DNA from: an uncultured archaeon | GTDB taxonomy: Archaea > Altiarchaeota > Altiarchaeia > IMC4 > SCGC-AAA252-I15 | DNA length: 64,000 nucleotides | Assembly (NCBI GenBank): GCA_902384455.1 | Contig: CABMCB010000071.1 | Location: 59,774-123,773, forward strand | Reading direction: 5' to 3' | Made by a program: the position numbers and the translations under genes | The notes under the pieces: model-generated | The model's database searches: none | What the model was told of the DNA's origin: nothing | The model's input: the letters and a program-made list of their open reading frames with translations, nothing else | Shown: positions 1-64,000 of the stretch, piece after piece | Numbering within the stretch: position 1 is the first letter of the stretch | Layout of the letters: every line of letters starts with the position of its first letter

Positions 1-422
1 GTCAGCCATATGCCGGTTGTGAACCGTTCTATGACGCAGTTTTGCACTATAACGCCGGTTCTCGTCGGCAAATATATCCCATAGCCTGAGCCGCTTCCCC
101 TGAGCGTGTTTCCGCCGCAGTCGAACGTCCTTTCCGAGAAAAAGCGTTGGTCGATGCAGTTTCCGCTGTAGTTTGAGACGGGTACACTGCCGGAATACCA
201 GACTAATGTCGCGCAGTGTGTGCTGTCGCCCAGCGCGCCTGAGCAGTCCAGGCATGCGTTGGTGGCGCTTCCGCCCAAGGAGGTGTCGCCGTTTCCGCAG
301 GCGCACGTGTCGTTTCCGGCCTGAGAATAGGCGGCGGCATATCCTGCGTGCAGGAGGGTGAACGCGAGAATCAGGGACAGAAGAGCTAAAGCGAGAAGCC
401 CCGTTGTTCGCTGCGGTGCCAC
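1..422 (-). CDS. N-terminal part of a secreted protein with parallel beta-helix-like repeats; gene runs off the window start (GTG start at 422)
   Basis: Minus-strand frame translates as V/M-APQRTTGLLALALLSLILAFTLLHAGYAAAYSQAG..., a clean signal peptide. Repeated 'GIYL...NCVIER...GIWL' units follow, typical of right-handed beta-helix proteins. It is absent from the ORF track because no stop codon lies inside the window. The plus-strand ORF 173..361 is an Arg-rich frame artefact. Confidence 0.4.
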   Translation of the reverse strand, partial: MAPQRTTGLLALALLSLILAFTLLHAGYAAAYSQAGNDTCACGNGDTSLGGSATNACLDCSGALGDSTHCATLVWYSGSVPVSNYSGNCIDQRFFSERTFDCGGNTLRGSGSGYGIYLPTRTGVIVQNCVIERFTTGIWL

Positions 423-499
423 ATGAAACCTTACGCGTATCCAGTTAAAACTTGGCAAGAAATTTAAAAAGGGAAAAATAGGCCGGACATGTATCGCCT
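423..499 (-). terminator. T-rich tract downstream of gdhA stop (minus strand), a probable archaeal oligo-T terminator; also the upstream region of the 1..422 gene
   Basis: The minus-strand reading of 455-485 is 'tatttttccctttttaaatt', i.e. T5/T5 runs directly after the gdhA stop. Confidence 0.3.
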
Positions 500-1882
<1,383 letters not shown>

Positions 1883-1885
1883 TTA

Positions 1886-1979
1886 GTTTAAATTTGAAAC
1901 TAATTTGTTCTATTTTTAGAAAATATTTTTAAAGTTTAAAGTATTTAGTTTAAAATTGAAACCAGTTTTGGTTTGAAAC
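1886..1979. promoter_or_regulatory. Three 15-bp GTTT-N6-GAAAC near-palindromes in the gdhA/lrp divergent intergenic region; putative Lrp/AsnC operator sites with an A/T-rich promoter
   Basis: gtttaaatttgaaac (1886-1900), gtttaaaattgaaac (1948-1962) and gttttggtttgaaac (1965-1979). 'tataaaaa' lies at 1873-1880. The last site ends 7 bp before the lrp ATG. Confidence 0.4.
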
Positions 1980-1986
1980 TATTGCG

Positions 1987-2589
1987 ATGACAGTCAAACT
2001 TACCGATAACGAGAAGAAAGTCCTTGAGTTCCTGCTCACGGACGGGCGGACATCCGCGACAGAAATAGGAAAGCACCTTGGAATCACTCCCCAAGCTGCA
2101 GGAAAAATCAAAGACAAACTAGAGGAGAAAGGAATCATCAAAGGATACACTGCAATAGTCGACTACTCAAAAGTCGGAATCTCAGTATTCGCAATAGGCT
2201 TCTTCAAATTCAAGTCCGGCGCATGGACGCGGCTGGAAGACGAAGACATAACCAACCGCATGAGCGGCCCGCATCTTATACGCGTATTCCGCTTCCAAGA
2301 AGGAGAATTCACCCACATGGTAGTCTACGGATTCCGCTCAATAATGGAACTCGACCACTACTTCCACATACTCCAAACCGAAAGAGGACACATCTCAGAA
2401 CTCAAAAAACTTTACGTGCTTTCAGAATCGAGCATACTCAAAGATTCCCCAAACGAACTCCTGGTGAAAGCAATACAAGAACTAGGCAAAGAAACACTAG
2501 CACGGCCGGAGCAGCCGCCTTCTAGCAGGTATTCTGTAAAGGGTACAACTTTAAAGGATGTTCGGGGTCCAAAGTTATCATTGCGATGA
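1987..2589 (+). CDS. Lrp/AsnC-family transcriptional regulator (N-terminal HTH plus C-terminal RAM-like domain), with a C-terminal extension
   Basis: N-terminus 'KLTDNEKKVLEFLLTDGRTSATEIGKHLGITPQAAGKIKDKLEEKGIIKGYTAIVD' is a classic Lrp/AsnC HTH. It sits divergent from gdhA. Confidence 0.75.
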   Translation: MTVKLTDNEKKVLEFLLTDGRTSATEIGKHLGITPQAAGKIKDKLEEKGIIKGYTAIVDYSKVGISVFAIGFFKFKSGAWTRLEDEDITNRMSGPHLIRVFRFQEGEFTHMVVYGFRSIMELDHYFHILQTERGHISELKKLYVLSESSILKDSPNELLVKAIQELGKETLARPEQPPSSRYSVKGTTLKDVRGPKLSLR

Positions 2590-2605
2590 TATGGACTGTG
2601 TTTTT

Positions 2606-3664
2606 ATGACGCGGCGGCTGGTTGTTGGCGTGGTTCTTGTCTGTTTGGTTCTTTGGGGAGTTGTTGTTTCTGAATCTATGTCCCGTGACTTGAGCGTCGA
2701 TGTTGTTCAAGGTTTTCACGTGTCCAATATTTCAAGGGTGGTTTTGGTCTCTTGGGATGGCGTGAGGGTTGCACGGCTTAATGATATGCTAGCGTCGGGT
2801 GAATTGGGGAATTTGTCTGCTATTATAGCTGAAGGGCGGATTACCAACGTCACAATCGCGGATCATTCGGTTACTACGACTGCCCCCGGTCATGCGGCGA
2901 TGTTGTCTGGCTACGGAAGTAGTGCGTCTGGAGTGGTGAATAACACATGCGGGATTTCGCTACCTTTAGGGTACTCTGTTTTTGAGCGGCTTAATGCGTC
3001 TGTTCTTGGGCTGGCGACTGGTTCTGTCTGGGGTAAAAGTACTTGCTATGTGCCTGATAGCCTGTTGTCTAATGCTAGGCAGTCCATCTGGTGGTGGGGG
3101 AACTTTTCTTTGATTGGCGGTAAGTACTCTTCGTCGCGTGCCCGCGCCGGGGGTGTGGCCAACGAGTCGCTTAAGTTTCTTTCGCAATATGGGAACGGGA
3201 GTTTCTTTTTGTTCGTTCATTTTACAGACCCTGATTATGCGGGTCACATTTTCAGCGAGGGTAGTGCAGAGTATCGGGCCGCCCTTGTGGAGGCGGACGG
3301 TGGATTAGGGATTATTACCGAAGAATTGCGAACGTTAGGTGTGTATAATGAGACGGTGATTATTATCACGACTGATCATGGGTTTGAGGAAAATGGCGCA
3401 GGTCATACGTCGGGCGGAGTCAGTAACCCCGACTTGTCTGTATTGTTTGTGGCAAGCAACAAAGGGTGGGCTGTCGCGCGGGAAGGCGACCGTAAGGAAA
3501 CAGATGTTGCGGCGACAGTTTACGATTTATTCAACGTTAATTCTTCGGCTTTCGTTCCTGCTCTGGATGGAACCTCCCTCGCGGTTCTGCCGGGTAATTT
3601 TGCCGTAGGTCTTTCGCCAGGATGGAACTTGCTGTCTATCCCGTTTAGCCTTAATTTTGCCTGA
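2606..3664 (+). CDS. Alkaline-phosphatase-superfamily phosphodiesterase / nucleotide pyrophosphatase-like protein, membrane-anchored and extracellular
   Basis: N-terminal signal anchor MTRRLVVGVVLVCLVLW. Motifs 'ADHSVTTTAPGHAAMLSGY' (Thr nucleophile region) and 'IIITTDHGFEENG' resemble type I phosphodiesterase / AP superfamily. The track ORF starts at 2558; ATG 2606 is more likely. Confidence 0.6.
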   Translation: MTRRLVVGVVLVCLVLWGVVVSESMSRDLSVDVVQGFHVSNISRVVLVSWDGVRVARLNDMLASGELGNLSAIIAEGRITNVTIADHSVTTTAPGHAAMLSGYGSSASGVVNNTCGISLPLGYSVFERLNASVLGLATGSVWGKSTCYVPDSLLSNARQSIWWWGNFSLIGGKYSSSRARAGGVANESLKFLSQYGNGSFFLFVHFTDPDYAGHIFSEGSAEYRAALVEADGGLGIITEELRTLGVYNETVIIITTDHGFEENGAGHTSGGVSNPDLSVLFVASNKGWAVAREGDRKETDVAATVYDLFNVNSSAFVPALDGTSLAVLPGNFAVGLSPGWNLLSIPFSLNFA

Positions 3665-5051
3665 TAGTGTGTCTTCCTTGTTTTATGGCGTTGGCGCACG
3701 CTTCCTCCAGCGCCTCCGCAAGAGTTGGGTGAGCGTGTATCGTTCCAGCAACGTCGGCGAGTGTGGCGTTGAGTTTTATCGCTAGTGCCGCTTCGGCAAT
3801 GAGGTCTGTCGCCTGAGCGCCAATCATGTGGACGGCAATTATCCTCTTTGTTTTGGCGTCAGCAATTACCTTAACGAAACCTTCGCGTTCGGCCATGGCG
3901 TGGGCTTTGCCGAGTATGGCGTATTCCGAGCGTCCGACGGTTATATCCCCTTTTTTGTGCGCCTCGTCTTCAGTAGGTCCTACTGTGCCTATTTCGGGTA
4001 GGGTGAATATTGCTGATGGTAGTGGTGATGTTGTATGTTGGGTTTTTTTGAGTATGTGTGCTGCGGCTGTGTCCGCTTGGTGGTATGCTGCGTGTGCGTA
4101 TTGCGGTCCGCCTGTGACGTCTCCGACTGCGTATATCCCTTTTATGTTTGTCTGCTGGTTTTCGTCGGTTGGAATGCCTTTTTTTGGGTCGTATTTGACG
4201 CCGATTTTTTTGAGCGGCTCTTCGTTGATTGTGGGGCGTCGTCCTACTGCGACCAGCACTGCGTCTGCTTGTAGAGTTTCTTTTCCGGCGGGCGTTTCGA
4301 TTGTTATCGTCCGGGATTTTGTGTTTATTGATTCTGCTTTGGTTGATGTGAGGATTCTTATTCCGTCTCTGGTCATCTGTCTGGTTGCTTCCTTTGAGAT
4401 GTCTGGGTCGAGGGTGGGCAGTATTGTTGGGAGTGATTCTATGATTGTTGTGTTTGTTCCGAGTGAGTTTAGTATGCTTGCGAATTCGCAGCCGATGACT
4501 CCTCCGCCTATTATGGCGAGTTTTTGCGGTTGGGTTTCGTTTGCAAGTAAGCTTCGGCTGTCGTGTATGAATGTGCCGTCTGGTGCGAATCCGGGAGGAA
4601 ATATGGAGTGGGCTCCCCACGCGATTATGATGTTTTTTGCTGTTATTTCGGCGGGCTTTTCTCCTTCAACTCGGACTTGTGTCGGAGATACTGGAACGCC
4701 TTTTCCGCGTATTATGTCGACGCCGTATGTTCTGAGCAGGTTTTCAGTGCCCGTTGCAAGTGTGGCGACGACCTGATTCTTCCTTTTGATGAGCGCCCTG
4801 TAGTCGACCGTTGCTTCAGCGGTTATTCCGAAGCGACGGGATTTCTTGTCCAAGTCTTTCTTGATGTGCGCCGCTGCCTGAAGGGTCTTGGTCGGTATGC
4901 ATCCGTGGTTGGTGCATTCGCCACCTACACCTTCCGCTTCGACTACTGCAGCGCTTCCTCCGTTTTGAGCTACTCGGAGTGCGGTCATGTATCCGCCCGG
5001 TCCGCCTCCAAGCGATATGGCGTCGTATGTCTTCATCTTTTGTTGTTCCAT
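3651..5051 (-). CDS. lpdA: Dihydrolipoamide dehydrogenase (E3 / L-protein)
   Basis: FAD motif 'GGGPGGY' and redox-active disulfide 'GGECTNHGCIPTK'. C-terminal His-Pro 'HAHPTLAEA' dimer interface. 466 aa. Confidence 0.9.
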   Translation of the reverse strand: MEQQKMKTYDAISLGGGPGGYMTALRVAQNGGSAAVVEAEGVGGECTNHGCIPTKTLQAAAHIKKDLDKKSRRFGITAEATVDYRALIKRKNQVVATLATGTENLLRTYGVDIIRGKGVPVSPTQVRVEGEKPAEITAKNIIIAWGAHSIFPPGFAPDGTFIHDSRSLLANETQPQKLAIIGGGVIGCEFASILNSLGTNTTIIESLPTILPTLDPDISKEATRQMTRDGIRILTSTKAESINTKSRTITIETPAGKETLQADAVLVAVGRRPTINEEPLKKIGVKYDPKKGIPTDENQQTNIKGIYAVGDVTGGPQYAHAAYHQADTAAAHILKKTQHTTSPLPSAIFTLPEIGTVGPTEDEAHKKGDITVGRSEYAILGKAHAMAEREGFVKVIADAKTKRIIAVHMIGAQATDLIAEAALAIKLNATLADVAGTIHAHPTLAEALEEACANAIKQGRHTIRQN

Positions 5052-5794
5052 GCGTCTGAACTGTATTTTGCTTGCAGTTCTGCAGTCTCTTCTTTTTCCT
5101 GCTGCGTTAGTGATCCTTCCGTTAATGTGATGTGTAGTGCTTCTTCGAATCCTTTTTTGAGGGCTTTTTGCGTTTCGTCGAATTTGACGTCGCGCTTGAG
5201 GATTTCGCTTGCGCTTGTGACTCTTTGTTTGACGTCTTGTATCACCCTTCCTTTTTGCTTTTCGTTGGGCACTAGCAGTACTTTGAACATCTCGTCTACG
5301 TCAACATTCAGGAGTACTGTGCCGTGTTGAAGCAGCACGTTTTTTCTGCGGGTCTGGGCGTTTCCGCTGATCTTCTTCCCGTTTGTGATGATGTCGTTTA
5401 ATGGCGCAAACTCCGAATTAATGCCCAAGTGCGTAAGTCCTTTCGTAAGCCCCTGGCATATCAGACGGTAGCTTTCCAGAATGTTTTTTGGTGTTATGGG
5501 GTGCGCTTCAGGTACGTGTACGCTGTACGTCACCTCCTCCTTGTGGTAGACTGCTCCTCCGCCAGTCATCCTTCTTACGACGTCAACACCCAGTTGCCTG
5601 CACAGGCGGACATCCACTTCTGCCGCTAGGCTCTGGAAGTACCCTACCGTGACGCAAGGCGGATTCCAGCCGTAAAGGCGAAGTGTAGGCGGGCTTTTTC
5701 CCTCGCTCACCGAGTTCAGCACCGCCTCGTCAAGGGCCATGTTGTATGGGCCCCACTGGAAGCCTGTAAGAAGCAGCCTCCACTTCTCTTTCAT
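5033..5794 (-). CDS. lplA: Lipoate-protein ligase A, catalytic N-terminal domain (LplA-N type)
   Basis: BPL/LplA/LipB catalytic domain with 'GKKISGNAQ' lysine motif. About 250 aa with no C-terminal accessory domain, which is a separate downstream gene. Confidence 0.8.
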   Translation of the reverse strand: MKEKWRLLLTGFQWGPYNMALDEAVLNSVSEGKSPPTLRLYGWNPPCVTVGYFQSLAAEVDVRLCRQLGVDVVRRMTGGGAVYHKEEVTYSVHVPEAHPITPKNILESYRLICQGLTKGLTHLGINSEFAPLNDIITNGKKISGNAQTRRKNVLLQHGTVLLNVDVDEMFKVLLVPNEKQKGRVIQDVKQRVTSASEILKRDVKFDETQKALKKGFEEALHITLTEGSLTQQEKEETAELQAKYSSDAWNNKR

Positions 5795-6066
5795 TCGGCG
5801 GCCTCCGCTGCTGAGGCGATTAGTTCTTCGGGGGTTATGCCGTAGAATTCGACCGGGTGTTTTTTAAGCAGTTCGCGTATTTTTGTGGCGACGTCTTTGG
5901 TGGGGCATCCTATGAGTTCGGCTTCTAGTTGTTCGACGGCTTCTTCCGGGTGGGCGAAGTAGTCGCCGGTGAATTTTATTGAGATTATTTTTCCTCCGTC
6001 TGTGCGGGCTATAGTCCTAAGTAGTTTGCCTCCGGGAGATTTGCGAAGTACTGCGTTTTCTTTCAT
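5791..6066 (-). CDS. lplB: Lipoate-protein ligase C-terminal accessory domain protein (LplB-like)
   Basis: 91-aa protein overlapping lplA by 4 nt (ATGA). Its size and position match the split LplA-N/LplB arrangement described in Thermoplasma. Confidence 0.6.
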   Translation of the reverse strand: MKENAVLRKSPGGKLLRTIARTDGGKIISIKFTGDYFAHPEEAVEQLEAELIGCPTKDVATKIRELLKKHPVEFYGITPEELIASAAEAAE

Positions 6067-6108
6067 GGGGTGCCGGTTCTTTACCCCATTTTGTCGTCTC
6101 CGCTTAAA

Positions 6109-6978
6109 TCAGAGTTTTCTCGCCGACAGGTAAGATTCGCGGGCACGGTAGCTTGTGCGGGCCAGCGGGTGAGCTACTACAATGGGGAATCCCATGTCGC
6201 ACGCTTTTTTTCTGAGGGCTTCGAATTTTTCCGGGTGGACGTACTCCTTAACCGGAAGGTTGCTGGGTGTGGGCTGCATGTACTGCGTCAAAACTAGTAT
6301 GTCGCATCCGGCAGCCCGTAAGTCGCGTAGGGCCGCTGTTATTTCCTCGTCTGTTTCTCCTACGCCGAGCATTAGGCTGCTTTTGGTGAGGGTGTTTGGG
6401 GAATTTTTTTTGGCGTTCTCTAGTGTTTCTAGGCTTTTGGTGTAGCAGAAGCGGGGGTCGCGCACCAGAGGCGTCAGACGCTGGATGACTTCTATGTTGT
6501 GGGCGAGGACGTCTACTTTGGCGTCAAGCATTTTTTTGATGCCGTTCTCGTCGAAGTCGGGAATCAATGCTTCTACGGGGACGTTCGGGAGTTTCTTTTT
6601 CACTGCTGCGACGCATGCGGCAAAGTGTTCTGCTCCGCCGTCCGGCAGGTCGTCGCGGGTGACGCTTGTGAGAACTACATATGAGAGGCCGAGTTTTTTT
6701 GCGGCTTCAGCTATTCTTTCCGGTTCTTTTGTGTCGAGGGGGTTTCCTTTTAGTGATGTTTTGACTGCGCAGAATCTGCAGCCTCGAGTGCACACGTCTC
6801 CCAACACCATAAAGGTAGCGGTCCCTGCATTCCAGCATTCGCCTCTGTTGGGGCATTTGGCTTCCAGGCAGACTGTGGTAAGTTGAAGGTGGTTTAGGAT
6901 GTTGGAGACGGCCGCGTATTTTTCTCCTCCGGGTAGTGGGGCTTTAAGCCAGGCGGGTTTTCTTTCTGGGGGATTCAT
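6109..6978 (-). CDS. lipA: Lipoyl synthase (radical SAM)
   Basis: N-terminal cluster motif 'CLEAKCPNRGECW' and radical-SAM 'CTRGCRFC'. 289 aa. Confidence 0.9.
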   Translation of the reverse strand: MNPPERKPAWLKAPLPGGEKYAAVSNILNHLQLTTVCLEAKCPNRGECWNAGTATFMVLGDVCTRGCRFCAVKTSLKGNPLDTKEPERIAEAAKKLGLSYVVLTSVTRDDLPDGGAEHFAACVAAVKKKLPNVPVEALIPDFDENGIKKMLDAKVDVLAHNIEVIQRLTPLVRDPRFCYTKSLETLENAKKNSPNTLTKSSLMLGVGETDEEITAALRDLRAAGCDILVLTQYMQPTPSNLPVKEYVHPEKFEALRKKACDMGFPIVVAHPLARTSYRARESYLSARKL

Positions 6979-6983
6979 TTGGT

Positions 6984-8432
6984 TTATCCGCCGTTTTTCT
7001 TTGGGGTCCAGCGTAGTACGGGGTTTCTTGCGGCTTGTGTTTCGTTTAGTCGTCTTACTGGCGTGTTGTGTGGGGCTGTTTTGATTTTTTCGGGGTTTGT
7101 TTTGGCTTCCTGCCTGATTTTTAGGAGGAGTTCTGCGTATGCGTCGAGGGTGTCTTTGTTTTCTGTTTCAGTTGGCTCTATCATCAAAGCTTCTGGGACT
7201 ATGAGGGGGAAGTATATTGTGGGCGCATGTACGCCGTAGTCGAGGAGGCTTTTGGCCACGTCCAGCGTGTGCACTCCGGTTTCGTCTGCGAGTGGTTTGC
7301 CTGTAAGTACGACTTCGTGCATGCATGTGCGGTCTATTGCGGGGGGGTAATCCTTTAGTTTGACGCGCATGTAGTTGGCGGACAACACCGCCTGCTCAGA
7401 CATCCTCTTTAGTCCCCGTCCGCCGAGGCTTCTCATGTAGGCGTAGGCGCGAACCATCACGCCGAAGTTTCCGAAGTAGCTTCTGACGCGGCCTATGCTT
7501 TTTTCGCGGTTGTAGTCAAGCCGTATTCTGCCTCCTTTTTTCACAAGTATTGGCGCGGGCAGGTACGGTTCAAGGTCTTTGGTGACGCCTACCGGTCCTG
7601 AGCCGGGTCCTCCTGAGCCGTGGGGTGTTGCGAATGTTTTGTGTAAGTTTATGTGCAGGACGTCGAAACCCAAGTCGGCTGGGCGCGTTATCCCCACTAT
7701 GGCGTTAAGGTTGGCTCCGTCTCCGTAGACGTATCCGCCCGCGTCGTGGATAATTTTAGTGACCTGAAGTATGTTCTCCTCAAACAGCCCCAGCGTAGAA
7801 GGGTTGGTGAGCATCAAAGCGGCCGTGCGGTCGTCGGCTTCCGCGGCAAGAAGGTCCAATGAAATGTTTCCTCTGCCGTCGCTTGGAATCTCGACTATCT
7901 CAAACCCTAAGGCTGCGGCTGAAGCCGGGTTTGTTCCGTGGGCACTGTCTGGGATTAGTATTCTGTTTCGGCGCGTCTCATTTTTGTCTTTGAGTGCGGC
8001 TTTGATTATGAGCAGTCCCGTGAGTTCTCCGTGCGCTCCTGCGGCCGGTTGCAGTGTGAATGCGGGGAATCCTGTTATTTCGGAGAGCATTGTTGAGAGC
8101 GTGTACATTAGGCGCATGGCTCCTTGGGTTTCATCTTCCTCCTGTAGGGGGTGCAGGCGGAGGAATCCTTCTTGGTTTGCCGCGTCTTCGTTTATTTTGG
8201 GGTTGTACTTCATTGTGCAGCTTCCAAGAGGGTAGAATCCTTTGTCTACGTTATAGTTTCGGGAAGCAAGCTCTGTGAAATGGCGCACCACGTCAACTTC
8301 GCCAAGTTCGGGAAGATGAAGCGACTTCCTTAAAGCCTCCTTAGGCAGGGCAATCGGTTCACCTGCCGTGCCGCGCGGAGGTATGACTCCTCGTCTGCCG
8401 TTCCTGCTTTTTTCAAATATGAGATTTGTCAT
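6984..8432 (-). CDS. gcvPB: Glycine dehydrogenase (decarboxylating) subunit 2
   Basis: 482 aa, PLP-fold with 'INLHKTFATPHGSGGPG' (PLP-lysine region). It overlaps gcvPA by 4 nt. Confidence 0.9.
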   Translation of the reverse strand: MTNLIFEKSRNGRRGVIPPRGTAGEPIALPKEALRKSLHLPELGEVDVVRHFTELASRNYNVDKGFYPLGSCTMKYNPKINEDAANQEGFLRLHPLQEEDETQGAMRLMYTLSTMLSEITGFPAFTLQPAAGAHGELTGLLIIKAALKDKNETRRNRILIPDSAHGTNPASAAALGFEIVEIPSDGRGNISLDLLAAEADDRTAALMLTNPSTLGLFEENILQVTKIIHDAGGYVYGDGANLNAIVGITRPADLGFDVLHINLHKTFATPHGSGGPGSGPVGVTKDLEPYLPAPILVKKGGRIRLDYNREKSIGRVRSYFGNFGVMVRAYAYMRSLGGRGLKRMSEQAVLSANYMRVKLKDYPPAIDRTCMHEVVLTGKPLADETGVHTLDVAKSLLDYGVHAPTIYFPLIVPEALMIEPTETENKDTLDAYAELLLKIRQEAKTNPEKIKTAPHNTPVRRLNETQAARNPVLRWTPKKNGG

Positions 8433-9754
8433 TTTGCCGCCTCCGTTGCCGCTTCTATGTAGGAGTCCAAGTCTCCTTTAGTGTGGAGCTCAGTCGTTGC
8501 AACAAGCAGTCCTCGCGGGTACTCCTTTTGGGCTATGGGCAGCCCCGGCTGGAATCCTGCTTCAGTCAGGCGTTCCAGTGCGCCCTTAGGCGGAGTAAGA
8601 ATGAATTCATTGTAGAACGGGCGGTTGAAAGGCGCCTCCCAACCAGCCTTCTCAATGAGGTTGCGGCGTAAGTAAACAGCGTTCCTGTGGCTTGACTCCG
8701 CCACATGCCTGAAACCTTTAGTCCCCAAAAGAGCAAGGTGCGCGACAGCCTGGATGGCCATGAGGCTCTGGCTTGTGCAGATGTTGCTTAATGCTTTCTC
8801 CCTTCTTATGTGCTGTTCTCTCGCCTGCAGCGTTAGCACGTATGCTCGTTTTCCGTCCGCATCCACCGTCTCCCCCACGAGCCTTCCGGGCATCTGCCGG
8901 ACAAAGCTCATCTTCGTGGTGAGGAATCCGAAGTGCGGACCGCCGAAATTCAAAGGTAAGCCTAAAGTCTGTCCTTCCCCCGCGACTATGTCCGCTTCTG
9001 TCGGCGGCGCAAGAAGTCCCATGCTTGTGGCCTCAAGCACGCTGACGATAAGCAGCGCGCCTTTTTCGTGCGCTATTTTGGATATTTGCTGGACGTCTTC
9101 CGTGTGGCCTAGGAAGTTGGGGTGCTGGATTACTATTGCGCCTGTTTGGGGCGTGATTGCGTTTGCTATTGTTTGCGGGTTTGTGGCTCCGTCTTTTAGG
9201 GGTATTTCCGTGACCGGGTGGTTTGTGTTTGCGCCGTATGTGGAAAGGACTCCTCTGACGTGGGGGTGGACTCCCTGTGAGACGAGTATCTGCGGTCTTT
9301 GTGCGATGCGGGTGGCCATGAGGGCTGCTTCTGTTGTGGCTGTGGAGCCGTCGTACAGTGTGGCGTTGCTTACTTCCTGGCCTGTTAGTTCGCACATCAG
9401 CGTCTGGTATTCGAATAGGGCTTGGAGTGTTCCTTGGCTGACTTCCGCTTGGTAGGGTGTGTAGGCGGTTAGGAATGCGGGTTGTTGGGCTAGTTTGGGT
9501 GCGGCGGACGGGATGAAGTGGCGGTAAAGTCCTGCTCCCAGAAAGCAGCGGCCGTCTGCGGGTATTGTGCCGTCTTCCGCGAGAGTTTTTATGTGTGCTA
9601 TTAGTTCGTATTCGGTTAGTGCTGGTGGGAGTTTGATGTCTTTTGTGAGTCGGGCTGATTCGGGTATGTCTTTGAATAGTTCCAGAGTTGAGTGGATGCC
9701 CACTGCCTTTAGCATCGCCGCCTTTTCTTCTATGCTTACTGGAACGTATGTCAT
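8429..9754 (-). CDS. gcvPA: Glycine dehydrogenase (decarboxylating) subunit 1
   Basis: 441 aa, homologous to the P-protein N-terminal half. It sits between gcvH and gcvPB. Confidence 0.9.
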   Translation of the reverse strand: MTYVPVSIEEKAAMLKAVGIHSTLELFKDIPESARLTKDIKLPPALTEYELIAHIKTLAEDGTIPADGRCFLGAGLYRHFIPSAAPKLAQQPAFLTAYTPYQAEVSQGTLQALFEYQTLMCELTGQEVSNATLYDGSTATTEAALMATRIAQRPQILVSQGVHPHVRGVLSTYGANTNHPVTEIPLKDGATNPQTIANAITPQTGAIVIQHPNFLGHTEDVQQISKIAHEKGALLIVSVLEATSMGLLAPPTEADIVAGEGQTLGLPLNFGGPHFGFLTTKMSFVRQMPGRLVGETVDADGKRAYVLTLQAREQHIRREKALSNICTSQSLMAIQAVAHLALLGTKGFRHVAESSHRNAVYLRRNLIEKAGWEAPFNRPFYNEFILTPPKGALERLTEAGFQPGLPIAQKEYPRGLLVATTELHTKGDLDSYIEAATEAAK

Positions 9755-9761
9755 TGCTGTT

Positions 9762-10151
9762 TCAGTGTTTTCCTGAGGCGGTGTGTTTTTGGTAGTCTGC
9801 GGCGTTCATCAGCCGGTTCAGTTCGTTTTTGTCTGAGGGCTTTATCTTAAGTATCCACCCTTTTCCGTAGGGGTCTTTGTTGATTAATTCCGGGGTGTCA
9901 ATTAAGTCCTCGTTTATTTCGGCGACTTCCCCTGAGGCGGGGGCGTATATGTCGCTCACTGATTTCACCGACTCAACGACAGCCGCGGCCTTTCCTTGCA
10001 TTGTTTTTGCGCCTATTTTTGGCAGTTCTACGAATACGACGTCGCCTAGGGCGTTTTGCGCAAAATCAGTGATTCCGACTGTTACGAGGTCTTTTTCCTC
10101 TTTCGCCCACTCATGGTCCTTGCTGTATTTTAGGGTTTCCGGTGTTTTCAT
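9762..10151 (-). CDS. gcvH: Glycine cleavage system H protein (lipoyl carrier)
   Basis: 129 aa with lipoyl-lysine motif 'VVESVKSVSDIYAPASGEV'. Confidence 0.9.
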   Translation of the reverse strand: MKTPETLKYSKDHEWAKEEKDLVTVGITDFAQNALGDVVFVELPKIGAKTMQGKAAAVVESVKSVSDIYAPASGEVAEINEDLIDTPELINKDPYGKGWILKIKPSDKNELNRLMNAADYQKHTASGKH

Positions 10152-10155
10152 TTCC

Positions 10156-11265
10156 TTACCTCTTTCTTTTGTAAAACGGTATTTCGACTACTTCTGCGGA
10201 TACTTCCTTCCCGCGTATGACTACCTTAAGGGGTGTTCCAATGTTTGCGTACTCTGTCGGGACGTAGCCTAAACCGATTCCTTCGCTTAATGTGGGGCTG
10301 AAAGTTCCGCTTGTGACGTCGCCAATTTTTTCCCCGTTGCCAGTTATTTCGTAGCCGTGGCGGGGTATGCCGCGCTCGGTCATACTGAAGCCCACAAGCT
10401 TCTTCCTTACTCCTTGCTCTTTCTGCTTAAGTAGTATGTCCCTGCCGACGAAAACTGTCTTGTTGAGTTTCACAGTCCAGCCAATTGTCGCTTCAAGGGG
10501 TGTGGTCGCGTCGGTTATGTCGTTGCCGTAAAGCATTAAGGCGGCTTCAAGCCGCAGTGTGTCGCGCGCTCCAAGCCCGCAGGGAACAAGCCCGCTGGAG
10601 CTTCCGGCTTTTGTGAGCGCTTTCCACATGCTGGCAGTGTCTTTCTCTTCAACGAGCAGTTCGAATCCGTCTTCTCCCGTGTATCCAGTGCGCGAAACGG
10701 TCGTGTTTATGCCGGCGACTGTTACGTCGGGGATGAAGTGGAAGTATTTCAGCTGCGCAAGGTCTGCGGCAGTAAGCGTCGTAAGTATTTTTTCTGCGTT
10801 TGGCCCCTGCAGGGCGATTAGTCCGTACTTGTCGCTTTCGTTTGTAAGCCGAACCCCTTTAGCGGGCAGGTGCTGTTTGGCCCAAGCAAAGTCTTTCTCT
10901 ATGTTGGCGGCATTCACCACCATAAGATACTTCTCATGGTTAAACCGGTATATGACGAGGTCATCAACTATTCCGCCCGTCGGACGGCACATGGGCGTGT
11001 AAAGGCAGCGGCCGTCCGTCATAGACGTCACGTCGTTTGTGACAAGGTTGTTGAGGTATGTTTCGGCGTCCGGGCCTTCTACTAGGAATTCTCCCATGTG
11101 GGATACGTCGAATAGTCCTGCGTGTGTTCTGACTGCGGTGTGTTCGGCTATGACCCCAGAGTACTCGACTGGCATCTCCCAGCCGCCGAAGTCCACCATT
11201 TTAGCCAAAAGCGCAACGTGGGTTTCGTATAGCGGCGTCCTCTTCAAAGCACCTTCAGCCATCAT
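10156..11265 (-). CDS. gcvT: Glycine cleavage system T protein (aminomethyltransferase)
   Basis: 369 aa; the N-terminus 'LKRTPLYETHVALLAKMVDFGGWEMPVEY' is the canonical GcvT start. It is the first gene of the 8-gene operon. Confidence 0.9.
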   Translation of the reverse strand: MMAEGALKRTPLYETHVALLAKMVDFGGWEMPVEYSGVIAEHTAVRTHAGLFDVSHMGEFLVEGPDAETYLNNLVTNDVTSMTDGRCLYTPMCRPTGGIVDDLVIYRFNHEKYLMVVNAANIEKDFAWAKQHLPAKGVRLTNESDKYGLIALQGPNAEKILTTLTAADLAQLKYFHFIPDVTVAGINTTVSRTGYTGEDGFELLVEEKDTASMWKALTKAGSSSGLVPCGLGARDTLRLEAALMLYGNDITDATTPLEATIGWTVKLNKTVFVGRDILLKQKEQGVRKKLVGFSMTERGIPRHGYEITGNGEKIGDVTSGTFSPTLSEGIGLGYVPTEYANIGTPLKVVIRGKEVSAEVVEIPFYKRKR

Positions 11266-11289
11266 GCCACCCGAAACGTATTAGCCGAA

Positions 11290-11310
11290 GAACATTAAAA
11301 AGAAGCCGAG
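11290..11310 (-). promoter_or_regulatory. Candidate TATA/BRE element for the gcvT-lpdA operon, about 30 nt upstream of the gcvT ATG
   Basis: The minus-strand reading contains 'cttctttttaatgttc', an A/T box about 30 bp upstream of the ATG, consistent with a short-leader archaeal transcript. Confidence 0.25.
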
Positions 11311-11356
11311 ACCGGTTAGGCACGTTTTTTACGGGAAACCCACTAATTAATCCGCC

Positions 11357-11971
11357 ATGAGAGAAATCGTCAGCTTCGCAGTTGCGGTCGTTCTAGCATT
11401 CATATGCCTTATCTACGTTCAGGACCATAGGCCGCAGCAGCCGTTTGGCGGTTTGCCTCATTCGGCTTCGACGACCACTACTACTATTCCTCCTCGCGCA
11501 TCTAACCGTCAGCTTCTTGCGGACGGCGGGGATATGATATGCGCAGTTCAGGCGCAAGACGGAAGCCACCCCGTAATATATGTGTCTCAAGAAGACATCC
11601 GAGTGGAGTTTACGGCTCCCGACAACGAAGGGACATTAATCGAAATACTCCACAACGGCACAATGTACGTAAACAATCCCCCCTCACCGAACTGGATCTC
11701 ATGGAGCATAAAAGACAAGGAGTCCTCAGTCGGGAAGCTGACCGGGCTGTACGACATGACAATAGACCGCGAGGAAATAACCCGACAGCTTGACCTTATG
11801 TCCTGCGAACGCGCAACACTTGACAAAACACTTTTCACCCCGCCCAAAGACGCAAACATCACGCAAGTAATCAACCCCGAAGGAACCAGCGACTTATGCC
11901 AAATCTGCGATTACGCCCCAACACCCGCAGAAGCAGCCTCCTGCAAAGCCGAATGCGCAAACGGAGGCTAG
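11357..11971 (+). CDS. Hypothetical membrane-anchored extracellular protein
   Basis: N-terminal TM helix (FAVAVVLAFICLIYV), Thr-rich linker and a Cys-containing C-terminus. No recognisable family. Confidence 0.45.
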   Translation: MREIVSFAVAVVLAFICLIYVQDHRPQQPFGGLPHSASTTTTTIPPRASNRQLLADGGDMICAVQAQDGSHPVIYVSQEDIRVEFTAPDNEGTLIEILHNGTMYVNNPPSPNWISWSIKDKESSVGKLTGLYDMTIDREEITRQLDLMSCERATLDKTLFTPPKDANITQVINPEGTSDLCQICDYAPTPAEAASCKAECANGG

Positions 11972-11972
11972 A

Positions 11973-12638
11973 ATGCGCGTAGCATTCCACGTCCACACAA
12001 CAAAATCAGACGGCACAGCAACACCAAAAGAAATGGTAGATGCCGCAGCCAAACTAGGCCTAGACGGAATGGTCATAACAGACCACGACTCCGTCTTAGG
12101 CGGACTGGAAGCTCAAAAAAACTGCCCGCATGGATTCCTCATAATAACAGGCGCTGAAGTAAGCTCTTCCGACGGCCACATACTCGCAGTCGACGTCAAA
12201 GAAAACATTCCACCCGGCCTTTCAGCCAAAGAAACAGTCGAAAAAATTCACGCGCTTGGAGGATTGGCCGTAGCACCTCACCCATACGACCTATACCGCG
12301 GAGGAGTAGGCGACTTAATCAAAACGGTCCCCTTCGACGCGGTAGAAACAATAAACGGCCACACGACGCTAAACCGGAAAAACCCGGCGAAAGCAGCGAA
12401 AGAAACAGGGCTGCCGACGATAGGCGGCCAAGACTCCCATACGACATACGAGTTAGACAACATTTTGATTGAGTACGAAGGAGACCTACGGCAGGCAATC
12501 AAGGAAAACCGCGTCCGAACAATCAAGCAGCCGCCATCCGTCATAATACCCCGCCACATACGCTACCTGATTATGCGCTGGAGGCACCCCAAAGAACGGC
12601 TGAAAACATTCATAAAACGACTAAGAAAGAAGGCGTGA
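11973..12638 (+). CDS. PHP-domain metal-dependent phosphoesterase
   Basis: 'MRVAFHVHTTKSDGTATP...GMVITDHDS' PHP signature. Start is 2 nt after the upstream stop. Confidence 0.75.
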   Translation: MRVAFHVHTTKSDGTATPKEMVDAAAKLGLDGMVITDHDSVLGGLEAQKNCPHGFLIITGAEVSSSDGHILAVDVKENIPPGLSAKETVEKIHALGGLAVAPHPYDLYRGGVGDLIKTVPFDAVETINGHTTLNRKNPAKAAKETGLPTIGGQDSHTTYELDNILIEYEGDLRQAIKENRVRTIKQPPSVIIPRHIRYLIMRWRHPKERLKTFIKRLRKKA

Positions 12639-12695
12639 CGCCGTTACGCTTATATTTCCATAAGGCGATATTTCTTGGACACTGGTACATCTCAC

Positions 12696-13781
12696 ATGGA
12701 CAAATTGCGAGTTGGAGTATTGGGGGCCACCGGAATGGTAGGTCAGAATTACTTGCGGCTTCTTGAGAATCACCCCTGGTTCGAGGTGGCGTACGTAGCC
12801 GCCTCTCCAAAAAGCGCAGGCAAACCCTACGCTGAGGCGGTAGCCGGCAGATGGAACCTCGACAAGCCCATTCCAGAAAAAGTCAAAGGCCTTATGGTTG
12901 AGGACGCCTCCAACATTGCGGCTGCTAAAGGCAAGGCGGACTTCGTTTTTTCCGCGCTTGATTTGCCCACAAAAGACGAGACTAAGGCATTGGAATTGGC
13001 GTACGCCAAAGAAGGATTCCCCGTGTTTTCCAACAGCAGCGCCAACCGGTGGACAGAAGACGTCCCAATGCTGATTCCAGAAATCAACCACGGCCACCTG
13101 AGTCTCATAGAGTCCCAGAAGAAGAACCGCGGGTTCAGCAAGGGCTTTGTGGTAGTGAAACCCAACTGCTCGCTTCAGTCATACATTACGCCAATCCACG
13201 CTCTTGAGCAGAAGGGGCACAAAGTCGAACTGCTAGTCATAACGACCCTTCAGGCAGTTTCCGGCGCAGGATACCCCGGAGTGCCGTCGCTTGACATGGT
13301 AGACAACATCGTCCCCTACATCGGAGGCGAAGAAATAAAGACCGAAAAAGAGCCAAGCAAAATATTCGGTAAAATAGCCGCCGGAAAATGCGTCCCAGAC
13401 GAATCAATCAAAATCACGTCCACATGCACAAGAGTACCCGTCGTAGACGGCCACACAGCGTGCGTCACAATGAAGTTTAAGGGCGCAAAACCCTCCAAAG
13501 AGGAAATAATAAAAATATGGCGCGACTTCAAGTCCGCGCCTAAGGAGCTAAAGCTCACCTTCGCGCCCGAAAGACCCATAATCTACATTGAAGAAGAAAA
13601 CCGGCCTCAACCGCGCAAAGACCGCGACTCAGAGAAGGCAATGGCCGTCACATGCGGCCGCTTGAGGGATTGTCCGGTTTTCGACTACCGGTTCGTGGGG
13701 TTGTCTCACAATACTGTGCGCGGAGCTGCTGGAGGCGGAATACTCAACGCTGAGCTCGCCTATAAAAAGAATCTGCTTTAG
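12696..13781 (+). CDS. asd: Aspartate-semialdehyde dehydrogenase
   Basis: 'LRVGVLGATGMVGQ' NAD(P)-binding motif and active-site Cys in 'VKPNCSLQ'. The archaeal-type short Asd start is M8 of the track ORF. Confidence 0.88.
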   Translation: MDKLRVGVLGATGMVGQNYLRLLENHPWFEVAYVAASPKSAGKPYAEAVAGRWNLDKPIPEKVKGLMVEDASNIAAAKGKADFVFSALDLPTKDETKALELAYAKEGFPVFSNSSANRWTEDVPMLIPEINHGHLSLIESQKKNRGFSKGFVVVKPNCSLQSYITPIHALEQKGHKVELLVITTLQAVSGAGYPGVPSLDMVDNIVPYIGGEEIKTEKEPSKIFGKIAAGKCVPDESIKITSTCTRVPVVDGHTACVTMKFKGAKPSKEEIIKIWRDFKSAPKELKLTFAPERPIIYIEEENRPQPRKDRDSEKAMAVTCGRLRDCPVFDYRFVGLSHNTVRGAAGGGILNAELAYKKNLL

Positions 13782-14278
13782 GCGTTGGCAAGTTCGCGGA
13801 GGGTTTTGGGCCAAGCGTCCCCAAACTTATCTTTGAATTGCCGAGGGGCATTCGCGTATTCGTCTACTACCTGCGGCGGATTGCTGCCGGTGTAAGGCGC
13901 TGACCTGAATATGAATGCGACGTGAGTGCCTTCTGCAACATTCATTCCATTAATGAGGCATTTGGCAGCTTTCACGTAATCCCCCGGGTTGGGGTTGCTT
14001 TCATGAGATCCGGCTTCAAACGCTAAGACGCCTGAACTCAGGAGTCCTACGACAAGTTGATTCACACGTCTTGAACTTACGCCATCTAGGAACCCGTGAT
14101 GGGGTCCGGCGTGAACGATAGTGCCGTCTTCTCCGCTGGCGGGGTCAAAAGCGAAAACAAGAGGGTCCCTTAAGCCCTGACTGAATTCCGTGAACATCCT
14201 GCCGACTTCGGCAGAATCCATGACGTCGTTCCCCTCTAGGTACGTGCGGTCCCGCTGGGCTCTTGTCACTTCCGGCAT
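13778..14278 (-). CDS. Hypothetical protein, weak creatininase-family-like N-terminus; possibly truncated
   Basis: 'VFAFDPASGEDGTIVHAGPHHGFLDG' loosely resembles the creatininase/ArfB 'PvGSxEQHGPHLP' region. At 166 aa it is short for that family, and a second same-strand ORF (14296..14556) lies just upstream. Confidence 0.3.
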   Translation of the reverse strand: MPEVTRAQRDRTYLEGNDVMDSAEVGRMFTEFSQGLRDPLVFAFDPASGEDGTIVHAGPHHGFLDGVSSRRVNQLVVGLLSSGVLAFEAGSHESNPNPGDYVKAAKCLINGMNVAEGTHVAFIFRSAPYTGSNPPQVVDEYANAPRQFKDKFGDAWPKTLRELANA

Positions 14279-14600
14279 TTCATTAAAACACGCAGTTAAA
14301 CCAGTCTCCGGGGACTGCCGTGAGGATGCTCCTTTATGCCTACCGCATGAAGTCTATCCAGGGGGGAACGATGGACGGGACCGAAAGGCATCTCCTCCTG
14401 AAACAAGGGGTCCCCTCCGCCCGGAGGCTCATCTAGTTCACGCAGCATTTGACGGAACTGCCTTCCGGTATAATCCGGTGGATGCTGTTCCTTAATCGCA
14501 TCCCCCTTTCCTGGAGCCATCAATAAAAACCCGTATCGCAAGCTTAAAACCGCCAAAAACGGTTAATAAGGAGGTATAACGCAAAAAATTAGACTACACG

Positions 14601-15095
14601 GTGGTACAAATGGACATAGAAATCCGCCTACTGAAACTACTGGAAGAAGACGCGACGACGCCCACAAAAGACCTAGCCTCAATGCTGGGGGCAAAAGAGG
14701 CGGCCGTCGCAGCCGCAGTCAAAAAGCTAAGAGACAGCGGCGTAGTCACAGGCCAGAAGGCGGTCATAAATTGGAAGAAAGCCGGAGCGCCATACGCGTC
14801 GGCGGTCATCCAAGTCAAGGTGGTGCCTCAAGCAAAAGACGGCTTCGCCAAAATATGCAAAGACATAGCCAAAAACCGCATAGTAGAAGACGTTTTGGTC
14901 GTCAGCGGAGAATACGACCTCATGCTTACCGTCAGGGCCGAGTCCATTCAGGACATAAGTGATTTTGTGACTGAGGTTTTGGCGCCTAAGAAGGAGGTTG
15001 TGGGGACTAACACTCACATAGTTTTGTCTGAGTTTAAGCGGCGTGGAGTCTCGTTTACCGACGAGACGGGCAAAAGGCTTCCCGTCTCAATCTGA
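14601..15095 (+). CDS. Lrp/AsnC-family transcriptional regulator
   Basis: HTH 'LLKLLEEDATTPTKDLASMLGAKEAAVAAAVKKLRDSGVV' plus a C-terminal RAM domain. It sits 2 nt upstream of the aminotransferase gene. Confidence 0.8.
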   Translation: MVQMDIEIRLLKLLEEDATTPTKDLASMLGAKEAAVAAAVKKLRDSGVVTGQKAVINWKKAGAPYASAVIQVKVVPQAKDGFAKICKDIAKNRIVEDVLVVSGEYDLMLTVRAESIQDISDFVTEVLAPKKEVVGTNTHIVLSEFKRRGVSFTDETGKRLPVSI

Positions 15096-15097
15096 AA

Positions 15098-16252
15098 ATG
15101 GTCGCTAAACGAGTCAGTGAGATACCTTTTTCGGGTATCCGGAAGTTCTTCGAGCTTGTGGAGCAAAGCAAAGGCATAGTCAGCCTGGGTGTTGGCGAGC
15201 CCGACTTCAATACTCCCCGGCCGATTTCAGACGCGGGAATACGCGCTATTGAAGCCGGTTACACAAGCTACACCAGCAACTGGGGGCTTTTGGATTTGAG
15301 GGCGAAGATAGCCGAGAAACTTAAGGTAGAGAACGGCTTACATTATTCGCCTGAAAATGAGGTCTTAATTACTGCTGGAACCAGCGAGGCGCTTGACCTT
15401 GCGTTTAGGGCGCTGATTAATCCCGGCGACGAAGTGCTTGTTCCTGAGCCAAGTTACGTCAGCTACAAGCCGTGCGTGTGGTTCGCTTATGGAACTCCGG
15501 TTGCAGTGCCAATGAGGGAGGAAAACGATTTCCGCGTTCAGGAAGACGACTTGCGCAAGAAAATCACAAAGAAGACCAAGGCGATAATAGTCGCCTCCCC
15601 AAACAATCCGACTGGAAGCGTACTCACCAAGAAAGACCTGAAGGCGATTGCTGCAGTAGCCCAGGAACACGACCTGTGGGTGATAAGCGACGAACTATAC
15701 GAATACCTAATATACGACGGGGAAAAACACGTCTCCATAGGAAGCTTCCCCGGAATGCGAGAACGCACAATAACAATAAACGGATTTTCCAAAGGACACG
15801 CATTCACCGGATGGAGAATAGGATACGCCGCAGGCCCGGCAGAAGTAACTGAGCTTATGATGAAAATCCACCAGTACACGATGCTTTGCGCGCCAACAAT
15901 AGCCCAACACGCCGCGCTTGCCGCATTCAACTGCAAAAAAGAAGTCAAAGCGATGCAGGAGGAATACGACCGAAGACGCAGACTGCTGGTAGCCGGATTA
16001 AACGAGCTTCCAGGCGTAACCTGCCGCATGCCCAAAGGAGCATTCTACACCTTCCCAAACATAACCGGAACAGGAATGGACAGCGAAACATTCGCCCAAC
16101 GGCTCGTAAAAGAAGCGCAAGTAGCGGTAGTCCCAGGCCACACCTTCGGCCAGACCGGAGAAGGACACGTCCGATGCAGCTACAGCGTAAGCCGCGACAT
16201 AATCACGGAAGCGCTCTCCCGAATGCAAAAATTCCTGGCGAAAAAAGTGTAA
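15098..16252 (+). CDS. Class I/II PLP-dependent aminotransferase (aspartate/aromatic aminotransferase-like)
   Basis: PLP-lysine motif 'NGFSKGHAFTGWRIGYAAG'. 384 aa. Confidence 0.85.
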   Translation: MVAKRVSEIPFSGIRKFFELVEQSKGIVSLGVGEPDFNTPRPISDAGIRAIEAGYTSYTSNWGLLDLRAKIAEKLKVENGLHYSPENEVLITAGTSEALDLAFRALINPGDEVLVPEPSYVSYKPCVWFAYGTPVAVPMREENDFRVQEDDLRKKITKKTKAIIVASPNNPTGSVLTKKDLKAIAAVAQEHDLWVISDELYEYLIYDGEKHVSIGSFPGMRERTITINGFSKGHAFTGWRIGYAAGPAEVTELMMKIHQYTMLCAPTIAQHAALAAFNCKKEVKAMQEEYDRRRRLLVAGLNELPGVTCRMPKGAFYTFPNITGTGMDSETFAQRLVKEAQVAVVPGHTFGQTGEGHVRCSYSVSRDIITEALSRMQKFLAKKV

Positions 16253-16362
16253 CAGAAACCTCCAGACTAGAAAAACCGCAGTTTTCGGCCGTTTCCGGCG
16301 GAAAAGAATAAATAATAGGCAGTCTGCCTCTTATCACTATTTAGCAGGGAGTATTAAGTGTC

Positions 16363-18369
16363 ATGGGCAGCAGCAGGGGCGAATCCCCCTTAGGGAAATT
16401 AAAGCGGATGGTACTTGGGGGAGCCCGCAATCCCCACGACCCGCAGCTGTTCCATAAGCTCTCTCTCATAGCGTTCTTCGCTTGGGTTGGCCTTGGGGCC
16501 GACGGACTGTCTTCTTCATGTTATGGTCCTGAGGAAGCGTTTCTTTCTCTTCAGGGGCACGTCTACTTGAGCATTTTCGTTGCGTTGGCTTCGGCGGTAA
16601 CCATATTCATCATCAGCTCAAGCTACTCTCAAATAGTCGAGTTGTTCCCCACCGGCGGAGGAGGGTACCTTGTGGCCAGCAAGCTCCTTTCGCCTTCGTT
16701 GGGAATGATTTCCGGATGCGCCCTTATGATAGACTACGTACTCACCATATCCTTATCTATAGCAAGCGGCTCCGATGCGTTGTTCAGCTTCCTGCCGCCC
16801 CATCTGTATTCATTCAAACTCGTTTTCGCTATCTCAGGAGTGTTGGTTCTCACCCTACTCAACCTGCGGGGCATCAAGGAATCCGTAATCCCCCTCGTGC
16901 CCATATTCATCCTGTTCCTGTTAACCCACGCATTCGCAATCGTCTACGCAATAGCAACCCACGTGCCAGAAGTCGGGACAGTAATCGATGCGACTGCCGC
17001 AGACGTCCAAACAACAAGCGCAGAAATAGGGATAATCGGGATGCTGCTGCTAATACTGCGCGCATACAGCATGGGAGCCGGAACATTCACAGGAATAGAA
17101 GCAGTAAGCAACGGCATACCCATACTGCGGGAACCCAAAGTCCAGACGGCCAAAAAGACGATGCGCCTAATGGCAGTCTCACTCGCATTCATGGTAATAG
17201 GTCTTATGATAGGATACCTGCTCTACAACGTAGGCCATCAGCAGGGGAAGACGCTGAACGCAATATTCCTGGAAAAAATGACATACAACTGGGGGACAGT
17301 CGGCTACGCGTTTGTACTAATCACCCTGCTGTCCGAAGCCATACTACTATTCGTTGCCGCCCAGACCGGATTCTTGGACGGACCCAGGGTACTATCCAAC
17401 ATGGCGTTAGACCGATGGTTCCCATCCAGATTCGCCATACTATCCGACCGCTTCGTCACCCAAAACGGCATAATGCTCATGGGCGCGGCAGCATTCGTTC
17501 TGATGATAGCCAGCCAAGGCTCAGTGAAACTCATGGTCGTCCTATACAGCATAAACGTATTCATCACATTCCTACTCTCACAACTGGGGATGGTACGCCA
17601 CTGGTGGGCCGAAAAAGCGACATCCCCCGGATGGGAAAAGAAAATAATAATAAACGGGATAGGACTCATACTCACGGCATTCATACTTGTGACTGTGGCA
17701 TACCTAAAGTTCGAAGAAGGCGGCTGGATAACAATATTCATAACAGGCTCCCTAGTATGCTTCGCCCTAATAATACGCCGCCACTACGACCACGCGCAAC
17801 TGCGCCTCGAACGCCTAGACGGCCTAATCCGCGACAACCTGCTTAAAGACGCAGACTTCTCAAACCCCAAATGCCTGCCCCAACAAAAAGAAGAATGCAC
17901 GCCAGAATTCGACCCCAAAGCAAAAACCGCAGTCATACTCGTCAACGGATTCAACGGACTGGGCCTGCACACAATACTTAACGTACTGAAACTAGGCGAC
18001 ATAAGAAACTTCTTCTTCGTCGAAGTAGGCCTTATCGACGCAGGAAACTTCAAGGGTCTGGAGGAGTTCGAGAAGCTGAAGAGCCACATAAACGACGAAT
18101 TAGGCCACTACGTGACGTTCATGCAGAAGCAGGGCTTCTACGCTGAAGGACGCTCGGACATAGGAATAGACGGCGTAGACGAAACGTGCGCATTAGTCAA
18201 CAAAATCATCGAAGCCCACCCCGACGCTGAAGTATACGGCGGACAGTTGGTTCTGCCTAAAGAGACTTTCTTCTCCAAGTTGCCTTACAACCAGACGACT
18301 TTTGCGGTGCAAAGGCGGCTTGAAGAGCAGCAGGTGCCATTCAGGATACTGCCCATACAGTTGGGTTAA
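16363..18369 (+). CDS. KUP/APC-superfamily membrane transporter with a ~200-aa C-terminal cytoplasmic domain
   Basis: About 12 predicted TM helices in residues 30-460, followed by a soluble domain (…VILVNGFNGLGLHTILNVLKLGD…). The overlapping 376-aa ORF in another frame is an artefact. Confidence 0.7.
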   Translation: MGSSRGESPLGKLKRMVLGGARNPHDPQLFHKLSLIAFFAWVGLGADGLSSSCYGPEEAFLSLQGHVYLSIFVALASAVTIFIISSSYSQIVELFPTGGGGYLVASKLLSPSLGMISGCALMIDYVLTISLSIASGSDALFSFLPPHLYSFKLVFAISGVLVLTLLNLRGIKESVIPLVPIFILFLLTHAFAIVYAIATHVPEVGTVIDATAADVQTTSAEIGIIGMLLLILRAYSMGAGTFTGIEAVSNGIPILREPKVQTAKKTMRLMAVSLAFMVIGLMIGYLLYNVGHQQGKTLNAIFLEKMTYNWGTVGYAFVLITLLSEAILLFVAAQTGFLDGPRVLSNMALDRWFPSRFAILSDRFVTQNGIMLMGAAAFVLMIASQGSVKLMVVLYSINVFITFLLSQLGMVRHWWAEKATSPGWEKKIIINGIGLILTAFILVTVAYLKFEEGGWITIFITGSLVCFALIIRRHYDHAQLRLERLDGLIRDNLLKDADFSNPKCLPQQKEECTPEFDPKAKTAVILVNGFNGLGLHTILNVLKLGDIRNFFFVEVGLIDAGNFKGLEEFEKLKSHINDELGHYVTFMQKQGFYAEGRSDIGIDGVDETCALVNKIIEAHPDAEVYGGQLVLPKETFFSKLPYNQTTFAVQRRLEEQQVPFRILPIQLG

Positions 18370-18420
18370 TCGGCCCAGGTTATTTGGGATTTAAAGTTCT
18401 GGTTTCCAGAAATTAACGTC

Positions 18421-19737
18421 ATGGTCATCCGTGAGGCATCCGCTGGCGGTAATATGGGCGATGTTGACGCCAGAATACTTTCGGCTTTGGGCGGGGGAAG
18501 CTCGCTTGAACTGGGAAACGCGATTTTCGCCAGCCGCCAGCCCCGCTCAGTAAGCGAACAACGCGGATTAGAGGCCAGCGAAGCCGCACAGCAGCCCCGT
18601 CCAATAGACGCGTCAAACACTGACACGTCATCGGTTGGCGCGGCAGCCAGAGGATTCTACCGCATCCTAATCAACGAACCGCCCCAAACCGGAAACTTCC
18701 TTAAGGCGCGGCTTCTGGCCGACCCCACGGAACTATTCGCGTCTGTCGCAGAATTCCAAAAAAGAAGGACTGGGGCACTGCCATTAGCCGATGACCCGCC
18801 AGTGGCCGTAGAAGGCTTTCCGTCCCCCGCAGGTATGGCAAACATCAACGCGGCAATACTCCTCTACAGGCGGCTCCGCAATTATGCCGACGAACACCCG
18901 GACGACCAGCCTTTCGTCGCCGCGGCCTTCCTAAACAATCCCGGCGAAACAGTCAGTTTCCTGTCTGGTCACGTAAGCGAACGCTTCAGGCAGCTTGCCG
19001 GCACCACACTAAATTATTATCAGACCACACCAGACGTCCTAGGGTACCCGTCCGACGTTAACGTGGCGGTAAACGGCGCGGCAAGACTTCTTCAGGCGGT
19101 GAACCTTTATGTTCCGCCCGACCATCAGGTTGCGGTTCTGCATAGGGTGGCGGATGCTGTAAGAGTCGCCGACCCGTCAAGACGAGCGGCGGTTGCAGAA
19201 GCCATCGGAGTGGCGATAGAAGAGGCGGTGAACAAGGACTTTCCAGGTTCTATGATACGCTTTGAAGTCGATGACGCCCTAAGAGACGTGACAGTGCAGG
19301 AAAAACAAACCCTACACGATTTAAGCGGCCTGAAGCGAAGGCGTCTTGCGGGCCGCAACTCATTGACTGGGCAAAGCGTTTCCAGCAAGGAATTATATGG
19401 TGTCCCGGTTTTGGGTGCGTTTGTTCCTGCGTGGGGTGGAATAGGTCGGCACATTGACGGTTTGGAGGGGGATGCCCGCAAAAGAGAAACCCTTCATGGT
19501 GTCCTGTGGTCTGTAGCGGTGGACGACGTGAAAGAGGCTTTAAGCGCGGCTTTTTCGGGTGCTTCTCAGACTTTTGAGCGGGATTGGACGGGTGTTGTCA
19601 GAAGTTGGCTTAAGGATTCAATGCAGCATCCTGCGCGAGGAGGATTTAGCGCAAACTCTCCGGAATACCAGGCGACACTTACCGCAACAAAAGTAGTGAA
19701 AGAAGGAAACCTCCCCGAACTGCACGAAACGCAATAG
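18421..19737 (+). CDS. Hypothetical protein (Ala/Arg-rich, no recognisable domain)
   Basis: 438-aa ORF with strongly biased composition and coding periodicity. No known motifs. Confidence 0.45.
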   Translation: MVIREASAGGNMGDVDARILSALGGGSSLELGNAIFASRQPRSVSEQRGLEASEAAQQPRPIDASNTDTSSVGAAARGFYRILINEPPQTGNFLKARLLADPTELFASVAEFQKRRTGALPLADDPPVAVEGFPSPAGMANINAAILLYRRLRNYADEHPDDQPFVAAAFLNNPGETVSFLSGHVSERFRQLAGTTLNYYQTTPDVLGYPSDVNVAVNGAARLLQAVNLYVPPDHQVAVLHRVADAVRVADPSRRAAVAEAIGVAIEEAVNKDFPGSMIRFEVDDALRDVTVQEKQTLHDLSGLKRRRLAGRNSLTGQSVSSKELYGVPVLGAFVPAWGGIGRHIDGLEGDARKRETLHGVLWSVAVDDVKEALSAAFSGASQTFERDWTGVVRSWLKDSMQHPARGGFSANSPEYQATLTATKVVKEGNLPELHETQ

Positions 19738-19790
19738 AATGGGCGGTCGCCCCTCTTTTTTATCCGCTTCTTCCAAAGGTTTTTTCTACG

Positions 19791-22628
19791 ATGACGGAAT
19801 ACGAGCATTCTGCGGTTGAATCTAAGTGGGGGCGGCGGTGGAAGGAGGCTCGGGTTTTCGAGAGCAACCCAGATGGCCGCGGCAAGTTTTTTCTGACTGT
19901 TCCTTATCCGTACGCTTCCGGTGCATTGCACGTGGGCCACGCCAGAAGTTACACTCTCGGCGACGTGACAGCGAGGTTCCAGAGGATGCTTGGCAAGAAC
20001 GTCCTATTCCCGATGGCCAGCCACATCACGGGCACGCCTATTCTTGCAATCTCGACTAAGATTCAGCAGAAGAATCCTAAGGCGCTCGCAAGCAACAAAG
20101 AGTACGTCGGGTTCTACGTGAAAGACGAGAAGAAAGTCGAAGAGATAGTGAACTCTTTCACAGAGCCGCAGAACGTCGCCAACTTCTACGCCAACGCCAT
20201 AATACAGGACTTTGAGAGCATGGGATACTCAATAGACTGGAGGCGCTTCTTCACGACAGGCGACAAGGAATACAATGCTTTCATACGCTGGCAATACCAC
20301 CACCTCAAGGAGCGCGGCTACCTTGTGAAAGGCAAGCACCCCGTATTCTACTGCCCCCGCGAAGACAACCCCGTAACCACAGACGACATAGAAAGTGGAG
20401 ATGAATACACCGTGGAGATGGCGCAGTTCAACCTGCTCAAAGAACCATTCCAAGACGGCTATCTCGTCGCGGCGACTCTGCGCCCCGAAACAATATTCGG
20501 CGTCGTCAACGTCTGGGTGAACCCTGACAAAGAATACGTAAAGGCGAAAGTGGACGGGGAATTCTGGTACGTTGCGCCCCAGTTCGTCGAAAAATACAAG
20601 AGCCAACAGCACGAAGTCGAAATCATAGAACGCCTCAAAGGAAAAGACCTCATCGAAAAGAAAGTCCGCATCCCGCTCGCAGAACGCGACGTACCCATAC
20701 TGCCTGCGCCGTTCGTGGACGTAAACATCGCGACAGGAGTAGTCAACAGCGTCCCAGCGCACGCCCCATACGACTACGTCGCAGGCGAAGAAATCAAGGC
20801 CAAATACCCACAATACGACCTTAAACCAATCACATTAATCCGCACATCCGGCTACCAAGAAAACCCCGCGAAAGACCTCATAGAAAAAGAAGGAATCAAA
20901 AGCCAAGCGGACGTCGAAAAGTTGGAGAAAGTGACGGCAGACCTGTACCGCGACGAATTCTACCGCGGCATCACCAACAAAAACTGCGGCGAATTCGCCA
21001 ACATGAAAGTGCAGGAAGCCAAAGAAGCAGTCACAGACGAACTTAAGGCGAAAAAACTCCTCGCCACAATGTACGAAAACGGCATCAAAGACAAACAAGG
21101 CAAACCCGTAATAGAACCCCACTGCCGGTGCGGAAGCCCAATAATAATCAAAGTACTACCAGACCAATGGTTCCTCGACTACGGAAACCGCGGATGGAAA
21201 GACGACGCCAAAAGCCTCCTCGAAAACATGCGGATAGAACCCGACAGCTACCGCAGAGGATTCGAACACACAATAAGCTGGCTACACGAATGGCCATGCA
21301 CCAGAAACCGCGGATTAGGAACAAGACTCCCATTCGACGAACGGTGGGTGATAGAAAGCCTGTCCGACAGCACAATATACATGGCGTACTACACATTCGT
21401 ACACAAAATAAGAAACAAAGTCCCCGCCGAAAAACTATCCGTAGCACTATTCAACCACATATTCCTGGGACTAGGCGACACAAAGAAAATCTCCCACGAA
21501 ACAGGCCTAACCGAACACGCAATAAAAGAACTCCGCGACGAATTCACATACTGGTACCCAATGGACGAACGCCGCACAGCAACAGCCCACATAAGCAACC
21601 ACCTCACATTCATGATATTCCACCACGCAGCACTATTCCCAGCAAACCTCTGGCCCAAACAAATCAGCCTAAACGAAATGCTCATCGCAGAAGGCCGCAA
21701 AATGAGCAAGAGCCTGGGCAACGTCATACCCATCCGCCACGGCGTCGAACGCCTAGGCGCAGACACAATGCGCATGTACCTAGTGTACGCGGCAGACCCG
21801 GCCACAACACTCGACTGGAGGGAATCCCAGGTAGACAACGCCCGAAAAAGAATAAAACAGTTCTACGACATAGCCACAGAAATAGCGACAAAGCCAAAAG
21901 AAGCAGGCGAAGAAAACGAATTGGACCTGTGGATGCTCAACCGGGTGGATGAGGCCGCGTATTATTCTCGGTCTGCTCTTGAGGAAGGTAACGTCCGCAA
22001 AGCAGTTCAAGTAGCGTTCTACGACATGCTCTCAAACTACAACTGGTATGTGCGCCGCAGCGGAAACCACCCCGGCACATTAAGGCATTTCGCTGAAACG
22101 TGGGTGAAGCTTATGACGCCCTTAACGCCGTTCCTTTGCGAAGAACTATGGGAGACGCTTGGGAAAACGCCTTTCGTGTCAAACGAAAAATACCCTGAAG
22201 GCAAACAAGCCGACCCGGAAGTGGACGCGGGCGAAAACATGGTGAAACTGCTGCTTGAAGACGTGCAAAAGATTCTTGAAGTCACAAAAGTCGCGCCAAA
22301 GAAAATTCACCTCTACGTAGCGCCAGACTGGAAACGAAAAGCATACGCCCTAATCAAAGAAGGAAAAACGATGAAAGAGGCGATGGCAGACCCTGAAATA
22401 CGCCCCCACGGCAAAGACGCCGCGAAAATAATGCAGTCACGCAAAGAAGAGCTTCCTCAAACAATCTACTCCAAAGAAAAAGAAACAAGCATACTAAATG
22501 GCGCAAAAGAATTCATAGGCAGAGAATTCAACGCTGAAGTCACAGTCCACACGGACGCCTCCCACGACCCGCAAGGCAAAGCCAAATACGCGTTGCCTAT
22601 GCGCCCGGGAGTCTATGTGGAAGCGTAA
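19791..22628 (+). CDS. leuS: Leucyl-tRNA synthetase, archaeal/eukaryal type
   Basis: HIGH motif 'YASGALHVGHARSYT' and KMSKS motif 'GRKMSKSLGN'. 945 aa with archaeal-type editing-domain placement. Confidence 0.92.
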   Translation: MTEYEHSAVESKWGRRWKEARVFESNPDGRGKFFLTVPYPYASGALHVGHARSYTLGDVTARFQRMLGKNVLFPMASHITGTPILAISTKIQQKNPKALASNKEYVGFYVKDEKKVEEIVNSFTEPQNVANFYANAIIQDFESMGYSIDWRRFFTTGDKEYNAFIRWQYHHLKERGYLVKGKHPVFYCPREDNPVTTDDIESGDEYTVEMAQFNLLKEPFQDGYLVAATLRPETIFGVVNVWVNPDKEYVKAKVDGEFWYVAPQFVEKYKSQQHEVEIIERLKGKDLIEKKVRIPLAERDVPILPAPFVDVNIATGVVNSVPAHAPYDYVAGEEIKAKYPQYDLKPITLIRTSGYQENPAKDLIEKEGIKSQADVEKLEKVTADLYRDEFYRGITNKNCGEFANMKVQEAKEAVTDELKAKKLLATMYENGIKDKQGKPVIEPHCRCGSPIIIKVLPDQWFLDYGNRGWKDDAKSLLENMRIEPDSYRRGFEHTISWLHEWPCTRNRGLGTRLPFDERWVIESLSDSTIYMAYYTFVHKIRNKVPAEKLSVALFNHIFLGLGDTKKISHETGLTEHAIKELRDEFTYWYPMDERRTATAHISNHLTFMIFHHAALFPANLWPKQISLNEMLIAEGRKMSKSLGNVIPIRHGVERLGADTMRMYLVYAADPATTLDWRESQVDNARKRIKQFYDIATEIATKPKEAGEENELDLWMLNRVDEAAYYSRSALEEGNVRKAVQVAFYDMLSNYNWYVRRSGNHPGTLRHFAETWVKLMTPLTPFLCEELWETLGKTPFVSNEKYPEGKQADPEVDAGENMVKLLLEDVQKILEVTKVAPKKIHLYVAPDWKRKAYALIKEGKTMKEAMADPEIRPHGKDAAKIMQSRKEELPQTIYSKEKETSILNGAKEFIGREFNAEVTVHTDASHDPQGKAKYALPMRPGVYVEA

Positions 22629-22634
22629 AAGCTA

Positions 22635-23642
22635 TTAAGGCGTTGAAGCCGCAGCCTCCGCCTCCTCCCTCTTCTTCTTCCGGTGATACAGATACCAGCC
22701 TACGAAAGGCCCGGTGAAAACTCCAAACGGAAAATTAATTACTCCCCCAGCGACCATGCCTCCAACGACGTACAAAGCCGCCTCGTGTTTAATCGGCTCT
22801 CTAGGCGAATATGGTTCGCCTCTGCGACGCCGCTCAGACGCCTCCTTATCCGCCTGCTCCTCTACGTGACGCAAATACAATCCGACAGCAGCCCCCGGAA
22901 TGATGCCCGGCAACCCGAAAACAAGCAGTCCAACAGCAGCGCTGACTCCACCCCACTTACTCACGTCCTTAACGTTATCCCAAGTGAACTTGCTCGGCGG
23001 CTTATAATCCTCCGGAAGACCATGCGCCTCAAGCCAATCCCTCCTCTCCCTCTCCCTATTAGAAACACGGTAACGAGACCCGACCCCACCCTGCTTTTCA
23101 ACAGCCTTCTCAACGTAATGACCGATGACATAACCAGTAGCCGCGCCCAAAGACACGCCGACCACACCCATAGGCAAAGCAAGCAATGCCGCTCCAGCAA
23201 CCGACATGCCAGCAGGAGTACGCAAAAACTGCGCAAAATCCTCCACCCTACTTCGGAACTTTCCAACATCCCTCTCCCGCCGCTCATCCAATCTCCTAGC
23301 CGCCCGTTCAACCTCCTCCATGGTTACGCTGCGGCGTCCCGGAATATGAGCGTCCTCCAAATCCACAATCGGCTTGACTCTATCCAGGTAAGTGTCGCGG
23401 TATACGTTATAAATCCTCTGCTCCTGCTCTGTCGTCAATCCTGCGCCAAATTGCGTGCGAAACCTGCGGAAACCCCCATGCTCATTAAATTCCCTACGCC
23501 GCGGACCACCCCGTATGGCGTCATCCACTGACGCATCAAGGCTTTTCTGCAGTTCAGGATCCCTAAAATAAAACCGTCCGCCCCTCTCCTCAACATCAGC
23601 AGCATCAGGAGGGGCAAAAGTCCGTCGCCTGGAAACAGCCAT
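22635..23642 (-). CDS. Hypothetical membrane protein with glycine-zipper TM segments (Arg-rich)
   Basis: 335 aa with Gly-rich hydrophobic stretches ('AGAALLALPMGVVGVSLGAATGYVIG', 'GGVSAAVGLLVFGLPGIIPGAAVGLY'). It is convergent with leuS. Confidence 0.45.
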   Translation of the reverse strand: MAVSRRRTFAPPDAADVEERGGRFYFRDPELQKSLDASVDDAIRGGPRRREFNEHGGFRRFRTQFGAGLTTEQEQRIYNVYRDTYLDRVKPIVDLEDAHIPGRRSVTMEEVERAARRLDERRERDVGKFRSRVEDFAQFLRTPAGMSVAGAALLALPMGVVGVSLGAATGYVIGHYVEKAVEKQGGVGSRYRVSNRERERRDWLEAHGLPEDYKPPSKFTWDNVKDVSKWGGVSAAVGLLVFGLPGIIPGAAVGLYLRHVEEQADKEASERRRRGEPYSPREPIKHEAALYVVGGMVAGGVINFPFGVFTGPFVGWYLYHRKKKREEAEAAASTP

Positions 23643-23745
23643 AACAGTTACTTACGTACATTACCAGTACTTAAGCGGCATCAAAGCGCAACATGCACTC
23701 CTGCCTTCCACTCTCATAACCGCAAAGGCAACAGACCTAACTCAC

Positions 23746-24519
23746 CTACTTCTTTCCAGCAGCCTTAGAGGCGCATTTGTCAGCGAAATCCCTCACCACA
23801 GACAAACTGCTTAACCCACCAACCAAAGAAGACGCATCAGCAGGACAGAACAACTGAGGCACAACATCCTTATTCAAATAACTCCCCAAGCACTCATCCA
23901 AAACCTGCGTATCCACAGCAACACCAGCATCAAAAGTCCTAACCCTATAAGGAACCCCAGACTCAGACGTAAGATTAGCCAACTCACCCACAAACTTAGC
24001 CGCCTCAACGCACGGACCGCAAGTAGGATTAGAATAAAGCAAAACAGTATCCGCAGAAACACCCTTACCACTCAAGCAATCCCTAATCTTGCCGCTATCC
24101 GAAGCAAGACGATCACACGCCTTCTGAGAACGAGCATCCCTACACAAAGTAGCAGTAATAGCCGAAAGAGAACGCGCATCACCCAAAGTCACAACGCCAT
24201 CCCCCGCAACCAAAACCTTAGGCTCCTTAACCGCAGGACTAACAAAAAAAGGAAGAGAAACACCAACATCCTGACCAATAGCAGACAAAACCGCCTGAGA
24301 CCTAAAATAACCATTACACAAAACACACGAAGGCATATCCTGACCACCACAAGACGAACAATCAGAAGGATAAAGATAATAAACCGCCGCACCACCCGCA
24401 ACAGGCAAAACAACCTGACCCCCAACACCAGACGAAACATAAAGGAAACGGCCTAAGGCAACACCCACAATCAAGCCGGCAACAACGCCGGCCACAATAC
24501 CCCACTTGGTCTCAGCCAT
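23746..24519 (-). CDS. Membrane-anchored thioredoxin-fold protein
   Basis: N-terminal TM helix followed by 'NPTCGPCVEAAKF' (CGPC active site), with extra CSSCGG / CVLC cysteines. Confidence 0.6.
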   Translation of the reverse strand: MAETKWGIVAGVVAGLIVGVALGRFLYVSSGVGGQVVLPVAGGAAVYYLYPSDCSSCGGQDMPSCVLCNGYFRSQAVLSAIGQDVGVSLPFFVSPAVKEPKVLVAGDGVVTLGDARSLSAITATLCRDARSQKACDRLASDSGKIRDCLSGKGVSADTVLLYSNPTCGPCVEAAKFVGELANLTSESGVPYRVRTFDAGVAVDTQVLDECLGSYLNKDVVPQLFCPADASSLVGGLSSLSVVRDFADKCASKAAGKK

Positions 24520-24631
24520 AAACTAGATTTATTTACCGCAAACCCTAAAAACAATACCCGTAATCCATAAGCCGAGGTAGGCGCTAACCACAAGGGTTAG
24601 CTAACCGCGGCTTACGTCAAGACATCCAAAA

Positions 24632-24717
24632 GCCGAGGTGGCGGAGTTCGGACTAACGCGCGAGCCTGGAAAGCTCGTCTCCGAAAGGAGGCTTGGGTTC
24701 AAATCCCAACCTCGGCG
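24632..24717 (+). tRNA. tRNA-Ser (anticodon GGA)
   Basis: Acceptor GCCGAGG/CCTCGGC. Anticodon stem CGAGC/GCTCG with loop CTGGAAA, and a long variable arm (CTCCGAAAGGAG). T-arm TTGGG-TTCAAAT-CCCAA. Confidence 0.85.
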
Positions 24718-24723
24718 TGAGCC

Positions 24724-24748
24724 CTTTCTTTCTTAAGAAGAAAGAAAG
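24724..24748 (+). other. Perfect 11-bp stem / 3-nt loop hairpin just 3' of tRNA-Ser(GGA); a second 7-bp hairpin lies at 24773..24789
   Basis: ctttctttctt-aag-aagaaagaaag and ggcaacc-tac-ggttgcc. These may be processing or termination structures in the tRNA spacer. Confidence 0.35.
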
Positions 24749-24803
24749 TGCTTCACCCCAAAGAAAGAATTCGGCAACCTACGGTTGCCTCAAACTATGC
24801 GCT

Positions 24804-24888
24804 GCCGAGGTGGCGGAATCCGGCTATCGCGCACGCCTCGAAAGCGTGTTCCCACAAGGGAGTTTGGGTTCAAATCCCAACCTCGGCG
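24804..24888 (+). tRNA. tRNA-Ser (anticodon CGA)
   Basis: Acceptor GCCGAGG/CCTCGGC. Anticodon stem CACGC/GCGTG with loop CTCGAAA, a long variable arm, and the same T-arm as the neighbouring tRNA-Ser. Confidence 0.85.
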
Positions 24889-24952
24889 TTTCGAACGAAG
24901 TGAGAAATGCGAGGTTAGCAAGTCGAAAGAATTGCGCAAACCTCGGCGTTTC
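24879..24952 (+). repeat. Direct repeat of the tRNA-Ser 3' end (aacctcggcgtttc) at 24879-24892 and 24939-24952; att-like scar
   Basis: An exact 14-bp duplicate of the tRNA 3' end lies 46 bp downstream. Upstream, at 24571-24590, sits a degenerate copy of the tRNA 5' end (gccgaggtaggcgc), embedded in a 7-bp inverted repeat taagccg…cggctta. Confidence 0.5.
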
Positions 24953-25006
24953 CAGAAAACTCATCCACAAACAAAAAAGTTGTGAGTATAAAGGCGAGGA
25001 ACGTCT

Positions 25007-26167
25007 TCAGATTGCTTTGACGATTGCGTCTTCGACTTTCTCCCCGATGACCTTGTTTGCTCTGTCTTCAGCCGCGAACTTCACCTTATCCAAAAGTCCC
25101 GGATAAGCCCTCGTATACTGCTCCTGGCAAAACCCTTTAGTCTCCTCATTTTTTATCCCGTCGCACATCGAGATGTTTTTGGCGGCTACCGCTACTTTGG
25201 ACACGCAGCCGTCCGTGTCGTAAGGCATAGACCTGCATTTCTGCGGGTCCTTCCACGCCACTGCGACATCTTCGATGCAGGAAACAGTGTTTGAGATGTC
25301 TTTAGTGCAATACAGCTCGTTCCCTCCGTTCATGGCGACTCCTGCGTAACATTTCTGCTGGTAGCCGTGGAGCTGGTCTGCCGAAAGTTTTGCGCAAATC
25401 TCAGGGTTAATTGAATTTATTCCGACTTCAGTCAAGCATTCATCCGTTCTGTCGCCGGTCATATTACATGCGGAAGCGTCCTTACCGTTGGCCGCTATGC
25501 AGAAGGTTCGGCTTTTTTCGTCGGTTATTTTTTTGCATACGTCCGGGTCTTTTTTGCTTACGCCGACTTCCGTGTTGCAGTCGTCTCTAATCGAGATGTT
25601 GTTAACCTTGTCGCATTGGGTTGAGTCTCTGAGTGTCTTGCCTAATTCGACTTGGCAGTTCGTTTTCGTCTCCTCGTCGTTTACTATCTTATCGCATGCT
25701 TCCGTGCTGTTGCTGTATTTAGCAAATCTTTCAAGGCAAAAATTCTTGGAGCCTGAATCGCTCAATTTCTCGCAAGTACTGACGTCATTTCCCGTTTGGG
25801 CGATTCCGAGGTAGCACCTAGATTTTTCAGTTTCATCCGATATCATGTCGCAGTATGTGGTGTCGCCACCTCTTTGAGCGAACTTATAGAAGCATGATTC
25901 CCGCGCCTTGTCTCCCTTGATGAGGGCGCACTTCTGCGGGTCGGTCACGGCCAGAGCAACGGCGTTGTAGCAATCCTGTTTCGCCTTATCTGTCGTCTGC
26001 TGCTCGCATATAGTCGGATCGCCCTTCTGCTTCGCATCATCGGTTATGGGGTCAGAATCGCCGAAAAGGCAGCCGGAAGAAAACACAAGCAAAACTACTG
26101 CGGTCAGCAAAACGAGCAAAAACACAGTTCCATACTCCCCACGAGATTTAATGGAGCACTTACTCAT
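25007..26167 (-). CDS. Secreted / membrane-anchored Cys-rich tandem-repeat protein, paralog of 33635..34471
   Basis: N-terminal signal anchor, then about 9 tandem ~27-aa units, each with two Cys: '…D[PT]xxC-x(10-12)-C…'. Examples are 'TICEQQTTDKAKQDCYNAVALAVTDPQKC' and 'CALIKGDKARESCFYKF'. Confidence 0.6.
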   Translation of the reverse strand: MSKCSIKSRGEYGTVFLLVLLTAVVLLVFSSGCLFGDSDPITDDAKQKGDPTICEQQTTDKAKQDCYNAVALAVTDPQKCALIKGDKARESCFYKFAQRGGDTTYCDMISDETEKSRCYLGIAQTGNDVSTCEKLSDSGSKNFCLERFAKYSNSTEACDKIVNDEETKTNCQVELGKTLRDSTQCDKVNNISIRDDCNTEVGVSKKDPDVCKKITDEKSRTFCIAANGKDASACNMTGDRTDECLTEVGINSINPEICAKLSADQLHGYQQKCYAGVAMNGGNELYCTKDISNTVSCIEDVAVAWKDPQKCRSMPYDTDGCVSKVAVAAKNISMCDGIKNEETKGFCQEQYTRAYPGLLDKVKFAAEDRANKVIGEKVEDAIVKAI

Positions 26168-26226
26168 GCTTACCTTCCCCCGATATACTATTAGATAGAA
26201 ATACGGTCTATGTTTAATAACGGCGT

Positions 26227-26433
26227 CTATCTCAGCCTTTCGTTCAGCAAGACGACTATCGCCTCTACCTGAAGCGGCTCAAGGTAAGGGCATTTATCTA
26301 CGCCCTTAATGTCAGTGAACTCGTCAGAAAGAAACAACGCGAAGTCTTTACAAAGTTTAACCCCGCACTCCCCGCAGTCTCTGAGAGGCAGGTTCTTGTA
26401 AATCTTCATCGCCAAGACCGGGTCTGTCGCCAT
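26227..26433 (-). CDS. Small Cys-motif protein resembling the N-terminal [4Fe-4S] domain of corrinoid Fe-S protein large subunits
   Basis: 'MKIYKNLPLRDCGECGVKLCKDFALF' parallels the 'LPKTNCGECGxPTCLAFA' N-terminal motif of AcsC/CdhE. The true start is ATG 26433; the upstream extension in the track ORF is unlikely to be coding. Confidence 0.4.
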   Translation of the reverse strand: MATDPVLAMKIYKNLPLRDCGECGVKLCKDFALFLSDEFTDIKGVDKCPYLEPLQVEAIVVLLNERLR

Positions 26434-26716
26434 TTTAGGTGTTGGTGTTCTGCGCCGGGTTGGGTTACAGTCACCCCATCCGGAGTTCATCACTCCCCCG
26501 GGAACCTTTTGGGTTCGGTCTTGCAAGAGCCTATATCCAGCGCAGTGTCGCCCCCCATTTGCGTTCCACATCATTAAATCAGCGGACTCTTCGCAGGCGG
26601 GCTTACTTAAGATACGGCAAGAAGCTAATTAAACAAACGACCGACCCCGGATTCTTCGTCCAACAACGTTAAAGGCCGTTCCCCTCTTTTAAGCCCGTTT
26701 TGGTAATCCTTGACGT

Positions 26717-27364
26717 ATGGGCCGTCGGACGGTAATTGTATGCGCGGGAGATGGTGTTGACCCGGGTTTTCTCCGGAGCTTCCTGCAAAAAGGCGACGTA
26801 GTCTATGCTGTAGATGGAGGGGCAGACTACGCGCTCAAAGCGGGCATAATGCCCTGCTGCGTAATCGGGGATTTGGATTCGGTAAGCCCTGGTGCTCTTA
26901 GGGAATTCAAGTCTAAGGGAGTGCGCGTTCTGAAGAAGCCCGACCAGGAGAAAACCGACGCGGAATGCGCCGTGGAAAAAGCCCTCTCAGACGGTGCAGA
27001 CGAAATCGTCCTCGTATGCGCTTTAGGCGGAAGAATAGACCATGAACTCGCCAACATACTTCTTGCGGCGTCGCTGACTGTGCCTGCGCGCATAATCGAC
27101 GAGAAGACCGAGATCCAGGCGATCCATTCAAAGGCAACCTTAGAGGGCGAAATCGGCGACACAGTCACAATACTCCCCCTAACGCAAGCAGCCGAAGGAA
27201 TAACCCTCAAAGGATTCAAATACGAAATGGAAAACGGCACTTTACCGTTCGGCTCGACCAAAGGCGTGTCCAACGTCCTAAATAAGAAGAAGGCAGTAAT
27301 TTCAGTCACAGACGGCGTCATACTTGTCATCAAAACGAAAGGCGGAAAAAATGAAACAAAATAA
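26717..27364 (+). CDS. thiN: Thiamine pyrophosphokinase (TPK-type)
   Basis: 'CCVIGDLDSV' TPK catalytic motif and overall TPK domain layout. 215 aa. Confidence 0.75.
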   Translation: MGRRTVIVCAGDGVDPGFLRSFLQKGDVVYAVDGGADYALKAGIMPCCVIGDLDSVSPGALREFKSKGVRVLKKPDQEKTDAECAVEKALSDGADEIVLVCALGGRIDHELANILLAASLTVPARIIDEKTEIQAIHSKATLEGEIGDTVTILPLTQAAEGITLKGFKYEMENGTLPFGSTKGVSNVLNKKKAVISVTDGVILVIKTKGGKNETK

Positions 27365-28400
27365 ACCCGAGTACTTGGTTGCTGCAATGGCTTTCACAGT
27401 TTTTGTCGCATTATGCCTAAACGGCGGCGAAACAAACAATACTCCCCCAAATTTGACTGCAAAGCCTACGCTAACAGTCTACACATACGACAGCTTCAAC
27501 GCAGAATGGGGACCTGGCCCAAAAGTATTCCCAATATTCGAATCCCAATGCAACTGTAAAGTCAACGTCATAACAGCAGGAGACACAGGCCAAGTACTGA
27601 ACCGATTAATCTTGGAGAAGGACAATCCCAAGGCCGACGTCGTAGTGGGTATTGATAATAGTTTCCTTTCTAAGGCGCTTTCTGCCGGAATACTTGTTCC
27701 GTATTCTTCCAGAAACATCGAGAAAGTGCCTCAGCGCTTGCGCTTCGACTCAACAGGCAGCCTGACTCCTTATGATTACGGCTACGTCACATTCGTCTAC
27801 GACAGCAGCAAAATAAGTCCGCCTAATTCACTGCTGGACCTGCTTGATCCGAAGTACTCTAAAAAGTTTATTCTAGAGGACCCTAGGACTTCGAGTCCCG
27901 GCCTTATCTTTTTCATGCAGACTGTTCAGGCGTTGGGCGAAGACAAAGCATGGGTTTACTGGCGGAACCTGAGCAAGCAGGCGCTGGCGATCGCTCCAAG
28001 CTGGGACGAAGCTCAGACGCTTTTTTCCTCCGGCGAAGCCCCGATGTACTTAAGTTACGCCACAAGCCCAAGCTACTACGTTGAATACGAAAACAAGACC
28101 AATTTCCTCGCAGTAGATTTCTCAGAGGGGCTGTTGGAGCAGGTTGAAGGCTCCGGAATAGTTAAAGGGACTAGGAATGTAGAACTTGCTCAATCCTTCA
28201 TAGACTTCACGTTGACTCCTGAATTCCAGAATGAACTCCCTCAGACGCAATGGATGTTTCCCGTGCTGCCTGACGCAAAAATACCTGAAAGCTTCAGTTA
28301 CGCGGTCAAACCCAATAAAACGCTGACGTTAAACACTAATCTAACCAGCGAAGACACCCAACGATGGCTTGCCCAATGGGAAGACGCAGTCAAAGCCTGA
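27351..28400 (+). CDS. thiB: Thiamine ABC transporter substrate-binding protein
   Basis: Signal/lipoprotein-like N-terminus (AFTVFVALCLNGG) and a periplasmic binding fold of the ThiB/iron-binding family. It is the first gene of thiBPQ. Confidence 0.7.
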   Translation: MKQNKPEYLVAAMAFTVFVALCLNGGETNNTPPNLTAKPTLTVYTYDSFNAEWGPGPKVFPIFESQCNCKVNVITAGDTGQVLNRLILEKDNPKADVVVGIDNSFLSKALSAGILVPYSSRNIEKVPQRLRFDSTGSLTPYDYGYVTFVYDSSKISPPNSLLDLLDPKYSKKFILEDPRTSSPGLIFFMQTVQALGEDKAWVYWRNLSKQALAIAPSWDEAQTLFSSGEAPMYLSYATSPSYYVEYENKTNFLAVDFSEGLLEQVEGSGIVKGTRNVELAQSFIDFTLTPEFQNELPQTQWMFPVLPDAKIPESFSYAVKPNKTLTLNTNLTSEDTQRWLAQWEDAVKA

Positions 28401-29971
28401 TAAACGCATCGCCCGCAATACTACTTCTGACTGCGGGACTGCTCATACCGCTTCTTGCAGTCCTACGCCTAACTTCCACGCTAACAGCGCAAAAAGCCGT
28501 TGAAATAATAGCGGGAAACTCCGACGCAATATTCTACACAATAATACAGGCAACAGCATCCACAATAGGGGCATTAGCGTTAGGGATACCTGCCGCATAC
28601 CTGCTTGCCCGCCGCAGACTCCCGTTCCACAACGTAATCCGGGCGGCGACGCTCACGCCATTCGTAGTCCCAAGCATACTGGTCTCGCTCTCATTCGCGC
28701 TCTTCTTCGGAAACAACGGACTACTAAACCGTGCACTAATGAGCGCGTTAAACCTCACGTCCCCCCCTCTGCCGATACTGTACGGATTCTGGACCATAAT
28801 ACTCGCCCACACAGTCTACAACTTCCCGGCAGTCGCGCGATTCGTCTCAGACAGCTGGGAACGCGCAGACGCCTCAACGCAAGAAGCAGCGGAAACACTC
28901 GGAGCCAGCAAATGGACTATATTCAGAAAAATAACATTCCCCCACATCAAAGGAAGTCTACTATCAATAAGCGTCCTAGTCTTCACATACTGCGCACTAA
29001 GCTTCGCCATACCCCTAACACTCGGAGGCATAAAATACGGGACAATCGAAGTAGCCATATACCAGACAGTAACACGCGACCTAAACCCCGCAGCAGGAGC
29101 ACTACTAAGCCTACTACAGGCAGCATTCCTAATAGCATTCTCAACGCTAACCCTCTCCACGCAAAGAACACTAACATTCACAGGAAAAACAAACTACCGA
29201 GAAAAACTCCCACTCAAAATAAACCGCAACAACATATGGGTCATACCATACGCACTACTCATAACCCTAATAACACTCGGCCCCGCAGCATCAGTAATAG
29301 CATACTCACTCACAGCCAACAACGGCCAACCAACGCTCACATGGTACCAACAAATAATCGGACTAACACCCCAAAGCGCAATAGGCGCCGGCGGCCTCAT
29401 AGCAATAAGAAACACACTGCTCATAGGAATATCCGCGGCAACATTGGCTGTAATAGCCGGATTCAGTTTGGCCGTAGCCCGCAAAACACATCCTACTTTG
29501 GCTAGAACCATAACTTATGCGCCGGTCGCATTCTCCACAGTCACGTTAGGCTTGGGTTTCCTGCTCACATACCCCACAGGACGCTGGTGGACCATCGCAT
29601 TCGCCCACGCCGTAATAGCCCTACCATTCACAGCCCGCATACTCACCCACGCGCTCGAAAACCTGCCGCCAGCATACGCTGAAGCAGCCGAAACGCTGGG
29701 GGCAAACCGCAAGCTATTGGCGCGAAAAATAACGCTACCTCTTCTTACCCCCTCCGTAATAACAGCCGGAAGCTTCGCCTTCGCAGTATCCGCAGGAGAA
29801 CTCGCCGCAGTATCACTACTGTCCGACGGCGCATGGCCGACTATGCCAGTCTACATATACAGGTTTCTCGCCAGCCGCCAACCCCACGGCGCAGCAGCAA
29901 TGGGCGTAACACTCGCCCTTATTACCCTCGCGGCATTAATCGTCATAGAGAAAGCAGACAACAAAAAATGA
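28364..29971 (+). CDS. thiP: Thiamine ABC transporter permease (two fused membrane domains)
   Basis: 535 aa with about 12 TM helices and two ABC 'EAA' loops ('AAETLGASKWTIFRKITFP', 'AAETLGANRKLLARKITLP'). Confidence 0.75.
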   Translation: MACPMGRRSQSLINASPAILLLTAGLLIPLLAVLRLTSTLTAQKAVEIIAGNSDAIFYTIIQATASTIGALALGIPAAYLLARRRLPFHNVIRAATLTPFVVPSILVSLSFALFFGNNGLLNRALMSALNLTSPPLPILYGFWTIILAHTVYNFPAVARFVSDSWERADASTQEAAETLGASKWTIFRKITFPHIKGSLLSISVLVFTYCALSFAIPLTLGGIKYGTIEVAIYQTVTRDLNPAAGALLSLLQAAFLIAFSTLTLSTQRTLTFTGKTNYREKLPLKINRNNIWVIPYALLITLITLGPAASVIAYSLTANNGQPTLTWYQQIIGLTPQSAIGAGGLIAIRNTLLIGISAATLAVIAGFSLAVARKTHPTLARTITYAPVAFSTVTLGLGFLLTYPTGRWWTIAFAHAVIALPFTARILTHALENLPPAYAEAAETLGANRKLLARKITLPLLTPSVITAGSFAFAVSAGELAAVSLLSDGAWPTMPVYIYRFLASRQPHGAAAMGVTLALITLAALIVIEKADNKK

Positions 29972-30825
29972 ACCTAAAGCTGGAAAACACCACAGTCACA
30001 CTCGGCAACTGGACGCTCCCGCCCACAACAATCACAGAACCCTCCGGCACACTAACGACAATACTAGGCCCAAGCGGAAGCGGAAAAACAACAATACTAC
30101 GACTAATATCCGGACTAACAACTCCCGACGGAGGCCGCGTATTGTTCGACGGCTTAGACGTAACTGGCATTCCTGCTTCCAAGAGAAACGTCGGCTATGT
30201 CTTCCAGCAGAACGCTCTTTTCCCGCACATGACCGTCCTTGAGAACATAATGTTTGGAGCTCAAGCGCGAGGAATCAAAAACCCCAAAGAAACAGCGGAA
30301 AAACTGTTGCCTCTCGTGGAGCTTAAGGGATTTGAAGGCCGCGCAATAGACGGGTTATCCGGGGGGGAGCAGCAGCGCGTTTCCATAGCTCGTGCGCTTG
30401 CTTCTCGCCCGAAGATTCTTCTTTTGGACGAACCGTTGACTGGGTTGGCCGCCAACCTGAAGGAAACCCTCAAGTCCCTCATAAAAGACGTGCAACGACG
30501 ACTTAATCTGACGGCGGTATATGTGACTCACGACCAGGAGGAAGCATTCTACCTGTCAGACCGCATCTGCGTCTTTTCCCACCGCGGCGTGGAGCAGGAA
30601 GGCACGCCAGAAGACGTCTACCGGAACCCTAAAACAGAATTCGTCAAAAACTTCCTATCAAACCACGTTCTATCAGAAGCCGAAGTCAAAAAAGAAAAAA
30701 ATGAAAATTACGCGGAAGGAAAAATCAGGATGCCGCTCCCACAAAAATTCAAGGCAGGCGACCGAATACTCCTGTCTCTAAACAAAACAAACATCAAAAA
30801 GAAGGAAAAACAGGACAAAATTTAA
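29968..30825 (+). CDS. thiQ: Thiamine ABC transporter ATP-binding protein
   Basis: Walker A 'GPSGSGKTT', signature 'LSGGEQQRVSIARAL' and Walker B 'ILLLDEPLTG'. The start ATG overlaps the thiP stop (ATGA). Confidence 0.8.
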   Translation: MNLKLENTTVTLGNWTLPPTTITEPSGTLTTILGPSGSGKTTILRLISGLTTPDGGRVLFDGLDVTGIPASKRNVGYVFQQNALFPHMTVLENIMFGAQARGIKNPKETAEKLLPLVELKGFEGRAIDGLSGGEQQRVSIARALASRPKILLLDEPLTGLAANLKETLKSLIKDVQRRLNLTAVYVTHDQEEAFYLSDRICVFSHRGVEQEGTPEDVYRNPKTEFVKNFLSNHVLSEAEVKKEKNENYAEGKIRMPLPQKFKAGDRILLSLNKTNIKKKEKQDKI

Positions 30826-30870
30826 TTTTTCTGCTCAAAAAGTGGAGTAATATATACGAGAGGCACAACG

Positions 30871-31602
30871 ATGGTACAAACACAACCACCACAGGAACGA
30901 GGAAGTCCGGCCGTAGACGCCTTCAGAGGAGTCGAGCAAGTAATCGGAGAGGTGCGAGTCACTCGTGAACTTGTGCGGGAGGCAACGGAAGGGTCAGTCA
31001 AATTCTTCACCGACCTAGCCCAAGACGCGCAGATGCCCAAGCTCCTCAACCAAGCGAGAGCCGAAGAAGCCCACATACGATCCCTCAAGCGGAGAATGGG
31101 AATATCCGACAGGGAACTGCCCGACGTAAGGCCCGTCATCGAAATAGGCTTTTCCTCCCTCGACAAGATGCTCGAGCAGAGAATAGACGACCCGCGGGAA
31201 AGAGCCCAAGTCAGAGGCGAAATACGAAAATTACTCCGCGGAGTGCCCAACGCGCTCACAGTCACCCTCGACACAGACGGAGAAGCCATAACAGCCTCAT
31301 CAACATTCGACGCGACCCGACGGCGGCTGTTTAGAGGATACACCGGAAAAGACCGGGAAATATCCACACAACCAGACGAACTAACTACATTCGCCACAGA
31401 CCTCGCCCTCAAATACCCCCAACTCGCCCTCAAATACCCAGAACTGGGAGAACAGCTAGGCACAGCAACGACAACCCCCCTACTCGAAATAGGGCTCGCA
31501 TGCGGCCTAACCCAGCTAGGCGAGAACCTCCGAATCGCGCGAGAAACCATACAAAAAAGGTTCCCCACCATAGAGCCGCCCACACAAGGCGGACAACCGT
31601 AA
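30871..31602 (+). CDS. Hypothetical protein with a short internal repeat
   Basis: 243-aa Arg/Glu-rich ORF containing the repeat 'ALKYPQLALKYPELG'. No recognisable domain. Confidence 0.4.
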   Translation: MVQTQPPQERGSPAVDAFRGVEQVIGEVRVTRELVREATEGSVKFFTDLAQDAQMPKLLNQARAEEAHIRSLKRRMGISDRELPDVRPVIEIGFSSLDKMLEQRIDDPRERAQVRGEIRKLLRGVPNALTVTLDTDGEAITASSTFDATRRRLFRGYTGKDREISTQPDELTTFATDLALKYPQLALKYPELGEQLGTATTTPLLEIGLACGLTQLGENLRIARETIQKRFPTIEPPTQGGQP

Positions 31603-31762
31603 TAACAATGGAAAAAAACGACGACGTACGGAAGCTAATCAATGACATTGACGAGACGATAGCGTTAATCCAAAGCATTCAAAGACGCTACGGTCCAGGA
31701 ACCGCATAGTATTCCCCCCCCGGTTTCGTCGCATTGTCCCCCCGTACTATACATACGCCCAC

Positions 31763-32656
31763 CTAATTATCGAACACAGTCTCCTTACTCCTAGCTTTCT
31801 CTATCAGCTTTAGCCTCTCCACCGTGTCCATGTCTTCCACGAGCGAAGGGTAAGGCCCAGGTTCTATGTGAACTCCAGACTTGCTTCTGTACTCTTGCTT
31901 CACAAGAAGAGCCGTAAGAAGCCCCTCAAGCTCTGAAACTCCCACGCCTGCGCGCTCATACCTGCGCAGTATCGAATGCGCCTTAATCACTCCGCTTACG
32001 CCCTCGCTGAAAGAAACCCGGAATACCCTCTTAAGAAGCGCAGGCGTCATCTTCCAGGCGTTGCCCCTCAATCCCATAGTCCTGCGGGGATACACCGCGT
32101 CAAAAATGTCTCCAATCAACTCAATGTCAAGAGCACCAGGCTTAAACACAAGAAGATTACTATGGCAGAAATCCCGCACAACACCCTCCATTATGATGCG
32201 GTAACCCCTCTTATCAAACGACACAAGATCCGCATCAACAACCCCAATAACAAGCCCACAACCCAAAAAAGGGCCGACTGCATCCATATACGCCTTAATC
32301 TCATCCACCTTCGGCATGACGTCATAATAAATCAAAGCAAAAGGCGACTGTTCACCATACCTCCCAGACATGAAGTCGCATACACCCCGGATGTTTGAGC
32401 CCACAGAACCGTCAACATCAATAATCTCCGACCCAACAAGACCCCCATAAACCCTGCGCGGACCAGCAACCAAAACATCAGAAAAACAACCAGACTCCTC
32501 CAGAACCCTAATCAACTGCAAAATCAAAGGCCGACCCAAAAAAGAAACCTCCGCCCCCTTATACACTCCCTCAAGCGTGCCTTCGCCGTGAACCTTCTGC
32601 GTCTGACTGAAACGGGCGTTTGAGCCGGCAAGAACCACAACAGGAATATTACCCAT
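31763..32656 (-). CDS. Hypothetical enzyme, kinase/nucleotidyltransferase-like; adjacent to a CDP-alcohol phosphatidyltransferase gene
   Basis: N-terminus 'IPVVVLAGSNARFS' resembles nucleotidyltransferase folds, and 'CHSNLLVFKPGALDIELIGD' resembles a kinase catalytic-loop / DFG region. 297 aa. Confidence 0.4.
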   Translation of the reverse strand: MGNIPVVVLAGSNARFSQTQKVHGEGTLEGVYKGAEVSFLGRPLILQLIRVLEESGCFSDVLVAGPRRVYGGLVGSEIIDVDGSVGSNIRGVCDFMSGRYGEQSPFALIYYDVMPKVDEIKAYMDAVGPFLGCGLVIGVVDADLVSFDKRGYRIIMEGVVRDFCHSNLLVFKPGALDIELIGDIFDAVYPRRTMGLRGNAWKMTPALLKRVFRVSFSEGVSGVIKAHSILRRYERAGVGVSELEGLLTALLVKQEYRSKSGVHIEPGPYPSLVEDMDTVERLKLIEKARSKETVFDN

Positions 32657-32687
32657 ACGCTAAACTATTCCCCCCAACTTAGAAAAA

Positions 32688-33485
32688 CTACGTGCCAGCC
32701 CTACAAGAATTAGCAAAAGAAGAAACAGAAGCAACAGCCGCCAAACAACCCGCCGCAACAAAAAAACTATTGCCCACCTCCAAACCAAAACTTACCGCCC
32801 AAGCCGCAGCCACCAAAGCATCCACCCCAAAATCCAAAAACCTACCCCTCCTAGACGCAACACCCGCTGCCCGCGCAATCATACCATCCAAAGCGTCAAA
32901 TCCAAAATACAACAAAAAACAAGCCAACATCAAATCAAGCCTAAGATTCCAAAAACCCCAAACACCAGCCAAACCAAAAAAAGCGGCAACCAAAGTAACC
33001 CTATTAGGAGTAAAACCCAACCCGTAAACCCCCCTCAAAAAACTAGTAACCCCCTCCGGGAGAGGCCGCTTCAAAGAAGAAACCAAACCATACTGAAACC
33101 CGCCGGCAAAAACAATGTACGCAGCCAACAAAACAGGAACAAGACCCTCATAATCAAAAGCAGAGGCCGCCAACCCCACGGCAGTGAAACGCAAAATAAA
33201 CTGGCTCAGACGCACGCCCCTATCGCTCTCAGTATTTGTCGCACGCGCCAAAGCGCCATCCAAATAACTGGCCAACTCAAACAAAACAAAACACAAAATC
33301 GCTAAAGACGGGTTAGAACGAGCGTACAAAACCAAACCGCACGCAGGCAAAGCGCTCAACCACGTCAAATCCTCCGCAGTCAAGCCCCGGCGACTCAAAA
33401 TCCGCAGAAAAGGAGCAACCCACCCGTCAACAACCGCCCTCACACCCAAAACCCAACCCCAAAAAGAAGACACTTCTACCCTCAC
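32688..33485 (-). CDS. CDP-alcohol phosphatidyltransferase family membrane protein
   Basis: Signature 'DALDGMIARAAGVASRRGRFLDFGVDAL' (D-G-x2-A-R…G-x3-D-x3-D), plus a second degenerate copy 'YLDGALAR'. Six or more TM helices. Confidence 0.8.
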   Translation of the reverse strand: MRVEVSSFWGWVLGVRAVVDGWVAPFLRILSRRGLTAEDLTWLSALPACGLVLYARSNPSLAILCFVLFELASYLDGALARATNTESDRGVRLSQFILRFTAVGLAASAFDYEGLVPVLLAAYIVFAGGFQYGLVSSLKRPLPEGVTSFLRGVYGLGFTPNRVTLVAAFFGLAGVWGFWNLRLDLMLACFLLYFGFDALDGMIARAAGVASRRGRFLDFGVDALVAAAWAVSFGLEVGNSFFVAAGCLAAVASVSSFANSCRAGT

Positions 33486-33541
33486 CGCCGCAATAACGAT
33501 TTTTTATAGGCCCAACCCCCTTAAATAACTTCCACTCACCC

Positions 33542-33615
33542 GCCCGCGTGGGGTAGCTTGGATATCCTAGGAGCTTGCGGAGCTTCGGACCTGGGTTCGA
33601 ATCCCAGCGCGGGCA
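33542..33615 (+). tRNA. tRNA-Arg (anticodon GCG)
   Basis: Acceptor GCCCGCG/CGCGGGC plus A. Anticodon stem GGAGC/GCTTC with loop TTGCGGA. T-arm CTGGG-TTCGAAT-CCCAG. Confidence 0.8.
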
Positions 33616-33634
33616 ATGAACACTTTGTTCGTAG

Positions 33635-34471
33635 TTATTTTTGTGTGATTGATCTGAGTGTTGCGGCGTCGTTGGCTTCTTTTATGCAGTTCATTCTCGT
33701 GGTTTGGTTGTTTAGTTGGTCGCAGAATCCTGGGCGGGCGAGTCTCATTGCGGTGAGGGCGATGCATTTGTCTGCGTCTTCTGGTGGGAGTTTCTTGCAG
33801 AATTCTACGGTGCCTGTTTCCATGCTTAGTTTGAAGGCGACTTCGCTGGAGCAGGTTTTTTGAAGGTCTTGATTCGTTATTTTTTTGCAGGCGTTGTTGT
33901 CGCTGAAGGAGTATGCGACTGCTTGGCGGCAGTTGTTTGCTTTTTCCTCCGCGTCTATTTTTGCGCAGACGTCTGGGTCTTTGTACTTCAGAGCTGACTT
34001 CAGGAGGCACTCCGCCTTTTGGAAGTCGTCTTTCTCTCTTTCGCAGTAGGCTCCTTTGCCGTAGACTGCGTCATACAACTCTTTAGCTTTCTCTTGGGCG
34101 GCTTCTGCGGCTTCTATCCCGTAAATTAAGCCGACTTTCGCCATGCATGCTTTGTTCTGCGCGGAGTCGTTGAGTTCGTCGCAGACTGAGAAGTCTTTTT
34201 TGTTGGCTGCGACTATGGAAACGCAGGGTTCCCTGTTTTCAGGGTCCTTAAGGAGCGCGCAGGCAGCGGTAGAATTGGTCTGGGAGGCGACCGACTTGAG
34301 GCAGCTGTCTATCTTCTCCTGCGGTTGAGGCTGGTCGGCAAGGTTTTTCTCGCATAAGCTGGGGTCGTTTGCTTTGATTGCGTCGTTGACTGCTTCTTCT
34401 ACCGGTGACTTGTCGCAGCCGCAAGCTAATACAACTAAAGTTAGCGTTAAAGCAATTACTGCCGTTCGCAT
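33635..34471 (-). CDS. Cys-rich tandem-repeat lipoprotein, paralog of 25007..26167
   Basis: Lipobox 'LVVLACGC'. Repeated 'C-x(10-12)-C' units are built like the 25-26 kb protein (e.g. 'CAKIDAEEKANNCRQAVAYSF', 'CKKITNQDLQKTCSSEVAFKL'). Confidence 0.6.
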   Translation of the reverse strand: MRTAVIALTLTLVVLACGCDKSPVEEAVNDAIKANDPSLCEKNLADQPQPQEKIDSCLKSVASQTNSTAACALLKDPENREPCVSIVAANKKDFSVCDELNDSAQNKACMAKVGLIYGIEAAEAAQEKAKELYDAVYGKGAYCEREKDDFQKAECLLKSALKYKDPDVCAKIDAEEKANNCRQAVAYSFSDNNACKKITNQDLQKTCSSEVAFKLSMETGTVEFCKKLPPEDADKCIALTAMRLARPGFCDQLNNQTTRMNCIKEANDAATLRSITQK

Positions 34472-34581
34472 ACGTTAACCCTTACTCCTCAAGGATAAAT
34501 ACGCCATTTCACGCTCTATGTCTGAATGTGATTCTCTGTCCTTCCACGGTCTTATTCTAGCTGTTTTTGTTCGGTTTAGTC

Positions 34582-35013
34582 TTAGTTTCTGCGTGGTTTT
34601 TTCGTCCTGCGGTAGCAGCTCCACACCATTATCTTCTGGACTCTAAGTAGCAGTTCAGGGATGTTTATCGGCTTCGCCATGAAGTCGTCTGCGGTCAGCA
34701 TGCCCATCTTCTTAGTCATTTCGTAGTCGTACTTTGCCGTCACGTAGATTACCGGAACATCAGATGCTTCCGTCATTTTCAGCTTCGCCCGGAGGGCGAA
34801 TCCGTCCATGTCCGGAAGCGCAATGTCCAACAGAATCAGGTTCGGCTTCTTTTGCATAACGTATTTCAGGCATTCCGAGGCGTTTTTGACGCAGTCAACC
34901 GCGTATCCCCTGTCGTAGGACTCCATGCCACCCTTAACAGAAGAGAGAACCTCTTCGTCGTCGTCCACAATCAGAATCGTCGTCTTAACGGCCATTATTC
35001 CCCTCTCATTCAC
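34582..35013 (-). CDS. Orphan response regulator, CheY-like receiver domain only
   Basis: 'ILIVDDDEEV', phospho-acceptor 'LILLDIALPDMDGF' and 'VIYVTAKYD'. No output domain and no histidine kinase in the window. Confidence 0.8.
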   Translation of the reverse strand: MNERGIMAVKTTILIVDDDEEVLSSVKGGMESYDRGYAVDCVKNASECLKYVMQKKPNLILLDIALPDMDGFALRAKLKMTEASDVPVIYVTAKYDYEMTKKMGMLTADDFMAKPINIPELLLRVQKIMVWSCYRRTKKPRRN

Positions 35014-35021
35014 GTTAGGTG

Positions 35022-36560
35022 TTATCCCCTCCTTGCTAGTCCCCCCCTTGTCTGGGTTTTAGGAGGCTCAGTGAAGTCCGTAAGTAGTTGTTCCCTGTTG
35101 CCATATACGCCGAGTATGGCATCTTTCATGAACGCAGTGAATTGTTCGACTTCCATTTGGTACTGAGGATTTGCTTCGTCTACCGTGGTTATCTCGGATT
35201 CTTTCAATGCTGCTGCCTGGATTCTGGGGTCGTCGGTTACGCCGGGTATAGGCTCCCTGTGAAGGCTCCTTGAAACAATCAATTCGACGGTCGAATCCTC
35301 AGTGGACGTGCGCTGCGAACCGTATGCCAGTAGGCCGTTTCTGGCTCCTGCTGCTCCCACGAGGTTGTTGAACAGCACTTGGTCTCTTATGTCTTTGCTT
35401 TGCCAGATTGCAGCGTGGGGTTGCTCTGAGTCGCCTTCGTGAAAGTTGAATACGAGGCTGCCTTTTTCATGGGCGAGCGCGCTTGTGAAGTCTCTTGCCG
35501 GGGCTGCAGGATTATGTTGTTCCCATTCAGTGAACGAATGTCTGAGTCTTTTTGCGGTTTCGAAGGCTTCAGCTGCCATGCCTGAGTCAGCCCCTTCTGC
35601 GGTCATCTGATTCAGGACTACGTCCCGGACTCCGTCGCCGTAAGAAATCATTCCTCCGCCTGCTACGCGGGCTTTTCTGGCGGCGTCAAGCACTAAGGGG
35701 GCAAGGTGGTCGGGCACGTCAATGCCTACTCCTTCAGAATCCCTCCAAACCCTAAGGCGGCTTACGTAGTCGCTGGCTCCATACTCCATATGCTCCCTAA
35801 AATCAACCACCTCCAAAATTTCAGGGTCGGCCGCAAGCCTCCTCATGACTTCTATGGGGGTGGGCTCAGAACTGCGGTGTTCCCCCCATAATATCACGGG
35901 TTTCATTTCCAGCGCCTGCGCGGCCGTGTGCGCATTATCGAGGGTGCCTGTTGCGTCGTCTGCTTTGTGGGCGGCAAGGACTTCATTAAAGGGTCTGCCG
36001 TATCTTTGGCAGGCTTCTAGTGTGAACGATAGGTCGTCTATCATGTTTTTTCTGGGTGTTGCGCCGTCTTCTTCGAAGAAGAGTTTTCTTAAGGCGGCGG
36101 TTCTCTCGGGTTCTATTGTGTCGGGGTAATGTAGGTTGGCTACTGCGTAAAGCACGTCGTGCGCTTGCTGCCGTCCGGCTCCCAGCGCAGTTGCAAGCAT
36201 TTTTTCGGTGGCAACCGCTGGGGTGTCAGACCTCACTTCAGCCGGCAGCAATTCTAGTTCAGTTAAGCTGTGTTCCCTGTGGATTTCGACGAACCTGTCC
36301 GACTGAGTGAGGAATCCTGACCTCCTCAAATCGTCGCTTAAGCGCGCAGGCTGAGTTCGCGCCATCTTCAAAAAGTCTTCGCCTGCCTGCATCTTATCGC
36401 GGTCGTGACCTTCAAGCAGACCGCTTTTTTGTAGAACCCTGATTCTGCTGTTGGACGAGAAGACGTTGGTAACCAAGGAATCAACTTCCTCCGCGGTTAA
36501 ATGGCTGAGATACTCCGCCCGCGCCTCAGGCGCCTTGCCTCCCCGCTCAACTACAGCCAT
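35022..36560 (-). CDS. Hypothetical 512-aa protein (Ala/Asp/Glu-rich), probably co-transcribed with the receiver gene
   Basis: Long ORF with clear coding periodicity and no TM or known motifs. It ends 8 nt before the response regulator start. Confidence 0.5.
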   Translation of the reverse strand: MAVVERGGKAPEARAEYLSHLTAEEVDSLVTNVFSSNSRIRVLQKSGLLEGHDRDKMQAGEDFLKMARTQPARLSDDLRRSGFLTQSDRFVEIHREHSLTELELLPAEVRSDTPAVATEKMLATALGAGRQQAHDVLYAVANLHYPDTIEPERTAALRKLFFEEDGATPRKNMIDDLSFTLEACQRYGRPFNEVLAAHKADDATGTLDNAHTAAQALEMKPVILWGEHRSSEPTPIEVMRRLAADPEILEVVDFREHMEYGASDYVSRLRVWRDSEGVGIDVPDHLAPLVLDAARKARVAGGGMISYGDGVRDVVLNQMTAEGADSGMAAEAFETAKRLRHSFTEWEQHNPAAPARDFTSALAHEKGSLVFNFHEGDSEQPHAAIWQSKDIRDQVLFNNLVGAAGARNGLLAYGSQRTSTEDSTVELIVSRSLHREPIPGVTDDPRIQAAALKESEITTVDEANPQYQMEVEQFTAFMKDAILGVYGNREQLLTDFTEPPKTQTRGGLARRG

Positions 36561-36687
36561 AAAATCATCCTCCGTAGAATATCCCGTAAAATAAGTTTAA
36601 GACCTCTCCACGCAAAGCTCAAAGAGGTTTATCGTGGAGGATTTTTTTTTGTCGGGTTATAACGCCCGTTGAGCCTCCCGTATTTTA

Positions 36688-36918
36688 TTAGTCTCCTGGT
36701 CCGCCTCTGCCGCCGGGTCCGCCTCCGCCGAAGGGTATCAGTATGTTGCCTGCTCCTCTCCCCCCGCCGGTGTTGCCGCTGCCTGAGGATATTGCGTTCC
36801 CGGTATTTGTTGCGTCGTTGAGGCCTAAGTATGTAATTAGTAGGTAGCTTGCTGCAAGTAAGGCGAGTATTATTGCGGCGACTTCCAGATAATCCAGTTC
36901 AGTACCTAATATTTTCAT
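36688..36918 (-). CDS. Small Gly-rich protein with N-terminal hydrophobic segment; possible pilin-like signal
   Basis: 'MKILG|TELDYLEVAAIILALLAASYLLITYL' then a Gly-rich tail (GGGRGAGN…GGGGPGGRGGPGD). It is the last gene of the minus-strand surface/ABC module. Confidence 0.4.
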   Translation of the reverse strand: MKILGTELDYLEVAAIILALLAASYLLITYLGLNDATNTGNAISSGSGNTGGGRGAGNILIPFGGGGPGGRGGPGD

Positions 36919-36948
36919 GTTATTTTTCCCTACTGTTTCTTAGTTGGG

Positions 36949-37413
36949 TCAGTTAGGTTGTCCTGCGTTAGGTGGCTGGTCTTGCGGATTCATGTTTCCG
37001 TCTGGCCGAGGGGGTCGTCCTGTGAAGTTGCCGGGCCGTTGTCCTGTCCTGTTTATTGTGCAGGTTAGTTCTCCGGTTTGTTCTGTCTGGCATGTGCCGT
37101 TTCTGGTTCTGTTCCCGAACGTGACGTCGCATGTGTCGCCTGGGTTTTTGCCGGCGCAGAGTTTAATCAGTTCCTGAGTCATGTTTGCTCCGATTGGGCC
37201 ACCTGGGAATTGGTCGCGCGTGTAGTTCGATGAGTTTCCGCGGTGCATTGGGTAGGGCGGTTGTGGTCCTGCGTTAGGCTGCTGCGGGGGTTGCTGGTTG
37301 TCCTGCTGTATTTGCTGGTTATTCTGCTGTTGCTGGTTATCCTGCATGTCGGTTTGCCCCAAGCATCCTGAAACAATAAGGCATAATCCGATTAACATTA
37401 AAATCCTTTTCAT
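36949..37413 (-). CDS. Gln/Asn/Pro-rich lipoprotein
   Basis: Lipobox 'LIVSGC'. Poly-Q/N low-complexity region, then a Cys-containing domain (CAGKNPGDTCDVTFGNRTRNGTCQTEQTGELTC). Start overlaps the ABC ATPase stop. Confidence 0.5.
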   Translation of the reverse strand: MKRILMLIGLCLIVSGCLGQTDMQDNQQQQNNQQIQQDNQQPPQQPNAGPQPPYPMHRGNSSNYTRDQFPGGPIGANMTQELIKLCAGKNPGDTCDVTFGNRTRNGTCQTEQTGELTCTINRTGQRPGNFTGRPPRPDGNMNPQDQPPNAGQPN

Positions 37414-38126
37414 TTTCTTGTTTCCTCCTTTGTTTTTTCGGCCGCTGCTTTGTGTATCAGGCCGTCTTGTATCTGTATTATGTGGTTTGATGTTTTGGCT
37501 ATGCCTGGGTCGTGGGTTACAACTACAAGCGTCTTATTCTCCTCTTTGTGGAGTCTGACGAGGAGTTCCATAATCTTTTTTCCTGTTTGGGTGTCGAGGT
37601 TTCCGGTGGGTTCGTCTGCCATGATAATCTTAGGGTTGTTGGCAAGCGACCGCGCCACAGCGACACGCTGCTGCTGTCCCCCGGACATTTCAGTTGGTTT
37701 GTTGTTCGTCTTATCCTCAAGACCCACAAGAGAAAGGAGTTCATCAGCCCTTTTTTTCCTTTCTGCGGCTGGAGTGCCCTCAAAGCGCATGGGTAACTCA
37801 ACGTTTTCGAAGGCCGTCATGTTGGGTATGAGGTTGAACTGCTGGAAGACGAAGCCCAGTTTTTCCCTCCTAAGTTTAGCCTTCTGGTTGCCATTTAATC
37901 CGCTTATTCCGACGCCTTCGATGTAGACTTCGCCTGACGTGGGAGAATCAAGACAACTTATGAGGTTTAGGAGGGTGGATTTGCCGGAACCCGACGGACC
38001 CATAATGCTTACGAAACTGCCGTCCGCTATGGTGAGGTTTATCCCCTTCAAAGCCACGAACTCGTTCTGCTGGCCTACATTGTATGTCTTCACCAAATCC
38101 TTGCAGGTTATTTCTCCGTCATTCAT
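37410..38126 (-). CDS. ABC transporter ATP-binding protein, MacB/LolD family
   Basis: Walker A 'GPSGSGKSTLLN', signature 'MSGGQQQRVAVARSL' and Walker B 'IIMADEPTGNLD'. 238 aa. Confidence 0.88.
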   Translation of the reverse strand: MNDGEITCKDLVKTYNVGQQNEFVALKGINLTIADGSFVSIMGPSGSGKSTLLNLISCLDSPTSGEVYIEGVGISGLNGNQKAKLRREKLGFVFQQFNLIPNMTAFENVELPMRFEGTPAAERKKRADELLSLVGLEDKTNNKPTEMSGGQQQRVAVARSLANNPKIIMADEPTGNLDTQTGKKIMELLVRLHKEENKTLVVVTHDPGIAKTSNHIIQIQDGLIHKAAAEKTKEETRK

Positions 38127-39303
38127 AGCGCAACACCCGTATAGGATCGAGCTGTGAGGCGCTCCACGCGGGATATAAGCCTGCTCCCATGCCCAGGAAT
38201 ATGGAGAAACCTAAGCCGATTGCCATAAGTTGCGGCGTCATTATGGGCGTGAAGGAGGTGTACTGCGGGACTATTCCTACGGCTAAGTAACCCAGCGACA
38301 GGCCTACTGCGCCGCCCATAAGGCTCATTATGGCGCTTTCCTGGAGGACCTGTTTGAGTATCATGCCTGTTGTCGCGCCTATGGCCTTCATTACGCCTAT
38401 TTCCCGTCTGCGTTCCATCACCGACATTATCATGGTGTTCATGACTCCGAGTCCGCCGACGATTACCGATACTGCCCCGATTCCATATACTGCGAGTTGG
38501 ACGGTTTGGAGAGAGGACTCTATCTGGCGCACCATTGTTATCATTGAGCTGGCTCTTACGCCGTCGACTTGGTCGTTTATCTCCTGAGTAGTGTTTTCCA
38601 CAGTGGATACGTCGTTTAGTTTCACCTTCAAAGACTCTATCCTATCGTCGTTTTCTATCTCCTGCATCGTCTTCAAAGGCACGTAAGCTGCTCCGTCTAT
38701 GCTGGAATCTCCAGTCTGCTCTAGTATCCCGATGACTGAGAAATAATAGCTTTCTACGGTCGAAGTCCCGTTTACCCTTTGCTGGTACTCAATCTCGTCT
38801 CCCACATTCAGGTTCTGATCCTGGGCGGCCGTATAACCCAAGAGGACTACCGTCTGGCCGTCGTCTGTAGACTCCAGTTTTCGGCCTTCGGTGGCTTCTA
38901 TGGTGTCGCCTATCATGTAGTCTTGGTCGTCTGGGTTGATGGCGGTGAAAGTCACTGAATTCGAGCCGCCACTCCTCCCGAAATTAAGGGGGCCTCCGAA
39001 GTCTCCTCCTCTGCTGAAGCTTCTTGTGATGCGGTATGTGCCTATGGGTATGACGCTTGAGACTTCGGGCATACTCGCTATCTGGTCTATGCTGTCCTGC
39101 GTTATTCCTGTTTGAGTGTCAGAGGAGTCCCTGACGTCGATGACCGCCGCGACATCTCCGAATCGCGCGTTCATCTGCTCGTTAAGCCCTTCGCCGATGG
39201 AGCCAAGCGCAAGAATAAGGCCTATGCCCATGGCTATTCCGGCTATTGTTAAGGCGCTTCTAATCTTCTGTCTGAAGACGTTTTTTACCGCTATGTCCAG
39301 CAT
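38119..39303 (-). CDS. ABC transporter permease, FtsX/MacB type, with a large extracytoplasmic domain
   Basis: N-terminal TM, about 220-aa external domain, then a C-terminal 3-TM FtsX-like bundle ('VMKAIGATTGMILKQVLQESAIM…'). It overlaps the ATPase gene by 8 nt. Confidence 0.8.
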   Translation of the reverse strand: MLDIAVKNVFRQKIRSALTIAGIAMGIGLILALGSIGEGLNEQMNARFGDVAAVIDVRDSSDTQTGITQDSIDQIASMPEVSSVIPIGTYRITRSFSRGGDFGGPLNFGRSGGSNSVTFTAINPDDQDYMIGDTIEATEGRKLESTDDGQTVVLLGYTAAQDQNLNVGDEIEYQQRVNGTSTVESYYFSVIGILEQTGDSSIDGAAYVPLKTMQEIENDDRIESLKVKLNDVSTVENTTQEINDQVDGVRASSMITMVRQIESSLQTVQLAVYGIGAVSVIVGGLGVMNTMIMSVMERRREIGVMKAIGATTGMILKQVLQESAIMSLMGGAVGLSLGYLAVGIVPQYTSFTPIMTPQLMAIGLGFSIFLGMGAGLYPAWSASQLDPIRVLRYE

Positions 39304-39304
39304 T

Positions 39305-40999
39305 TTAGTGTTTCTTCTTGGCTTTCAGCTTCCTATACCCCAGGTAAGCTAGGGCGAGGACTATCGCTATGGCTGCGTATGTGGTCATGCTGGTTCCGCC
39401 GCCGTTTAAGTTACCTCGCAAACCTGAGAACGTGCTTCCTCCGCTTGAACCCAAAGTTATCCTCTCGGTTTGAGTGACCCTCTGGTTGTTGAGGCCTGTG
39501 TACTCCAACTCTAATGTTGCGGGGCCTGTGGCGGTAGTAGAGAACGTGAACGTCGTCTGTTTGCTCGGCTTTATGTCGGATTTGTATGATATGATGCGTT
39601 GGTCCGTCTGCAGCTGGCTGCCGGTAATATTCCTTCTGAAACCTGCATTTTGGTTGTCGCTGCCGTTTTGGACTTGGGCGCCTTGGTCTGGACTTCCGGT
39701 TTGGTTTCGCTGGAATCTGCCGCCTTGGAAGCCGCTTGTGTCGTTTGAGACGCCGGATACTATAAGCGTCGCCTTGATTCCGTCCGCTTCTCTTGTGCCT
39801 ATGTTGGCGACGTCAATGCTTATGCTTCCGCTTGAGGACCTCACAGCCATTACTTCCAGCACTATTCTGCCTGCTACGTCGAGCCCTATGTCTTTGGTGA
39901 CGTTGTATGTTGTGCCTCCTACTTTGTATGTGATAATCAACGGTATTGTGTAACTTGTCGTGGAGGCGCTCCATCCTACAGCCACCTTAAAGTTGGCGTC
40001 AACTGTTCCTTGGGATGGGACATTTTGGAAGTAACTTTCTGTTGTGGTGACAGGCGAGAATGGGTCGGTGAGGTCTAGGTTCAACGTCACGTCGTCTGCG
40101 TTGGCGCTGCCGACGTTTTTAAGGCTTATCTTCATCTCCGTTTCCTCTCCTGGACCGGTCGGGGTGGTGCTTATGCTAACTACCTTAAAGTCTACTCCCG
40201 CGTCCTCAATGTTTAGGCCTATTGAGGCGTTGTCTGAGGCTTTGCTTCCTGAGGCGTCTGTGTAGGAGAGGCGTATTGATGTGGTGCATGCGCCTGATGT
40301 TGAGGGTTTTATGGGGTATGTTAAAGTGAATTTCTGGTTTGATGCTACGTCTCCGACGTATTTGCTTGATGAGCCCATTATTGTGGCGCAGCTTGAGGAT
40401 AGTGTTACTGTCAGGTCTTTTACGGCGTCTTTTGTTGTGCCTTCAAGGACTAGGTTGTCGAGGGTGTCTCGGTAGTAAGTTGTTTTTGTGGGGTTTATCT
40501 GGAATAGGGGGTTGCCCAGTATGTTGAGCGGTATCTCCCATGTTGTGAACGCGTTGTTGTCTTTAGAGCCGTCTGACTTGTAGCCGTTGTATGTTATCAG
40601 CACCTGTATGGCGGTTAGCCCTGTTTTTGCGGTTGGGTTGATTGTGAATATCACTGGCATGGCTTTTGAGTCTCCTGGGTCCATGCCTCCTATGTAGTAT
40701 GTTTTGTCTGTGGTGACTGTTGCTGTGCTGGAAAGCAGCACTTGGACGTTATCTGCGCTCTGTCCGCCGGTGTTTTTTATGACTAAATTAAGGATTCCGC
40801 CGTCTCCAGGCCGCAGGTTGGAGTCTACTGAGGTGGTTGTGAAGTCTACGACCATGTTTGTCGCTGCGGTGTTTGTGGATGAGGCTGTGCTTGTTGAGCC
40901 TACTGTGGCGGCGTTGGCCGTTATGCTGAGTAATCCTATTATGGTTAATGCTATTAGCAGTGTTTTTCCGTAGTATCTGTGATTTTGCTTTTCTATCAT
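39305..40999 (-). CDS. Cell-surface protein with repeated CARDB/COG1361-like domains and a C-terminal TM anchor
   Basis: Signal peptide, then multiple 'LxLxIKNxGxxxAxNVxV'-type beta-sandwich repeats ('GGILNLVIKNTGGQSADNVQVLL', 'MKISLKNVGSANADDVTLNL'). C-terminal 'TTYAAIAIVLALAYLGYRKLKAKKKH'. Confidence 0.7.
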   Translation of the reverse strand: MIEKQNHRYYGKTLLIALTIIGLLSITANAATVGSTSTASSTNTAATNMVVDFTTTSVDSNLRPGDGGILNLVIKNTGGQSADNVQVLLSSTATVTTDKTYYIGGMDPGDSKAMPVIFTINPTAKTGLTAIQVLITYNGYKSDGSKDNNAFTTWEIPLNILGNPLFQINPTKTTYYRDTLDNLVLEGTTKDAVKDLTVTLSSSCATIMGSSSKYVGDVASNQKFTLTYPIKPSTSGACTTSIRLSYTDASGSKASDNASIGLNIEDAGVDFKVVSISTTPTGPGEETEMKISLKNVGSANADDVTLNLDLTDPFSPVTTTESYFQNVPSQGTVDANFKVAVGWSASTTSYTIPLIITYKVGGTTYNVTKDIGLDVAGRIVLEVMAVRSSSGSISIDVANIGTREADGIKATLIVSGVSNDTSGFQGGRFQRNQTGSPDQGAQVQNGSDNQNAGFRRNITGSQLQTDQRIISYKSDIKPSKQTTFTFSTTATGPATLELEYTGLNNQRVTQTERITLGSSGGSTFSGLRGNLNGGGTSMTTYAAIAIVLALAYLGYRKLKAKKKH

Positions 41000-41110
41000 T
41001 TGTTATCAACTCCATTATTTTTTATAGGTGCTTTTCCTATCATTAGCAGAAACAGTATAAAAGCTGATCGTGTAACAAACTGAAACAAGTAACAAACTGA
41101 AACAAACTCT

Positions 41111-41734
41111 ATGGAAAGCAATCTCAAATATACGGTTGTGATGGTTTTGGCCTTTATGCTTAGCGGATTCATGCTTAGCACATATGTTTTTTCGGCTTAC
41201 TCAATGCTTTGGGATAGTCGTGAACCCCCTCACGACCTGCCGTTTAGCAATCCTAACAATACGGTGAATCTCTCTAACGCGGCAGAAAATCTTACTTTTC
41301 CAAACCACGAGACTTCGCAAGTTAGGCCCACTAGAGAATTGCCCGAGATACCGCCGTTCATACCGCGAAGGACTATGATGAGGGGGAGTACTAGCCTAAT
41401 TGAACTTTTGTTGTCGCCATTCATGATGTTCCTTCTCATAGGCGGGTTGATTTCGCTGTCAAGCGCCATAGCCATACGAACGCTCACGCATAAGAAAGCC
41501 ATAAAGAAGCTGAAGGACGACTTAACTGAGCTGTACCTCACCGACGAAGAGAAAAAGGTGGTGACTGTACTGCAATCAGCATCATCCGAGATGACTCAAA
41601 AAGAGTTGACGGACCGGATGGGATATTCGCGCGTCAAAACCCACAGAGTGCTTCAGAGGCTAGAGTCAAAAAAAATTATCCGGAAAATACCCAACGGCCA
41701 AACGCATAAGATACTTCTTGAGGACAAGGTATAG
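41111..41734 (+). CDS. Membrane-anchored winged-helix transcriptional regulator
   Basis: Two TM segments (residues ~8-30, ~118-140), then a C-terminal wHTH 'MTQKELTDRMGYSRVKTHRVLQRLESKKIIRKIP'. It is divergent from the surface/ABC module. Confidence 0.55.
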   Translation: MESNLKYTVVMVLAFMLSGFMLSTYVFSAYSMLWDSREPPHDLPFSNPNNTVNLSNAAENLTFPNHETSQVRPTRELPEIPPFIPRRTMMRGSTSLIELLLSPFMMFLLIGGLISLSSAIAIRTLTHKKAIKKLKDDLTELYLTDEEKKVVTVLQSASSEMTQKELTDRMGYSRVKTHRVLQRLESKKIIRKIPNGQTHKILLEDKV

Positions 41735-42165
41735 TTCTGCTTGCGTCGGTTCTGTCTGGTTTAGATTGCTCTGCGCGTAACTATTTTGGCATTTTTACGC
41801 CTTCCGTGTATTACTTTTGGTTGAGTAGGTCTTGTTTTCTTTTGTCTTTGATGTTTGAACCAACTGGTTTTTAAGCGGGTTCGAGCGGTGAACCAAAAGG
41901 GGTTTTAAATGAGGCGAAAATATTCAAGTGCTAGAAGGATGTGCGCCTTTTGGCAATCGATAAAGGAGGTGTATGTCATGCACGGAAGAATGGAGATGAA
42001 CCGGAGAATCAATAGGATAATGGAGGAAATCCGGAAGGAAACTGAGAGACCAGTCGTCAACCAGGTCCGAATAAAGGAGCTTTTATGGCGGATTCAAGTC
42101 CTTCGTAGGGATGCTCGTATGACGCAGTGGAAGACGAGTGGGGTGGGCGGATAAATGGTGATGTA

Positions 42166-42260
42166 GGGGCGCGGTTTTACGTCCCGTAGAGAGGGGTGCT
42201 TCGGACCGGTAAAAGTCCGACAATTCTCTGCGGGAGCCGCGTTCCCGGCCCTAGCCTTTT
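42166..42260 (+). ncRNA. Candidate small structured RNA or terminator element in a 560-bp intergenic region
   Basis: GC-rich island. A 9-bp outer stem (cccgtagag/ctctgcggg, 42183-42234) encloses a 6-bp hairpin tcggac-cggtaaaa-gtccga and a C(UUCG)G motif. It is followed by 'cctttt'. Strand is uncertain. Confidence 0.25.
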
Positions 42261-42297
42261 ATGCCGCAATGTTTTAGACGTTTAATGTGATACTCCC

Positions 42298-42699
42298 ATG
42301 ATAAGGCCGGTTTACTATACTGTATTGAGCATCGTATTGTTGTCTACCCTAGCATTCATCCCCTGCCTAGTTGCGGCAGATGCGCCGCCCCGTGAAGGGG
42401 CGGGTGCCGCTTACCGCCCGTTCCCCCTTATTCCCTTCCTAAGTTTGGTCGCGCTCGTTCAGATAGGCGTGGGCGGCTTAGCATTCATCCTTTTTTTAAT
42501 ATCCCTCCTAGCCTACAAGCGAGATCGCAGAACCAAGTTCCTGGCAGTATCCATATCTTTCCTCCTCTTCACTTTGAAGGGAGTGTTAAGTTTGTGCGGC
42601 CTTATGAATCCGGTGGATTCGCTTTTCATGATACCTTTCTCGGATTCGTTTGACTTCCTTATCCTGCTTCTGCTGTTTATTGCAGTCCTAAAGGATTGA
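42298..42699 (+). CDS. Small integral membrane protein (3-4 TM)
   Basis: 133-aa hydrophobic ORF. Its stop overlaps the start of the downstream regulator gene (ATGA). Confidence 0.45.
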   Translation: MIRPVYYTVLSIVLLSTLAFIPCLVAADAPPREGAGAAYRPFPLIPFLSLVALVQIGVGGLAFILFLISLLAYKRDRRTKFLAVSISFLLFTLKGVLSLCGLMNPVDSLFMIPFSDSFDFLILLLLFIAVLKD

Positions 42700-43253
42700 A
42701 TATGCTACGACTCCCTAAAGATGAAGTTCTCGAGTTAGACGTCCGAAGGAAGATTTATGAGGAGATAGTAAAGTCTCCGGGACTGCATGTAAGGGAGCTC
42801 CAAAGGAGGGTTAACATAGCTTACGGAGCATTACAATACCACCTGTCATTTCTTGTGAAACACAACCTTGTGGCAGAGGAAAAAGGCGTAGAATACTCCC
42901 GTTTTTTCCCTACAGAATTCAAGTCAATTCGAGAGCGTGAACTCATGTCTTTGTTGCGGCAGGAGAGCATTAGACGCATCCTTTTGCACCTGCTTAATAC
43001 TCCTGCGGCCAGAAACAAGGAGTTGGCGGAAGGGGTTGGTTTGTCTCCTTCAACAGTCTCTTGGCACATAAGCAAGTTGACGGAAGTGGGGGCTGTAGTG
43101 CAGGAAAATAAGGGCGGTGACGTTCTTTTCAGAGTCAGCGAGCCGGAGGTCGTAACGCGTCTCCTTGTCACGTACAAATCCAGCTTCTTAGACACTATAG
43201 TCGATCGGTTCGTCGAAGTTTGGGAGAAGGAAAACATTAAGACGGCAAAGTAA
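42696..43253 (+). CDS. Transcriptional regulator with two tandem ArsR/TrmB-like wHTH domains
   Basis: 'DVRRKIYEEIVKSPGLHVRELQRRVNIAYGALQYHLSFLVKHNLV' and 'IRRILLHLLNTPAARNKELAEGVGLSPSTVSWHISKLTEVGAV'. Confidence 0.65.
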   Translation: MNMLRLPKDEVLELDVRRKIYEEIVKSPGLHVRELQRRVNIAYGALQYHLSFLVKHNLVAEEKGVEYSRFFPTEFKSIRERELMSLLRQESIRRILLHLLNTPAARNKELAEGVGLSPSTVSWHISKLTEVGAVVQENKGGDVLFRVSEPEVVTRLLVTYKSSFLDTIVDRFVEVWEKENIKTAK

Positions 43254-43310
43254 TTGTGCTTATTTAAGTCGCCTTTTATGCCTGCCGTCTTATTCTCTCA
43301 TAAGGGGGTT

Positions 43311-43727
43311 ATGATGGACAAGAAGATTGTTGTTGGCATAGTCGTGGTCTTAGTTGTGCTTGCGCTAGTCGGCGTTATTTTGGCCGTAGGCGGATTCTTT
43401 GTCGCCAAGGGCGCGTTAAACAGCGGCGACGAGTCCCCCGTAAAGCAGGTGACTACTTCATCCTCCATATACGCATCGTCCGGACAAGAAACAGGTGGAA
43501 CAGTAATAAGTTCCGGCGACACTACCGTCTCATCACTTCCTGCGGATGCCGGCACAGGTGATTCCGGAAGCCAAGCGACCTCCGACTCCACGTTGTGCGA
43601 AGACAAAGACCCGACTCACAGGTACGTTTCTCACAGCACCAGATACTGCGCCCAGACCCGGTGGACATGCCAATCCGACGAGAAGCCTTTCACCAACGTC
43701 TGCGGATGCGGGTGCAAGCCAAAATAA
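43311..43727 (+). CDS. Membrane-anchored extracellular protein with a C-terminal Cys cluster
   Basis: 'MMDKKIVVGIVVVLVVLALVGVILAV' signal anchor. C-terminus 'CEDKDPTHRYVSHSTRYCAQTRWTCQSDEKPFTNVCGCGCKPK'. The track ORF starts at a TTG; ATG 43311 is more plausible. Confidence 0.45.
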   Translation: MMDKKIVVGIVVVLVVLALVGVILAVGGFFVAKGALNSGDESPVKQVTTSSSIYASSGQETGGTVISSGDTTVSSLPADAGTGDSGSQATSDSTLCEDKDPTHRYVSHSTRYCAQTRWTCQSDEKPFTNVCGCGCKPK

Positions 43728-43739
43728 GAGGCAGTTACT

Positions 43740-44126
43740 ATGACTTTAGAAGTGTCTTTTCCGGGCGGCGTCAAGGTAAACGTCACCTACAAAGGTTTTA
43801 CCACAACAACAGACCAATCCAAAGCAGACGGCGGAGAAAACACGGCGCCAAACCCATTCGACCTGTTCTTAATATCCGTTGCGTCATGCGCCGGATACTT
43901 CGCGCTAACATACTGCACAAAAAGAAAACTGCCGACAGACGGCCTCAAGGTCAGTATGGAGCCGACATTTGACGGCGGCAGGAACGTGGTTTCAGTCGCA
44001 ATTAAGGTGACTCCCCCAAAGGATTTTCCCGAAGGACAGAAGGAGGCGTTGCTTCGCTCTGTTGCCGCATGCAAAGTAAAGAAGCATTTGGAGAACCCGC
44101 CGAAGTTCGAGGTAGAACTGGCCTAG
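43740..44126 (+). CDS. OsmC/Ohr-family peroxiredoxin-like protein
   Basis: 128 aa with the two conserved cysteines of the OsmC fold ('FLISVASCAGYFALTYC…' and 'AACKV'). Confidence 0.65.
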   Translation: MTLEVSFPGGVKVNVTYKGFTTTTDQSKADGGENTAPNPFDLFLISVASCAGYFALTYCTKRKLPTDGLKVSMEPTFDGGRNVVSVAIKVTPPKDFPEGQKEALLRSVAACKVKKHLENPPKFEVELA

Positions 44127-44133
44127 ACTCGCG

Positions 44134-45246
44134 TTAAGGAGTTATTAGTCCAGTGCATCTCCAGTTTATCTCCGTCTGCTGTGTCTCCTCGGATACGACG
44201 CACGCTGGGTTGCATCCTGACTTAGGCTGTTTAGGTTCGATGTCTACCCACCATGTTTTGCTGTTTGGGTTGTAGTAAGGCGTTCCTTTTGGCGTGCCGT
44301 CGCTTGCGCATTTGGCGCTGGCGATAGTCAATGCTTCGTCGGCTGTCATTGTAGAAGTTGATTCTGTCGGTTTGACGTCCTCCATCCTGTCGACGGTCCA
44401 GTTGGTGAGGGTGAGTTTGACTTGTTCGCCTTCTTTGGACAATGTTACAGCAAAGCAACCGGGGCATTTGTAGACGTCCACCTGGATGACTGTCAAGGCG
44501 TAGGATTTGCCTAAGTATGAGACTGCGGTTGACGCAGCCTTCTTCTGGCTTTCGTCTTTAATCTCCCAGCTTCTTGTGCACGCGCCGACTGCTTCATCGA
44601 AGCTGTACCCTGCCGGCCCAAGGCAGCCGTGCTCGTCTTTTTGGCCTCCTATCAATTGGGTGTCATTTTCGGGGCATTCTCCCGTAACATAGGAGTCTAT
44701 TTTGGCGCTGCATGCTCCGCAGCCGTTGCCGTACGTTTTTCCGTCGCTTCCGCAGACGGGGTTGTAATCCATGGTGCAGGCGATATTCTGCTTCTCAGAT
44801 TCAGTGCATGCGTGGGTTTCAGTTTCCTCCTGCCTGCATGTTGGCGGGCCTCTGCAGCCGCAATCGTCCACTTTGCCCTGTATCTTAGTTCCGTTTTGGC
44901 ACCAGCCTGGTGCGGGAGAAACAAGTTGCGGGCAAGGTCCGCAGTTCTTCTTGTCGACGGATGCTTCCTGCGTTTCTCCGCTACTTTTTGGTTCAGAGGC
45001 GTTTGTTGTTTTGCATGCGTACTCGCACGCGGATTTTTCGAGACTATACCTCCATCCGCCAGCGCAAGTTTCGTGAGGTTTGTCGATGTTCTGCCTGAGG
45101 CAGCATTCGTCGCGGCCGGTTGGACTTACTGTCCCGCAGCTTCCGCCGACAATAGGAGGCTGCCGGTTCATCTCAACCAGCCCCAAGATTCCTATCACAA
45201 CAACAAGCAAAAACAATCCTATCAAAATCTCCTTTACGGTGTTCAT
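44134..45246 (-). CDS. Secreted Cys-rich protein containing a Kazal-type inhibitor-like domain
   Basis: N-terminal TM/signal. '[35 protein letters not shown]' matches the Kazal pattern C-x-YxPVCG-[ST]-DG-x-TY-x-N-x-C…C. Many additional paired cysteines. The plus-strand 208-aa ORF is an antisense artefact. Confidence 0.6.
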
Positions 45247-45336
45247 TGTTCCTAATCCTCACTTAACGATGGGTGCAGGCGCATTTAAAAGCAGGCGATT
45301 AATTTCGGCGGCGGCCGAAAAATTATTCTGGGGGTT

Positions 45337-46386
45337 CTATACGTTTATGTTAAATGTTATTGTTGCGTTTTGTGTTTCGCCTGCTTTGCCTATTGTTAGT
45401 GTTGCTGGTCCTGACGCGTTTTTTGGCACTCCTGTCATCAGTAGGTATCCTCCGTTGCTCACGTCGGGGTAGACCTCTAATACGTCTATGGTGCTTGCGT
45501 AGTCTTTATTGTATTGTTTGTCTCCTATGGTGAGTGTGGCGTTGTAAGTGTATATTTGGTTTTGTTTTGCGTCTGTGGTTTTGGCTGTCAAGTCTATCCT
45601 ATAATACGTTTTTTCTTCGTCGCGCACGACTTTGCTGTAGAACCCGTGCCTTATGAGGTTTACTTGAACTGTGTTTACTGTCTTTTGAGCATCCGACTCC
45701 TTGGACGCATTCAAGTACTCTTTCTCAAGCAGGCGTTCGAGTTCATCGTTGGTGTACGCTGGAATTCCGATTACTGTGCCGTTGGCCAATAGCGTCCTGT
45801 CTTTGGTGGTGAAGTAGACGGTAATTTTTGCGGTCGGAGTCTTGCTTTTGCTTATTTTGGCCGTGTTCACTCTCCATTCTATTGCTTTCCCCATTTTTTG
45901 GCCGGTTAATGAAAATTGGTAGTCGACGAAGTCTTTTGTTTGGACTGTGAATTTGTCCGTGTAGAGGGTGTTTTGGGTGTTGTCTTTTATGAAGAAGTTT
46001 ATGTCTCCGTCTGCCGGGATTACGTTTCCGGTAGCGTCCTGAAGCTGTAAGTAGAAGCGGAAGAAGGCGCCGTCTTGAGCTCCTCCCAGCTGTTTTATTG
46101 AGGCGGCTTCTCCGTTTAAGCCGCCGTTTAATACGGTGGTTGAAGAGCCTGTCGAATCATTTTGCGGGATTCCAGTTTCACCTGCGCACTCGACAATGTC
46201 AGTCACTTTCATTCCGTTGGTGCATGTGAAGTTCTGTGTGGCTGCCGGCTCAGAATTGTTCCTAAACCCGCTCATCCACGCAAGCAGCTTAGGGGGGCCC
46301 ATAAACATGGCAATAATGAAAAGCGCGATCACAAGCAGCTGAATTAAACTAGTGATTTTTATCTTGCCGGATTTTCCCAAATCCAT
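45337..46386 (-). CDS. Hypothetical secreted/membrane-anchored protein
   Basis: 'MDLGKSGKIKITSLIQLLVIALFIIAMF' signal anchor, then an Asn/Thr-rich extracellular domain with N-glycosylation sequons. ATG 46386 is preferred over the 46431 start. Confidence 0.45.
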   Translation of the reverse strand: MDLGKSGKIKITSLIQLLVIALFIIAMFMGPPKLLAWMSGFRNNSEPAATQNFTCTNGMKVTDIVECAGETGIPQNDSTGSSTTVLNGGLNGEAASIKQLGGAQDGAFFRFYLQLQDATGNVIPADGDINFFIKDNTQNTLYTDKFTVQTKDFVDYQFSLTGQKMGKAIEWRVNTAKISKSKTPTAKITVYFTTKDRTLLANGTVIGIPAYTNDELERLLEKEYLNASKESDAQKTVNTVQVNLIRHGFYSKVVRDEEKTYYRIDLTAKTTDAKQNQIYTYNATLTIGDKQYNKDYASTIDVLEVYPDVSNGGYLLMTGVPKNASGPATLTIGKAGETQNATITFNINV

Positions 46387-46700
46387 ATTAAATATCCTCC
46401 GCCGCCTGATAAACGCTAGTCTGGACATCAAAACAATAAGCTGCTTTTACCTGCGACATCCTAATCCTACTCACCGTAATACACCCTACAATGAGCATCG
46501 AAGGCATAAGAAAAATCCAACCCATTACTCCGCCGGCCCGCCCCCGGAAAACTGGAGAAGGCGACAGTGAAGAAGACGCCGCCGAACGGCAGCTGCCAGA
46601 TCCAATGCCTCCGGAGAAAAGACGGAAAGCCCTCAGTAAAAAGAAAGGCTGGAAGACGGGGGAAGACCCCTACGCGTAAACCCTTCAATCCACTCAACAA

Positions 46701-47555
46701 ATGCCTGAAATAGTAAATCCCTACCGGCGAAGCATTGTGGCAGCGGCCTGCTTAACGCTCGCTTTCTCAGCTCCAGCCGCAGCAGCATTAGCACTCGTAG
46801 TCCTTCTCGGATGGACTCCAATAATCCTTTTTTTCGCGGCCGCATTCTGGGGCCTATTATACCTGGCGTTGCTCATCACGTGGTTTATGGGCGTAAGAGA
46901 CAAGCGCAGAATCCGCGAATTCCTCGAAAGCACCCGCCCCCTCATAAGGTGGACGTACATGGAACACGAATGGAACGAAATCGCGCAAAAAGAGTGGGCC
47001 GAGGAAAAAGACGACTGGAAAATCCAGATATTCGGCCTGACATTCATATTCGGCTTGGTAGGAGTGTTAACCGGCTTAATGCTTCTTGATGAAGACATAT
47101 TCTTCCTGCCGATGTGTTCGGCCGTGGGCATTGGCGGAGGATTCCTTCTCGGCGTTGTTATCGCGGCATCAAACTACTTGGCCGCGAAAATTGATTATGC
47201 GACAAGCAAGCCGGTTGTGGCTTTAGGCGAAAACGAAATATACTACGGCGGCCAGTATTTCAGGGCGAACGGCGGCAACTACGCAATCAGAAACGTCGCA
47301 TTAAACAAAGGGCCCCCGGCGACTTTAGAAATACAGGTTTATTCCCATCCTTCATTCTCCAAGACGCACGGCGACCTGACGTGGACGATTCAAATACCCC
47401 CTCAACTGGTCAAAGAAGTCGAACTGCGAATCCCCTCAATCAAAGTAGTCAAAGACGATTTTGAGGAAGACCTGTCCGACTTAGACGAAGCCGAAGAAAA
47501 CAGCAGCAACGAACCCGTAAAATCCCCTGAAACGCGCAAGAGGGGCCTAGAATAA
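46701..47555 (+). CDS. Hypothetical integral membrane protein (4 TM) with an acidic C-terminal tail
   Basis: Hydrophobic segments at about 10-35, 40-65, 115-140 and 145-170. C-terminal 'EEDLSDLDEAEENSSNEP'. Confidence 0.45.
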   Translation: MPEIVNPYRRSIVAAACLTLAFSAPAAAALALVVLLGWTPIILFFAAAFWGLLYLALLITWFMGVRDKRRIREFLESTRPLIRWTYMEHEWNEIAQKEWAEEKDDWKIQIFGLTFIFGLVGVLTGLMLLDEDIFFLPMCSAVGIGGGFLLGVVIAASNYLAAKIDYATSKPVVALGENEIYYGGQYFRANGGNYAIRNVALNKGPPATLEIQVYSHPSFSKTHGDLTWTIQIPPQLVKEVELRIPSIKVVKDDFEEDLSDLDEAEENSSNEPVKSPETRKRGLE

Positions 47556-47621
47556 TCCGGCAGACTTCTCAACAACTTTTATCCCTTCGAACACAAGAAC
47601 TGAACCATCCAACACTCACCA

Positions 47622-48749
47622 ATGAAAGTCCTCATCTTCACATGCGGAGAAGGCCTAGGCCACGCGACCCGGTGCATATCCATAGGCCGGCAGCTTGTTG
47701 AGTCCGGCCACGAAGTCGCGTTCGGCTCATACGGTTACTCCAAGAAAATAATCGAGGACTCAGGGTACAAAGCATATACTGTTCCCCCTGAAATGACTCT
47801 CGTAGGTAAAGACGGAGCCTTCGACCTTGTCGCATCCGTAAGCTCCTCCATACGGCACACCAGCCCCCTTGGCGTGGCATCAGTGTTGAAGACAGTGGAC
47901 GAAGTCAAACCGGACGTAATACTGTCCGACAGCTACATGCTGGGCGTTTTGGCGGGAAAAATAAGGAAAACAAAATCGCTCCTACTGCTAAACCAAATGA
48001 ACATGGTGGCCTTCTTCCAGAACCGCAGCCTGCCGATTCAAGCCGTGGGAAAAGTGGCGAAACTATTCTACGTAAGGGCATTTGAGCACGTGGAAAAAAT
48101 CCTCATCCCAGACTTTAAGCCGCCGCAAACAATATGCGCCAAAAACCTCTCCTTCACAAAAAAGATGACGGAAAAAACAGAGTTCGTAGGACCTCTTGTC
48201 CGGCGGAAATACTCTGAGGAAGCGGAACTGCCGCTGCGCAAACCCCAAGTACTGTCCATGATTGGCGGATTCGGATACAGGGAGGGCTTGCTCAGAAACA
48301 CCGTCAGAGCCGCCTCATTGGACGACAGCATCAATTACACCCTGCTTATGGGCCCAAACATAGACTCAAAAATATTCTCTCAGGCAGGAAGAAACGTCGA
48401 AACACTCGAATTAATGGTCAACCCCTTTTCCCGCCTAAAATCCTCGGACCTCGTTATAGCCCCAGGCGGACACAGCACAATAATGGAATGCATGTCCTAC
48501 GGGAAACCAATGCTATCAGTCCCAGACGCCAACCAAGTAGAGCAGGAAAACAACGCTCAGATGCTAGAAGAACTGGGCTTGGGAAAAAGAATAAGCTACG
48601 CAACACCCCCGGAAAAAATGGTCGAACACATAAAAGAAATACTCGCAGACGCCAAAATGAAAGAAAGATGCGAAAAAATGAGGCAAATATCCGAAGAAAT
48701 GGACGGCCCCAAAAAAGTCGTCGATATTCTTACGAAGTATTCAAGCTAA
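47622..48749 (+). CDS. Glycosyltransferase, GT1/GT28 (MGT/MurG-like) family
   Basis: C-terminal nucleotide-sugar binding motif 'APGGHSTIMECMSYGKPMLSVP'. N-terminus 'MKVLIFTCGEGLGHATRCISIG'. Confidence 0.75.
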   Translation: MKVLIFTCGEGLGHATRCISIGRQLVESGHEVAFGSYGYSKKIIEDSGYKAYTVPPEMTLVGKDGAFDLVASVSSSIRHTSPLGVASVLKTVDEVKPDVILSDSYMLGVLAGKIRKTKSLLLLNQMNMVAFFQNRSLPIQAVGKVAKLFYVRAFEHVEKILIPDFKPPQTICAKNLSFTKKMTEKTEFVGPLVRRKYSEEAELPLRKPQVLSMIGGFGYREGLLRNTVRAASLDDSINYTLLMGPNIDSKIFSQAGRNVETLELMVNPFSRLKSSDLVIAPGGHSTIMECMSYGKPMLSVPDANQVEQENNAQMLEELGLGKRISYATPPEKMVEHIKEILADAKMKERCEKMRQISEEMDGPKKVVDILTKYSS

Positions 48750-49561
48750 TCCAGGCATAATACGGCGTCTACCCTTCCGTTGTTGACGTAGGCGTTGCAG
48801 CCGACGGTCATCATCCAACTGGTGCATCTGCCTTTTGTTATAAGCGGCCTATCAAGCTTTTCTCCAATCAACTCCTGCGGCAGTTCGGCTATGCACGCGC
48901 CAACGCACTCGCTTTGGCCGGAACACTCCTTTCCTCCGTCAGGTGTTGGAAGATTACACTGCGGCTTAGGATTCAAGCCCATTGGCCCCCACTTACCCCC
49001 GACTACGACGCAAGAATCCTTGTCCGACGGCGTAACATGTTGGGGCGCAAGCAAAGACCCGTTTACTTGAGCCCACCTGCAAGAGTTATTCTCACAGCGG
49101 CAGCCTAAGCCGTACGCAGCCGCATTGTAGCACTCCCTGTATTCGCAGGTGGAAACCAAAGGCTCATCATTTTTAGACTGGCATATTTGTCCTGAACATC
49201 CGCCAGCGACGCAATCGCCGTCAATCCTACAAGCCCCCTCAGTGGATCTGCCGCAGAACCCTCCTGTTTTGTTGACTGAAGACGTATCGTTTCTCCCGCC
49301 TAACGGAACGCAACTTCTCCCGTTACTGATATAAAACGACCATTCCTCGCATACTCTACCGTCCGCAAGAACGCAGTAAACCGCCTGACCCGCGGCTGTT
49401 TCATTCACAAGTATTCTTCCGCTTTGGTTGAGGCAATAAGCCGCCGCTGGATTAGCAATGCTAGTCACATTCTCGCCTCCCTCGCTTATGCAACCAGAAA
49501 TAAAGCAGGAAGCCAGCAAAACCCAAATCATCACCCGTGAACTGCCAGTCATATACGTCAA
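48746..49561 (-). CDS. Secreted Cys-rich protein with a DUF333-like domain
   Basis: 'ANPAAAYCLNQSGRILVNETAAGQAVYCVLADGRVCEEWSFYISNGRSC' closely parallels the DUF333 consensus (…NPAAVYC…GG…YCxLPDGSxCEEWAFxRGEC). Further Cys-rich modules sit toward the C-terminus. Confidence 0.55.
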   Translation of the reverse strand: MTYMTGSSRVMIWVLLASCFISGCISEGGENVTSIANPAAAYCLNQSGRILVNETAAGQAVYCVLADGRVCEEWSFYISNGRSCVPLGGRNDTSSVNKTGGFCGRSTEGACRIDGDCVAGGCSGQICQSKNDEPLVSTCEYRECYNAAAYGLGCRCENNSCRWAQVNGSLLAPQHVTPSDKDSCVVVGGKWGPMGLNPKPQCNLPTPDGGKECSGQSECVGACIAELPQELIGEKLDRPLITKGRCTSWMMTVGCNAYVNNGRVDAVLCLD

Positions 49562-49624
49562 TATGTTATGCTTTTTTCCCGGCTATTAAAGGGTAAGCTT
49601 TGTTCCAACAAACTGAAATGTCAG

Positions 49625-49963
49625 TCAATTCAGCTGGCATCCTGAGGGCGCTATCATCAAGACGACAAAGACCGCGATTTGAACTATTATGAGGCCGATT
49701 ATAGCGTGTATTATGGATGAGTATGCGCTGCTTTTGCGTTCTTTGTCGTGTCCGCTGGTCATGACCTTTAGTCCCTGCAGGGTGATGACCAAGGCGGCTA
49801 CTCCTCCGGCTATGTAATACATGAATTTTACTGCAGTGTTTAGCAGAGGGCATATTAGTTGGAGAGCGCTGCTTGCGTCTGTGGTTTGTGCTTGTGTTGA
49901 TGTGGCGGCGGCTATTAGTGCTGTTGCGGCTGCCATAAGTGTCAATGTTTTTTGCAGGTTCAT
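49625..49963 (-). CDS. Small secreted two-helix membrane protein with VirB2/TrbC-like topology
   Basis: Long signal peptide 'MNLQKTLTLMAAATALIAAATSTQA'. Two hydrophobic helices are separated by the charged loop 'SGHDKERKSS'. 112 aa. Confidence 0.4.
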   Translation of the reverse strand: MNLQKTLTLMAAATALIAAATSTQAQTTDASSALQLICPLLNTAVKFMYYIAGGVAALVITLQGLKVMTSGHDKERKSSAYSSIIHAIIGLIIVQIAVFVVLMIAPSGCQLN

Positions 49964-50036
49964 CTGTTGGTCGTTACGTAATTGGTTTTAGGTTATAAGT
50001 CTTTGATTTAAGGGCGCATTTTTCGTATTTTGTTTT

Positions 50037-51950
50037 GTGGGTCAGGTGGAACTGCTGTCTCCGGCGGGAAATTGGGATGCGCTTAAGGCGGCAGTCTATA
50101 ATGGGGCAGACGCTGTTTATTTCGGTGCGGGTCGCTTTAATGCTCGGCGTAGGGCCGAGAATTTTTCGGTTGAGGATTTGCCCAAAGTTGTTGGTTTTTG
50201 CCATGAGAATGGCGTTAGGTCCTATTTGGCTGCGAACACGCTTGTGAAAAATGGCGAGTTGAAGGAGTATTTTGATTTGGTTTCTGCTGCGTATTTGGCT
50301 GGAGTTGATGCGGTTATCATTCAGGAGGTCTCTTTTATCCCGCTTATTAGGAAGCATTTTCCCCATCTTTTAGTGCACGTTTCGACGCAGGCGGGGGTAT
50401 TCAATTCGTACTTTAAGGAGGTGCTTGAGGGCGCTGACCTTGTTGTGCTTCCTCGCGAGTTCACTTTAAGTCAGGTCAGGGATTTCAGGGAAAAAACGGG
50501 TATTCCAGTAGAAGTTTTCGTCCAGGGAGCTCTTTGCTTTAGCGTGGGGGGGCAGTGCTTGATGTCTAGTTTCCTGGGCGGGCGAAGCGGCAACCGCGGC
50601 TGGTGCGCTCAGCCGTGCAGGAAGCTCTATAATGGAAAGTACGCCCTCTCAACAAAGGACTTATGCTTAATCAGAGATTTGCCGGCGCTTGTTTCGGCAG
50701 GTGTCAGTTCGCTAAAAATTGAGGGCAGACTGCGCAGTCCAGAATACGTGGGCGCAACTACTGCGCTATACAGGAGAGCGTTGGATTCCATATCCTACGG
50801 GAATTTTAGCGTTGATGAAGACGCTTTTTCCGACGTCGCCCTCGAATTCAACAGGGATTTCACCAAAGGCCTGATGTTCAAGGACTCAGACGTAGTTAAC
50901 CCTGTTGCGGCCGGCAAGAGAGGCGTGCGTTTGGGCACTCTTGGAAGGGGCGGTTTAATCAGGATTGAGGCGCAAATCAAGGTGGGCGACGGCGTAGGAG
51001 TAGTTTCAGGGGAAAATATTCACGGCGACTTAATCCGAAAGATAGAGCAAAAAGGAGTCTTAGTTGAGGGAGCAGAAAAAAACCAGCAAGTTAGACTTTT
51101 CCTTAACGCCAAGGAAGGCGACGAAATCTATTTGACCTCCGGCGCCAACCGCAGGAAAACGCAAGCGTTGAAAAAAAAGACGCCAATCACAGCAAACCGG
51201 CAAAAGCCCTCTGAAGTGATACTCCCTGCAGGGGGCGGCAAATTCTCAGACATCAAACTACTGGTGAAAACACATTCGCTTGAGGATGCGGACGAAGCGA
51301 TTGCGGCGGGTGCTGATGTGGCGTATTACAGCATCTTCGCAAAAGATTTCCCCCGGGCAGATTCGCCAGTAAGCCCTTATGTCCCGCGGTGCCTTACTGA
51401 ATGGAACGCTAAGAACGCACTTGATTTAATTGATGCAATTAATCCTGCATCAGTTCTATGCGGCGACTTGGGCGTTGCGGTTCACATCCAAAACAGGGAA
51501 GTCTACGGGGACATTTCAATCAACGCCTTCAACGACTTAGACGTCGGATTCCTTAATGAACGCGGAATAACACCCGTCATTTCCCCGGAATTATCTCTGT
51601 CGGAGCTTGCTGGTTTATCTGACAAACGCTTCGCAGTTTACGCTCATGGCAGACTGCCTCTTATGACAACCAAATACCTCCTGAACGAAGAAAAGCTAGC
51701 CGACGAAAAAGGATATGTCTTCCCCGTACGCGGCGAACTCGACTACAAGCAAGTGCTAAACAGCGTGCCTATCGGTCTTTACGGCGAAATCCTAAAGTTG
51801 AAGGAGGCGGGGATTGTGCGGTATCTCCTTGATTTAGAAAACGACATTTCTGAAACAGTGCACGCATACAGGCAGATAATCTCCGGCGAAAAAGTGAAAA
51901 AACACCCCGGAACTTACACGCTAGGCCATCTAAAAAAAGGGGTTGAATAA
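50037..51950 (+). CDS. Peptidase U32 family protein with a long C-terminal extension
   Basis: U32 signature region 'VEVFVQGALCFSVGGQCLMSS…CAQPCRK'. GTG start. At 637 aa it is about 200 aa longer than typical U32 proteins. Confidence 0.75.
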   Translation: MGQVELLSPAGNWDALKAAVYNGADAVYFGAGRFNARRRAENFSVEDLPKVVGFCHENGVRSYLAANTLVKNGELKEYFDLVSAAYLAGVDAVIIQEVSFIPLIRKHFPHLLVHVSTQAGVFNSYFKEVLEGADLVVLPREFTLSQVRDFREKTGIPVEVFVQGALCFSVGGQCLMSSFLGGRSGNRGWCAQPCRKLYNGKYALSTKDLCLIRDLPALVSAGVSSLKIEGRLRSPEYVGATTALYRRALDSISYGNFSVDEDAFSDVALEFNRDFTKGLMFKDSDVVNPVAAGKRGVRLGTLGRGGLIRIEAQIKVGDGVGVVSGENIHGDLIRKIEQKGVLVEGAEKNQQVRLFLNAKEGDEIYLTSGANRRKTQALKKKTPITANRQKPSEVILPAGGGKFSDIKLLVKTHSLEDADEAIAAGADVAYYSIFAKDFPRADSPVSPYVPRCLTEWNAKNALDLIDAINPASVLCGDLGVAVHIQNREVYGDISINAFNDLDVGFLNERGITPVISPELSLSELAGLSDKRFAVYAHGRLPLMTTKYLLNEEKLADEKGYVFPVRGELDYKQVLNSVPIGLYGEILKLKEAGIVRYLLDLENDISETVHAYRQIISGEKVKKHPGTYTLGHLKKGVE

Positions 51951-51968
51951 TCCATTAACTCGTCCCCA

Positions 51969-53465
51969 TCATTCCACATGCACTTTTGCGGAAGAATTAA
52001 TGTTTTTCACCTTGATAGTCAGCGAAGCCCAAGACCCTATAAAAAGAAGCCATGCCGCAACAGTGAACACAGTCCTATACGCCAAAATCTGCGCCTTAAG
52101 CGGTATAAGAACGGCCACAGAACCGTAAACAGCAGGGTCTGTCGTGTGAACGATGCTGTTTTGAGCTAAGGCCAAAACATTGCTTTCGGTTGCATACGTA
52201 AGTAGCGTCGCAAAAAAAGCAATTCCAAAAGCGCCAGCAATATTGCGCGCCAAAGCAAGAACAGACGAAGCAACCCCAATCTCATCCGTAGGCACTGAAG
52301 AAGCTATGATGTTGGTCCTAGCCGCCATCCCGAAACCCATTCCAAAGGCCATGACGCTCACGGGAAGTATTATGTCAGTAGCCGGCGAACGAGGGTCCAG
52401 GCGGGTGAAAAGAAGCATACCAATTGACGCCACAAGCGTGCTAGCAAAGATTATGTAACGCGGCTGAATTCTCCCCGTAAGGTTCCCGCCCAAAGGCGCA
52501 GCAAGCATCATCATAAACGCCATAGGCATGAAAAGATAGCCCGTCTGGGTAGCCGAATACCCAAGGAAAGTTTGGGCAAACACCGGAATAATAAATACTC
52601 CCCCCATCATGGCCATGAAAACAATAAAGTTGTTGGCGAGAGTCGCCACAAAAACATTCTGCCTGAAAAACTTGAAGTCCACGATAGGCTCAGGATGACG
52701 GGAATCAATCCGATAAAATATGCAGGCAAAAACAATCACGGTAACGTACGACAAAACGCTGCTTACAGAAAGCCAACCCCAATCCTGACCCCTGTCCAAA
52801 ACAAGAACAAGAGCCGACAAAGTAATGCCCAAAGTCAAAGCGCCCCAAACGTCAAAATGAACAGTCTTCTTCTCCGAAACGGACTCCTTCACAAAAATAA
52901 GCGCCATAGCAAGCCCAATAATCCCCACCGGAAGATTAACCAGAAAAACACTCCTCCAACCAAAATTATCTATCAGCGGCCCGCCAATCAAAGGCCCAAA
53001 AACAGTAGCCGCAGCAAAAGCACTCGACCAAATACCAAGAGCCTGAGCCCTCTCCCGCCCCTCCCTAAAAGTGACTGCCACAATAGCCATGGCAGTCGGA
53101 TAATCAGCCGAACCCGCAATCGCCTGTATTATACGAAAGACTATCAGGGACTTGAGATCCCAAGCAAATCCCGCCAAAATAGAGCCGAATATGAACAGGG
53201 TAAAACCCATTATGTAAACCTTCTTCCGGCCTATGGTGTCTCCAAGCTTGCCCCAAATGGGGACAAAGATGGCGTTCGCCAAAATGTAGGCCGTCGCAAT
53301 CCAGCCGGCTGAGGAAACAGTAATGTTAAACTCCTGAATAATCTTGGGCAACGCCAAGTTCACTATAGTCTGATCAAGCCGGCCCAAAAAAGTCCCTATT
53401 ATGACCGTGAGAAGAATCCACCACTTAAGGCCATTCCCGTTTTCGGACTGGCTTTGTTCGTTCAT
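51969..53465 (-). CDS. MFS transporter, DHA2 (EmrB/QacA) 14-TMS drug:H+ antiporter family
   Basis: 498 aa with 14 hydrophobic segments. MFS motif A-like 'GKLGDTIGRKKV'. Confidence 0.8.
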   Translation of the reverse strand: MNEQSQSENGNGLKWWILLTVIIGTFLGRLDQTIVNLALPKIIQEFNITVSSAGWIATAYILANAIFVPIWGKLGDTIGRKKVYIMGFTLFIFGSILAGFAWDLKSLIVFRIIQAIAGSADYPTAMAIVAVTFREGRERAQALGIWSSAFAAATVFGPLIGGPLIDNFGWRSVFLVNLPVGIIGLAMALIFVKESVSEKKTVHFDVWGALTLGITLSALVLVLDRGQDWGWLSVSSVLSYVTVIVFACIFYRIDSRHPEPIVDFKFFRQNVFVATLANNFIVFMAMMGGVFIIPVFAQTFLGYSATQTGYLFMPMAFMMMLAAPLGGNLTGRIQPRYIIFASTLVASIGMLLFTRLDPRSPATDIILPVSVMAFGMGFGMAARTNIIASSVPTDEIGVASSVLALARNIAGAFGIAFFATLLTYATESNVLALAQNSIVHTTDPAVYGSVAVLIPLKAQILAYRTVFTVAAWLLFIGSWASLTIKVKNINSSAKVHVE

Positions 53466-53471
53466 GAGTCC

Positions 53472-54200
53472 TTACTTGTAGACCAGCATTTTCGCTGACA
53501 TGCCGTTCCTCAGTTCCGGATACAGGTCGCCGTCGAACGTCGCTTTCACGTCAAATTCTTTTTCCTGTCTCTTGTCTGAAATGCTGAAGACAATGTCTGA
53601 TTCCCTCGACGTGGGACTTATGCTGTCTATGACGCCATTATACTCCTTAGGTCCGAAAGCGTCAACAGTAAAAACCACTTTTTGGCCGACGCGAATTTCG
53701 CTCAAACCTTTGTCTTCCTCAATCCTGCCTACGACCCTAAATTCCCTGGGGTCGATCATCTGGACTACCGGCGTCTGAGCGCTGACTATTTGGCCTGGAG
53801 TATTTGTCACAGCAACAATTATTCCGTTTGTCTGGGCTCTAATGGGGATGCCGCCGACTTCGGCAACAACGGTGTTCTTGTGCACTACGTCTCCCTCGTT
53901 AACCTTAATCTTATCCAGGGTTCCGGGGACGGAAGGCGAAAGAGAAATTATGGGGGCGTAAATCTCCGCCTTCTCAATGGACACTCTGCTGTCCATAATC
54001 CTAAGTTCAGTCAATATCGCCACTGCCGCAACAAGAACAAGGAAGCCCAGAATCTTCAGGGCCATAGGGCGCGAGACGCGGCCTAATGGGCCTTTCTTGC
54101 CGGGTGGTTTGCCGTTTTCTGTGGTTGTCGCCTCCTGTGCGGTGCCTTCGTCTTTGTGCGTATTATCCTTCGCATGGGCGTATTCGGGTTTTCTGTTCAC
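53472..54200 (-). CDS. HlyD/EmrA-family membrane-fusion protein (short form)
   Basis: N-terminal TM (ILGFLVLVAAVAIL) and a biotin-lipoyl-like/beta-barrel region ('GDVVHKNTVVAEV…GQIVSAQTPVVQM'). It is immediately upstream of the MFS gene. Confidence 0.7.
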   Translation of the reverse strand: MNRKPEYAHAKDNTHKDEGTAQEATTTENGKPPGKKGPLGRVSRPMALKILGFLVLVAAVAILTELRIMDSRVSIEKAEIYAPIISLSPSVPGTLDKIKVNEGDVVHKNTVVAEVGGIPIRAQTNGIIVAVTNTPGQIVSAQTPVVQMIDPREFRVVGRIEEDKGLSEIRVGQKVVFTVDAFGPKEYNGVIDSISPTSRESDIVFSISDKRQEKEFDVKATFDGDLYPELRNGMSAKMLVYK

Positions 54201-54219
54201 TTTTGATTCTACCTCTTAG

Positions 54220-54666
54220 CTAGTCGTCTATTTTTGATAGTATTATCCTTACGTTCTCCAGCGACACCCAGAGGGTCTTTAAGTCGTCGTCGCTTAGGCT
54301 GGAAAGATTTCTCTTTATGTCTTTCTTAATTAGCTTCTTTCGTTCTTTCATAAACCGTTTGCCGCCTTCAGTGATGGCTATGTTCACGATTCGGCGGTCT
54401 TTTTTGTCGGGAAACCTTTTCACCTTACCTTCCTTCACCAGTTTCTCGACCAATGTGGTCATGTTAGGCTTGGAAACGCAAAGTCGCCTGCCAATTTCAG
54501 ACACGGGAAGAGGGCCGTGCTCTATGGTCATGCCTAAAACTTGGTATTGCTGCCGTGAAGGTCTGCCGCAGTTTAGGTGGTGTTCTCCTTTCGCCAGTCT
54601 TCTGTGGAATAAAGGGAAGAACATTAGCGCGTGGTCTGCGATGCAGTCTAGTTCGGTGTCTTTCAT
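54220..54666 (-). CDS. MarR-family transcriptional regulator
   Basis: wHTH 'LPVSEIGRRLCVSKPNMTTLVEKLVKEGKVKRFPDKKDRRIVNIAITEGG'. It is the first gene of the MarR-HlyD-MFS operon. Confidence 0.8.
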   Translation of the reverse strand: MKDTELDCIADHALMFFPLFHRRLAKGEHHLNCGRPSRQQYQVLGMTIEHGPLPVSEIGRRLCVSKPNMTTLVEKLVKEGKVKRFPDKKDRRIVNIAITEGGKRFMKERKKLIKKDIKRNLSSLSDDDLKTLWVSLENVRIILSKIDD

Positions 54667-55008
54667 TACTGTGCAACTATGTAGTTATTAAAAGTAACAA
54701 TTATAACATTATAACCATTTAAATACCTGTTGGTCTGTCGGACTGCCGAGAAAGGGCGCAGACTGGCTGACGTAGTCCCCATAACTTACGCAAAACACCT
54801 TAAAAACATCGCATCAACGTTAATACTGTATTCCTACGCAAAAGCGGCATGAAACTATTACTGGAACTGCCTGTTTTCAAAGAGGTTTTCCCCCTTTTAA
54901 AGGCAATAAAAACCAAGTTCATGGCTGCTATCTATTGAAACTGGTTTCATAGTCGGGGTCTTATCCTGTTTCAGCCTGGTACTACTCATACGATTGAGGT
55001 GATCATTC

Positions 55009-55218
55009 ATGAAAGATTTGAAATTAGAAGTGAAAGGCATGCACTGCCACAGCTGCGAGATGCTCATAGAAGACTCTCTCGCAGAAGTCGCGGGGGTGCG
55101 CAAAGTCAAAGCCGACCACAAAGCCGGTTTAGTCAGAATCACAGCCGACGATTCAGTTAACCTGAACGCAGTGAAGAAGGCGATTGTGAAGGAAGGATAC
55201 GAGGTAGTTGAGGAATGA
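55009..55218 (+). CDS. copZ: Heavy-metal-associated (HMA) copper chaperone
   Basis: 69 aa with 'GMHCHSCEM' metal-binding motif. SD-like 'gaggtga' upstream. Confidence 0.8.
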   Translation: MKDLKLEVKGMHCHSCEMLIEDSLAEVAGVRKVKADHKAGLVRITADDSVNLNAVKKAIVKEGYEVVEE

Positions 55219-57080
55219 AAAACAATATGATGAAAGAAAAATTCGGCGTCGAAGGCATGACTTGCAGCGGCTGCGAGCGGATAATAGAAAAGAAGGTGTC
55301 TAAGCTGCCGGGCGTTACTAAGGTTTCCACGGACTTTCGGACCGGGAAAGGCAGCATAACCTACGACAAAAGCGCAGTAAGCCGCGAAGACATAATGGCC
55401 GAAATGAAGGATTGCGGGTACGTATGCTCTTTTGGCGAAGGAAAAAAGACGAGTCCCTACGCAGGCATATCCATCCTTTTGGGTGCGCTCATAGTTTTGG
55501 GCGGAGCCTACGTCCTCGCTGCGCCACGCATAGAAGGATTAATCCCCTCAGTAGACCAAAACACGTCGCTTATACTCCTATTCATAGTAGGACTGTTCAC
55601 GGGATTCCACTGCGTAGCAATGTGCGGCGGATTCGTAGTATCCTACACCACAAAATCCGCGGCAGAAGGCAAGGCCGGATTCAACTTAGGTTCCCACGCA
55701 GCATACGCCGTAGGAAAAACACTCTCCTATACAGTAATAGGGGCTACGTTCGGATTCATAGGAAGCTTCTTCACGTTCACACCCTTCCTAAGGGGAGCGG
55801 CAGCAATACTGGCGGGAGCATTCCTCGTAATATTCGGGCTGTCAATGCTTGACGCATTCAGCCAACTACGAAGGTTCAGACTTAAAACGCCATCCGTCAT
55901 GCAAAAACTCACATACAAATGGATGGGAAACAACTCAAACCCACTCATAATAGGACTACTGAACGGCCTAATGATAGCGTGCGGCCCCCTTCAGGCAATG
56001 TACCTGTTGGCTGCTGCAAGCGGAAGCGCCTACTTAGGCGGACTGTACCTTATGGCATTCGGCCTTGGGACGTTGCCTTTGCTTGTCGGATTCGGGGTTG
56101 TGACGTCGCTTGTTTCGGCGCAGTTCACTCATAAGATACTCAAGTTTTCCGGCGTATTCGTTGTGATTTTAGGGCTCATTATGCTTAACCGCGGGTTGAC
56201 GCTTACAGGCACAGGATACGATTTGAGTTCAATAGTGGCCGTCGCCTCCGCTTCAACGGCTATTCCGGAAGCTTCTGCGACCTCGCAGCAGCCGTCTTAT
56301 CAGGAAATCCGGATGGATGTTACTGCGGAAGGATGGAGTCCGGACTCGTTCGTTTTGCAGAAAGGCGTCCCAGTAAAGTGGGTTATCAACGTCAAGGAGC
56401 TCACCAACTGCAACAAAGCGATACAGGTGCCTAAACTGGGCTTATACTTCAACCTTAAGCAGGGAGTTCAGACTATCGAGTTCACTCCAAACGAGTCTGG
56501 GGTTATACCTTGGAGCTGCTGGATGGGGATGATTCCCGGCAGGTTCATAGTCAAAGACGACGCGGTAGCGGCGGGCGCAAACCCGATAGCGGCTGAGCCG
56601 TTCAAAACGCAAAATCCGCCAGCAGGCCAAAACCCAGCTAATCCGGCCCCGACTACTACGATAGCGGCGCAGCCGACAGTCCAGGTTTTACCTGCAGACC
56701 CATCAAGCCCATCCAATTACCAGGAAATCCGCATGGACGTAACGGCCTCAGGATTTTCCCCAAATAAGTTCGTGCTAAAGCGCGGAGTCCCGGTGAAGTG
56801 GATAATCAACGGGAAGCAACTCACAGGCTGCAACAGCGCAATCAAAGTGCCATCTCTAGGTCTGCAGTTCAATGTGAAAGAAGGCCTGCAGACGATAGAG
56901 TTCACTCCGAATGACGCGGGCACCATTCAATGGAGCTGCTGGATGGGTATGCTTCGCGGAGTCTTCGTAGTCCAAGACGACACGTCAAACGTTGCGGCCG
57001 CACTAAACACGGTCCAAGTTCCGCAAGGAGGAAGTTGTGGAGGCGGAGGTGGCGGCTGCGGCTGCGGGATGATGAGGTAA
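55215..57080 (+). CDS. Fusion protein: HMA domain, then a DsbD_2/UreH-like metal permease with an HCxxMCGG motif, then two cupredoxin-like repeats
   Basis: 'GMTCSGCERI' HMA motif; about 6 TM with 'FHCVAMCGG'. Two ~110-aa repeats follow ('YQEIRMDVTA…IEFTP…WSCWMGM'). C-terminal 'GGSCGGGGGGCGCGMMR'. Confidence 0.65.
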   Translation: MKNNMMKEKFGVEGMTCSGCERIIEKKVSKLPGVTKVSTDFRTGKGSITYDKSAVSREDIMAEMKDCGYVCSFGEGKKTSPYAGISILLGALIVLGGAYVLAAPRIEGLIPSVDQNTSLILLFIVGLFTGFHCVAMCGGFVVSYTTKSAAEGKAGFNLGSHAAYAVGKTLSYTVIGATFGFIGSFFTFTPFLRGAAAILAGAFLVIFGLSMLDAFSQLRRFRLKTPSVMQKLTYKWMGNNSNPLIIGLLNGLMIACGPLQAMYLLAAASGSAYLGGLYLMAFGLGTLPLLVGFGVVTSLVSAQFTHKILKFSGVFVVILGLIMLNRGLTLTGTGYDLSSIVAVASASTAIPEASATSQQPSYQEIRMDVTAEGWSPDSFVLQKGVPVKWVINVKELTNCNKAIQVPKLGLYFNLKQGVQTIEFTPNESGVIPWSCWMGMIPGRFIVKDDAVAAGANPIAAEPFKTQNPPAGQNPANPAPTTTIAAQPTVQVLPADPSSPSNYQEIRMDVTASGFSPNKFVLKRGVPVKWIINGKQLTGCNSAIKVPSLGLQFNVKEGLQTIEFTPNDAGTIQWSCWMGMLRGVFVVQDDTSNVAAALNTVQVPQGGSCGGGGGGCGCGMMR

Positions 57081-57100
57081 AAGGGAGGAGAGTGAAAAAA

Positions 57101-57583
57101 ATGTCAAATAAACAGATAGCGGCGGTTGCGTTCATACTGGTTGTGGCGGCAGCGTGGATGTTCGTCAAGCCCGGTCAAGCAAACGCAATTTCGGCAGCAA
57201 ACAGTCAAGCACAGGGAACTACCCCCTCAGTTACGTCCGACTCAAACACGGTGAAAATACCGTTGTCCGAAGTATCTGCTTCAATGAGGAAATACACGGA
57301 AAACTTAGATGGGGCCTCAGTTAGGTACATAGTGGTCTTAGGCTCCGACGGGCAGCCAAGAACGGCATTTGATGCATGCGAAGTTTGCGGCGGCGCAAAA
57401 GGATACCGGCAGGAAGGGAGTGAACTGGTGTGCAACAATTGCGGCAAGGCGTTTAGAGTTGACGACCTTGGCGCTAAGAATACGGCTGGAGGGTGCTGGC
57501 CGGTTAATCTGCCCCACAAAGTGGAAGGCGGCTACGTAGTAATAGCTAAGTCGGACCTGTCTGCAGGCAAAAGGTACTTTTAG
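57101..57583 (+). CDS. DUF2318-like membrane-anchored Cys4 protein
   Basis: N-terminal TM 'IAAVAFILVVAAAWMF', then 'FDACEVCGGAKGY…LVCNNCGKAF'. RBS 'gggaggag' lies 8 nt upstream of ATG 57101. Confidence 0.55.
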   Translation: MSNKQIAAVAFILVVAAAWMFVKPGQANAISAANSQAQGTTPSVTSDSNTVKIPLSEVSASMRKYTENLDGASVRYIVVLGSDGQPRTAFDACEVCGGAKGYRQEGSELVCNNCGKAFRVDDLGAKNTAGGCWPVNLPHKVEGGYVVIAKSDLSAGKRYF

Positions 57584-57619
57584 TCCTCCAAAACGCTTTA
57601 GCAAGCAAATACAGCCAAG

Positions 57620-59800
57620 ATGAAGACTAACTTGCGTATCTCCGGGATGCACTGCGCCAACTGCTCCACGCTCATAACCCGCACTTTAAAGAAGACGCCC
57701 GGAGTGACGGACGCAAACGTGAACCTTTCGACTGAAAAGGCGGCTGTTGATTACGATGAAACTAAGGTGTCTGTGCAGGAAATTATTTCCGCCGTAAAAA
57801 ACAAGGGTTATGGGGCGCAGGTTTCGACTGAAGCGGACAAGACGACTGAGGAACTGGAGAAGAAGGAGGAACTGGCAAGAACCAGTAAGTTGCTTTTTTT
57901 CAGCGTGATGCTGGCCGTTCCCGCCGCACTCTTAGGGATGGTCTTTATGGAGCGCGTCCCCTACGCAATTTACTTCCTGTTTCTTCTTGCGACGCCAGTG
58001 CAGTTCATAGCGGGAGCCCGTTTCTATAAAGGTGCGTGGTCCGCCCTGAAAAACAAGACGAGCAACATGGACACTCTGGTTGCGTTGGGGACGTCGGCGG
58101 CGTACTTCTACAGCGTAGTTGTGATGCTCACGAACCCGATGGGGAACCAGTACTTCGAGACCGCAGCAGTACTCATAACATTCGTGCTTCTTGGAAAGTA
58201 CCTTGAGGCGAAGGCTAAGGGGAAAACGAGCGAAGCAATAAAGAAGCTCATGGACATGAGCTCTAAGACGGCGACAGTAATCCGCGACGGCAAAGAACTG
58301 ATTCTTCCCGTAGAGCAGGTCGTAGTCGGAGACATAATACTCGTTAAACCCGGAGAGAAAATCCCGGTGGACGGCACAATCATATCCGGCGCAAGCAGCA
58401 TAGACGAATCGATGATAACCGGAGAAAGCGTTCCAGTCGAAAAAACAGCAGGAAACGCGGTAATCGGCTCAACGATAAACAAGCACGGAAGCTTCAAATT
58501 CAAGGCCACGAAAGTCGGCGCGGACACGACGCTCGCTCACATAATAAAGCTGGTGGAAGACGCGCAAGGTTCGCGCGCCCCGATACAGCGGTTCGCAGAC
58601 TCGGTCAGCAGCATCTTCGTCCCCGCAGTAATAACAATAGCAATACTCTCGTTCGCATTCTGGTACATACTCGCAGGAAAAACACTCGCATTCGCCCTCA
58701 TAATAGCAGTATCCGTCCTTGTGATATCCTGTCCCTGTGCGCTAGGCTTGGCTACACCCACCGCCATAATGGTGGGCATAGGCAAAGGCGCTGAGCTCGG
58801 CATACTAATCAAAAGCGGAGAAGCCCTTGAAACAGCCCAAAAAATAAACGCCGTCATATTCGACAAAACAGGCACCATCACAAAAGGAACGCCCTCAGTC
58901 ACAGACGTAATACCTCTACCCGGATTCACCGAAGAAGAAGCAATCACCTACGCAGCAAGCGTTGAGAAAAACTCAGAGCACCCGCTTGCCGAAGCAATAC
59001 TCAAACACGCCAAAGAAAAAGACGTGACGCCAACAGAAGTCACACACTTCACAGCAATACCCGGCCACGGAATAACTGCAACAGCCCACGGAAAAAAGAT
59101 TATCTTCGGCAACAGAAAGCTAGCGGCAGAACAAAAAATAGACACAACCCCCTTCGAAGACCGGCTCACTGCGCTCGAAGACGAAGGGAAAACCGTTGTG
59201 ATACTCGCAGTAGGCGGCACGCCTGCGGCATTGATTGCAATAGCCGACACAATCAAAGAAACGTCTCCTCCTGCAGTCGAAGAGCTGAAGAGAATCGGCG
59301 TCGAAGTCTACATGATAACAGGAGACAACAAAAGGACCGCGAAAGCAGTAGCAAAGAAAGCCCACATCGACAACGTCTTCTCCGAAGTCCTGCCGGAAGA
59401 CAAAGCCCGCCACGTCAAAGAACTGCAGGAAAAAGGCAAAAAAGTCGCAATGGTAGGCGACGGAATAAACGACGCACCCGCGCTCGCACAAGCAGACGTA
59501 GGAATAGTCATGGCCTCAGGCACCGACGTGGCGATGGAGGCCGGAGGAATAGTATTGATGAAAAACAATCCGGCTGACGTAGTAAAGGCGATTCGTTTAA
59601 GCAGGACCACTATGAGCAAAATAAGGCAAAACATGTTTTGGGCGCTCGTATACAACACGCTTGGGATACCTGTGGCTGCGGGAATATTCTATCCGTTCAC
59701 CGGGTGGCTTCTTTCTCCAATAATAGCCGGAGGCGCGATGGCGTTAAGTTCGGTGTCCGTCGTAAGCAACTCGCTGCTGTTGAAGTACAAGAAAATTTAA
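57620..59800 (+). CDS. copA: Copper-translocating P1B-type ATPase
   Basis: N-terminal HMA 'GMHCANC', TM6 'CPC' ('[12 protein letters not shown]'), phosphorylation site 'DKTGTIT', hinge '[10 protein letters not shown]' and HP motif 'SEHPLA'. Confidence 0.92.
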
Positions 59801-59859
59801 TCCGAGTGGTACGGTCTCACTCCACAAGTACATAAAGACATAAAATCCCTAAAGGGGGT

Positions 59860-60489
59860 ATGTCTGTGAAAAAGTTAGATTCATCATCCCTCCACCTGAT
59901 TCATTCTGCGGTTGGTTTAGCGCTGGTTCTAATTGCGATAACTGCGATGGTTTTGGGGTCTCTTGTTTACTATGTGGTGGAAAACAGCAGTCCGAAAGAT
60001 GAAACTCCGGCAACAACTCAGGTATCTCAATTGTCAACAACCACTTCAAATTCTTCCGCAGAAACATCTACCCTACAGACTTCAACAACGTCAACCACCA
60101 CAACATCCACGACCTCGATCTCTACGACATCAACAACATCAACCTCCACAACCACAACAACCACATCCACAACCACCACAACGTCGACCCAAGTATTTTC
60201 AATCCCGACAATACCCACGTACTCACCCCAGATTCCCAAGAACCTTACCGGCAAAGGATACCACAAAATAGTGCTCAAAATAGTGATGCCGGCTCAAATA
60301 GACGAACCACGACAAAAAGAACTACTATACAAATACTACCCCGACAAAGGCATCCTCTGGTTGGACATAAGAAGGACGGCCGATAGCGACACTATAGTCT
60401 ACGACCCCAAACTGCTTTCTCAGGAAGACGTCCTCAGGTTAACGTCATTGCAAAGCGACTCAACATTGATAGAAGACAAGGAAATATAG
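59860..60489 (+). CDS. Secreted Thr/Ser-rich (mucin-like) protein
   Basis: Signal anchor, then a ~70-aa stretch of near-pure Thr/Ser ('TTSTTTTSTTSISTTSTTSTSTTTTTTSTTTTTSTQ'), then a folded C-terminal domain. RBS 'aaggggg' upstream. Confidence 0.5.
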   Translation: MSVKKLDSSSLHLIHSAVGLALVLIAITAMVLGSLVYYVVENSSPKDETPATTQVSQLSTTTSNSSAETSTLQTSTTSTTTTSTTSISTTSTTSTSTTTTTTSTTTTTSTQVFSIPTIPTYSPQIPKNLTGKGYHKIVLKIVMPAQIDEPRQKELLYKYYPDKGILWLDIRRTADSDTIVYDPKLLSQEDVLRLTSLQSDSTLIEDKEI

Positions 60490-60500
60490 CGCGAATTCTT

Positions 60501-61559
60501 TTATTCTGGTTCTCCCGTGTCCTGCTCTATACGTTGGGCAGGCGTCTTTTTTGTGTAGTCGTCTGTTGTGAATTCTTTTTTGGACGTTGCGAGCGTGTGG
60601 TATTTTTCGAAGTCTATCCCTGTGTGCCAGCCGTCTTTTTTCTTGAATTTCTTTTTGGCAAGGAGCACTGCGCGCGACGGCGGGTGGTCTGATGCGATTT
60701 CATAGTCCGGCAAGTGCTTAAGTAGTTCCTGAGAGAACGCGAGCGCTTCCTCGTGAGTCGGCATGTTGGCTAAATTAAGCCTCTGCCGGGATGCGCCAAC
60801 AAACATGTATCCTTTCGCTTCCACAAAGTCGGGGTCTGCTTTCTTGATTAGATTGGCGTATTCTTCGGCTTCCGTCATGTTCATGTCTTTGACTAATGTG
60901 AGTCGGATGCATGTTCTTTGTTTTTTATTGGAAAGCTCTTCAAGGCTCATGTTAAGGCGTTCCCAGTAGTCCGGGAAAAGGGGCACATCCACTTTCTTCA
61001 AAAGTTCTTTTGTCGGCGCGTCCACTGAAAGATACAGTTGCGTCACAGGGGCAAGGTCGCGTATCTGCTTGGGGTACTGCGCGTTTGTGACAAGGAAAGT
61101 TGAGATGCCGCGCTCATCAAGAACATTAATCAGCTCGTTTATGCGCGGGTAAATTATGGGTTCTCCCGTAAGCGACAAAGCCGCGTGCTTGACGGTCTTA
61201 GACGCATCATACGCTGCGCGGTCAACCTTAGAGTTCCCCTTAAACCCCACAAGAAGGTCGTGGTGCGCAGCCAAACATCCGTCAACAATCGCCTCAGGCT
61301 CATCCACGCTCCACCCCCACTCCTTAGCGACAGGCGCCTTATACCCCCGCCAGCAGAAAACGCAGCGGTTAGCGCAGCTTAAACTCGGCGACATCTGAAG
61401 ACAATTGCTGCTTACGACCCCGTAAAACCTCATCTTATAGCAGCAGCCTTCCCCCCTAAGCATCTTCTTAGCCCAACCGCAGACTTTAACTGCGCTATGG
61501 CCACCAACTACCCTGTACTGCTGCTTCTCAAGCTCCCTACGGGCATCCTCATTCAACAT
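60501..61559 (-). CDS. taw1: tRNA 4-demethylwyosine synthase (radical SAM, Taw1/TYW1-like)
   Basis: 'HSAVKVCGWAKKMLRGEGCCYKMRFYGVVSSNCLQMSPSLSCANRCVFCWR' matches the archaeal Taw1 N-terminus, including the CxxxCxxC cluster. 352 aa. Confidence 0.8.
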   Translation of the reverse strand: MLNEDARRELEKQQYRVVGGHSAVKVCGWAKKMLRGEGCCYKMRFYGVVSSNCLQMSPSLSCANRCVFCWRGYKAPVAKEWGWSVDEPEAIVDGCLAAHHDLLVGFKGNSKVDRAAYDASKTVKHAALSLTGEPIIYPRINELINVLDERGISTFLVTNAQYPKQIRDLAPVTQLYLSVDAPTKELLKKVDVPLFPDYWERLNMSLEELSNKKQRTCIRLTLVKDMNMTEAEEYANLIKKADPDFVEAKGYMFVGASRQRLNLANMPTHEEALAFSQELLKHLPDYEIASDHPPSRAVLLAKKKFKKKDGWHTGIDFEKYHTLATSKKEFTTDDYTKKTPAQRIEQDTGEPE

Positions 61560-61607
61560 GATGTACGGCAGATTCTAGCAAGCCCCAAAATAAAAGCAGA
61601 CTATAGA

Positions 61608-62165
61608 CTATTGGTTCAGCTTAACCGTCTTGTCGCAGAACATCGCAACCTCCTTCTTCACTTCCCTGTCTGACTCGGCATTATAAGATAGGAGGCCGCA
61701 GCTTACTTGGCTTACTCTCAGTTTGGTGATTGTGGAGTGTATGAAGCGGGTGTAAACCGCGGGGTCGTTGTATATGAGCATTGAGCTTAAGGAGTCTATG
61801 AGGAGGAATTTTTTGTTTGGAAGAGTCCGGGCTGCTTCGCTTACGGCAATAGAGATGCTTGTGAGGTCTGATACGTCGTCCATGAACGCGACGTTCGCCG
61901 AGTCTTCAGTCTTAATCGTATGTTTGGAGAGGCAGTCTATGAAAAATATTTTACTGACATCAACCTTCTTCTCATTGTACACCCGCAATAGGTTAGTGTA
62001 CGGTCTTCCCGCTGAAACCAGGATTATGCTGTATCCTTCGCCAGCAAGAAACCTGACGACTTCAACGTTCACTTCCGTCGCGTCCTCGCCGTTTGCTTCA
62101 ATCAGAACTATTGAGCCCTCCGGCAGATTGTGCAGTCCAGTCCGGATTACTCGCGGGTTAATCAT
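61608..62165 (-). CDS. RecA-superfamily / KaiC-like fold protein without a canonical Walker A
   Basis: 185 aa, with 'GSIVLIEANGEDATEVNVEVVRFLAGEGYSIILVS' resembling KaiC/DUF835-type archaeal proteins. It overlaps ribL by 4 nt. Confidence 0.4.
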   Translation of the reverse strand: MINPRVIRTGLHNLPEGSIVLIEANGEDATEVNVEVVRFLAGEGYSIILVSAGRPYTNLLRVYNEKKVDVSKIFFIDCLSKHTIKTEDSANVAFMDDVSDLTSISIAVSEAARTLPNKKFLLIDSLSSMLIYNDPAVYTRFIHSTITKLRVSQVSCGLLSYNAESDREVKKEVAMFCDKTVKLNQ

Positions 62166-62656
62166 TTTCTTCGCTTAACTGCGTGCGGTTTCCTGCAGGG
62201 AACACTCCTTTTCGCCTTCTTCACAATAGGCTTCACGCCGAAAACGCAGTCGTAGATTTCCGGCTTATACGGCTTAATCAAAACAACCCTCGCCTTAAGC
62301 CCCGCTTTCTCAAGCTCCATCTGAAGAAGCTTTCCGTCAACAGGGTGATAACAAGTCAAAGCAATAACGTCCGGATTAACTTCCGCAATCCTCTGAAGAG
62401 ACTTTTTAGTGCTCCCCAAAACCACCCGGTCCGCGATGCCCAACCCCTCAACAAGAGCCCTCCTCTCCGCCTCCGGCAGATTGTACTTGCGCGGCAACTT
62501 CCAACGCGCCCTATCGCGGCCAATAGAAACAACAAGGAAGCCTCCAAGTTTCTTCGCCGCCTTAAGGTAATACAGGTGTCCAGTGTGGACGCCGTCGAAT
62601 GCGCCGAAAGCCATAACTACCTTTTTCTTTGGAGCAGAAGCAGTTTTCTTCATCAT
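62162..62656 (-). CDS. ribL: FAD synthetase, archaeal RibL-type cytidylyltransferase
   Basis: 'KVVMAFGAFDGVHTGHLYYL' nucleotidyltransferase (H/T)xGH motif. Its size matches the archaeal RibL family. Confidence 0.7.
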   Translation of the reverse strand: MMKKTASAPKKKVVMAFGAFDGVHTGHLYYLKAAKKLGGFLVVSIGRDRARWKLPRKYNLPEAERRALVEGLGIADRVVLGSTKKSLQRIAEVNPDVIALTCYHPVDGKLLQMELEKAGLKARVVLIKPYKPEIYDCVFGVKPIVKKAKRSVPCRKPHAVKRRK

Positions 62657-62689
62657 TCAATTAATCTATACTGCCAACTAAAAAAGGGG

Positions 62690-63448
62690 TTAAACCTTAA
62701 GCCGTCTTCTGCTTCCGATGAGGTACCCTACGCATGCGCCTGCGACGAGAGTAAGTATGATTATCGCGGCAACATCAACATAAGGAATAGATGGTATGTG
62801 GCCTGCAACGCCGGTCTGGGCTACATGCTGGTAAGTATCGCTTACGTTCTGCACGGCTAAGGTGGCGGCTTCTTTTACCTTTTCAGAGGCATTCTCAACG
62901 GCAGGCGCAACAGCCCTCAACATGGGCGCAGGCGCTCCCGCCAAAGTGTCGCTCGCATTCAAAGAACCGGCGACTACTTCGTATGCGACTTCACTTGCGT
63001 TCCCTACTGCCGTCGTCATAACGCGAGGCGCCTCATCAGCAATCGTATTAACCCCAACTCCCCCCCACCCCGGAGGCTGAATATCACTGAATGATTGCAT
63101 GGCTAGGCCTTGGATTCTCCCTATCAGCCTGAACGTCCAAAGCAGCCCCATGAACGCTGAAATGCCCAAAAGCACCCATACGGCAGTCTCCCTTGGGTGT
63201 ACGACGCTTTTGCCTTTGCGGGTAAGCCGGTAATACTTCCATTTAGCCTCCGACGGCTCCTGCTCAATCAACCCTGCGGCAAGAAGCTTATCCAAATGCT
63301 CCTTAACGGTGGACGGCGACATGCTCAAATCGGAAGTCAAGTCTGTGAGAGTCGCCTTGTGGTCGTCAAGGCGCTTTAGAATCTCGACTCGGGTATCAAC
63401 AGCCAAAGCCTTGAAAGTATCGCGGTCAAGCGTGATCTTATCGTCCAT
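62690..63448 (-). CDS. Membrane-anchored ArsR-family HTH regulator with an extracytoplasmic C-terminal domain
   Basis: 'FKALAVDTRVEILKRLDDHKATLTDLTSDLSMSPSTVKEHLDKLLAAGLI' wHTH, then TM 'AVWVLLGISAFMGLLW', a soluble domain and a second TM. Confidence 0.6.
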   Translation of the reverse strand: MDDKITLDRDTFKALAVDTRVEILKRLDDHKATLTDLTSDLSMSPSTVKEHLDKLLAAGLIEQEPSEAKWKYYRLTRKGKSVVHPRETAVWVLLGISAFMGLLWTFRLIGRIQGLAMQSFSDIQPPGWGGVGVNTIADEAPRVMTTAVGNASEVAYEVVAGSLNASDTLAGAPAPMLRAVAPAVENASEKVKEAATLAVQNVSDTYQHVAQTGVAGHIPSIPYVDVAAIIILTLVAGACVGYLIGSRRRLKV

Positions 63449-63518
63449 CCTACCTTACAAAATATGCGTCATAAGCCCTTTAAGAACGCGTTTTTACTTC
63501 GGCGCAGGCCGAAACACG

Positions 63519-63920
63519 TTATTTCATCGCGACCTGCAGTTTTCTTCCGTCGCTTGCGTAAGCCGCCACATCCAGGATGCTCTGGTAGGGGTAACCAAGT
63601 ATCAGGTGGATTCCCCCCATCTTCCCGAAGTAAACCAAGTCCATGTCACTGAACCTGTTGTCGCGGCTAGGGTGGCTGTGGACGCTGCCCACGACTCCCG
63701 CGTTCAAAGGCACCATCCAGTCTGGGGCGGACGAAAAACCGTCTCCGAAAGTGGATGCGGGAATAATTAGGACTTCAGTGATGAGGTTTCCTTCCCCCCT
63801 AAGCATCGCCATGAACTCGTCAGGGTAAACCTCCCTCGCCGCCCCCAACATAAGCTCAAGAGCCTCCCTGCGGATTAACACCGGTCCCCCGCCACTTCCA
63901 AAATCCTCCTTTTTCACCAT
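63519..63920 (-). CDS. JAMM/MPN+ metalloprotease (Mov34 family; SAMP/ubiquitin-like deconjugase-like)
   Basis: JAMM motif 'E…HSHPSRDNRFSDMD' (HxH-x7-S-xx-D). 133 aa. Confidence 0.7.
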   Translation of the reverse strand: MVKKEDFGSGGGPVLIRREALELMLGAAREVYPDEFMAMLRGEGNLITEVLIIPASTFGDGFSSAPDWMVPLNAGVVGSVHSHPSRDNRFSDMDLVYFGKMGGIHLILGYPYQSILDVAAYASDGRKLQVAMK

Positions 63921-64000
63921 ATCTACGCCGCTATGCTACTATTTAACGCCCACTGATAAAGTACATACCGAGGTTTAACTATGTCTAAAGCCCCAATTGG

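Follow-up and report, generated by a model that had tools for sequence, protein, structure and literature searches.

The window analysed here, a 64,000-nucleotide stretch of DNA from an uncultured archaeon, contains two complete genes for cysteine-rich tandem-repeat proteins, referred to as paralogs A and B. The initial annotation had located them at 25007..26167 (386 aa) and 33635..34471 (278 aa); these coordinates and lengths are correct, and both genes lie on the minus strand. The features of the two genes are as follows:

25007..26167, minus strand: complete coding sequence of paralog A, 386 aa (open reading frame and identical database entry VVB53572.1)
26069..26167, minus strand: signal peptide of A with a lipobox-like end, aa 1-33, ...LLVFSSGC33 (basic n-region, 17-residue hydrophobic run, SGC)
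25103..26023, minus strand: repeat array of A, 12 units of ~26 aa, aa 49-355 (unit table, alignment A1, secondary-structure mapping)
25010..25102, minus strand: C-terminal helical tail of A without cysteine, aa 356-386, ...KVKFAAEDRANKV... (low pLDDT)
33635..34471, minus strand: complete coding sequence of paralog B, 278 aa (open reading frame and NCBI VVB53581.1)
34421..34471, minus strand: lipoprotein-type signal peptide of B, aa 1-17, MRTAVIALTLTLVVLAC17 (from the sequence itself)
33662..34369, minus strand: repeat array of B, 8 units, aa 35-270 (unit table, alignment A1, AF2 model, secondary-structure mapping)
34061..34144, minus strand: insertion in B, a 28-aa extra helix after Cys2 of unit 3, aa 110-137, AKVGLIYGIEAAEAAQEKAKELYDAVY (34-residue cysteine gap)

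A and B are real genes, given the TATA-like box and Shine-Dalgarno-like sequence 5' of both, the confident fold predictions, and the thousands of homologues described below. Paralog A is recorded at NCBI as 'Uncharacterised protein [uncultured archaeon]'. The two proteins match the repeat HMM with E-values of 1.5e-111 (A) and 9e-57 (B) and align to each other at 24-26% identity (E=2e-15), and a six-frame HMM scan of the window returned them as its only repeat ORFs. The neighbouring genes are housekeeping genes, and gene A is adjoined by a gene (23746..24519) whose membrane-anchored product contains a CGPC motif.

The repeat consists of a short helix (4-6 residues) bearing Cys1, a loop, and a long helix (13-16, ~14 residues) bearing Cys2, in the pattern Cys1-x9-16-Cys2-x13-Cys1'. 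The invariant spacing is the one from Cys2 to Cys1' of the next unit (x13), and the Cys1-Cys2 loop is variable (10-17 residues). Paralog A contains 26 cysteines, 24 of which make up 12 units with cysteine gaps alternating between ~12 and ~14 residues; in B, 16 of 18 cysteines make up 8 units. The initial annotation of exported repeat proteins with two cysteines per tandem unit is borne out, although its estimate of 9-10 units of ~27 aa gives way to 12 (A) and 8 (B) units of ~26 aa each, and its D[PT]xxC motif applies to just 5 of the 12 units of A; [DN]-x3-C is present in 11 of the 12. The spacing is not a product of chance: all 23 cysteine gaps in mature A measure 10-15 residues (mean of 4.3 and maximum of 14 in shuffled sequences, none of 20,000 reaching 23), as do 12 of 15 in B, a count matched by none of 20,000 shuffles. 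The C-terminal tail of A recurs, within the set of family members sampled, only in its in-genome paralog P0047.

Both proteins carry N-terminal export signals. Against the lipobox test [LVI][ASTVI][GAS]C, B fits (V-L-A-C17) and is classed as lipobox-like, in agreement with the lipoprotein signal initially assigned to it; an additional cysteine, Cys19, lies just after the lipobox Cys17. The corresponding end of A, S-S-G-C33, fits at positions -1 and -2 and is non-canonical because of the atypical Ser at -3. Nevertheless, A most likely has a lipobox rather than the plain signal anchor first proposed, since its VFSSGC33 fits the SGC end that dominates the family (40 of 90 family signals; SGC or AGC in 56 of 90) and is kept, with Cys33, as VFASGC in P0047; lipidation itself is predicted. 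Among the top family members, 75 of 153 are lipobox-like and 59 of 153 have a transmembrane segment or signal peptide, and the accessory domains in the family are rare and of extracellular types (TSP3_bac, DUF5667). The archaeal lipoprotein lipidation enzyme AliA has been reported in DPANN (PMC12462473).

The third paralog, P0047, is encoded on the same contig and is collinear with A. The two proteins are 36% identical, with 25 of 25 cysteines conserved and a non-cysteine identity of 31%. Conservation of the cysteine spacing among relatives, on which the initial annotation had made its reading depend, is accordingly seen in this relative and across the family. By contrast, the suggestion of an expanding surface-protein family does not hold: the in-genome paralogs are just 24-36% identical and DNA-level tandem repeats are absent from genes A and B, which together indicate old copies, and the family extends well beyond this genome. 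With A and B as queries, a word-index homology search retrieved nothing beyond the two proteins and one distant match, and the same type of search with the 52-column alignment A2 returned none. An exhaustive profile search yielded 8,545 cluster representatives (50% clustering), 3,230 of them at E<=1e-10. The repeat is therefore not an orphan; it defines a huge, widely spread family, with 4 to 24 or more units per protein. Loci in GTDB were found with a hand-written degenerate DNA pattern, and true repeat ORFs were present at 120 of 120 matches, of which 63 are labelled DPANN and 23 CPR. The family is concentrated in ultra-small DPANN archaea and CPR bacteria; a single match occurred among 2.9 million viral contigs. 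Homologues of the window neighbours, sought in the 120 loci, revealed no conserved partner, and the neighbours across these loci, clustered and annotated with Pfam, were housekeeping genes with no conserved operon neighbour, as were the Pfam-annotated neighbours at the 'Methanosarcinales'-labelled loci.

The initial annotation could not assign the repeat to any known family, and this judgement stands. Pfam gave no match to A or B at E<=10 and no repeat family among 10 canonical members at E<=1; NCBIfam gave no match to A, B, or the same 10 members; and the family profiles A1 and A2 matched no PDB chain at E<=10. The repeat is thus covered by no curated family. No description of the repeat was found in the literature. 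The family consensus is [DN]-x-C2-Y-x2-[VIL]-A-x4-[DN]-x-s-[IL]-C1-[ED]-k-I; conservation is confined to scaffold positions (Cys, Tyr, Ala, Asp/Asn, and three hydrophobic residues), and the remainder is hydrophilic and highly variable.

Structure prediction suggests an all-α solenoid fold. The AF2 model of A has pLDDT values of 85-90 across residues 40-220, that of B a mean pLDDT of 85.2, and its insertion at aa 110-137 is modelled as a single long helix with a lower pLDDT of ~65. In both models the helices form one continuous, elongated stack, which places the predicted structures in the α-solenoid class and is exactly the helical-hairpin solenoid envisaged in the initial annotation; of its two alternatives, a solenoid or beads on a string, the AlphaFold models favour the solenoid, and the continuity of the stack speaks against the beads. 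With pTM values of 0.45-0.52, the models leave the overall, long-range shape uncertain. A Foldseek search of model A against the PDB gave nothing better than ARM, HEAT, or designed-repeat matches at E>0.06.

Regarding the pairing of the cysteines, one intra-unit Cys1-Cys2 disulfide per hairpin is the most likely arrangement, as judged from sequence statistics. This reading relies on the even cysteine parity and on the presence of whole Cys1..Cys2 pairs at the array ends, and both favour the disulfides that the paired cysteines had initially suggested. The number of cysteines beyond the anchor cysteine is even in 82 of 90 lipobox members (p=1.4e-16), and in 136 of 153 arrays the first cysteine is of the Cys1 type and the last of the Cys2 type. 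The first cysteine gap of the arrays is 10-13 residues in 61 members and 14 in 3, and the last is 10-13 in 76 and 14 in 3. Gaps implying a skipped cysteine (~26, 38, or 40) are very rare among ~4,500 gaps in the family; the repeat HMM itself reports only units holding all four cysteines. Secondary-structure mapping places Cys1 and Cys2 about equally far from the connecting loop. Anoxic habitats are common for DPANN and CPR organisms, and extracytoplasmic disulfides are less expected there. Oxidative folding of the repeat proteins is plausible in view of the CGPC membrane protein beside A, which has no significant match in the PDB, and of the enrichment of MdbA-like CxxC oxidoreductases with VKOR in CPR (10.1101/335083).

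From these features, a model is proposed in which A and B would be extracytoplasmic and anchored at the outer surface of the cytoplasmic membrane via the N-terminal lipobox cysteine. The mature chain would consist nearly throughout of 26-residue helix-loop-helix units, with Cys2 ~5-6 residues into the long helix, and the units would stack into an elongated α-solenoid. Each hairpin would be stapled by a Cys1-Cys2 disulfide closing the variable loop, and the stapled solenoid would form a rigid rod outside the cell, resistant to protease and stress. The ligand could be a protein or a glycan, carried either by the envelope of the same cell or by a partner cell. α-Solenoid repeat proteins, including TPR, SLR, ARM, and HEAT proteins, are binding scaffolds, and we infer a binding function by analogy with them and from the combination of conserved scaffold positions with a variable hydrophilic remainder. 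That A and B are lipobox-anchored, disulfide-stapled α-solenoids acting as a cell-surface binding or adhesion scaffold is the reading toward which we lean, albeit modestly; for the genome of the window, adhesion to a partner cell is speculative. The neighbour genes of the 120 loci offered no ligand or partner of the family.

The absence of a conserved partner gene is also what would be expected of a purely structural envelope component, in which rigid disulfide-stapled rods, binding no specific ligand, would keep the membrane spaced from an S-layer or cell wall, brace the two as struts, or form a protective coat. The proteins are elongated, repetitive, and membrane-anchored, several paralogs occur per genome, no catalytic or recognisable binding domain is present, and the range of unit numbers would suit length-tunable spacers. 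The extreme divergence of the exposed positions and the multiplicity of paralogs at such low identity are, however, better accommodated by diversified recognition surfaces, and a self-assembly signal was not identified. A structural role is consequently regarded as rather unlikely. The strict conservation of the cysteines, which account for 6.7% of residues, could alternatively reflect functional thiols, with the array binding metals (Cu, Zn, Fe, or thiophilic toxic metals) or acting as an extracytoplasmic redox buffer or electron sink. Such a role would suit anoxic habitats, many host lineages being anaerobes, and the window carries copper-handling genes (a DsbD_2-HMA-cupredoxin fusion and a Cu-type P-type ATPase); these lie ~30 kb away, however, and are unlinked in other genomes. 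Moreover, His amounts to just 0.8%, CxxC and CxxCH motifs are absent, the variable Cys1-Cys2 spacing is poorly suited to a pre-organised metal site, and in the predicted models both cysteines lie in helices packed together, as in known disulfide-stapled hairpins. The idea of a four-cysteine metal site is rejected, as multiples of four are not favoured among the cysteine counts of lipobox members (39 vs 43). Overall, functional thiols appear improbable.

The remaining alternative concerns classification: the repeat may be a very divergent branch of a described helical repeat (Sel1-like/Hcp, TPR, or HEAT-like PBS-lyase/LRV) instead of a separate family. Hcp/Sel1-like repeats are likewise secreted and have one disulfide per helix pair. 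Nevertheless, the repeat models of Pfam and NCBIfam miss A, B, and the 10 canonical members even at E<=1-10, the PDB is equally silent toward both family profiles, and the 26-aa unit compares with 34-44 aa in TPR and SLR. This origin is the least probable of the explanations considered.

DPANN archaea and CPR bacteria account for a large share of microbial diversity, and most of these organisms appear to live attached to other cells. To our knowledge, the surface molecules mediating this attachment are almost unknown. The present analysis provides concrete candidate surface proteins spanning both groups, in the form of a family of thousands without a counterpart in Pfam, NCBIfam, or the PDB, together with a usable profile, its distribution across both groups, a predicted fold, and a proposed disulfide pattern. 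A bolder proposal, put forward tentatively and with considerable doubt, is that the repeat represents a new helical-repeat class based on a 26-residue one-disulfide hairpin and a cross-domain, horizontally exchanged signature family of ultra-small, host-dependent prokaryotes (DPANN and CPR), functioning as a diversifiable host-attachment adhesin. If so, a single profile would pick out candidate host-attachment proteins in both radiations. The unit would rank among the shortest natural helical-hairpin repeats, with a built-in disulfide staple, and could be an attractive and very stable scaffold. Even if the proteins are an inert structural coat, the family would still provide a useful annotation for many 'hypothetical proteins'.

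Several known systems invite comparison. Large extracellular cysteine-rich (~7%) proteins with signal peptides have been described in CPR Peribacteria, with a proposed role in attachment (PMC4736985). They share with the present family the cysteine content, the signal peptide, and the occurrence in CPR, whereas their mean length is 1,655 aa and they show weak similarity to the Myxococcus cysteine-rich repeat or FG-GAP; the present repeat is not mentioned in that work (PMC4736985). Scanned against NCBIfam and Pfam, A, B, and the 10 members gave no match to the Myxococcus repeat (TIGR02232 type). TPR and PPR profiles, with a 34/35-residue unit, did not match the 26-aa repeat either. TPR, PPR, and DHR show 5-12% sequence identity to it, with scores generic for any helical repeat, and their units of 34-35 aa are cytoplasmic and lack cysteines; PPR proteins furthermore have RNA as their ligand, an implausible one for a lipoprotein that is exported. 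The HEAT-like PBS-lyase repeat (~27-31 aa) and LRV (24 aa) are also cytoplasmic and without a cysteine pair, and the Pfam models HEAT_PBS, HEAT_2, and LRV gave no match.

The Sel1-like (SLR) proteins HcpA, HcpB, and HcpC of Helicobacter offer parallels in general features. They are likewise exported and contain tandem helix-turn-helix units stacked as a solenoid; one cysteine pair per unit occurs in both families, forming in Hcp a disulfide that bridges both helices; and both families comprise several paralogs, whose variable surfaces have been linked to contacts with other cells. HcpB and HcpC are represented in the PDB, and similarity to solved Hcp/SLR structures was not detectable with the A1 and A2 profiles (E<=10), nor did the Sel1 repeat profile (Pfam PF08238) match A or B (E<=10) or the 10 canonical members (E<=1). 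The Sel1/Hcp unit comprises 36-44 aa with two similar helices, whereas the present unit comprises 26 aa with one short and one long helix. Hcp proteins are distributed in Proteobacteria and Campylobacterota, in contrast to the DPANN and CPR distribution of the present family, whose archaeal members, unlike Hcp, are lipobox-anchored.

Two cysteine-rich tandem-repeat ORFs, referred to here as A and B, are present in the window as the initial annotation had described them:

25007..26167, minus strand: A, 386 aa
33635..34471, minus strand: B, 278 aa

A contains 26 Cys (6.7%), and past its signal region the successive Cys gaps alternate between ~12 and ~14. Counted by these gaps, units of ~26 residues number 12 in A and 8 in B, in place of the 9-10 units of ~27 aa originally proposed, and unit 3 of B carries a 28-residue insertion. 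All 23 of the 23 Cys gaps in mature A (shuffle mean 4.3) and 12 of the 15 in mature B (shuffle mean 2.8) fall within 10-15, values equaled by 0/20,000 shuffles in either case. With Cys1 and Cys2 denoting the first and second Cys of a unit, the spacing from Cys2 to the Cys1 that opens the following unit is fixed (Cys2-x13-Cys1), and the variable part is the Cys1-Cys2 loop. A and B align with 24-26% identity (E=2e-15), and a six-frame scan of the 64-kb window with the repeat profile revealed no further copies. Neither A nor B shows tandem repetition at the DNA level, which marks their units as ancient and divergent. Just upstream of the ATG, both have a GGAGG-like motif and a TATA-like box rich in A/T.

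The repeat had been left without a family assignment, and this is borne out by database searches. A and B have no match in Pfam-A or NCBIfam even at E<=10, 10 canonical members yielded no repeat match in Pfam or NCBIfam at E<=1, and the family profiles A1 (from 16 double units of the window) and A2 (a 52-column alignment) retrieved nothing meaningful from all PDB sequences at E<=10. Apart from one distantly related metagenomic protein that shares the repeat, a word-index protein search returned only the identical NCBI entries (A, VVB53572.1; B, VVB53581.1), which are named "Uncharacterised protein [uncultured archaeon]" and belong to a 248,195-bp contig. An exhaustive search of 1.84 billion cluster representatives with A1 matched 8,545 proteins at E<=1e-3, of which 3,230 reach E<=1e-10 and 286 reach E<=1e-30; one member is entered in UniProt as "Uncharacterized protein." Full-text literature searches found no account of the repeat, only general remarks on extracellular Cys-rich proteins of CPR genomes that may serve in attachment (PMC4736985). 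A and B are members of a huge, old family that is widely distributed, lacks a curated model, and could not be related to any named repeat family; what is new here is a predicted alpha-solenoid repeat with a short 26-residue unit and a built-in Cys pair.

Family anatomy was derived from the 153 best proteins, in which the most frequent Cys gaps are 14 (n=1,764) and 12 (n=1,416). The consensus is [DN]-x-C2-Y-x2-[VIL]-A-x4-[DN]-x-s-[IL]-C1-[ED]-k-I, and all positions outside it are variable and hydrophilic; the composition is high in D, K, S, E, and N, with His at just 0.8%. Members range from 264 to 1,034 aa, with ~4 to 24 or more units. Approximately half of the 153 have a lipobox-type N-terminus, most frequently ending in SGC (40/90) or AGC (16/90), and the remainder mostly have a TM segment or signal peptide. 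The lipoprotein signal first noted in B is retained, whereas the plain signal anchor assigned to A is not: its VFSSGC33 matches the SGC pattern, which suggests that A is probably a lipoprotein as well. Regions of >=90 aa outside the repeats occur in 59/153 proteins, and the only Pfam domains in them are TSP3_bac (four members), DUF5667 (two), and a zinc ribbon (one). TSP3_bac is an extracellular domain type.

The AF2 models of A and B are all-alpha with an identical period. A modeled alone reaches pLDDT 85-90 at residues 40-220, with a low-confidence C-terminal third; B modeled with a 3-sequence alignment has a mean pLDDT of 85.2, exceeding 90 across most of the mature chain, and its five models all lie between 82 and 85. 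In both proteins the unit is a helical hairpin, in which a short helix of 4-6 residues bearing Cys1 leads through a loop of 3-5 residues to a long helix of 13-16 residues, with Cys2 ~5-6 residues after its start. This all-alpha, short helix-loop-long helix period points to an alpha-solenoid as the predicted fold class, with no specific structural relative, and the overall curvature is uncertain because pTM is 0.45-0.52.

The solenoid originally conjectured is well supported by these models, and Cys parity and the array ends favor its stabilization by disulfides. The number of Cys after the lipobox Cys is even in 82/90 members (binomial p=1.4e-16). The first gap of the array is 10-13 in 61 members and 14 in three, the last gap is 10-13 in 76 and 14 in three, and 136/153 arrays open on a Cys1-type and close on a Cys2-type Cys; arrays are therefore built of whole Cys1..Cys2 pairs, as would be expected if disulfide partners lie within one unit. 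Furthermore, Cys1 and Cys2 are about equally distant from the connecting loop in the models, which is not so for Cys2 and the next Cys1. Loss of Cys is very rare among the 153 proteins, and A and its 36%-identical paralog P0047 share all 25 Cys with a non-Cys identity of just 31%, so that the Cys conservation anticipated in relatives was found. Taken together, family statistics and model geometry are most simply read as a single disulfide in each hairpin, closing the variable loop.

P0047 (VVB53709.1, 390 aa) is the most A-like protein, with 34-36% identity, collinear from the lipobox to the C-terminal tail, and is encoded ~137 protein accession numbers, i.e., roughly as many genes, from A. 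Both share a Cys-free C-terminal helical tail (KV.FAAED...) that was not found in other sampled members. As A, B, and P0047 lie on one contig, the genome has at least three paralogs; judged by their sequences, all are anciently diverged. Paralogs within the genome are thus confirmed, and the local expansion once suggested is not, the family comprising thousands of representatives elsewhere. The following features adjoin A and B:

23746..24519, minus strand: CGPC protein, 257-aa ORF adjoining A, N-terminal membrane helix
24632..24717 and 24803..24889, plus strand: two tandem tRNA-Ser genes (GGA, CGA anticodons), between A and the CGPC protein
26227..26574, minus strand: small 115-aa ORF, 60 bp upstream of A on the same strand
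33542..33615, plus strand: tRNA-Arg (GCG), 20 bp past the stop codon of B and convergent with it

In the small ORF, CGECGVKLC weakly matches the putative Fe-S cluster motif of Pfam ("FeS"). Genes near A and B are housekeeping or unrelated, including those for LeuRS, thiamine pyrophosphokinase, a solute-binding protein of a probable thiamine ABC transporter, a CDP-alcohol phosphatidyltransferase, and a response regulator. A and B look monocistronic, the only recurring neighbor families across the 120 independent loci listed are housekeeping genes, and gene context offers no functional clue. In nine loci (L041, L048, L058, L059, L064, L066, L089, L092, and L116; eight labeled Woesearchaeota and one Nanoarchaeia), ~415-aa repeat proteins with 2-3 canonical units adjoin a conserved ~770-aa protein without a Pfam match, which could be a lineage-specific partner.

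These organisms plausibly have machinery to form disulfides outside the cytoplasm. The CGPC protein, with its >12 Cys and a thioredoxin-type motif (NPTCGPCV) as its active site, is a candidate thiol-disulfide oxidoreductase, anchored in the membrane and facing outward. It gave a weak Glutaredoxin match in Pfam (E=0.079) and nothing else, and no significant match among PDB sequences; the 120 other loci listed do not retain its linkage to the repeat genes. MdbA-like CxxC oxidoreductases and VKOR have been reported as enriched in CPR (10.1101/335083). Other features of the window are as follows:

30871..31602, plus strand: 243-aa protein, no Pfam match, containing a 21-bp tandem repeat (31397..31445, 2.3 copies) encoding ALKYPQL/ALKYPEL
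39305..40999, minus strand: 564-aa protein with CARDB and NPCBM_assoc (NEW3) domains, a probable further cell-surface protein
55215..57080, plus strand: unusual three-domain fusion of HMA, DsbD_2 transmembrane thiol-disulfide transporter, and cupredoxin-like domains
57620..59800, plus strand: HMA-containing P-type ATPase, directly downstream of the fusion

The last two are probably a copper-handling pair. The window also encodes glutamate dehydrogenase, glycine cleavage, an amino-acid permease, and thiamine salvage, a gene content compatible with, and not diagnostic of, a small heterotrophic archaeon.

One genome per GTDB species was scanned with a degenerate DNA pattern of ~41 bits encoding C-x11-C-Y-x2-[VILMF]-A-x4-[DN]-x2-[VILMF]-C-x2-I-x8-C. 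At least 120 loci were found, and the ORFs of all 120 listed match the repeat profile (E 1e-9 to 1e-185). By record title, 63 of the 120 are DPANN (Woesearchaeota 18, Micrarchaeota 17, Iainarchaeum 8, Nanoarchaeota 8, Altiarchaeota 7, Pacearchaeota 3, Undinarchaeota 1, and Aenigmatarchaeota 1) and 23 are CPR/Patescibacteria (Parcubacteria, Paceibacterota, Saccharibacteria, Nealson-, Lipton-, Falkow-, Buchanan-, Roizman-, and Peribacteria, and Absconditabacterales). Unspecified archaea account for 10, other archaea for three, other or unspecified bacteria for 10 (including two Bdellovibrionales), and TPA records labeled "uncultured Methanosarcinales" or "Methanosarcinales," which may not be the true lineage, for 11. 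One of the latter, L106 (binchicken_co121_309, a MAG whose label may be wrong), shows local synteny with the window: L106:963-6042 corresponds to 14580..16252 and 25007..26167, with a 53%-identical aminotransferase, an adjoining ORF at 32%, and a repeat protein nearby. Several MAGs have two or three separate loci each among the matches listed; multiple copies are therefore common. By a regex heuristic, about half of the archaeal members in these loci are lipobox-like, and CPR members mainly have a plain TM segment or signal peptide. Among 2.9 million viral contigs, one carries a member (L122:10624-10905, IMGVR_UViG_3300035698_021140; genuine at E=7e-22, partial at the sequence end); this may be a copy carried by a virus or else cellular DNA wrongly classed as viral. 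Large proteins containing the repeats are also encoded by two MAGs of predatory Bdellovibrionales (L088:3701-7615 and L097), likewise prey-attaching organisms. Most interesting about the family is its distribution over DPANN and CPR; the interest would be greater if the family were a cross-domain attachment scaffold of episymbionts.

The explanation we narrowly favor is that A and B would be tethered to the cell surface by a lipid anchor, that their units would stack into a disulfide-stapled alpha-solenoid rod, and that the rod would display a variable surface for binding. Its structural part is quite probable; the binding function, argued by analogy, is tentative. An inert structural spacer or coat is a rather unlikely alternative. 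Functional thiols, serving metal binding or redox buffering, are improbable: Cys counts divisible by four are not favored (39 vs 43, p=0.74), which argues against four-Cys metal sites from neighboring units, His is scarce, CxxC is absent in the family, and the Cys1-Cys2 loop is variable. That the family is an unrecognized, divergent offshoot of Sel1, TPR, or HEAT is most improbable, as every sequence and structure search and the unit of 26 residues stand against it.

The binding mode proposed for these surface rods matches how TPR, SLR, ARM, and HEAT scaffolds work. The closest likeness is to the Helicobacter Hcp/Sel1-like proteins, which are secreted and have one disulfide per helix pair, an Hcp feature.

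Follow-up and report, generated by a model that had tools for sequence, protein, structure and literature searches.

A MacB-type ABC transporter module with a membrane-anchored CARDB/COG1361 protein and a membrane-bound winged-helix regulator in Altiarchaeota

Six neighbouring genes in a Candidatus Altiarchaeota genome raise the question of what a MacB/FtsX-type transporter does beside a predicted surface protein, a lipoprotein and a small membrane protein, with a membrane-tethered regulator encoded divergently. The genes lie in a 64,000-nucleotide stretch of contig CABMCB010000071.1 (assembly GCA_902384455.1), here called the window. A preliminary description of this DNA proposed a five-gene cell-surface assembly or export module with a pilin-like component. 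All six ORFs were found where it had placed them, five on the minus strand and one on the plus strand (Table 1). Two of the three gene overlaps that it listed are genuine, namely lipoprotein/ATPase (37410-37413, 4 nt) and ATPase/permease (38119-38126, 8 nt), while the third (39303-05), between the permease and CARDB genes, is a 1-nt spacer at 39304 (TAA-A-ATG).

Table 1. Features of the locus, in window coordinates
Feature	Position	Strand	Evidence
Membrane-tethered one-component regulator, 207 aa	41111..41734	+	Pfam DUF7343, TM segments, orthologues in divergent position
Operator-like tandem repeat, two exact GTTTCAGTTTGTTAC copies	41072..41103	-	Motif counts across loci
TATA-like box CTTTTATAC	41055..41063	-	Direct sequence reading; alignment of 7 loci
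CARDB/COG1361-family surface protein, 564 aa	39305..40999	-	Pfam CARDB and NPCBM_assoc, AF2 model, orthologues
MacB-type (type VII ABC) permease, 394 aa	38119..39303	-	Pfam, PDB sequence matches, AF2 and Foldseek
LolD/MacB/MJ0796-type ABC ATPase, 238 aa	37410..38126	-	Pfam ABC_tran, solved relatives, motifs in translation
Optional accessory lipoprotein, 154 aa	36949..37413	-	Lipobox, Cys positions, family alignment of 8 loci
Orphan 76-aa ORF	36688..36918	-	Codon log-likelihood; no homologue

Judged by profile matches and a structural model, the transporter is a MacB-type (type VII) ABC system. The permease (MacB_PCD, 3.2e-27; FtsX, 3e-21) has four TM helices and, between TM1 and TM2, an extracytoplasmic Porter/Sabre domain of ~220 aa containing a disordered Gly-rich loop (residues 94-114), matching its initial annotation as an FtsX-like permease with a large external domain. 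Its best PDB sequence matches are Spr0695 (5xu1) and MacB, and its AF2 model (pLDDT 74.9) gives Foldseek TM scores of 0.74 against A. baumannii MacB and ~0.6 against Spr0695 and LolE; FtsX is also a fold match, and BceB a distant one. The ATPase (ABC_tran, 8e-38) has LolD, MacB and FtsE as top NCBIfam matches, in keeping with the MacB/LolD type first assigned to it, and its Walker A (GPSGSGKST), signature (SGGQQQR), Walker B (IIMADEPT) and H-loop motifs are intact in the translation. Its closest solved relative is M. jannaschii MJ0796 (1.1e-77 over residues 7-226), followed by Spr0694, MacB and LolD. MJ0796, likewise archaeal and LolD-like, is known from studies of the isolated ATPase only; the genes beside it, MJ0797 and MJ0795, presumably encode an FtsX-type permease and a COG1361 protein, and if so form the same triad. 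MJ0796 has been treated as a possible representative of MacB-family NBDs (PMC8277102).

The surface protein matches CARDB (42.3 bits) and NPCBM_assoc (26.5 bits), each over the Pfam cut-off, and its AF2 model (mean pLDDT 80.7) consists of four beta-sandwich domains (45-162, 163-267, 268-377 and 378-517) and a C-terminal TM helix (538-562), so that Pfam and AF2 agree on the CARDB-like repeats and C-terminal anchor originally described. The protein has a Sec-type signal peptide, domain 163-267 carries the conserved pair Cys204/Cys238, residues 418-463 form a disordered insert, and a Gly/Ser linker leads into the TM helix, which is followed by a basic tail. Orthologues (n=80) are nearly all from Altiarchaeota. 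Conservation is good in each of the four ectodomains, and pairwise identity increases in the direction of the membrane, from 0.50 to 0.61, which is unlike a fast-evolving adhesin. Domain-profile and fold searches detected no enzyme domain, and fold similarity to PAP/MFP adaptors was not found.

Among related Altiarchaeota loci, 34, from as many independent genomes, have enough flank around the triad to be informative; in every one the order CARDB-permease-ATPase is kept, always with the CARDB gene first, even in Altarchaeum sp., where CARDB identity is only 25%. The junctions match those of the window, the first being either a 1-nt gap or an overlap of 8 nt and the second an 8-nt overlap, and the recurrence of this order exceeds chance. 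The triad is near-universal in Altiarchaeota and mostly single-copy, with permease identities of 48-75%, and many copies are flanked by accessory genes for secreted proteins or lipoproteins. Beyond Altiarchaeota, an anecdotal survey of four loci found the linkage in Halobacteria, Methanosarcinales and one unassigned metagenomic contig. Homologous cassettes on Haloarcula, Halobaculum and Methanomethylovorans plasmids begin with collinear homologues of the window CARDB protein (hhalign 96%, 87% and 68%), followed by the ATPase and permease genes. With their plasmid location and flanking IS elements, the haloarchaeal and M. hollandica cassettes fit an accessory, transferable trait. Gene order varies by lineage: CARDB-permease-ATPase in the window, CARDB-ATPase-permease in Euryarchaeota and ATPase-CARDB-permease in locus L041.

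These neighbourhoods support a recurrent module of CARDB protein, MacB/FtsX-type permease, LolD/MJ0796-type ATPase and membrane-bound winged-helix regulator. They bear out the preliminary description in its statement that COG1361-ABC linkage recurs in archaea, and the literature searched yielded no described function for the module, again as that description had it. Conservation does not extend to the full five-gene arrangement: the lipoprotein gene is present in 8 of 35 loci and the 76-aa ORF in none elsewhere.

The regulator (DUF7343, 35.1 bits against a Pfam cut-off of 27.6) comprises TM1 (5-23), an ~80-aa external loop that bears three N-glycosylation sequons, TM2 (104-122), a basic stretch and a C-terminal winged helix, and so answers to its earlier description as a divergently encoded two-TM winged-helix protein. 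Such a divergent regulator was seen in about 11 loci, with orthologues in the same position in L006, L008, L009, L011, L013, L017, L021, L024, L027 and L035. Cassettes in Altiarchaeota are accompanied either by this long DUF7343 type or by a SHOCT-like gene with a short DUF7343 type; elsewhere, L041 has PadR and M. hollandica has an HTH protein. The tandem GTTTCAGTTTGTTAC copies have a 17-nt period, end 8 nt before the regulator ATG and, seen from the CARDB operon, stand immediately upstream of the TATA-like box. Located 56-64 nt before the CARDB start codon, the box would serve as promoter for a CARDB-permease-ATPase-lipoprotein operon, and in alignment A2 a (GC)TT(T)TATA element lines up and is conserved across 7 loci. 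In the window the repeat motif has 2 matches against 0.32 expected, even with 2 mismatches allowed. The exact GTTTCAGWTTGTTWC pattern occurs in only 8 of 44 loci, always in the regulator-CARDB intergenic region; because it is limited to loci with the long divergent regulator (8/8) and lies beside the TATA-like box, this phylogenetic footprint looks like a candidate operator, and it strengthens the proposed tie between regulator and module.

In Firmicutes, the peptide-antibiotic sensing and resistance modules of the BceAB-BceRS and BcrR types likewise encode a MacB/FtsX-family transporter together with a membrane-embedded sensor or regulator of its own. BceB, with its ten TM helices, works alongside a histidine kinase, and BcrR, whose HTH is N-terminal, controls another ABC type, whereas the one-component regulator of the window has two TM helices and carries its winged helix at the C-terminus. 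Stress and resistance cassettes typically have a dedicated regulator. The components of LolCDE and FtsEX listed in PMC8277102 include no regulator.

We favour, with moderate confidence, the explanation that the locus encodes a self-contained, probably inducible type VII ABC envelope machine in which the CARDB protein serves as extracytoplasmic partner. A permease dimer and an ATPase dimer would couple ATP hydrolysis to movement of the external domain (mechanotransmission), and the machine would work on a target at the membrane's outer face without moving it across the bilayer. The gene position of the CARDB protein suggests a stoichiometric, non-homologous counterpart of the MacA/YknX/Spr0693 adaptor, and as it has both a signal peptide and a TM anchor, it is predicted to stay in the membrane beside the pump. 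The regulator may sense an envelope signal through its external loop or TM helices and control the operon through the repeats. By analogy with the adaptor-dependent MacB-type systems of single-membrane bacteria, the substrate would most likely be a peptide or amphiphile driven off the membrane surface, the machine expelling or extracting an antimicrobial peptide, toxin or other amphiphile.

The systems from which this analogy is drawn, S. pneumoniae Spr0693-0694-0695 and Bacillus YknWXYZ, share with the window a separate LolD-like ATPase, a four-TM permease with a Porter/Sabre domain, and a three-gene cassette that begins with the gene for an extracytoplasmic, membrane-anchored partner. Spr0695 is the best sequence match for the window permease and is among its listed Foldseek matches, and Spr0694 is second-best for the ATPase. 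The window differs in its partner (tandem beta-sandwich CARDB/COG1361 with a C-terminal TM, in place of a MacA-type coiled-coil, lipoyl and beta-barrel adaptor), in its gene order (partner, permease, ATPase) and in its membrane-tethered DUF7343 winged-helix regulator. The gene order of Bacillus plasmid cassettes is adaptor/PAP, ATPase, permease, with Yip1 next in one of them; the CARDB-family gene of the plasmid-borne archaeal cassettes takes the slot of their MacA/YknX-type adaptor, and a Yip1/YknW-like gene adjoins the Methanomethylovorans cassette, as with YknWXYZ. YknWXYZ protects against SDP toxin, and antimicrobial peptides induce the S. pneumoniae D39 operon Sp0785-0787, which has been likened to spr0693-0695 (PMC8277102). 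The lack of fold similarity between the CARDB protein and PAP/MFP adaptors and the differing gene orders among lineages count against the envelope-machine explanation, and the distribution and permease identities of the triad in Altiarchaeota could equally fit a housekeeping envelope function. The E. coli systems LolCDE and MacAB-TolC share the ABC type, mechanotransmission architecture and permease fold; the window differs in having only one gene for the permease, which implies a homodimer, and in lacking equivalents of LolA/LolB, MacA and TolC, and all its equivalog scores are well below cut-off. The module is a conserved archaeal envelope system that pairs a MacB-type transporter in every case with a membrane-anchored CARDB protein, along with a membrane-tethered regulator of its own.

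That the CARDB gene strictly accompanies the transporter and is tightly coupled to it could also be expected if the protein were cargo, a role that the preliminary description had proposed by calling it a plausible substrate or partner. The transporter would then assemble, release or mature the CARDB protein, and perhaps the lipoprotein and small protein, as substrates and not subunits; MacB-family machines do handle extracytoplasmic proteins (LolCDE acts on lipoproteins and MacB on enterotoxin STII), and the accessory genes beside many triads would suit such a role. However, the CARDB protein needs no dedicated exporter, as it is equipped with an ordinary Sec-type signal peptide and anchored by a C-terminal TM helix, and in bacterial cassettes its 1:1 translationally coupled first-gene slot belongs to the adaptor subunit. 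For both reasons an exported substrate is less likely and a partner or subunit favoured. Its ectodomains are, moreover, conserved like those of a machine part, and 27 of 35 loci lack the lipoprotein, while the small ORF is missing everywhere but in the window, making the cargo role unlikely. We consider it distinctly improbable that no substrate is moved at all and that ATP-driven motion switches on an extracytoplasmic activity held or recruited by the CARDB protein, for example in envelope or S-layer remodelling. FtsEX acts in a comparable way, by hydrolase activation (PMC8277102); FtsE and FtsX models match both window proteins, FtsX is a fold match, and a dedicated extracytoplasmic partner is usual in such systems. 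Yet the FtsE and FtsX scores are under cut-off (212.3 vs 264.85 and 58.9 vs 250), the external domain is a canonical MacB Porter/Sabre domain, nearer to MacB and Spr0695 than to FtsX, the CARDB protein lacks a detectable enzyme domain, and dedicated regulators and plasmid/IS mobility suit a stress cassette better.

Slightly less probable still is a Lol-like function in double-membraned Altiarchaeota, in which the transporter would extract lipobox lipoproteins, such as the 4-Cys protein, from the inner membrane for the outer one. A double membrane is present in Ca. Altiarchaeum hamiconexum (PMC4460559) and may or may not be shared by the 50%-GC lineage of the window. LolD is the top NCBIfam match of the ATPase, lolCE is among the permease matches, LolE is a strong fold match, and the lipoprotein gene start overlaps the ATPase gene stop, but the scores fall far under the equivalog cut-offs (LolD 244.7 vs 307.75; lolCE 86.8 vs 362.45), and the locus has no LolA/LolB-like carrier. 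The same triad occurs, moreover, in Halobacteria and Methanosarcinales, which are single-membrane archaea, and the lipoprotein gene, with its limited distribution, is tightly coupled in the window only.

The 76-aa product had been read as having a pilin-like N-terminus, as possibly PibD-processed and as a new element of the module; in a pilus-like reading it would be a PibD-processed subunit assembled by the ABC machine. It has Gly at position 5 with a hydrophobic helix later, its ORF follows the lipoprotein gene on the same strand after 30 nt, and the codon log-likelihood of 0.282 per codon is gene-like (real gene chunks, 0.200 +/- 0.146; spurious ORF maximum, 0.170), suggesting that it is probably expressed. 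Archaeal prepilin peptidases, however, require the -2 residue to be charged and the cleavage site to stand directly before the H-domain (PMC4371748), whereas here the -2 residue is an uncharged Leu and the hydrophobic domain begins 8 residues past Gly5, beyond an acidic 7-residue stretch with three acidic residues. The product lacks a FlaFind-type pattern and a globular pilin domain. Only a self-match was found among 5.8 billion protein clusters, no orthologue in 38 related loci (tblastn, HMM), and no analogous gene after the lipoprotein gene in L024, L027 or L035. Pilus assembly genes were not found within about 10 kb, nor a recurrent class III signal gene among 1229 flanking ORFs of 35 loci. 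Failure of the class III signal rule, the lack of homologues and the lack of nearby pilus genes rule the product out as a pilin; the pilus-like reading is effectively refuted, its probability negligible, and by the standard for refutation that the preliminary description had set, the claimed new element falls with it. The product is predicted to be a single-pass membrane micro-protein with a Gly/Arg-rich tail, a lineage-specific orphan by homology searches whose membership of the module is putative.

The lipoprotein fared better. Its lipobox (VSGC, residues 14-17) and Q/N/P-rich disordered linker agree with the poly-Q/N lipoprotein first described, and its family is genuine and directly adjoins the triad each time, at either end; given its absence from most loci, it is an optional accessory and not a core part. 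It carries one copy of a rare 4-Cys module (C86, C95, C108 and C118; C-x-GK-x3-D-x-C ... G-x-C ... L-x-C), for which no Pfam family was found. The module is present in 73 representative clusters of 1.84 billion, in 1-8 tandem copies.

The six ORFs outlined in the preliminary description are all present at the coordinates it gave (see table). As described, the ATPase gene shares 4 nt with the lipoprotein gene and 8 nt with the permease gene; the third supposed overlap, between the CARDB and permease genes, is a 1-nt spacer (TAA-A-ATG), which is still tight coupling. The domain identities proposed for the CARDB protein, permease and ATPase are upheld by Pfam and NCBIfam family scans.

Genes of the module and putative control elements in its divergent intergenic region
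Feature	Position	Strand	Size or remark
Small ORF	36688-36918	minus	76 aa
Lipoprotein	36949-37413	minus	154 aa
ABC ATPase	37410-38126	minus	238 aa
Permease	38119-39303	minus	394 aa
CARDB protein	39305-40999	minus	564 aa
TATA-like CTTTTATAC	41055-41063		56-64 nt from CARDB ATG
GTTTCAGTTTGTTAC repeats	41072-41086, 41089-41103	minus	end 8 nt ahead of regulator ATG
Regulator	41111-41734	plus	207 aa

The window belongs to a Candidatus Altiarchaeota archaeon; its proteins are deposited as uncharacterised, and their homologues come nearly all from Altiarchaeota MAGs. A CARDB-protein profile scanned against one genome per GTDB species recovers 34 loci, every one annotated as Altiarchaeota or a close archaeal relative, and nearly all of the 120 matches listed in a permease homology search are Altiarchaeota-level. 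The gene order CARDB, permease, ATPase is found by tblastn and HMM mapping in all loci with sufficient flank, with junctions equal in tightness to those of the window, and is kept in Altarchaeum sp. even though the CARDB protein there is just 25% identical. This triad is the core of the module. The exact arrangement of long divergent regulator, CARDB, permease, ATPase and lipoprotein also occurs in three related loci (L024, L027 and L035). As a whole, the proposed five-gene arrangement is not conserved: the triad recurs, in these loci with the lipoprotein gene behind the ATPase, and the 76-aa gene has no match in the related loci. A PADLOC search gives generic ABC-ATPase and LolE-TM matches and no specific anti-phage defence-system match.

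The transporter belongs to the type VII (MacB/FtsX-type) ABC transporters, whose defining features include an external domain with a Porter plus Sabre fold (PMC8277102). A simple hydropathy scan of the permease places four TM segments at residues 18-36, 270-288, 327-345 and 359-377, TM1 and TM2 being separated by ~230 external residues. In the AF2 model (pLDDT 74.9), long TM1/TM2 stalk helices (H2-48 and H254-297) carry a beta-alpha-beta Porter interrupted by a Sabre insertion. The sequence matches Pfam MacB_PCD (96.6 bits, cut-off 27; 3.2e-27) and FtsX (76.1 bits, cut-off 25.5; 3e-21). The closest solved relatives are Spr0695, MacB, YtrF and LolE, with Foldseek TM scores for the model of 0.74 to Acinetobacter baumannii MacB and 0.59-0.60 to Spr0695 and LolE. 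The ATPase (ABC_tran) is closest among solved structures to Methanocaldococcus jannaschii MJ0796 (1.1e-77), followed by Streptococcus pneumoniae Spr0694, MacB and LolD, and its translation retains intact Walker A, signature, Walker B and H-loop motifs. Its top NCBIfam models are LolD, MacB, DarD and FtsE, each scoring under its equivalog cut-off. The class assignment follows from the four TM segments and large external domain, the Porter, Sabre and FtsX folds, and the LolD/MacB-type ATPase. Within the permease external domain, residues 94-114 form a disordered Gly-rich loop, RGGDFGGPLNFGRSGG, that is Gly-rich throughout the family.

The CARDB protein matches Pfam CARDB and NPCBM_assoc, both over the Pfam cut-offs. 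Its AF2 model (pLDDT 80.7) comprises a signal-peptide helix and four beta-sandwich domains, the last with a disordered insert, followed by a flexible linker, a C-terminal TM helix and a basic tail, so that both the beta-sandwich repeats and the C-terminal anchor suggested earlier are borne out. This beta-sandwich array gives no match to the PAP fold. Pairwise identity of the domains climbs slightly toward the membrane, from 0.50 to 0.61, a weak gradient that does not by itself place an interface; all four are well conserved, in contrast to the anchor (0.36) and the insert (0.18). Such conservation is typical of a machine component, not of a rapidly evolving adhesin. As COG1361 genes are also present in genera without a visible S-layer, Thermoplasma and Ferroplasma (PMC10354927), the COG label 'S-layer domain' does not amount to a function.

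Cassettes outside the Altiarchaeota, taken from a plasmid collection and from one distant CARDB match, provide an outgroup. The nearest plasmid-borne bacterial permeases are from Bacillus, in cassettes with the order adaptor, ATPase, permease, which is the YknWXYZ/Spr0693-5 layout (PMC8277102); their adaptors are annotated as biotin/lipoyl or 'RND adaptor' proteins. Plasmid cassettes of Haloarcula pelagica, Halobaculum sp. and Methanomethylovorans hollandica encode, in this order, a 'hypothetical protein' of 400-508 aa, an ATPase and a permease. The first genes of these three cassettes encode collinear homologues of the window CARDB protein (hhalign probabilities 96%, 87% and 68% over 250-300 columns), with Pfam CARDB present in two of the three. 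A metagenomic contig carries, in this order, genes for PadR, an ATPase, a 937-aa CARDB-rich protein and a permease. In archaea of different lineages, a CARDB-family protein thus occupies the operon position of the adaptor, and it is mainly from this positional equivalence that we infer the CARDB protein to be the extracytoplasmic partner of the pump. Yip1-family genes adjoin MacB-type cassettes in the M. hollandica plasmid pMETHO01 (L044:1489-2133), where a large HTH protein is also encoded alongside, and in Bacillus mycoides p33 (L045:4562-5236), the one Bacillus case with such a gene after the cassette; their presence in both an archaeon and Bacillus recalls YknW.

The regulator was described as a divergent, two-TM winged-helix protein, and this is confirmed: it matches DUF7343 (PF24034; 35.1 bits, cut-off 27.6, residues 143-202), and a hydropathy scan predicts two TM helices around an 80-residue loop with three N-glycosylation sequons. 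Clustering of flanking ORFs identifies membrane DUF7343 winged-helix proteins in 27 loci. Of their two forms, the long one, found in the window, is divergent and occurs in ~11 loci, whereas the short one (136 aa) is encoded in the same orientation behind a SHOCT-like single-TM protein (19 loci). The 111-nt divergent region between the regulator and CARDB genes holds two exact copies of GTTTCAGTTTGTTAC, directly upstream of the TATA-like CTTTTATAC relative to the CARDB operon. Exact matches to GTTTCAGWTTGTTWC are confined to 8 of 44 loci, each of which has the long regulator, with the motif placed between the regulator and CARDB genes every time. Neither the core GTTTCA..TTGTT.CA nor the TATA-like element varies across the alignment, and the proteins encoded at these loci are only 30-60% identical, so the repeat is a phylogenetic footprint; it is most simply read as a putative binding site of the long regulator, through which this protein could activate the operon, repress its own gene, or do both. 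In L024 (4410-4430), L027, L035 and L017, the TATA-like box is followed downstream by a further palindrome, TGTTACATCCAATAGTAACA, which is absent from the window and may be a second operator. In some genomes a second, paralogous triad lies beside the long regulator (L009, ~3000-7900; L021, L008 and L011), arranged in L009 as regulator, ATPase, CARDB2 and permease2 on one strand. The divergent regulator of the window may be a remnant, or the shared regulator, of such a two-cassette arrangement.

The 154-aa product is a predicted lipoprotein with the lipobox VSGC at residues 14-17, after MKRILMLIGLCLI; PMC12462473 gives the archaeal lipobox as [LVI][ASTVI][GAS]C, ending the signal peptide. Besides the lipobox, members of the family of this lipoprotein have a disordered linker rich in Q, G and P, and one or two 35-residue modules with the pattern A-C-x-G-K-x3-D-x-C-x13-G-x-C-x7-L-x-C. 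The suggestion of a lipoprotein component holds in that this is a genuine family whose gene always adjoins the triad in the same orientation, either ahead of CARDB or behind the ATPase; it is an optional accessory, found in 8 loci including the window, and is tightly coupled in the window only. The 4-Cys module (residues ~80-120) is found in 73 clusters in a HMMER scan of 1.84 billion representatives, often in 2-8 tandem copies with Pro-rich linkers between them, and is matched by no Pfam or NCBIfam model. It defines a rare, unnamed repeat family, some of whose members appear, judged from composition alone, to be bacterial.

Another accessory family is a secreted protein of 150-195 aa, termed 'cl2', with recurring 'LGL-x-ENAT..E.REA'-type motifs, which is encoded in 19 loci and absent from the window. 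Most Altiarchaeota triads (L001, L002, L005, L007, L010, L016, L018, L020, L022 and others; e.g. L001:6545-7830) are preceded by a three-gene set encoding a SHOCT-like single-TM protein (76-119 aa), the 136-aa two-TM DUF7343 HTH protein and 'cl2'. The set lies behind the triad in L004, L027 and L035 and is absent from the window; it seems to be another way of equipping this pump with a sensor and regulator.

The 76-aa ORF is annotated as a gene in the source record, and its codon log-likelihood is gene-like (0.282 per codon, compared with 0.200 +/- 0.146 for real 77-codon chunks and a maximum of 0.170 for spurious overlapping ORFs). Among 5.8 billion clusters it matches only itself; no related locus gives a tblastn or HMM match, and nothing analogous lies behind the lipoprotein gene in L024, L027 or L035. 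A diverged copy of 'cl2' or of the SHOCT-like protein is excluded, as HMMs of these families match nothing in the window. Archaeal prepilin peptidases require G/A/S at -1 and a charged residue at -2, with the cleavage site immediately before the hydrophobic domain (PMC4371748). Gly5 in MKILG|TELDY agrees with the -1 rule; the -2 residue is the uncharged Leu4, T-E-L-D-Y-L-E precedes the start of the H-domain at about residue 13, and the ORF does not match a FlaFind-type regular expression. The class III signal peptide suggested for 36688-36918 thus fails the rule. FlaFind-type patterns number three among 1229 flanking ORFs called mechanically in 35 loci, none of them recurrent near triads; the one from the window is an antisense ORF within the lipoprotein gene. 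No pilus-assembly genes (PilB/PilC/PibD) are found among the ORFs scanned within ~10 kb. On sequence grounds, the product is read as a predicted single-pass micro-protein that is restricted to this lineage, ends in a Gly/Arg-rich tail and is at most a putative member of the module. The tail (residues 45-76) is extremely rich in RGG/FGG-type motifs, at 78.9 per 1000 aa, compared with 7.6 in the permease, 3.5 in the CARDB protein and a background of 2.4. Gly/Arg/Phe-rich segments were considered as a link between components and dropped, the permease and CARDB densities being inside the range of the window.

We give about even credence to the locus being an inducible type VII ABC machine with a CARDB partner that most likely expels or extracts a peptide toxin or amphiphile. 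In such a machine, the ATPase dimer would drive motion of the permease external domain, the CARDB protein would be the partner through or against which this motion acts, and the regulator would sense an envelope signal. Expulsion or extraction at the membrane surface is suggested as the likeliest task by the nearest relatives in bacteria, by the dedicated regulators and by the plasmid/IS mobility of homologous cassettes. A broader reading, that CARDB/COG1361 proteins are the archaeal non-homologous equivalents of bacterial periplasmic adaptors, is possible though doubtful. In it, their beta-sandwich array, anchored beside a MacB-type pump, would be the extracytoplasmic conduit or working arm of an archaea-wide machine that is governed by membrane-tethered winged-helix sensors and expels peptides or amphiphiles through the pseudo-periplasm. 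MacAB-TolC, YknXYZ and Spr0693-5 pair the pump with a lipoyl/beta-barrel/coiled-coil adaptor, whereas the window locus has none, Pfam and NCBIfam scans finding no HlyD, biotin-lipoyl or MFP family in any locus protein.

In place of a toxin or amphiphile, the cargo could be the surface protein, the lipoprotein or the small protein, which we regard as unlikely. An FtsEX-like activator role is improbable: the FtsE model scores 212.3 (cut-off 264.85), FtsX scores at most 58.9 (cut-off 250), and no EnvC/PcsB-like partner is encoded at the locus. Halobacteria and Methanosarcinales that host the triad are taken to be single-membrane archaea, which, together with the patchy distribution of the lipoprotein, weighs against a Lol-like role tied to the double membrane documented in Altiarchaeum (PMC4460559). 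Family scans of the locus proteins find no LolA or LolB gene, and the ATPase and permease score 244.7 and 86.8 with TIGR02211 (LolD) and TIGR02212 (lolCE), against cut-offs of 307.75 and 362.45, leaving this role quite improbable. The widely missed equivalog cut-offs and the absence of the defining partners indicate that the transporter is not specifically LolCDE, FtsEX or MacAB-TolC. The reading as a pilus, with the small protein as a new pilin-like component, has next to no probability, as the product lacks homologues and fails the class III rule, and pilus genes are missing nearby.

MacB-type machines are well understood in bacteria, where they act in lipoprotein sorting, toxin and antibiotic efflux, and cell-wall hydrolase control; to our knowledge, they are essentially unstudied in archaea. 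We found no paper on the function of the COG1361-ABC linkage, of DUF7343 or of archaeal MacB-type systems, in agreement with the earlier statement that the linkage has no described function. The transporter type is already known. Apparently undescribed in the literature searched are the obligate CARDB protein in the adaptor slot, the membrane-tethered DUF7343 regulators with their putative conserved operator, and the accessory families. In archaea the pump is systematically paired with a CARDB/COG1361 protein where bacteria have the adaptor, and is accompanied by a membrane-bound regulator with a recognisable candidate DNA target. What was a loose association in databases can now be framed as testable hypotheses (a defined complex, a candidate operator and plasmid cassettes), with the 'pilin-like' gene removed as a false lead. 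Since the cassettes are present on plasmids of cultivated haloarchaea and methanogens, genetics may be feasible there. If the adaptor-equivalent reading is true, it would provide a function for a widespread 'dark matter' gene pair, including the neighbours of the textbook ATPase MJ0796, which we take to be the same COG1361-permease pair.

Several other genes lie near the module in the window and in L001, a related Altiarchaeales locus. In L001, Peptidase_C39 genes (bacteriocin-processing type; 13369-13941 and 16218-17683) lie 2-5 kb downstream of the triad; none were seen in the other loci inspected. Just downstream of the window module (34582-36560, minus), a gene for a 512-aa cytoplasmic protein without a Pfam or NCBIfam family (a singleton cluster) is followed after an 8-nt gap by one for a stand-alone CheY-like receiver (143 aa), neither being found in related loci. 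At 42298-43253 (plus), a four-TM DUF7471-like protein (133 aa) is encoded with a 4-nt overlap to a 185-aa double-HTH protein that joins an HVO_0163 N-terminal HTH to an ArsR-type HTH, forming another membrane-protein/regulator pair that adjoins the module and is not conserved with it. At 44134-45246 (minus), a 370-aa Cys-rich, membrane-anchored or secreted protein contains a Kazal_1 domain (Pfam, 8e-10), a serine-protease-inhibitor type that is unusual for an archaeon.
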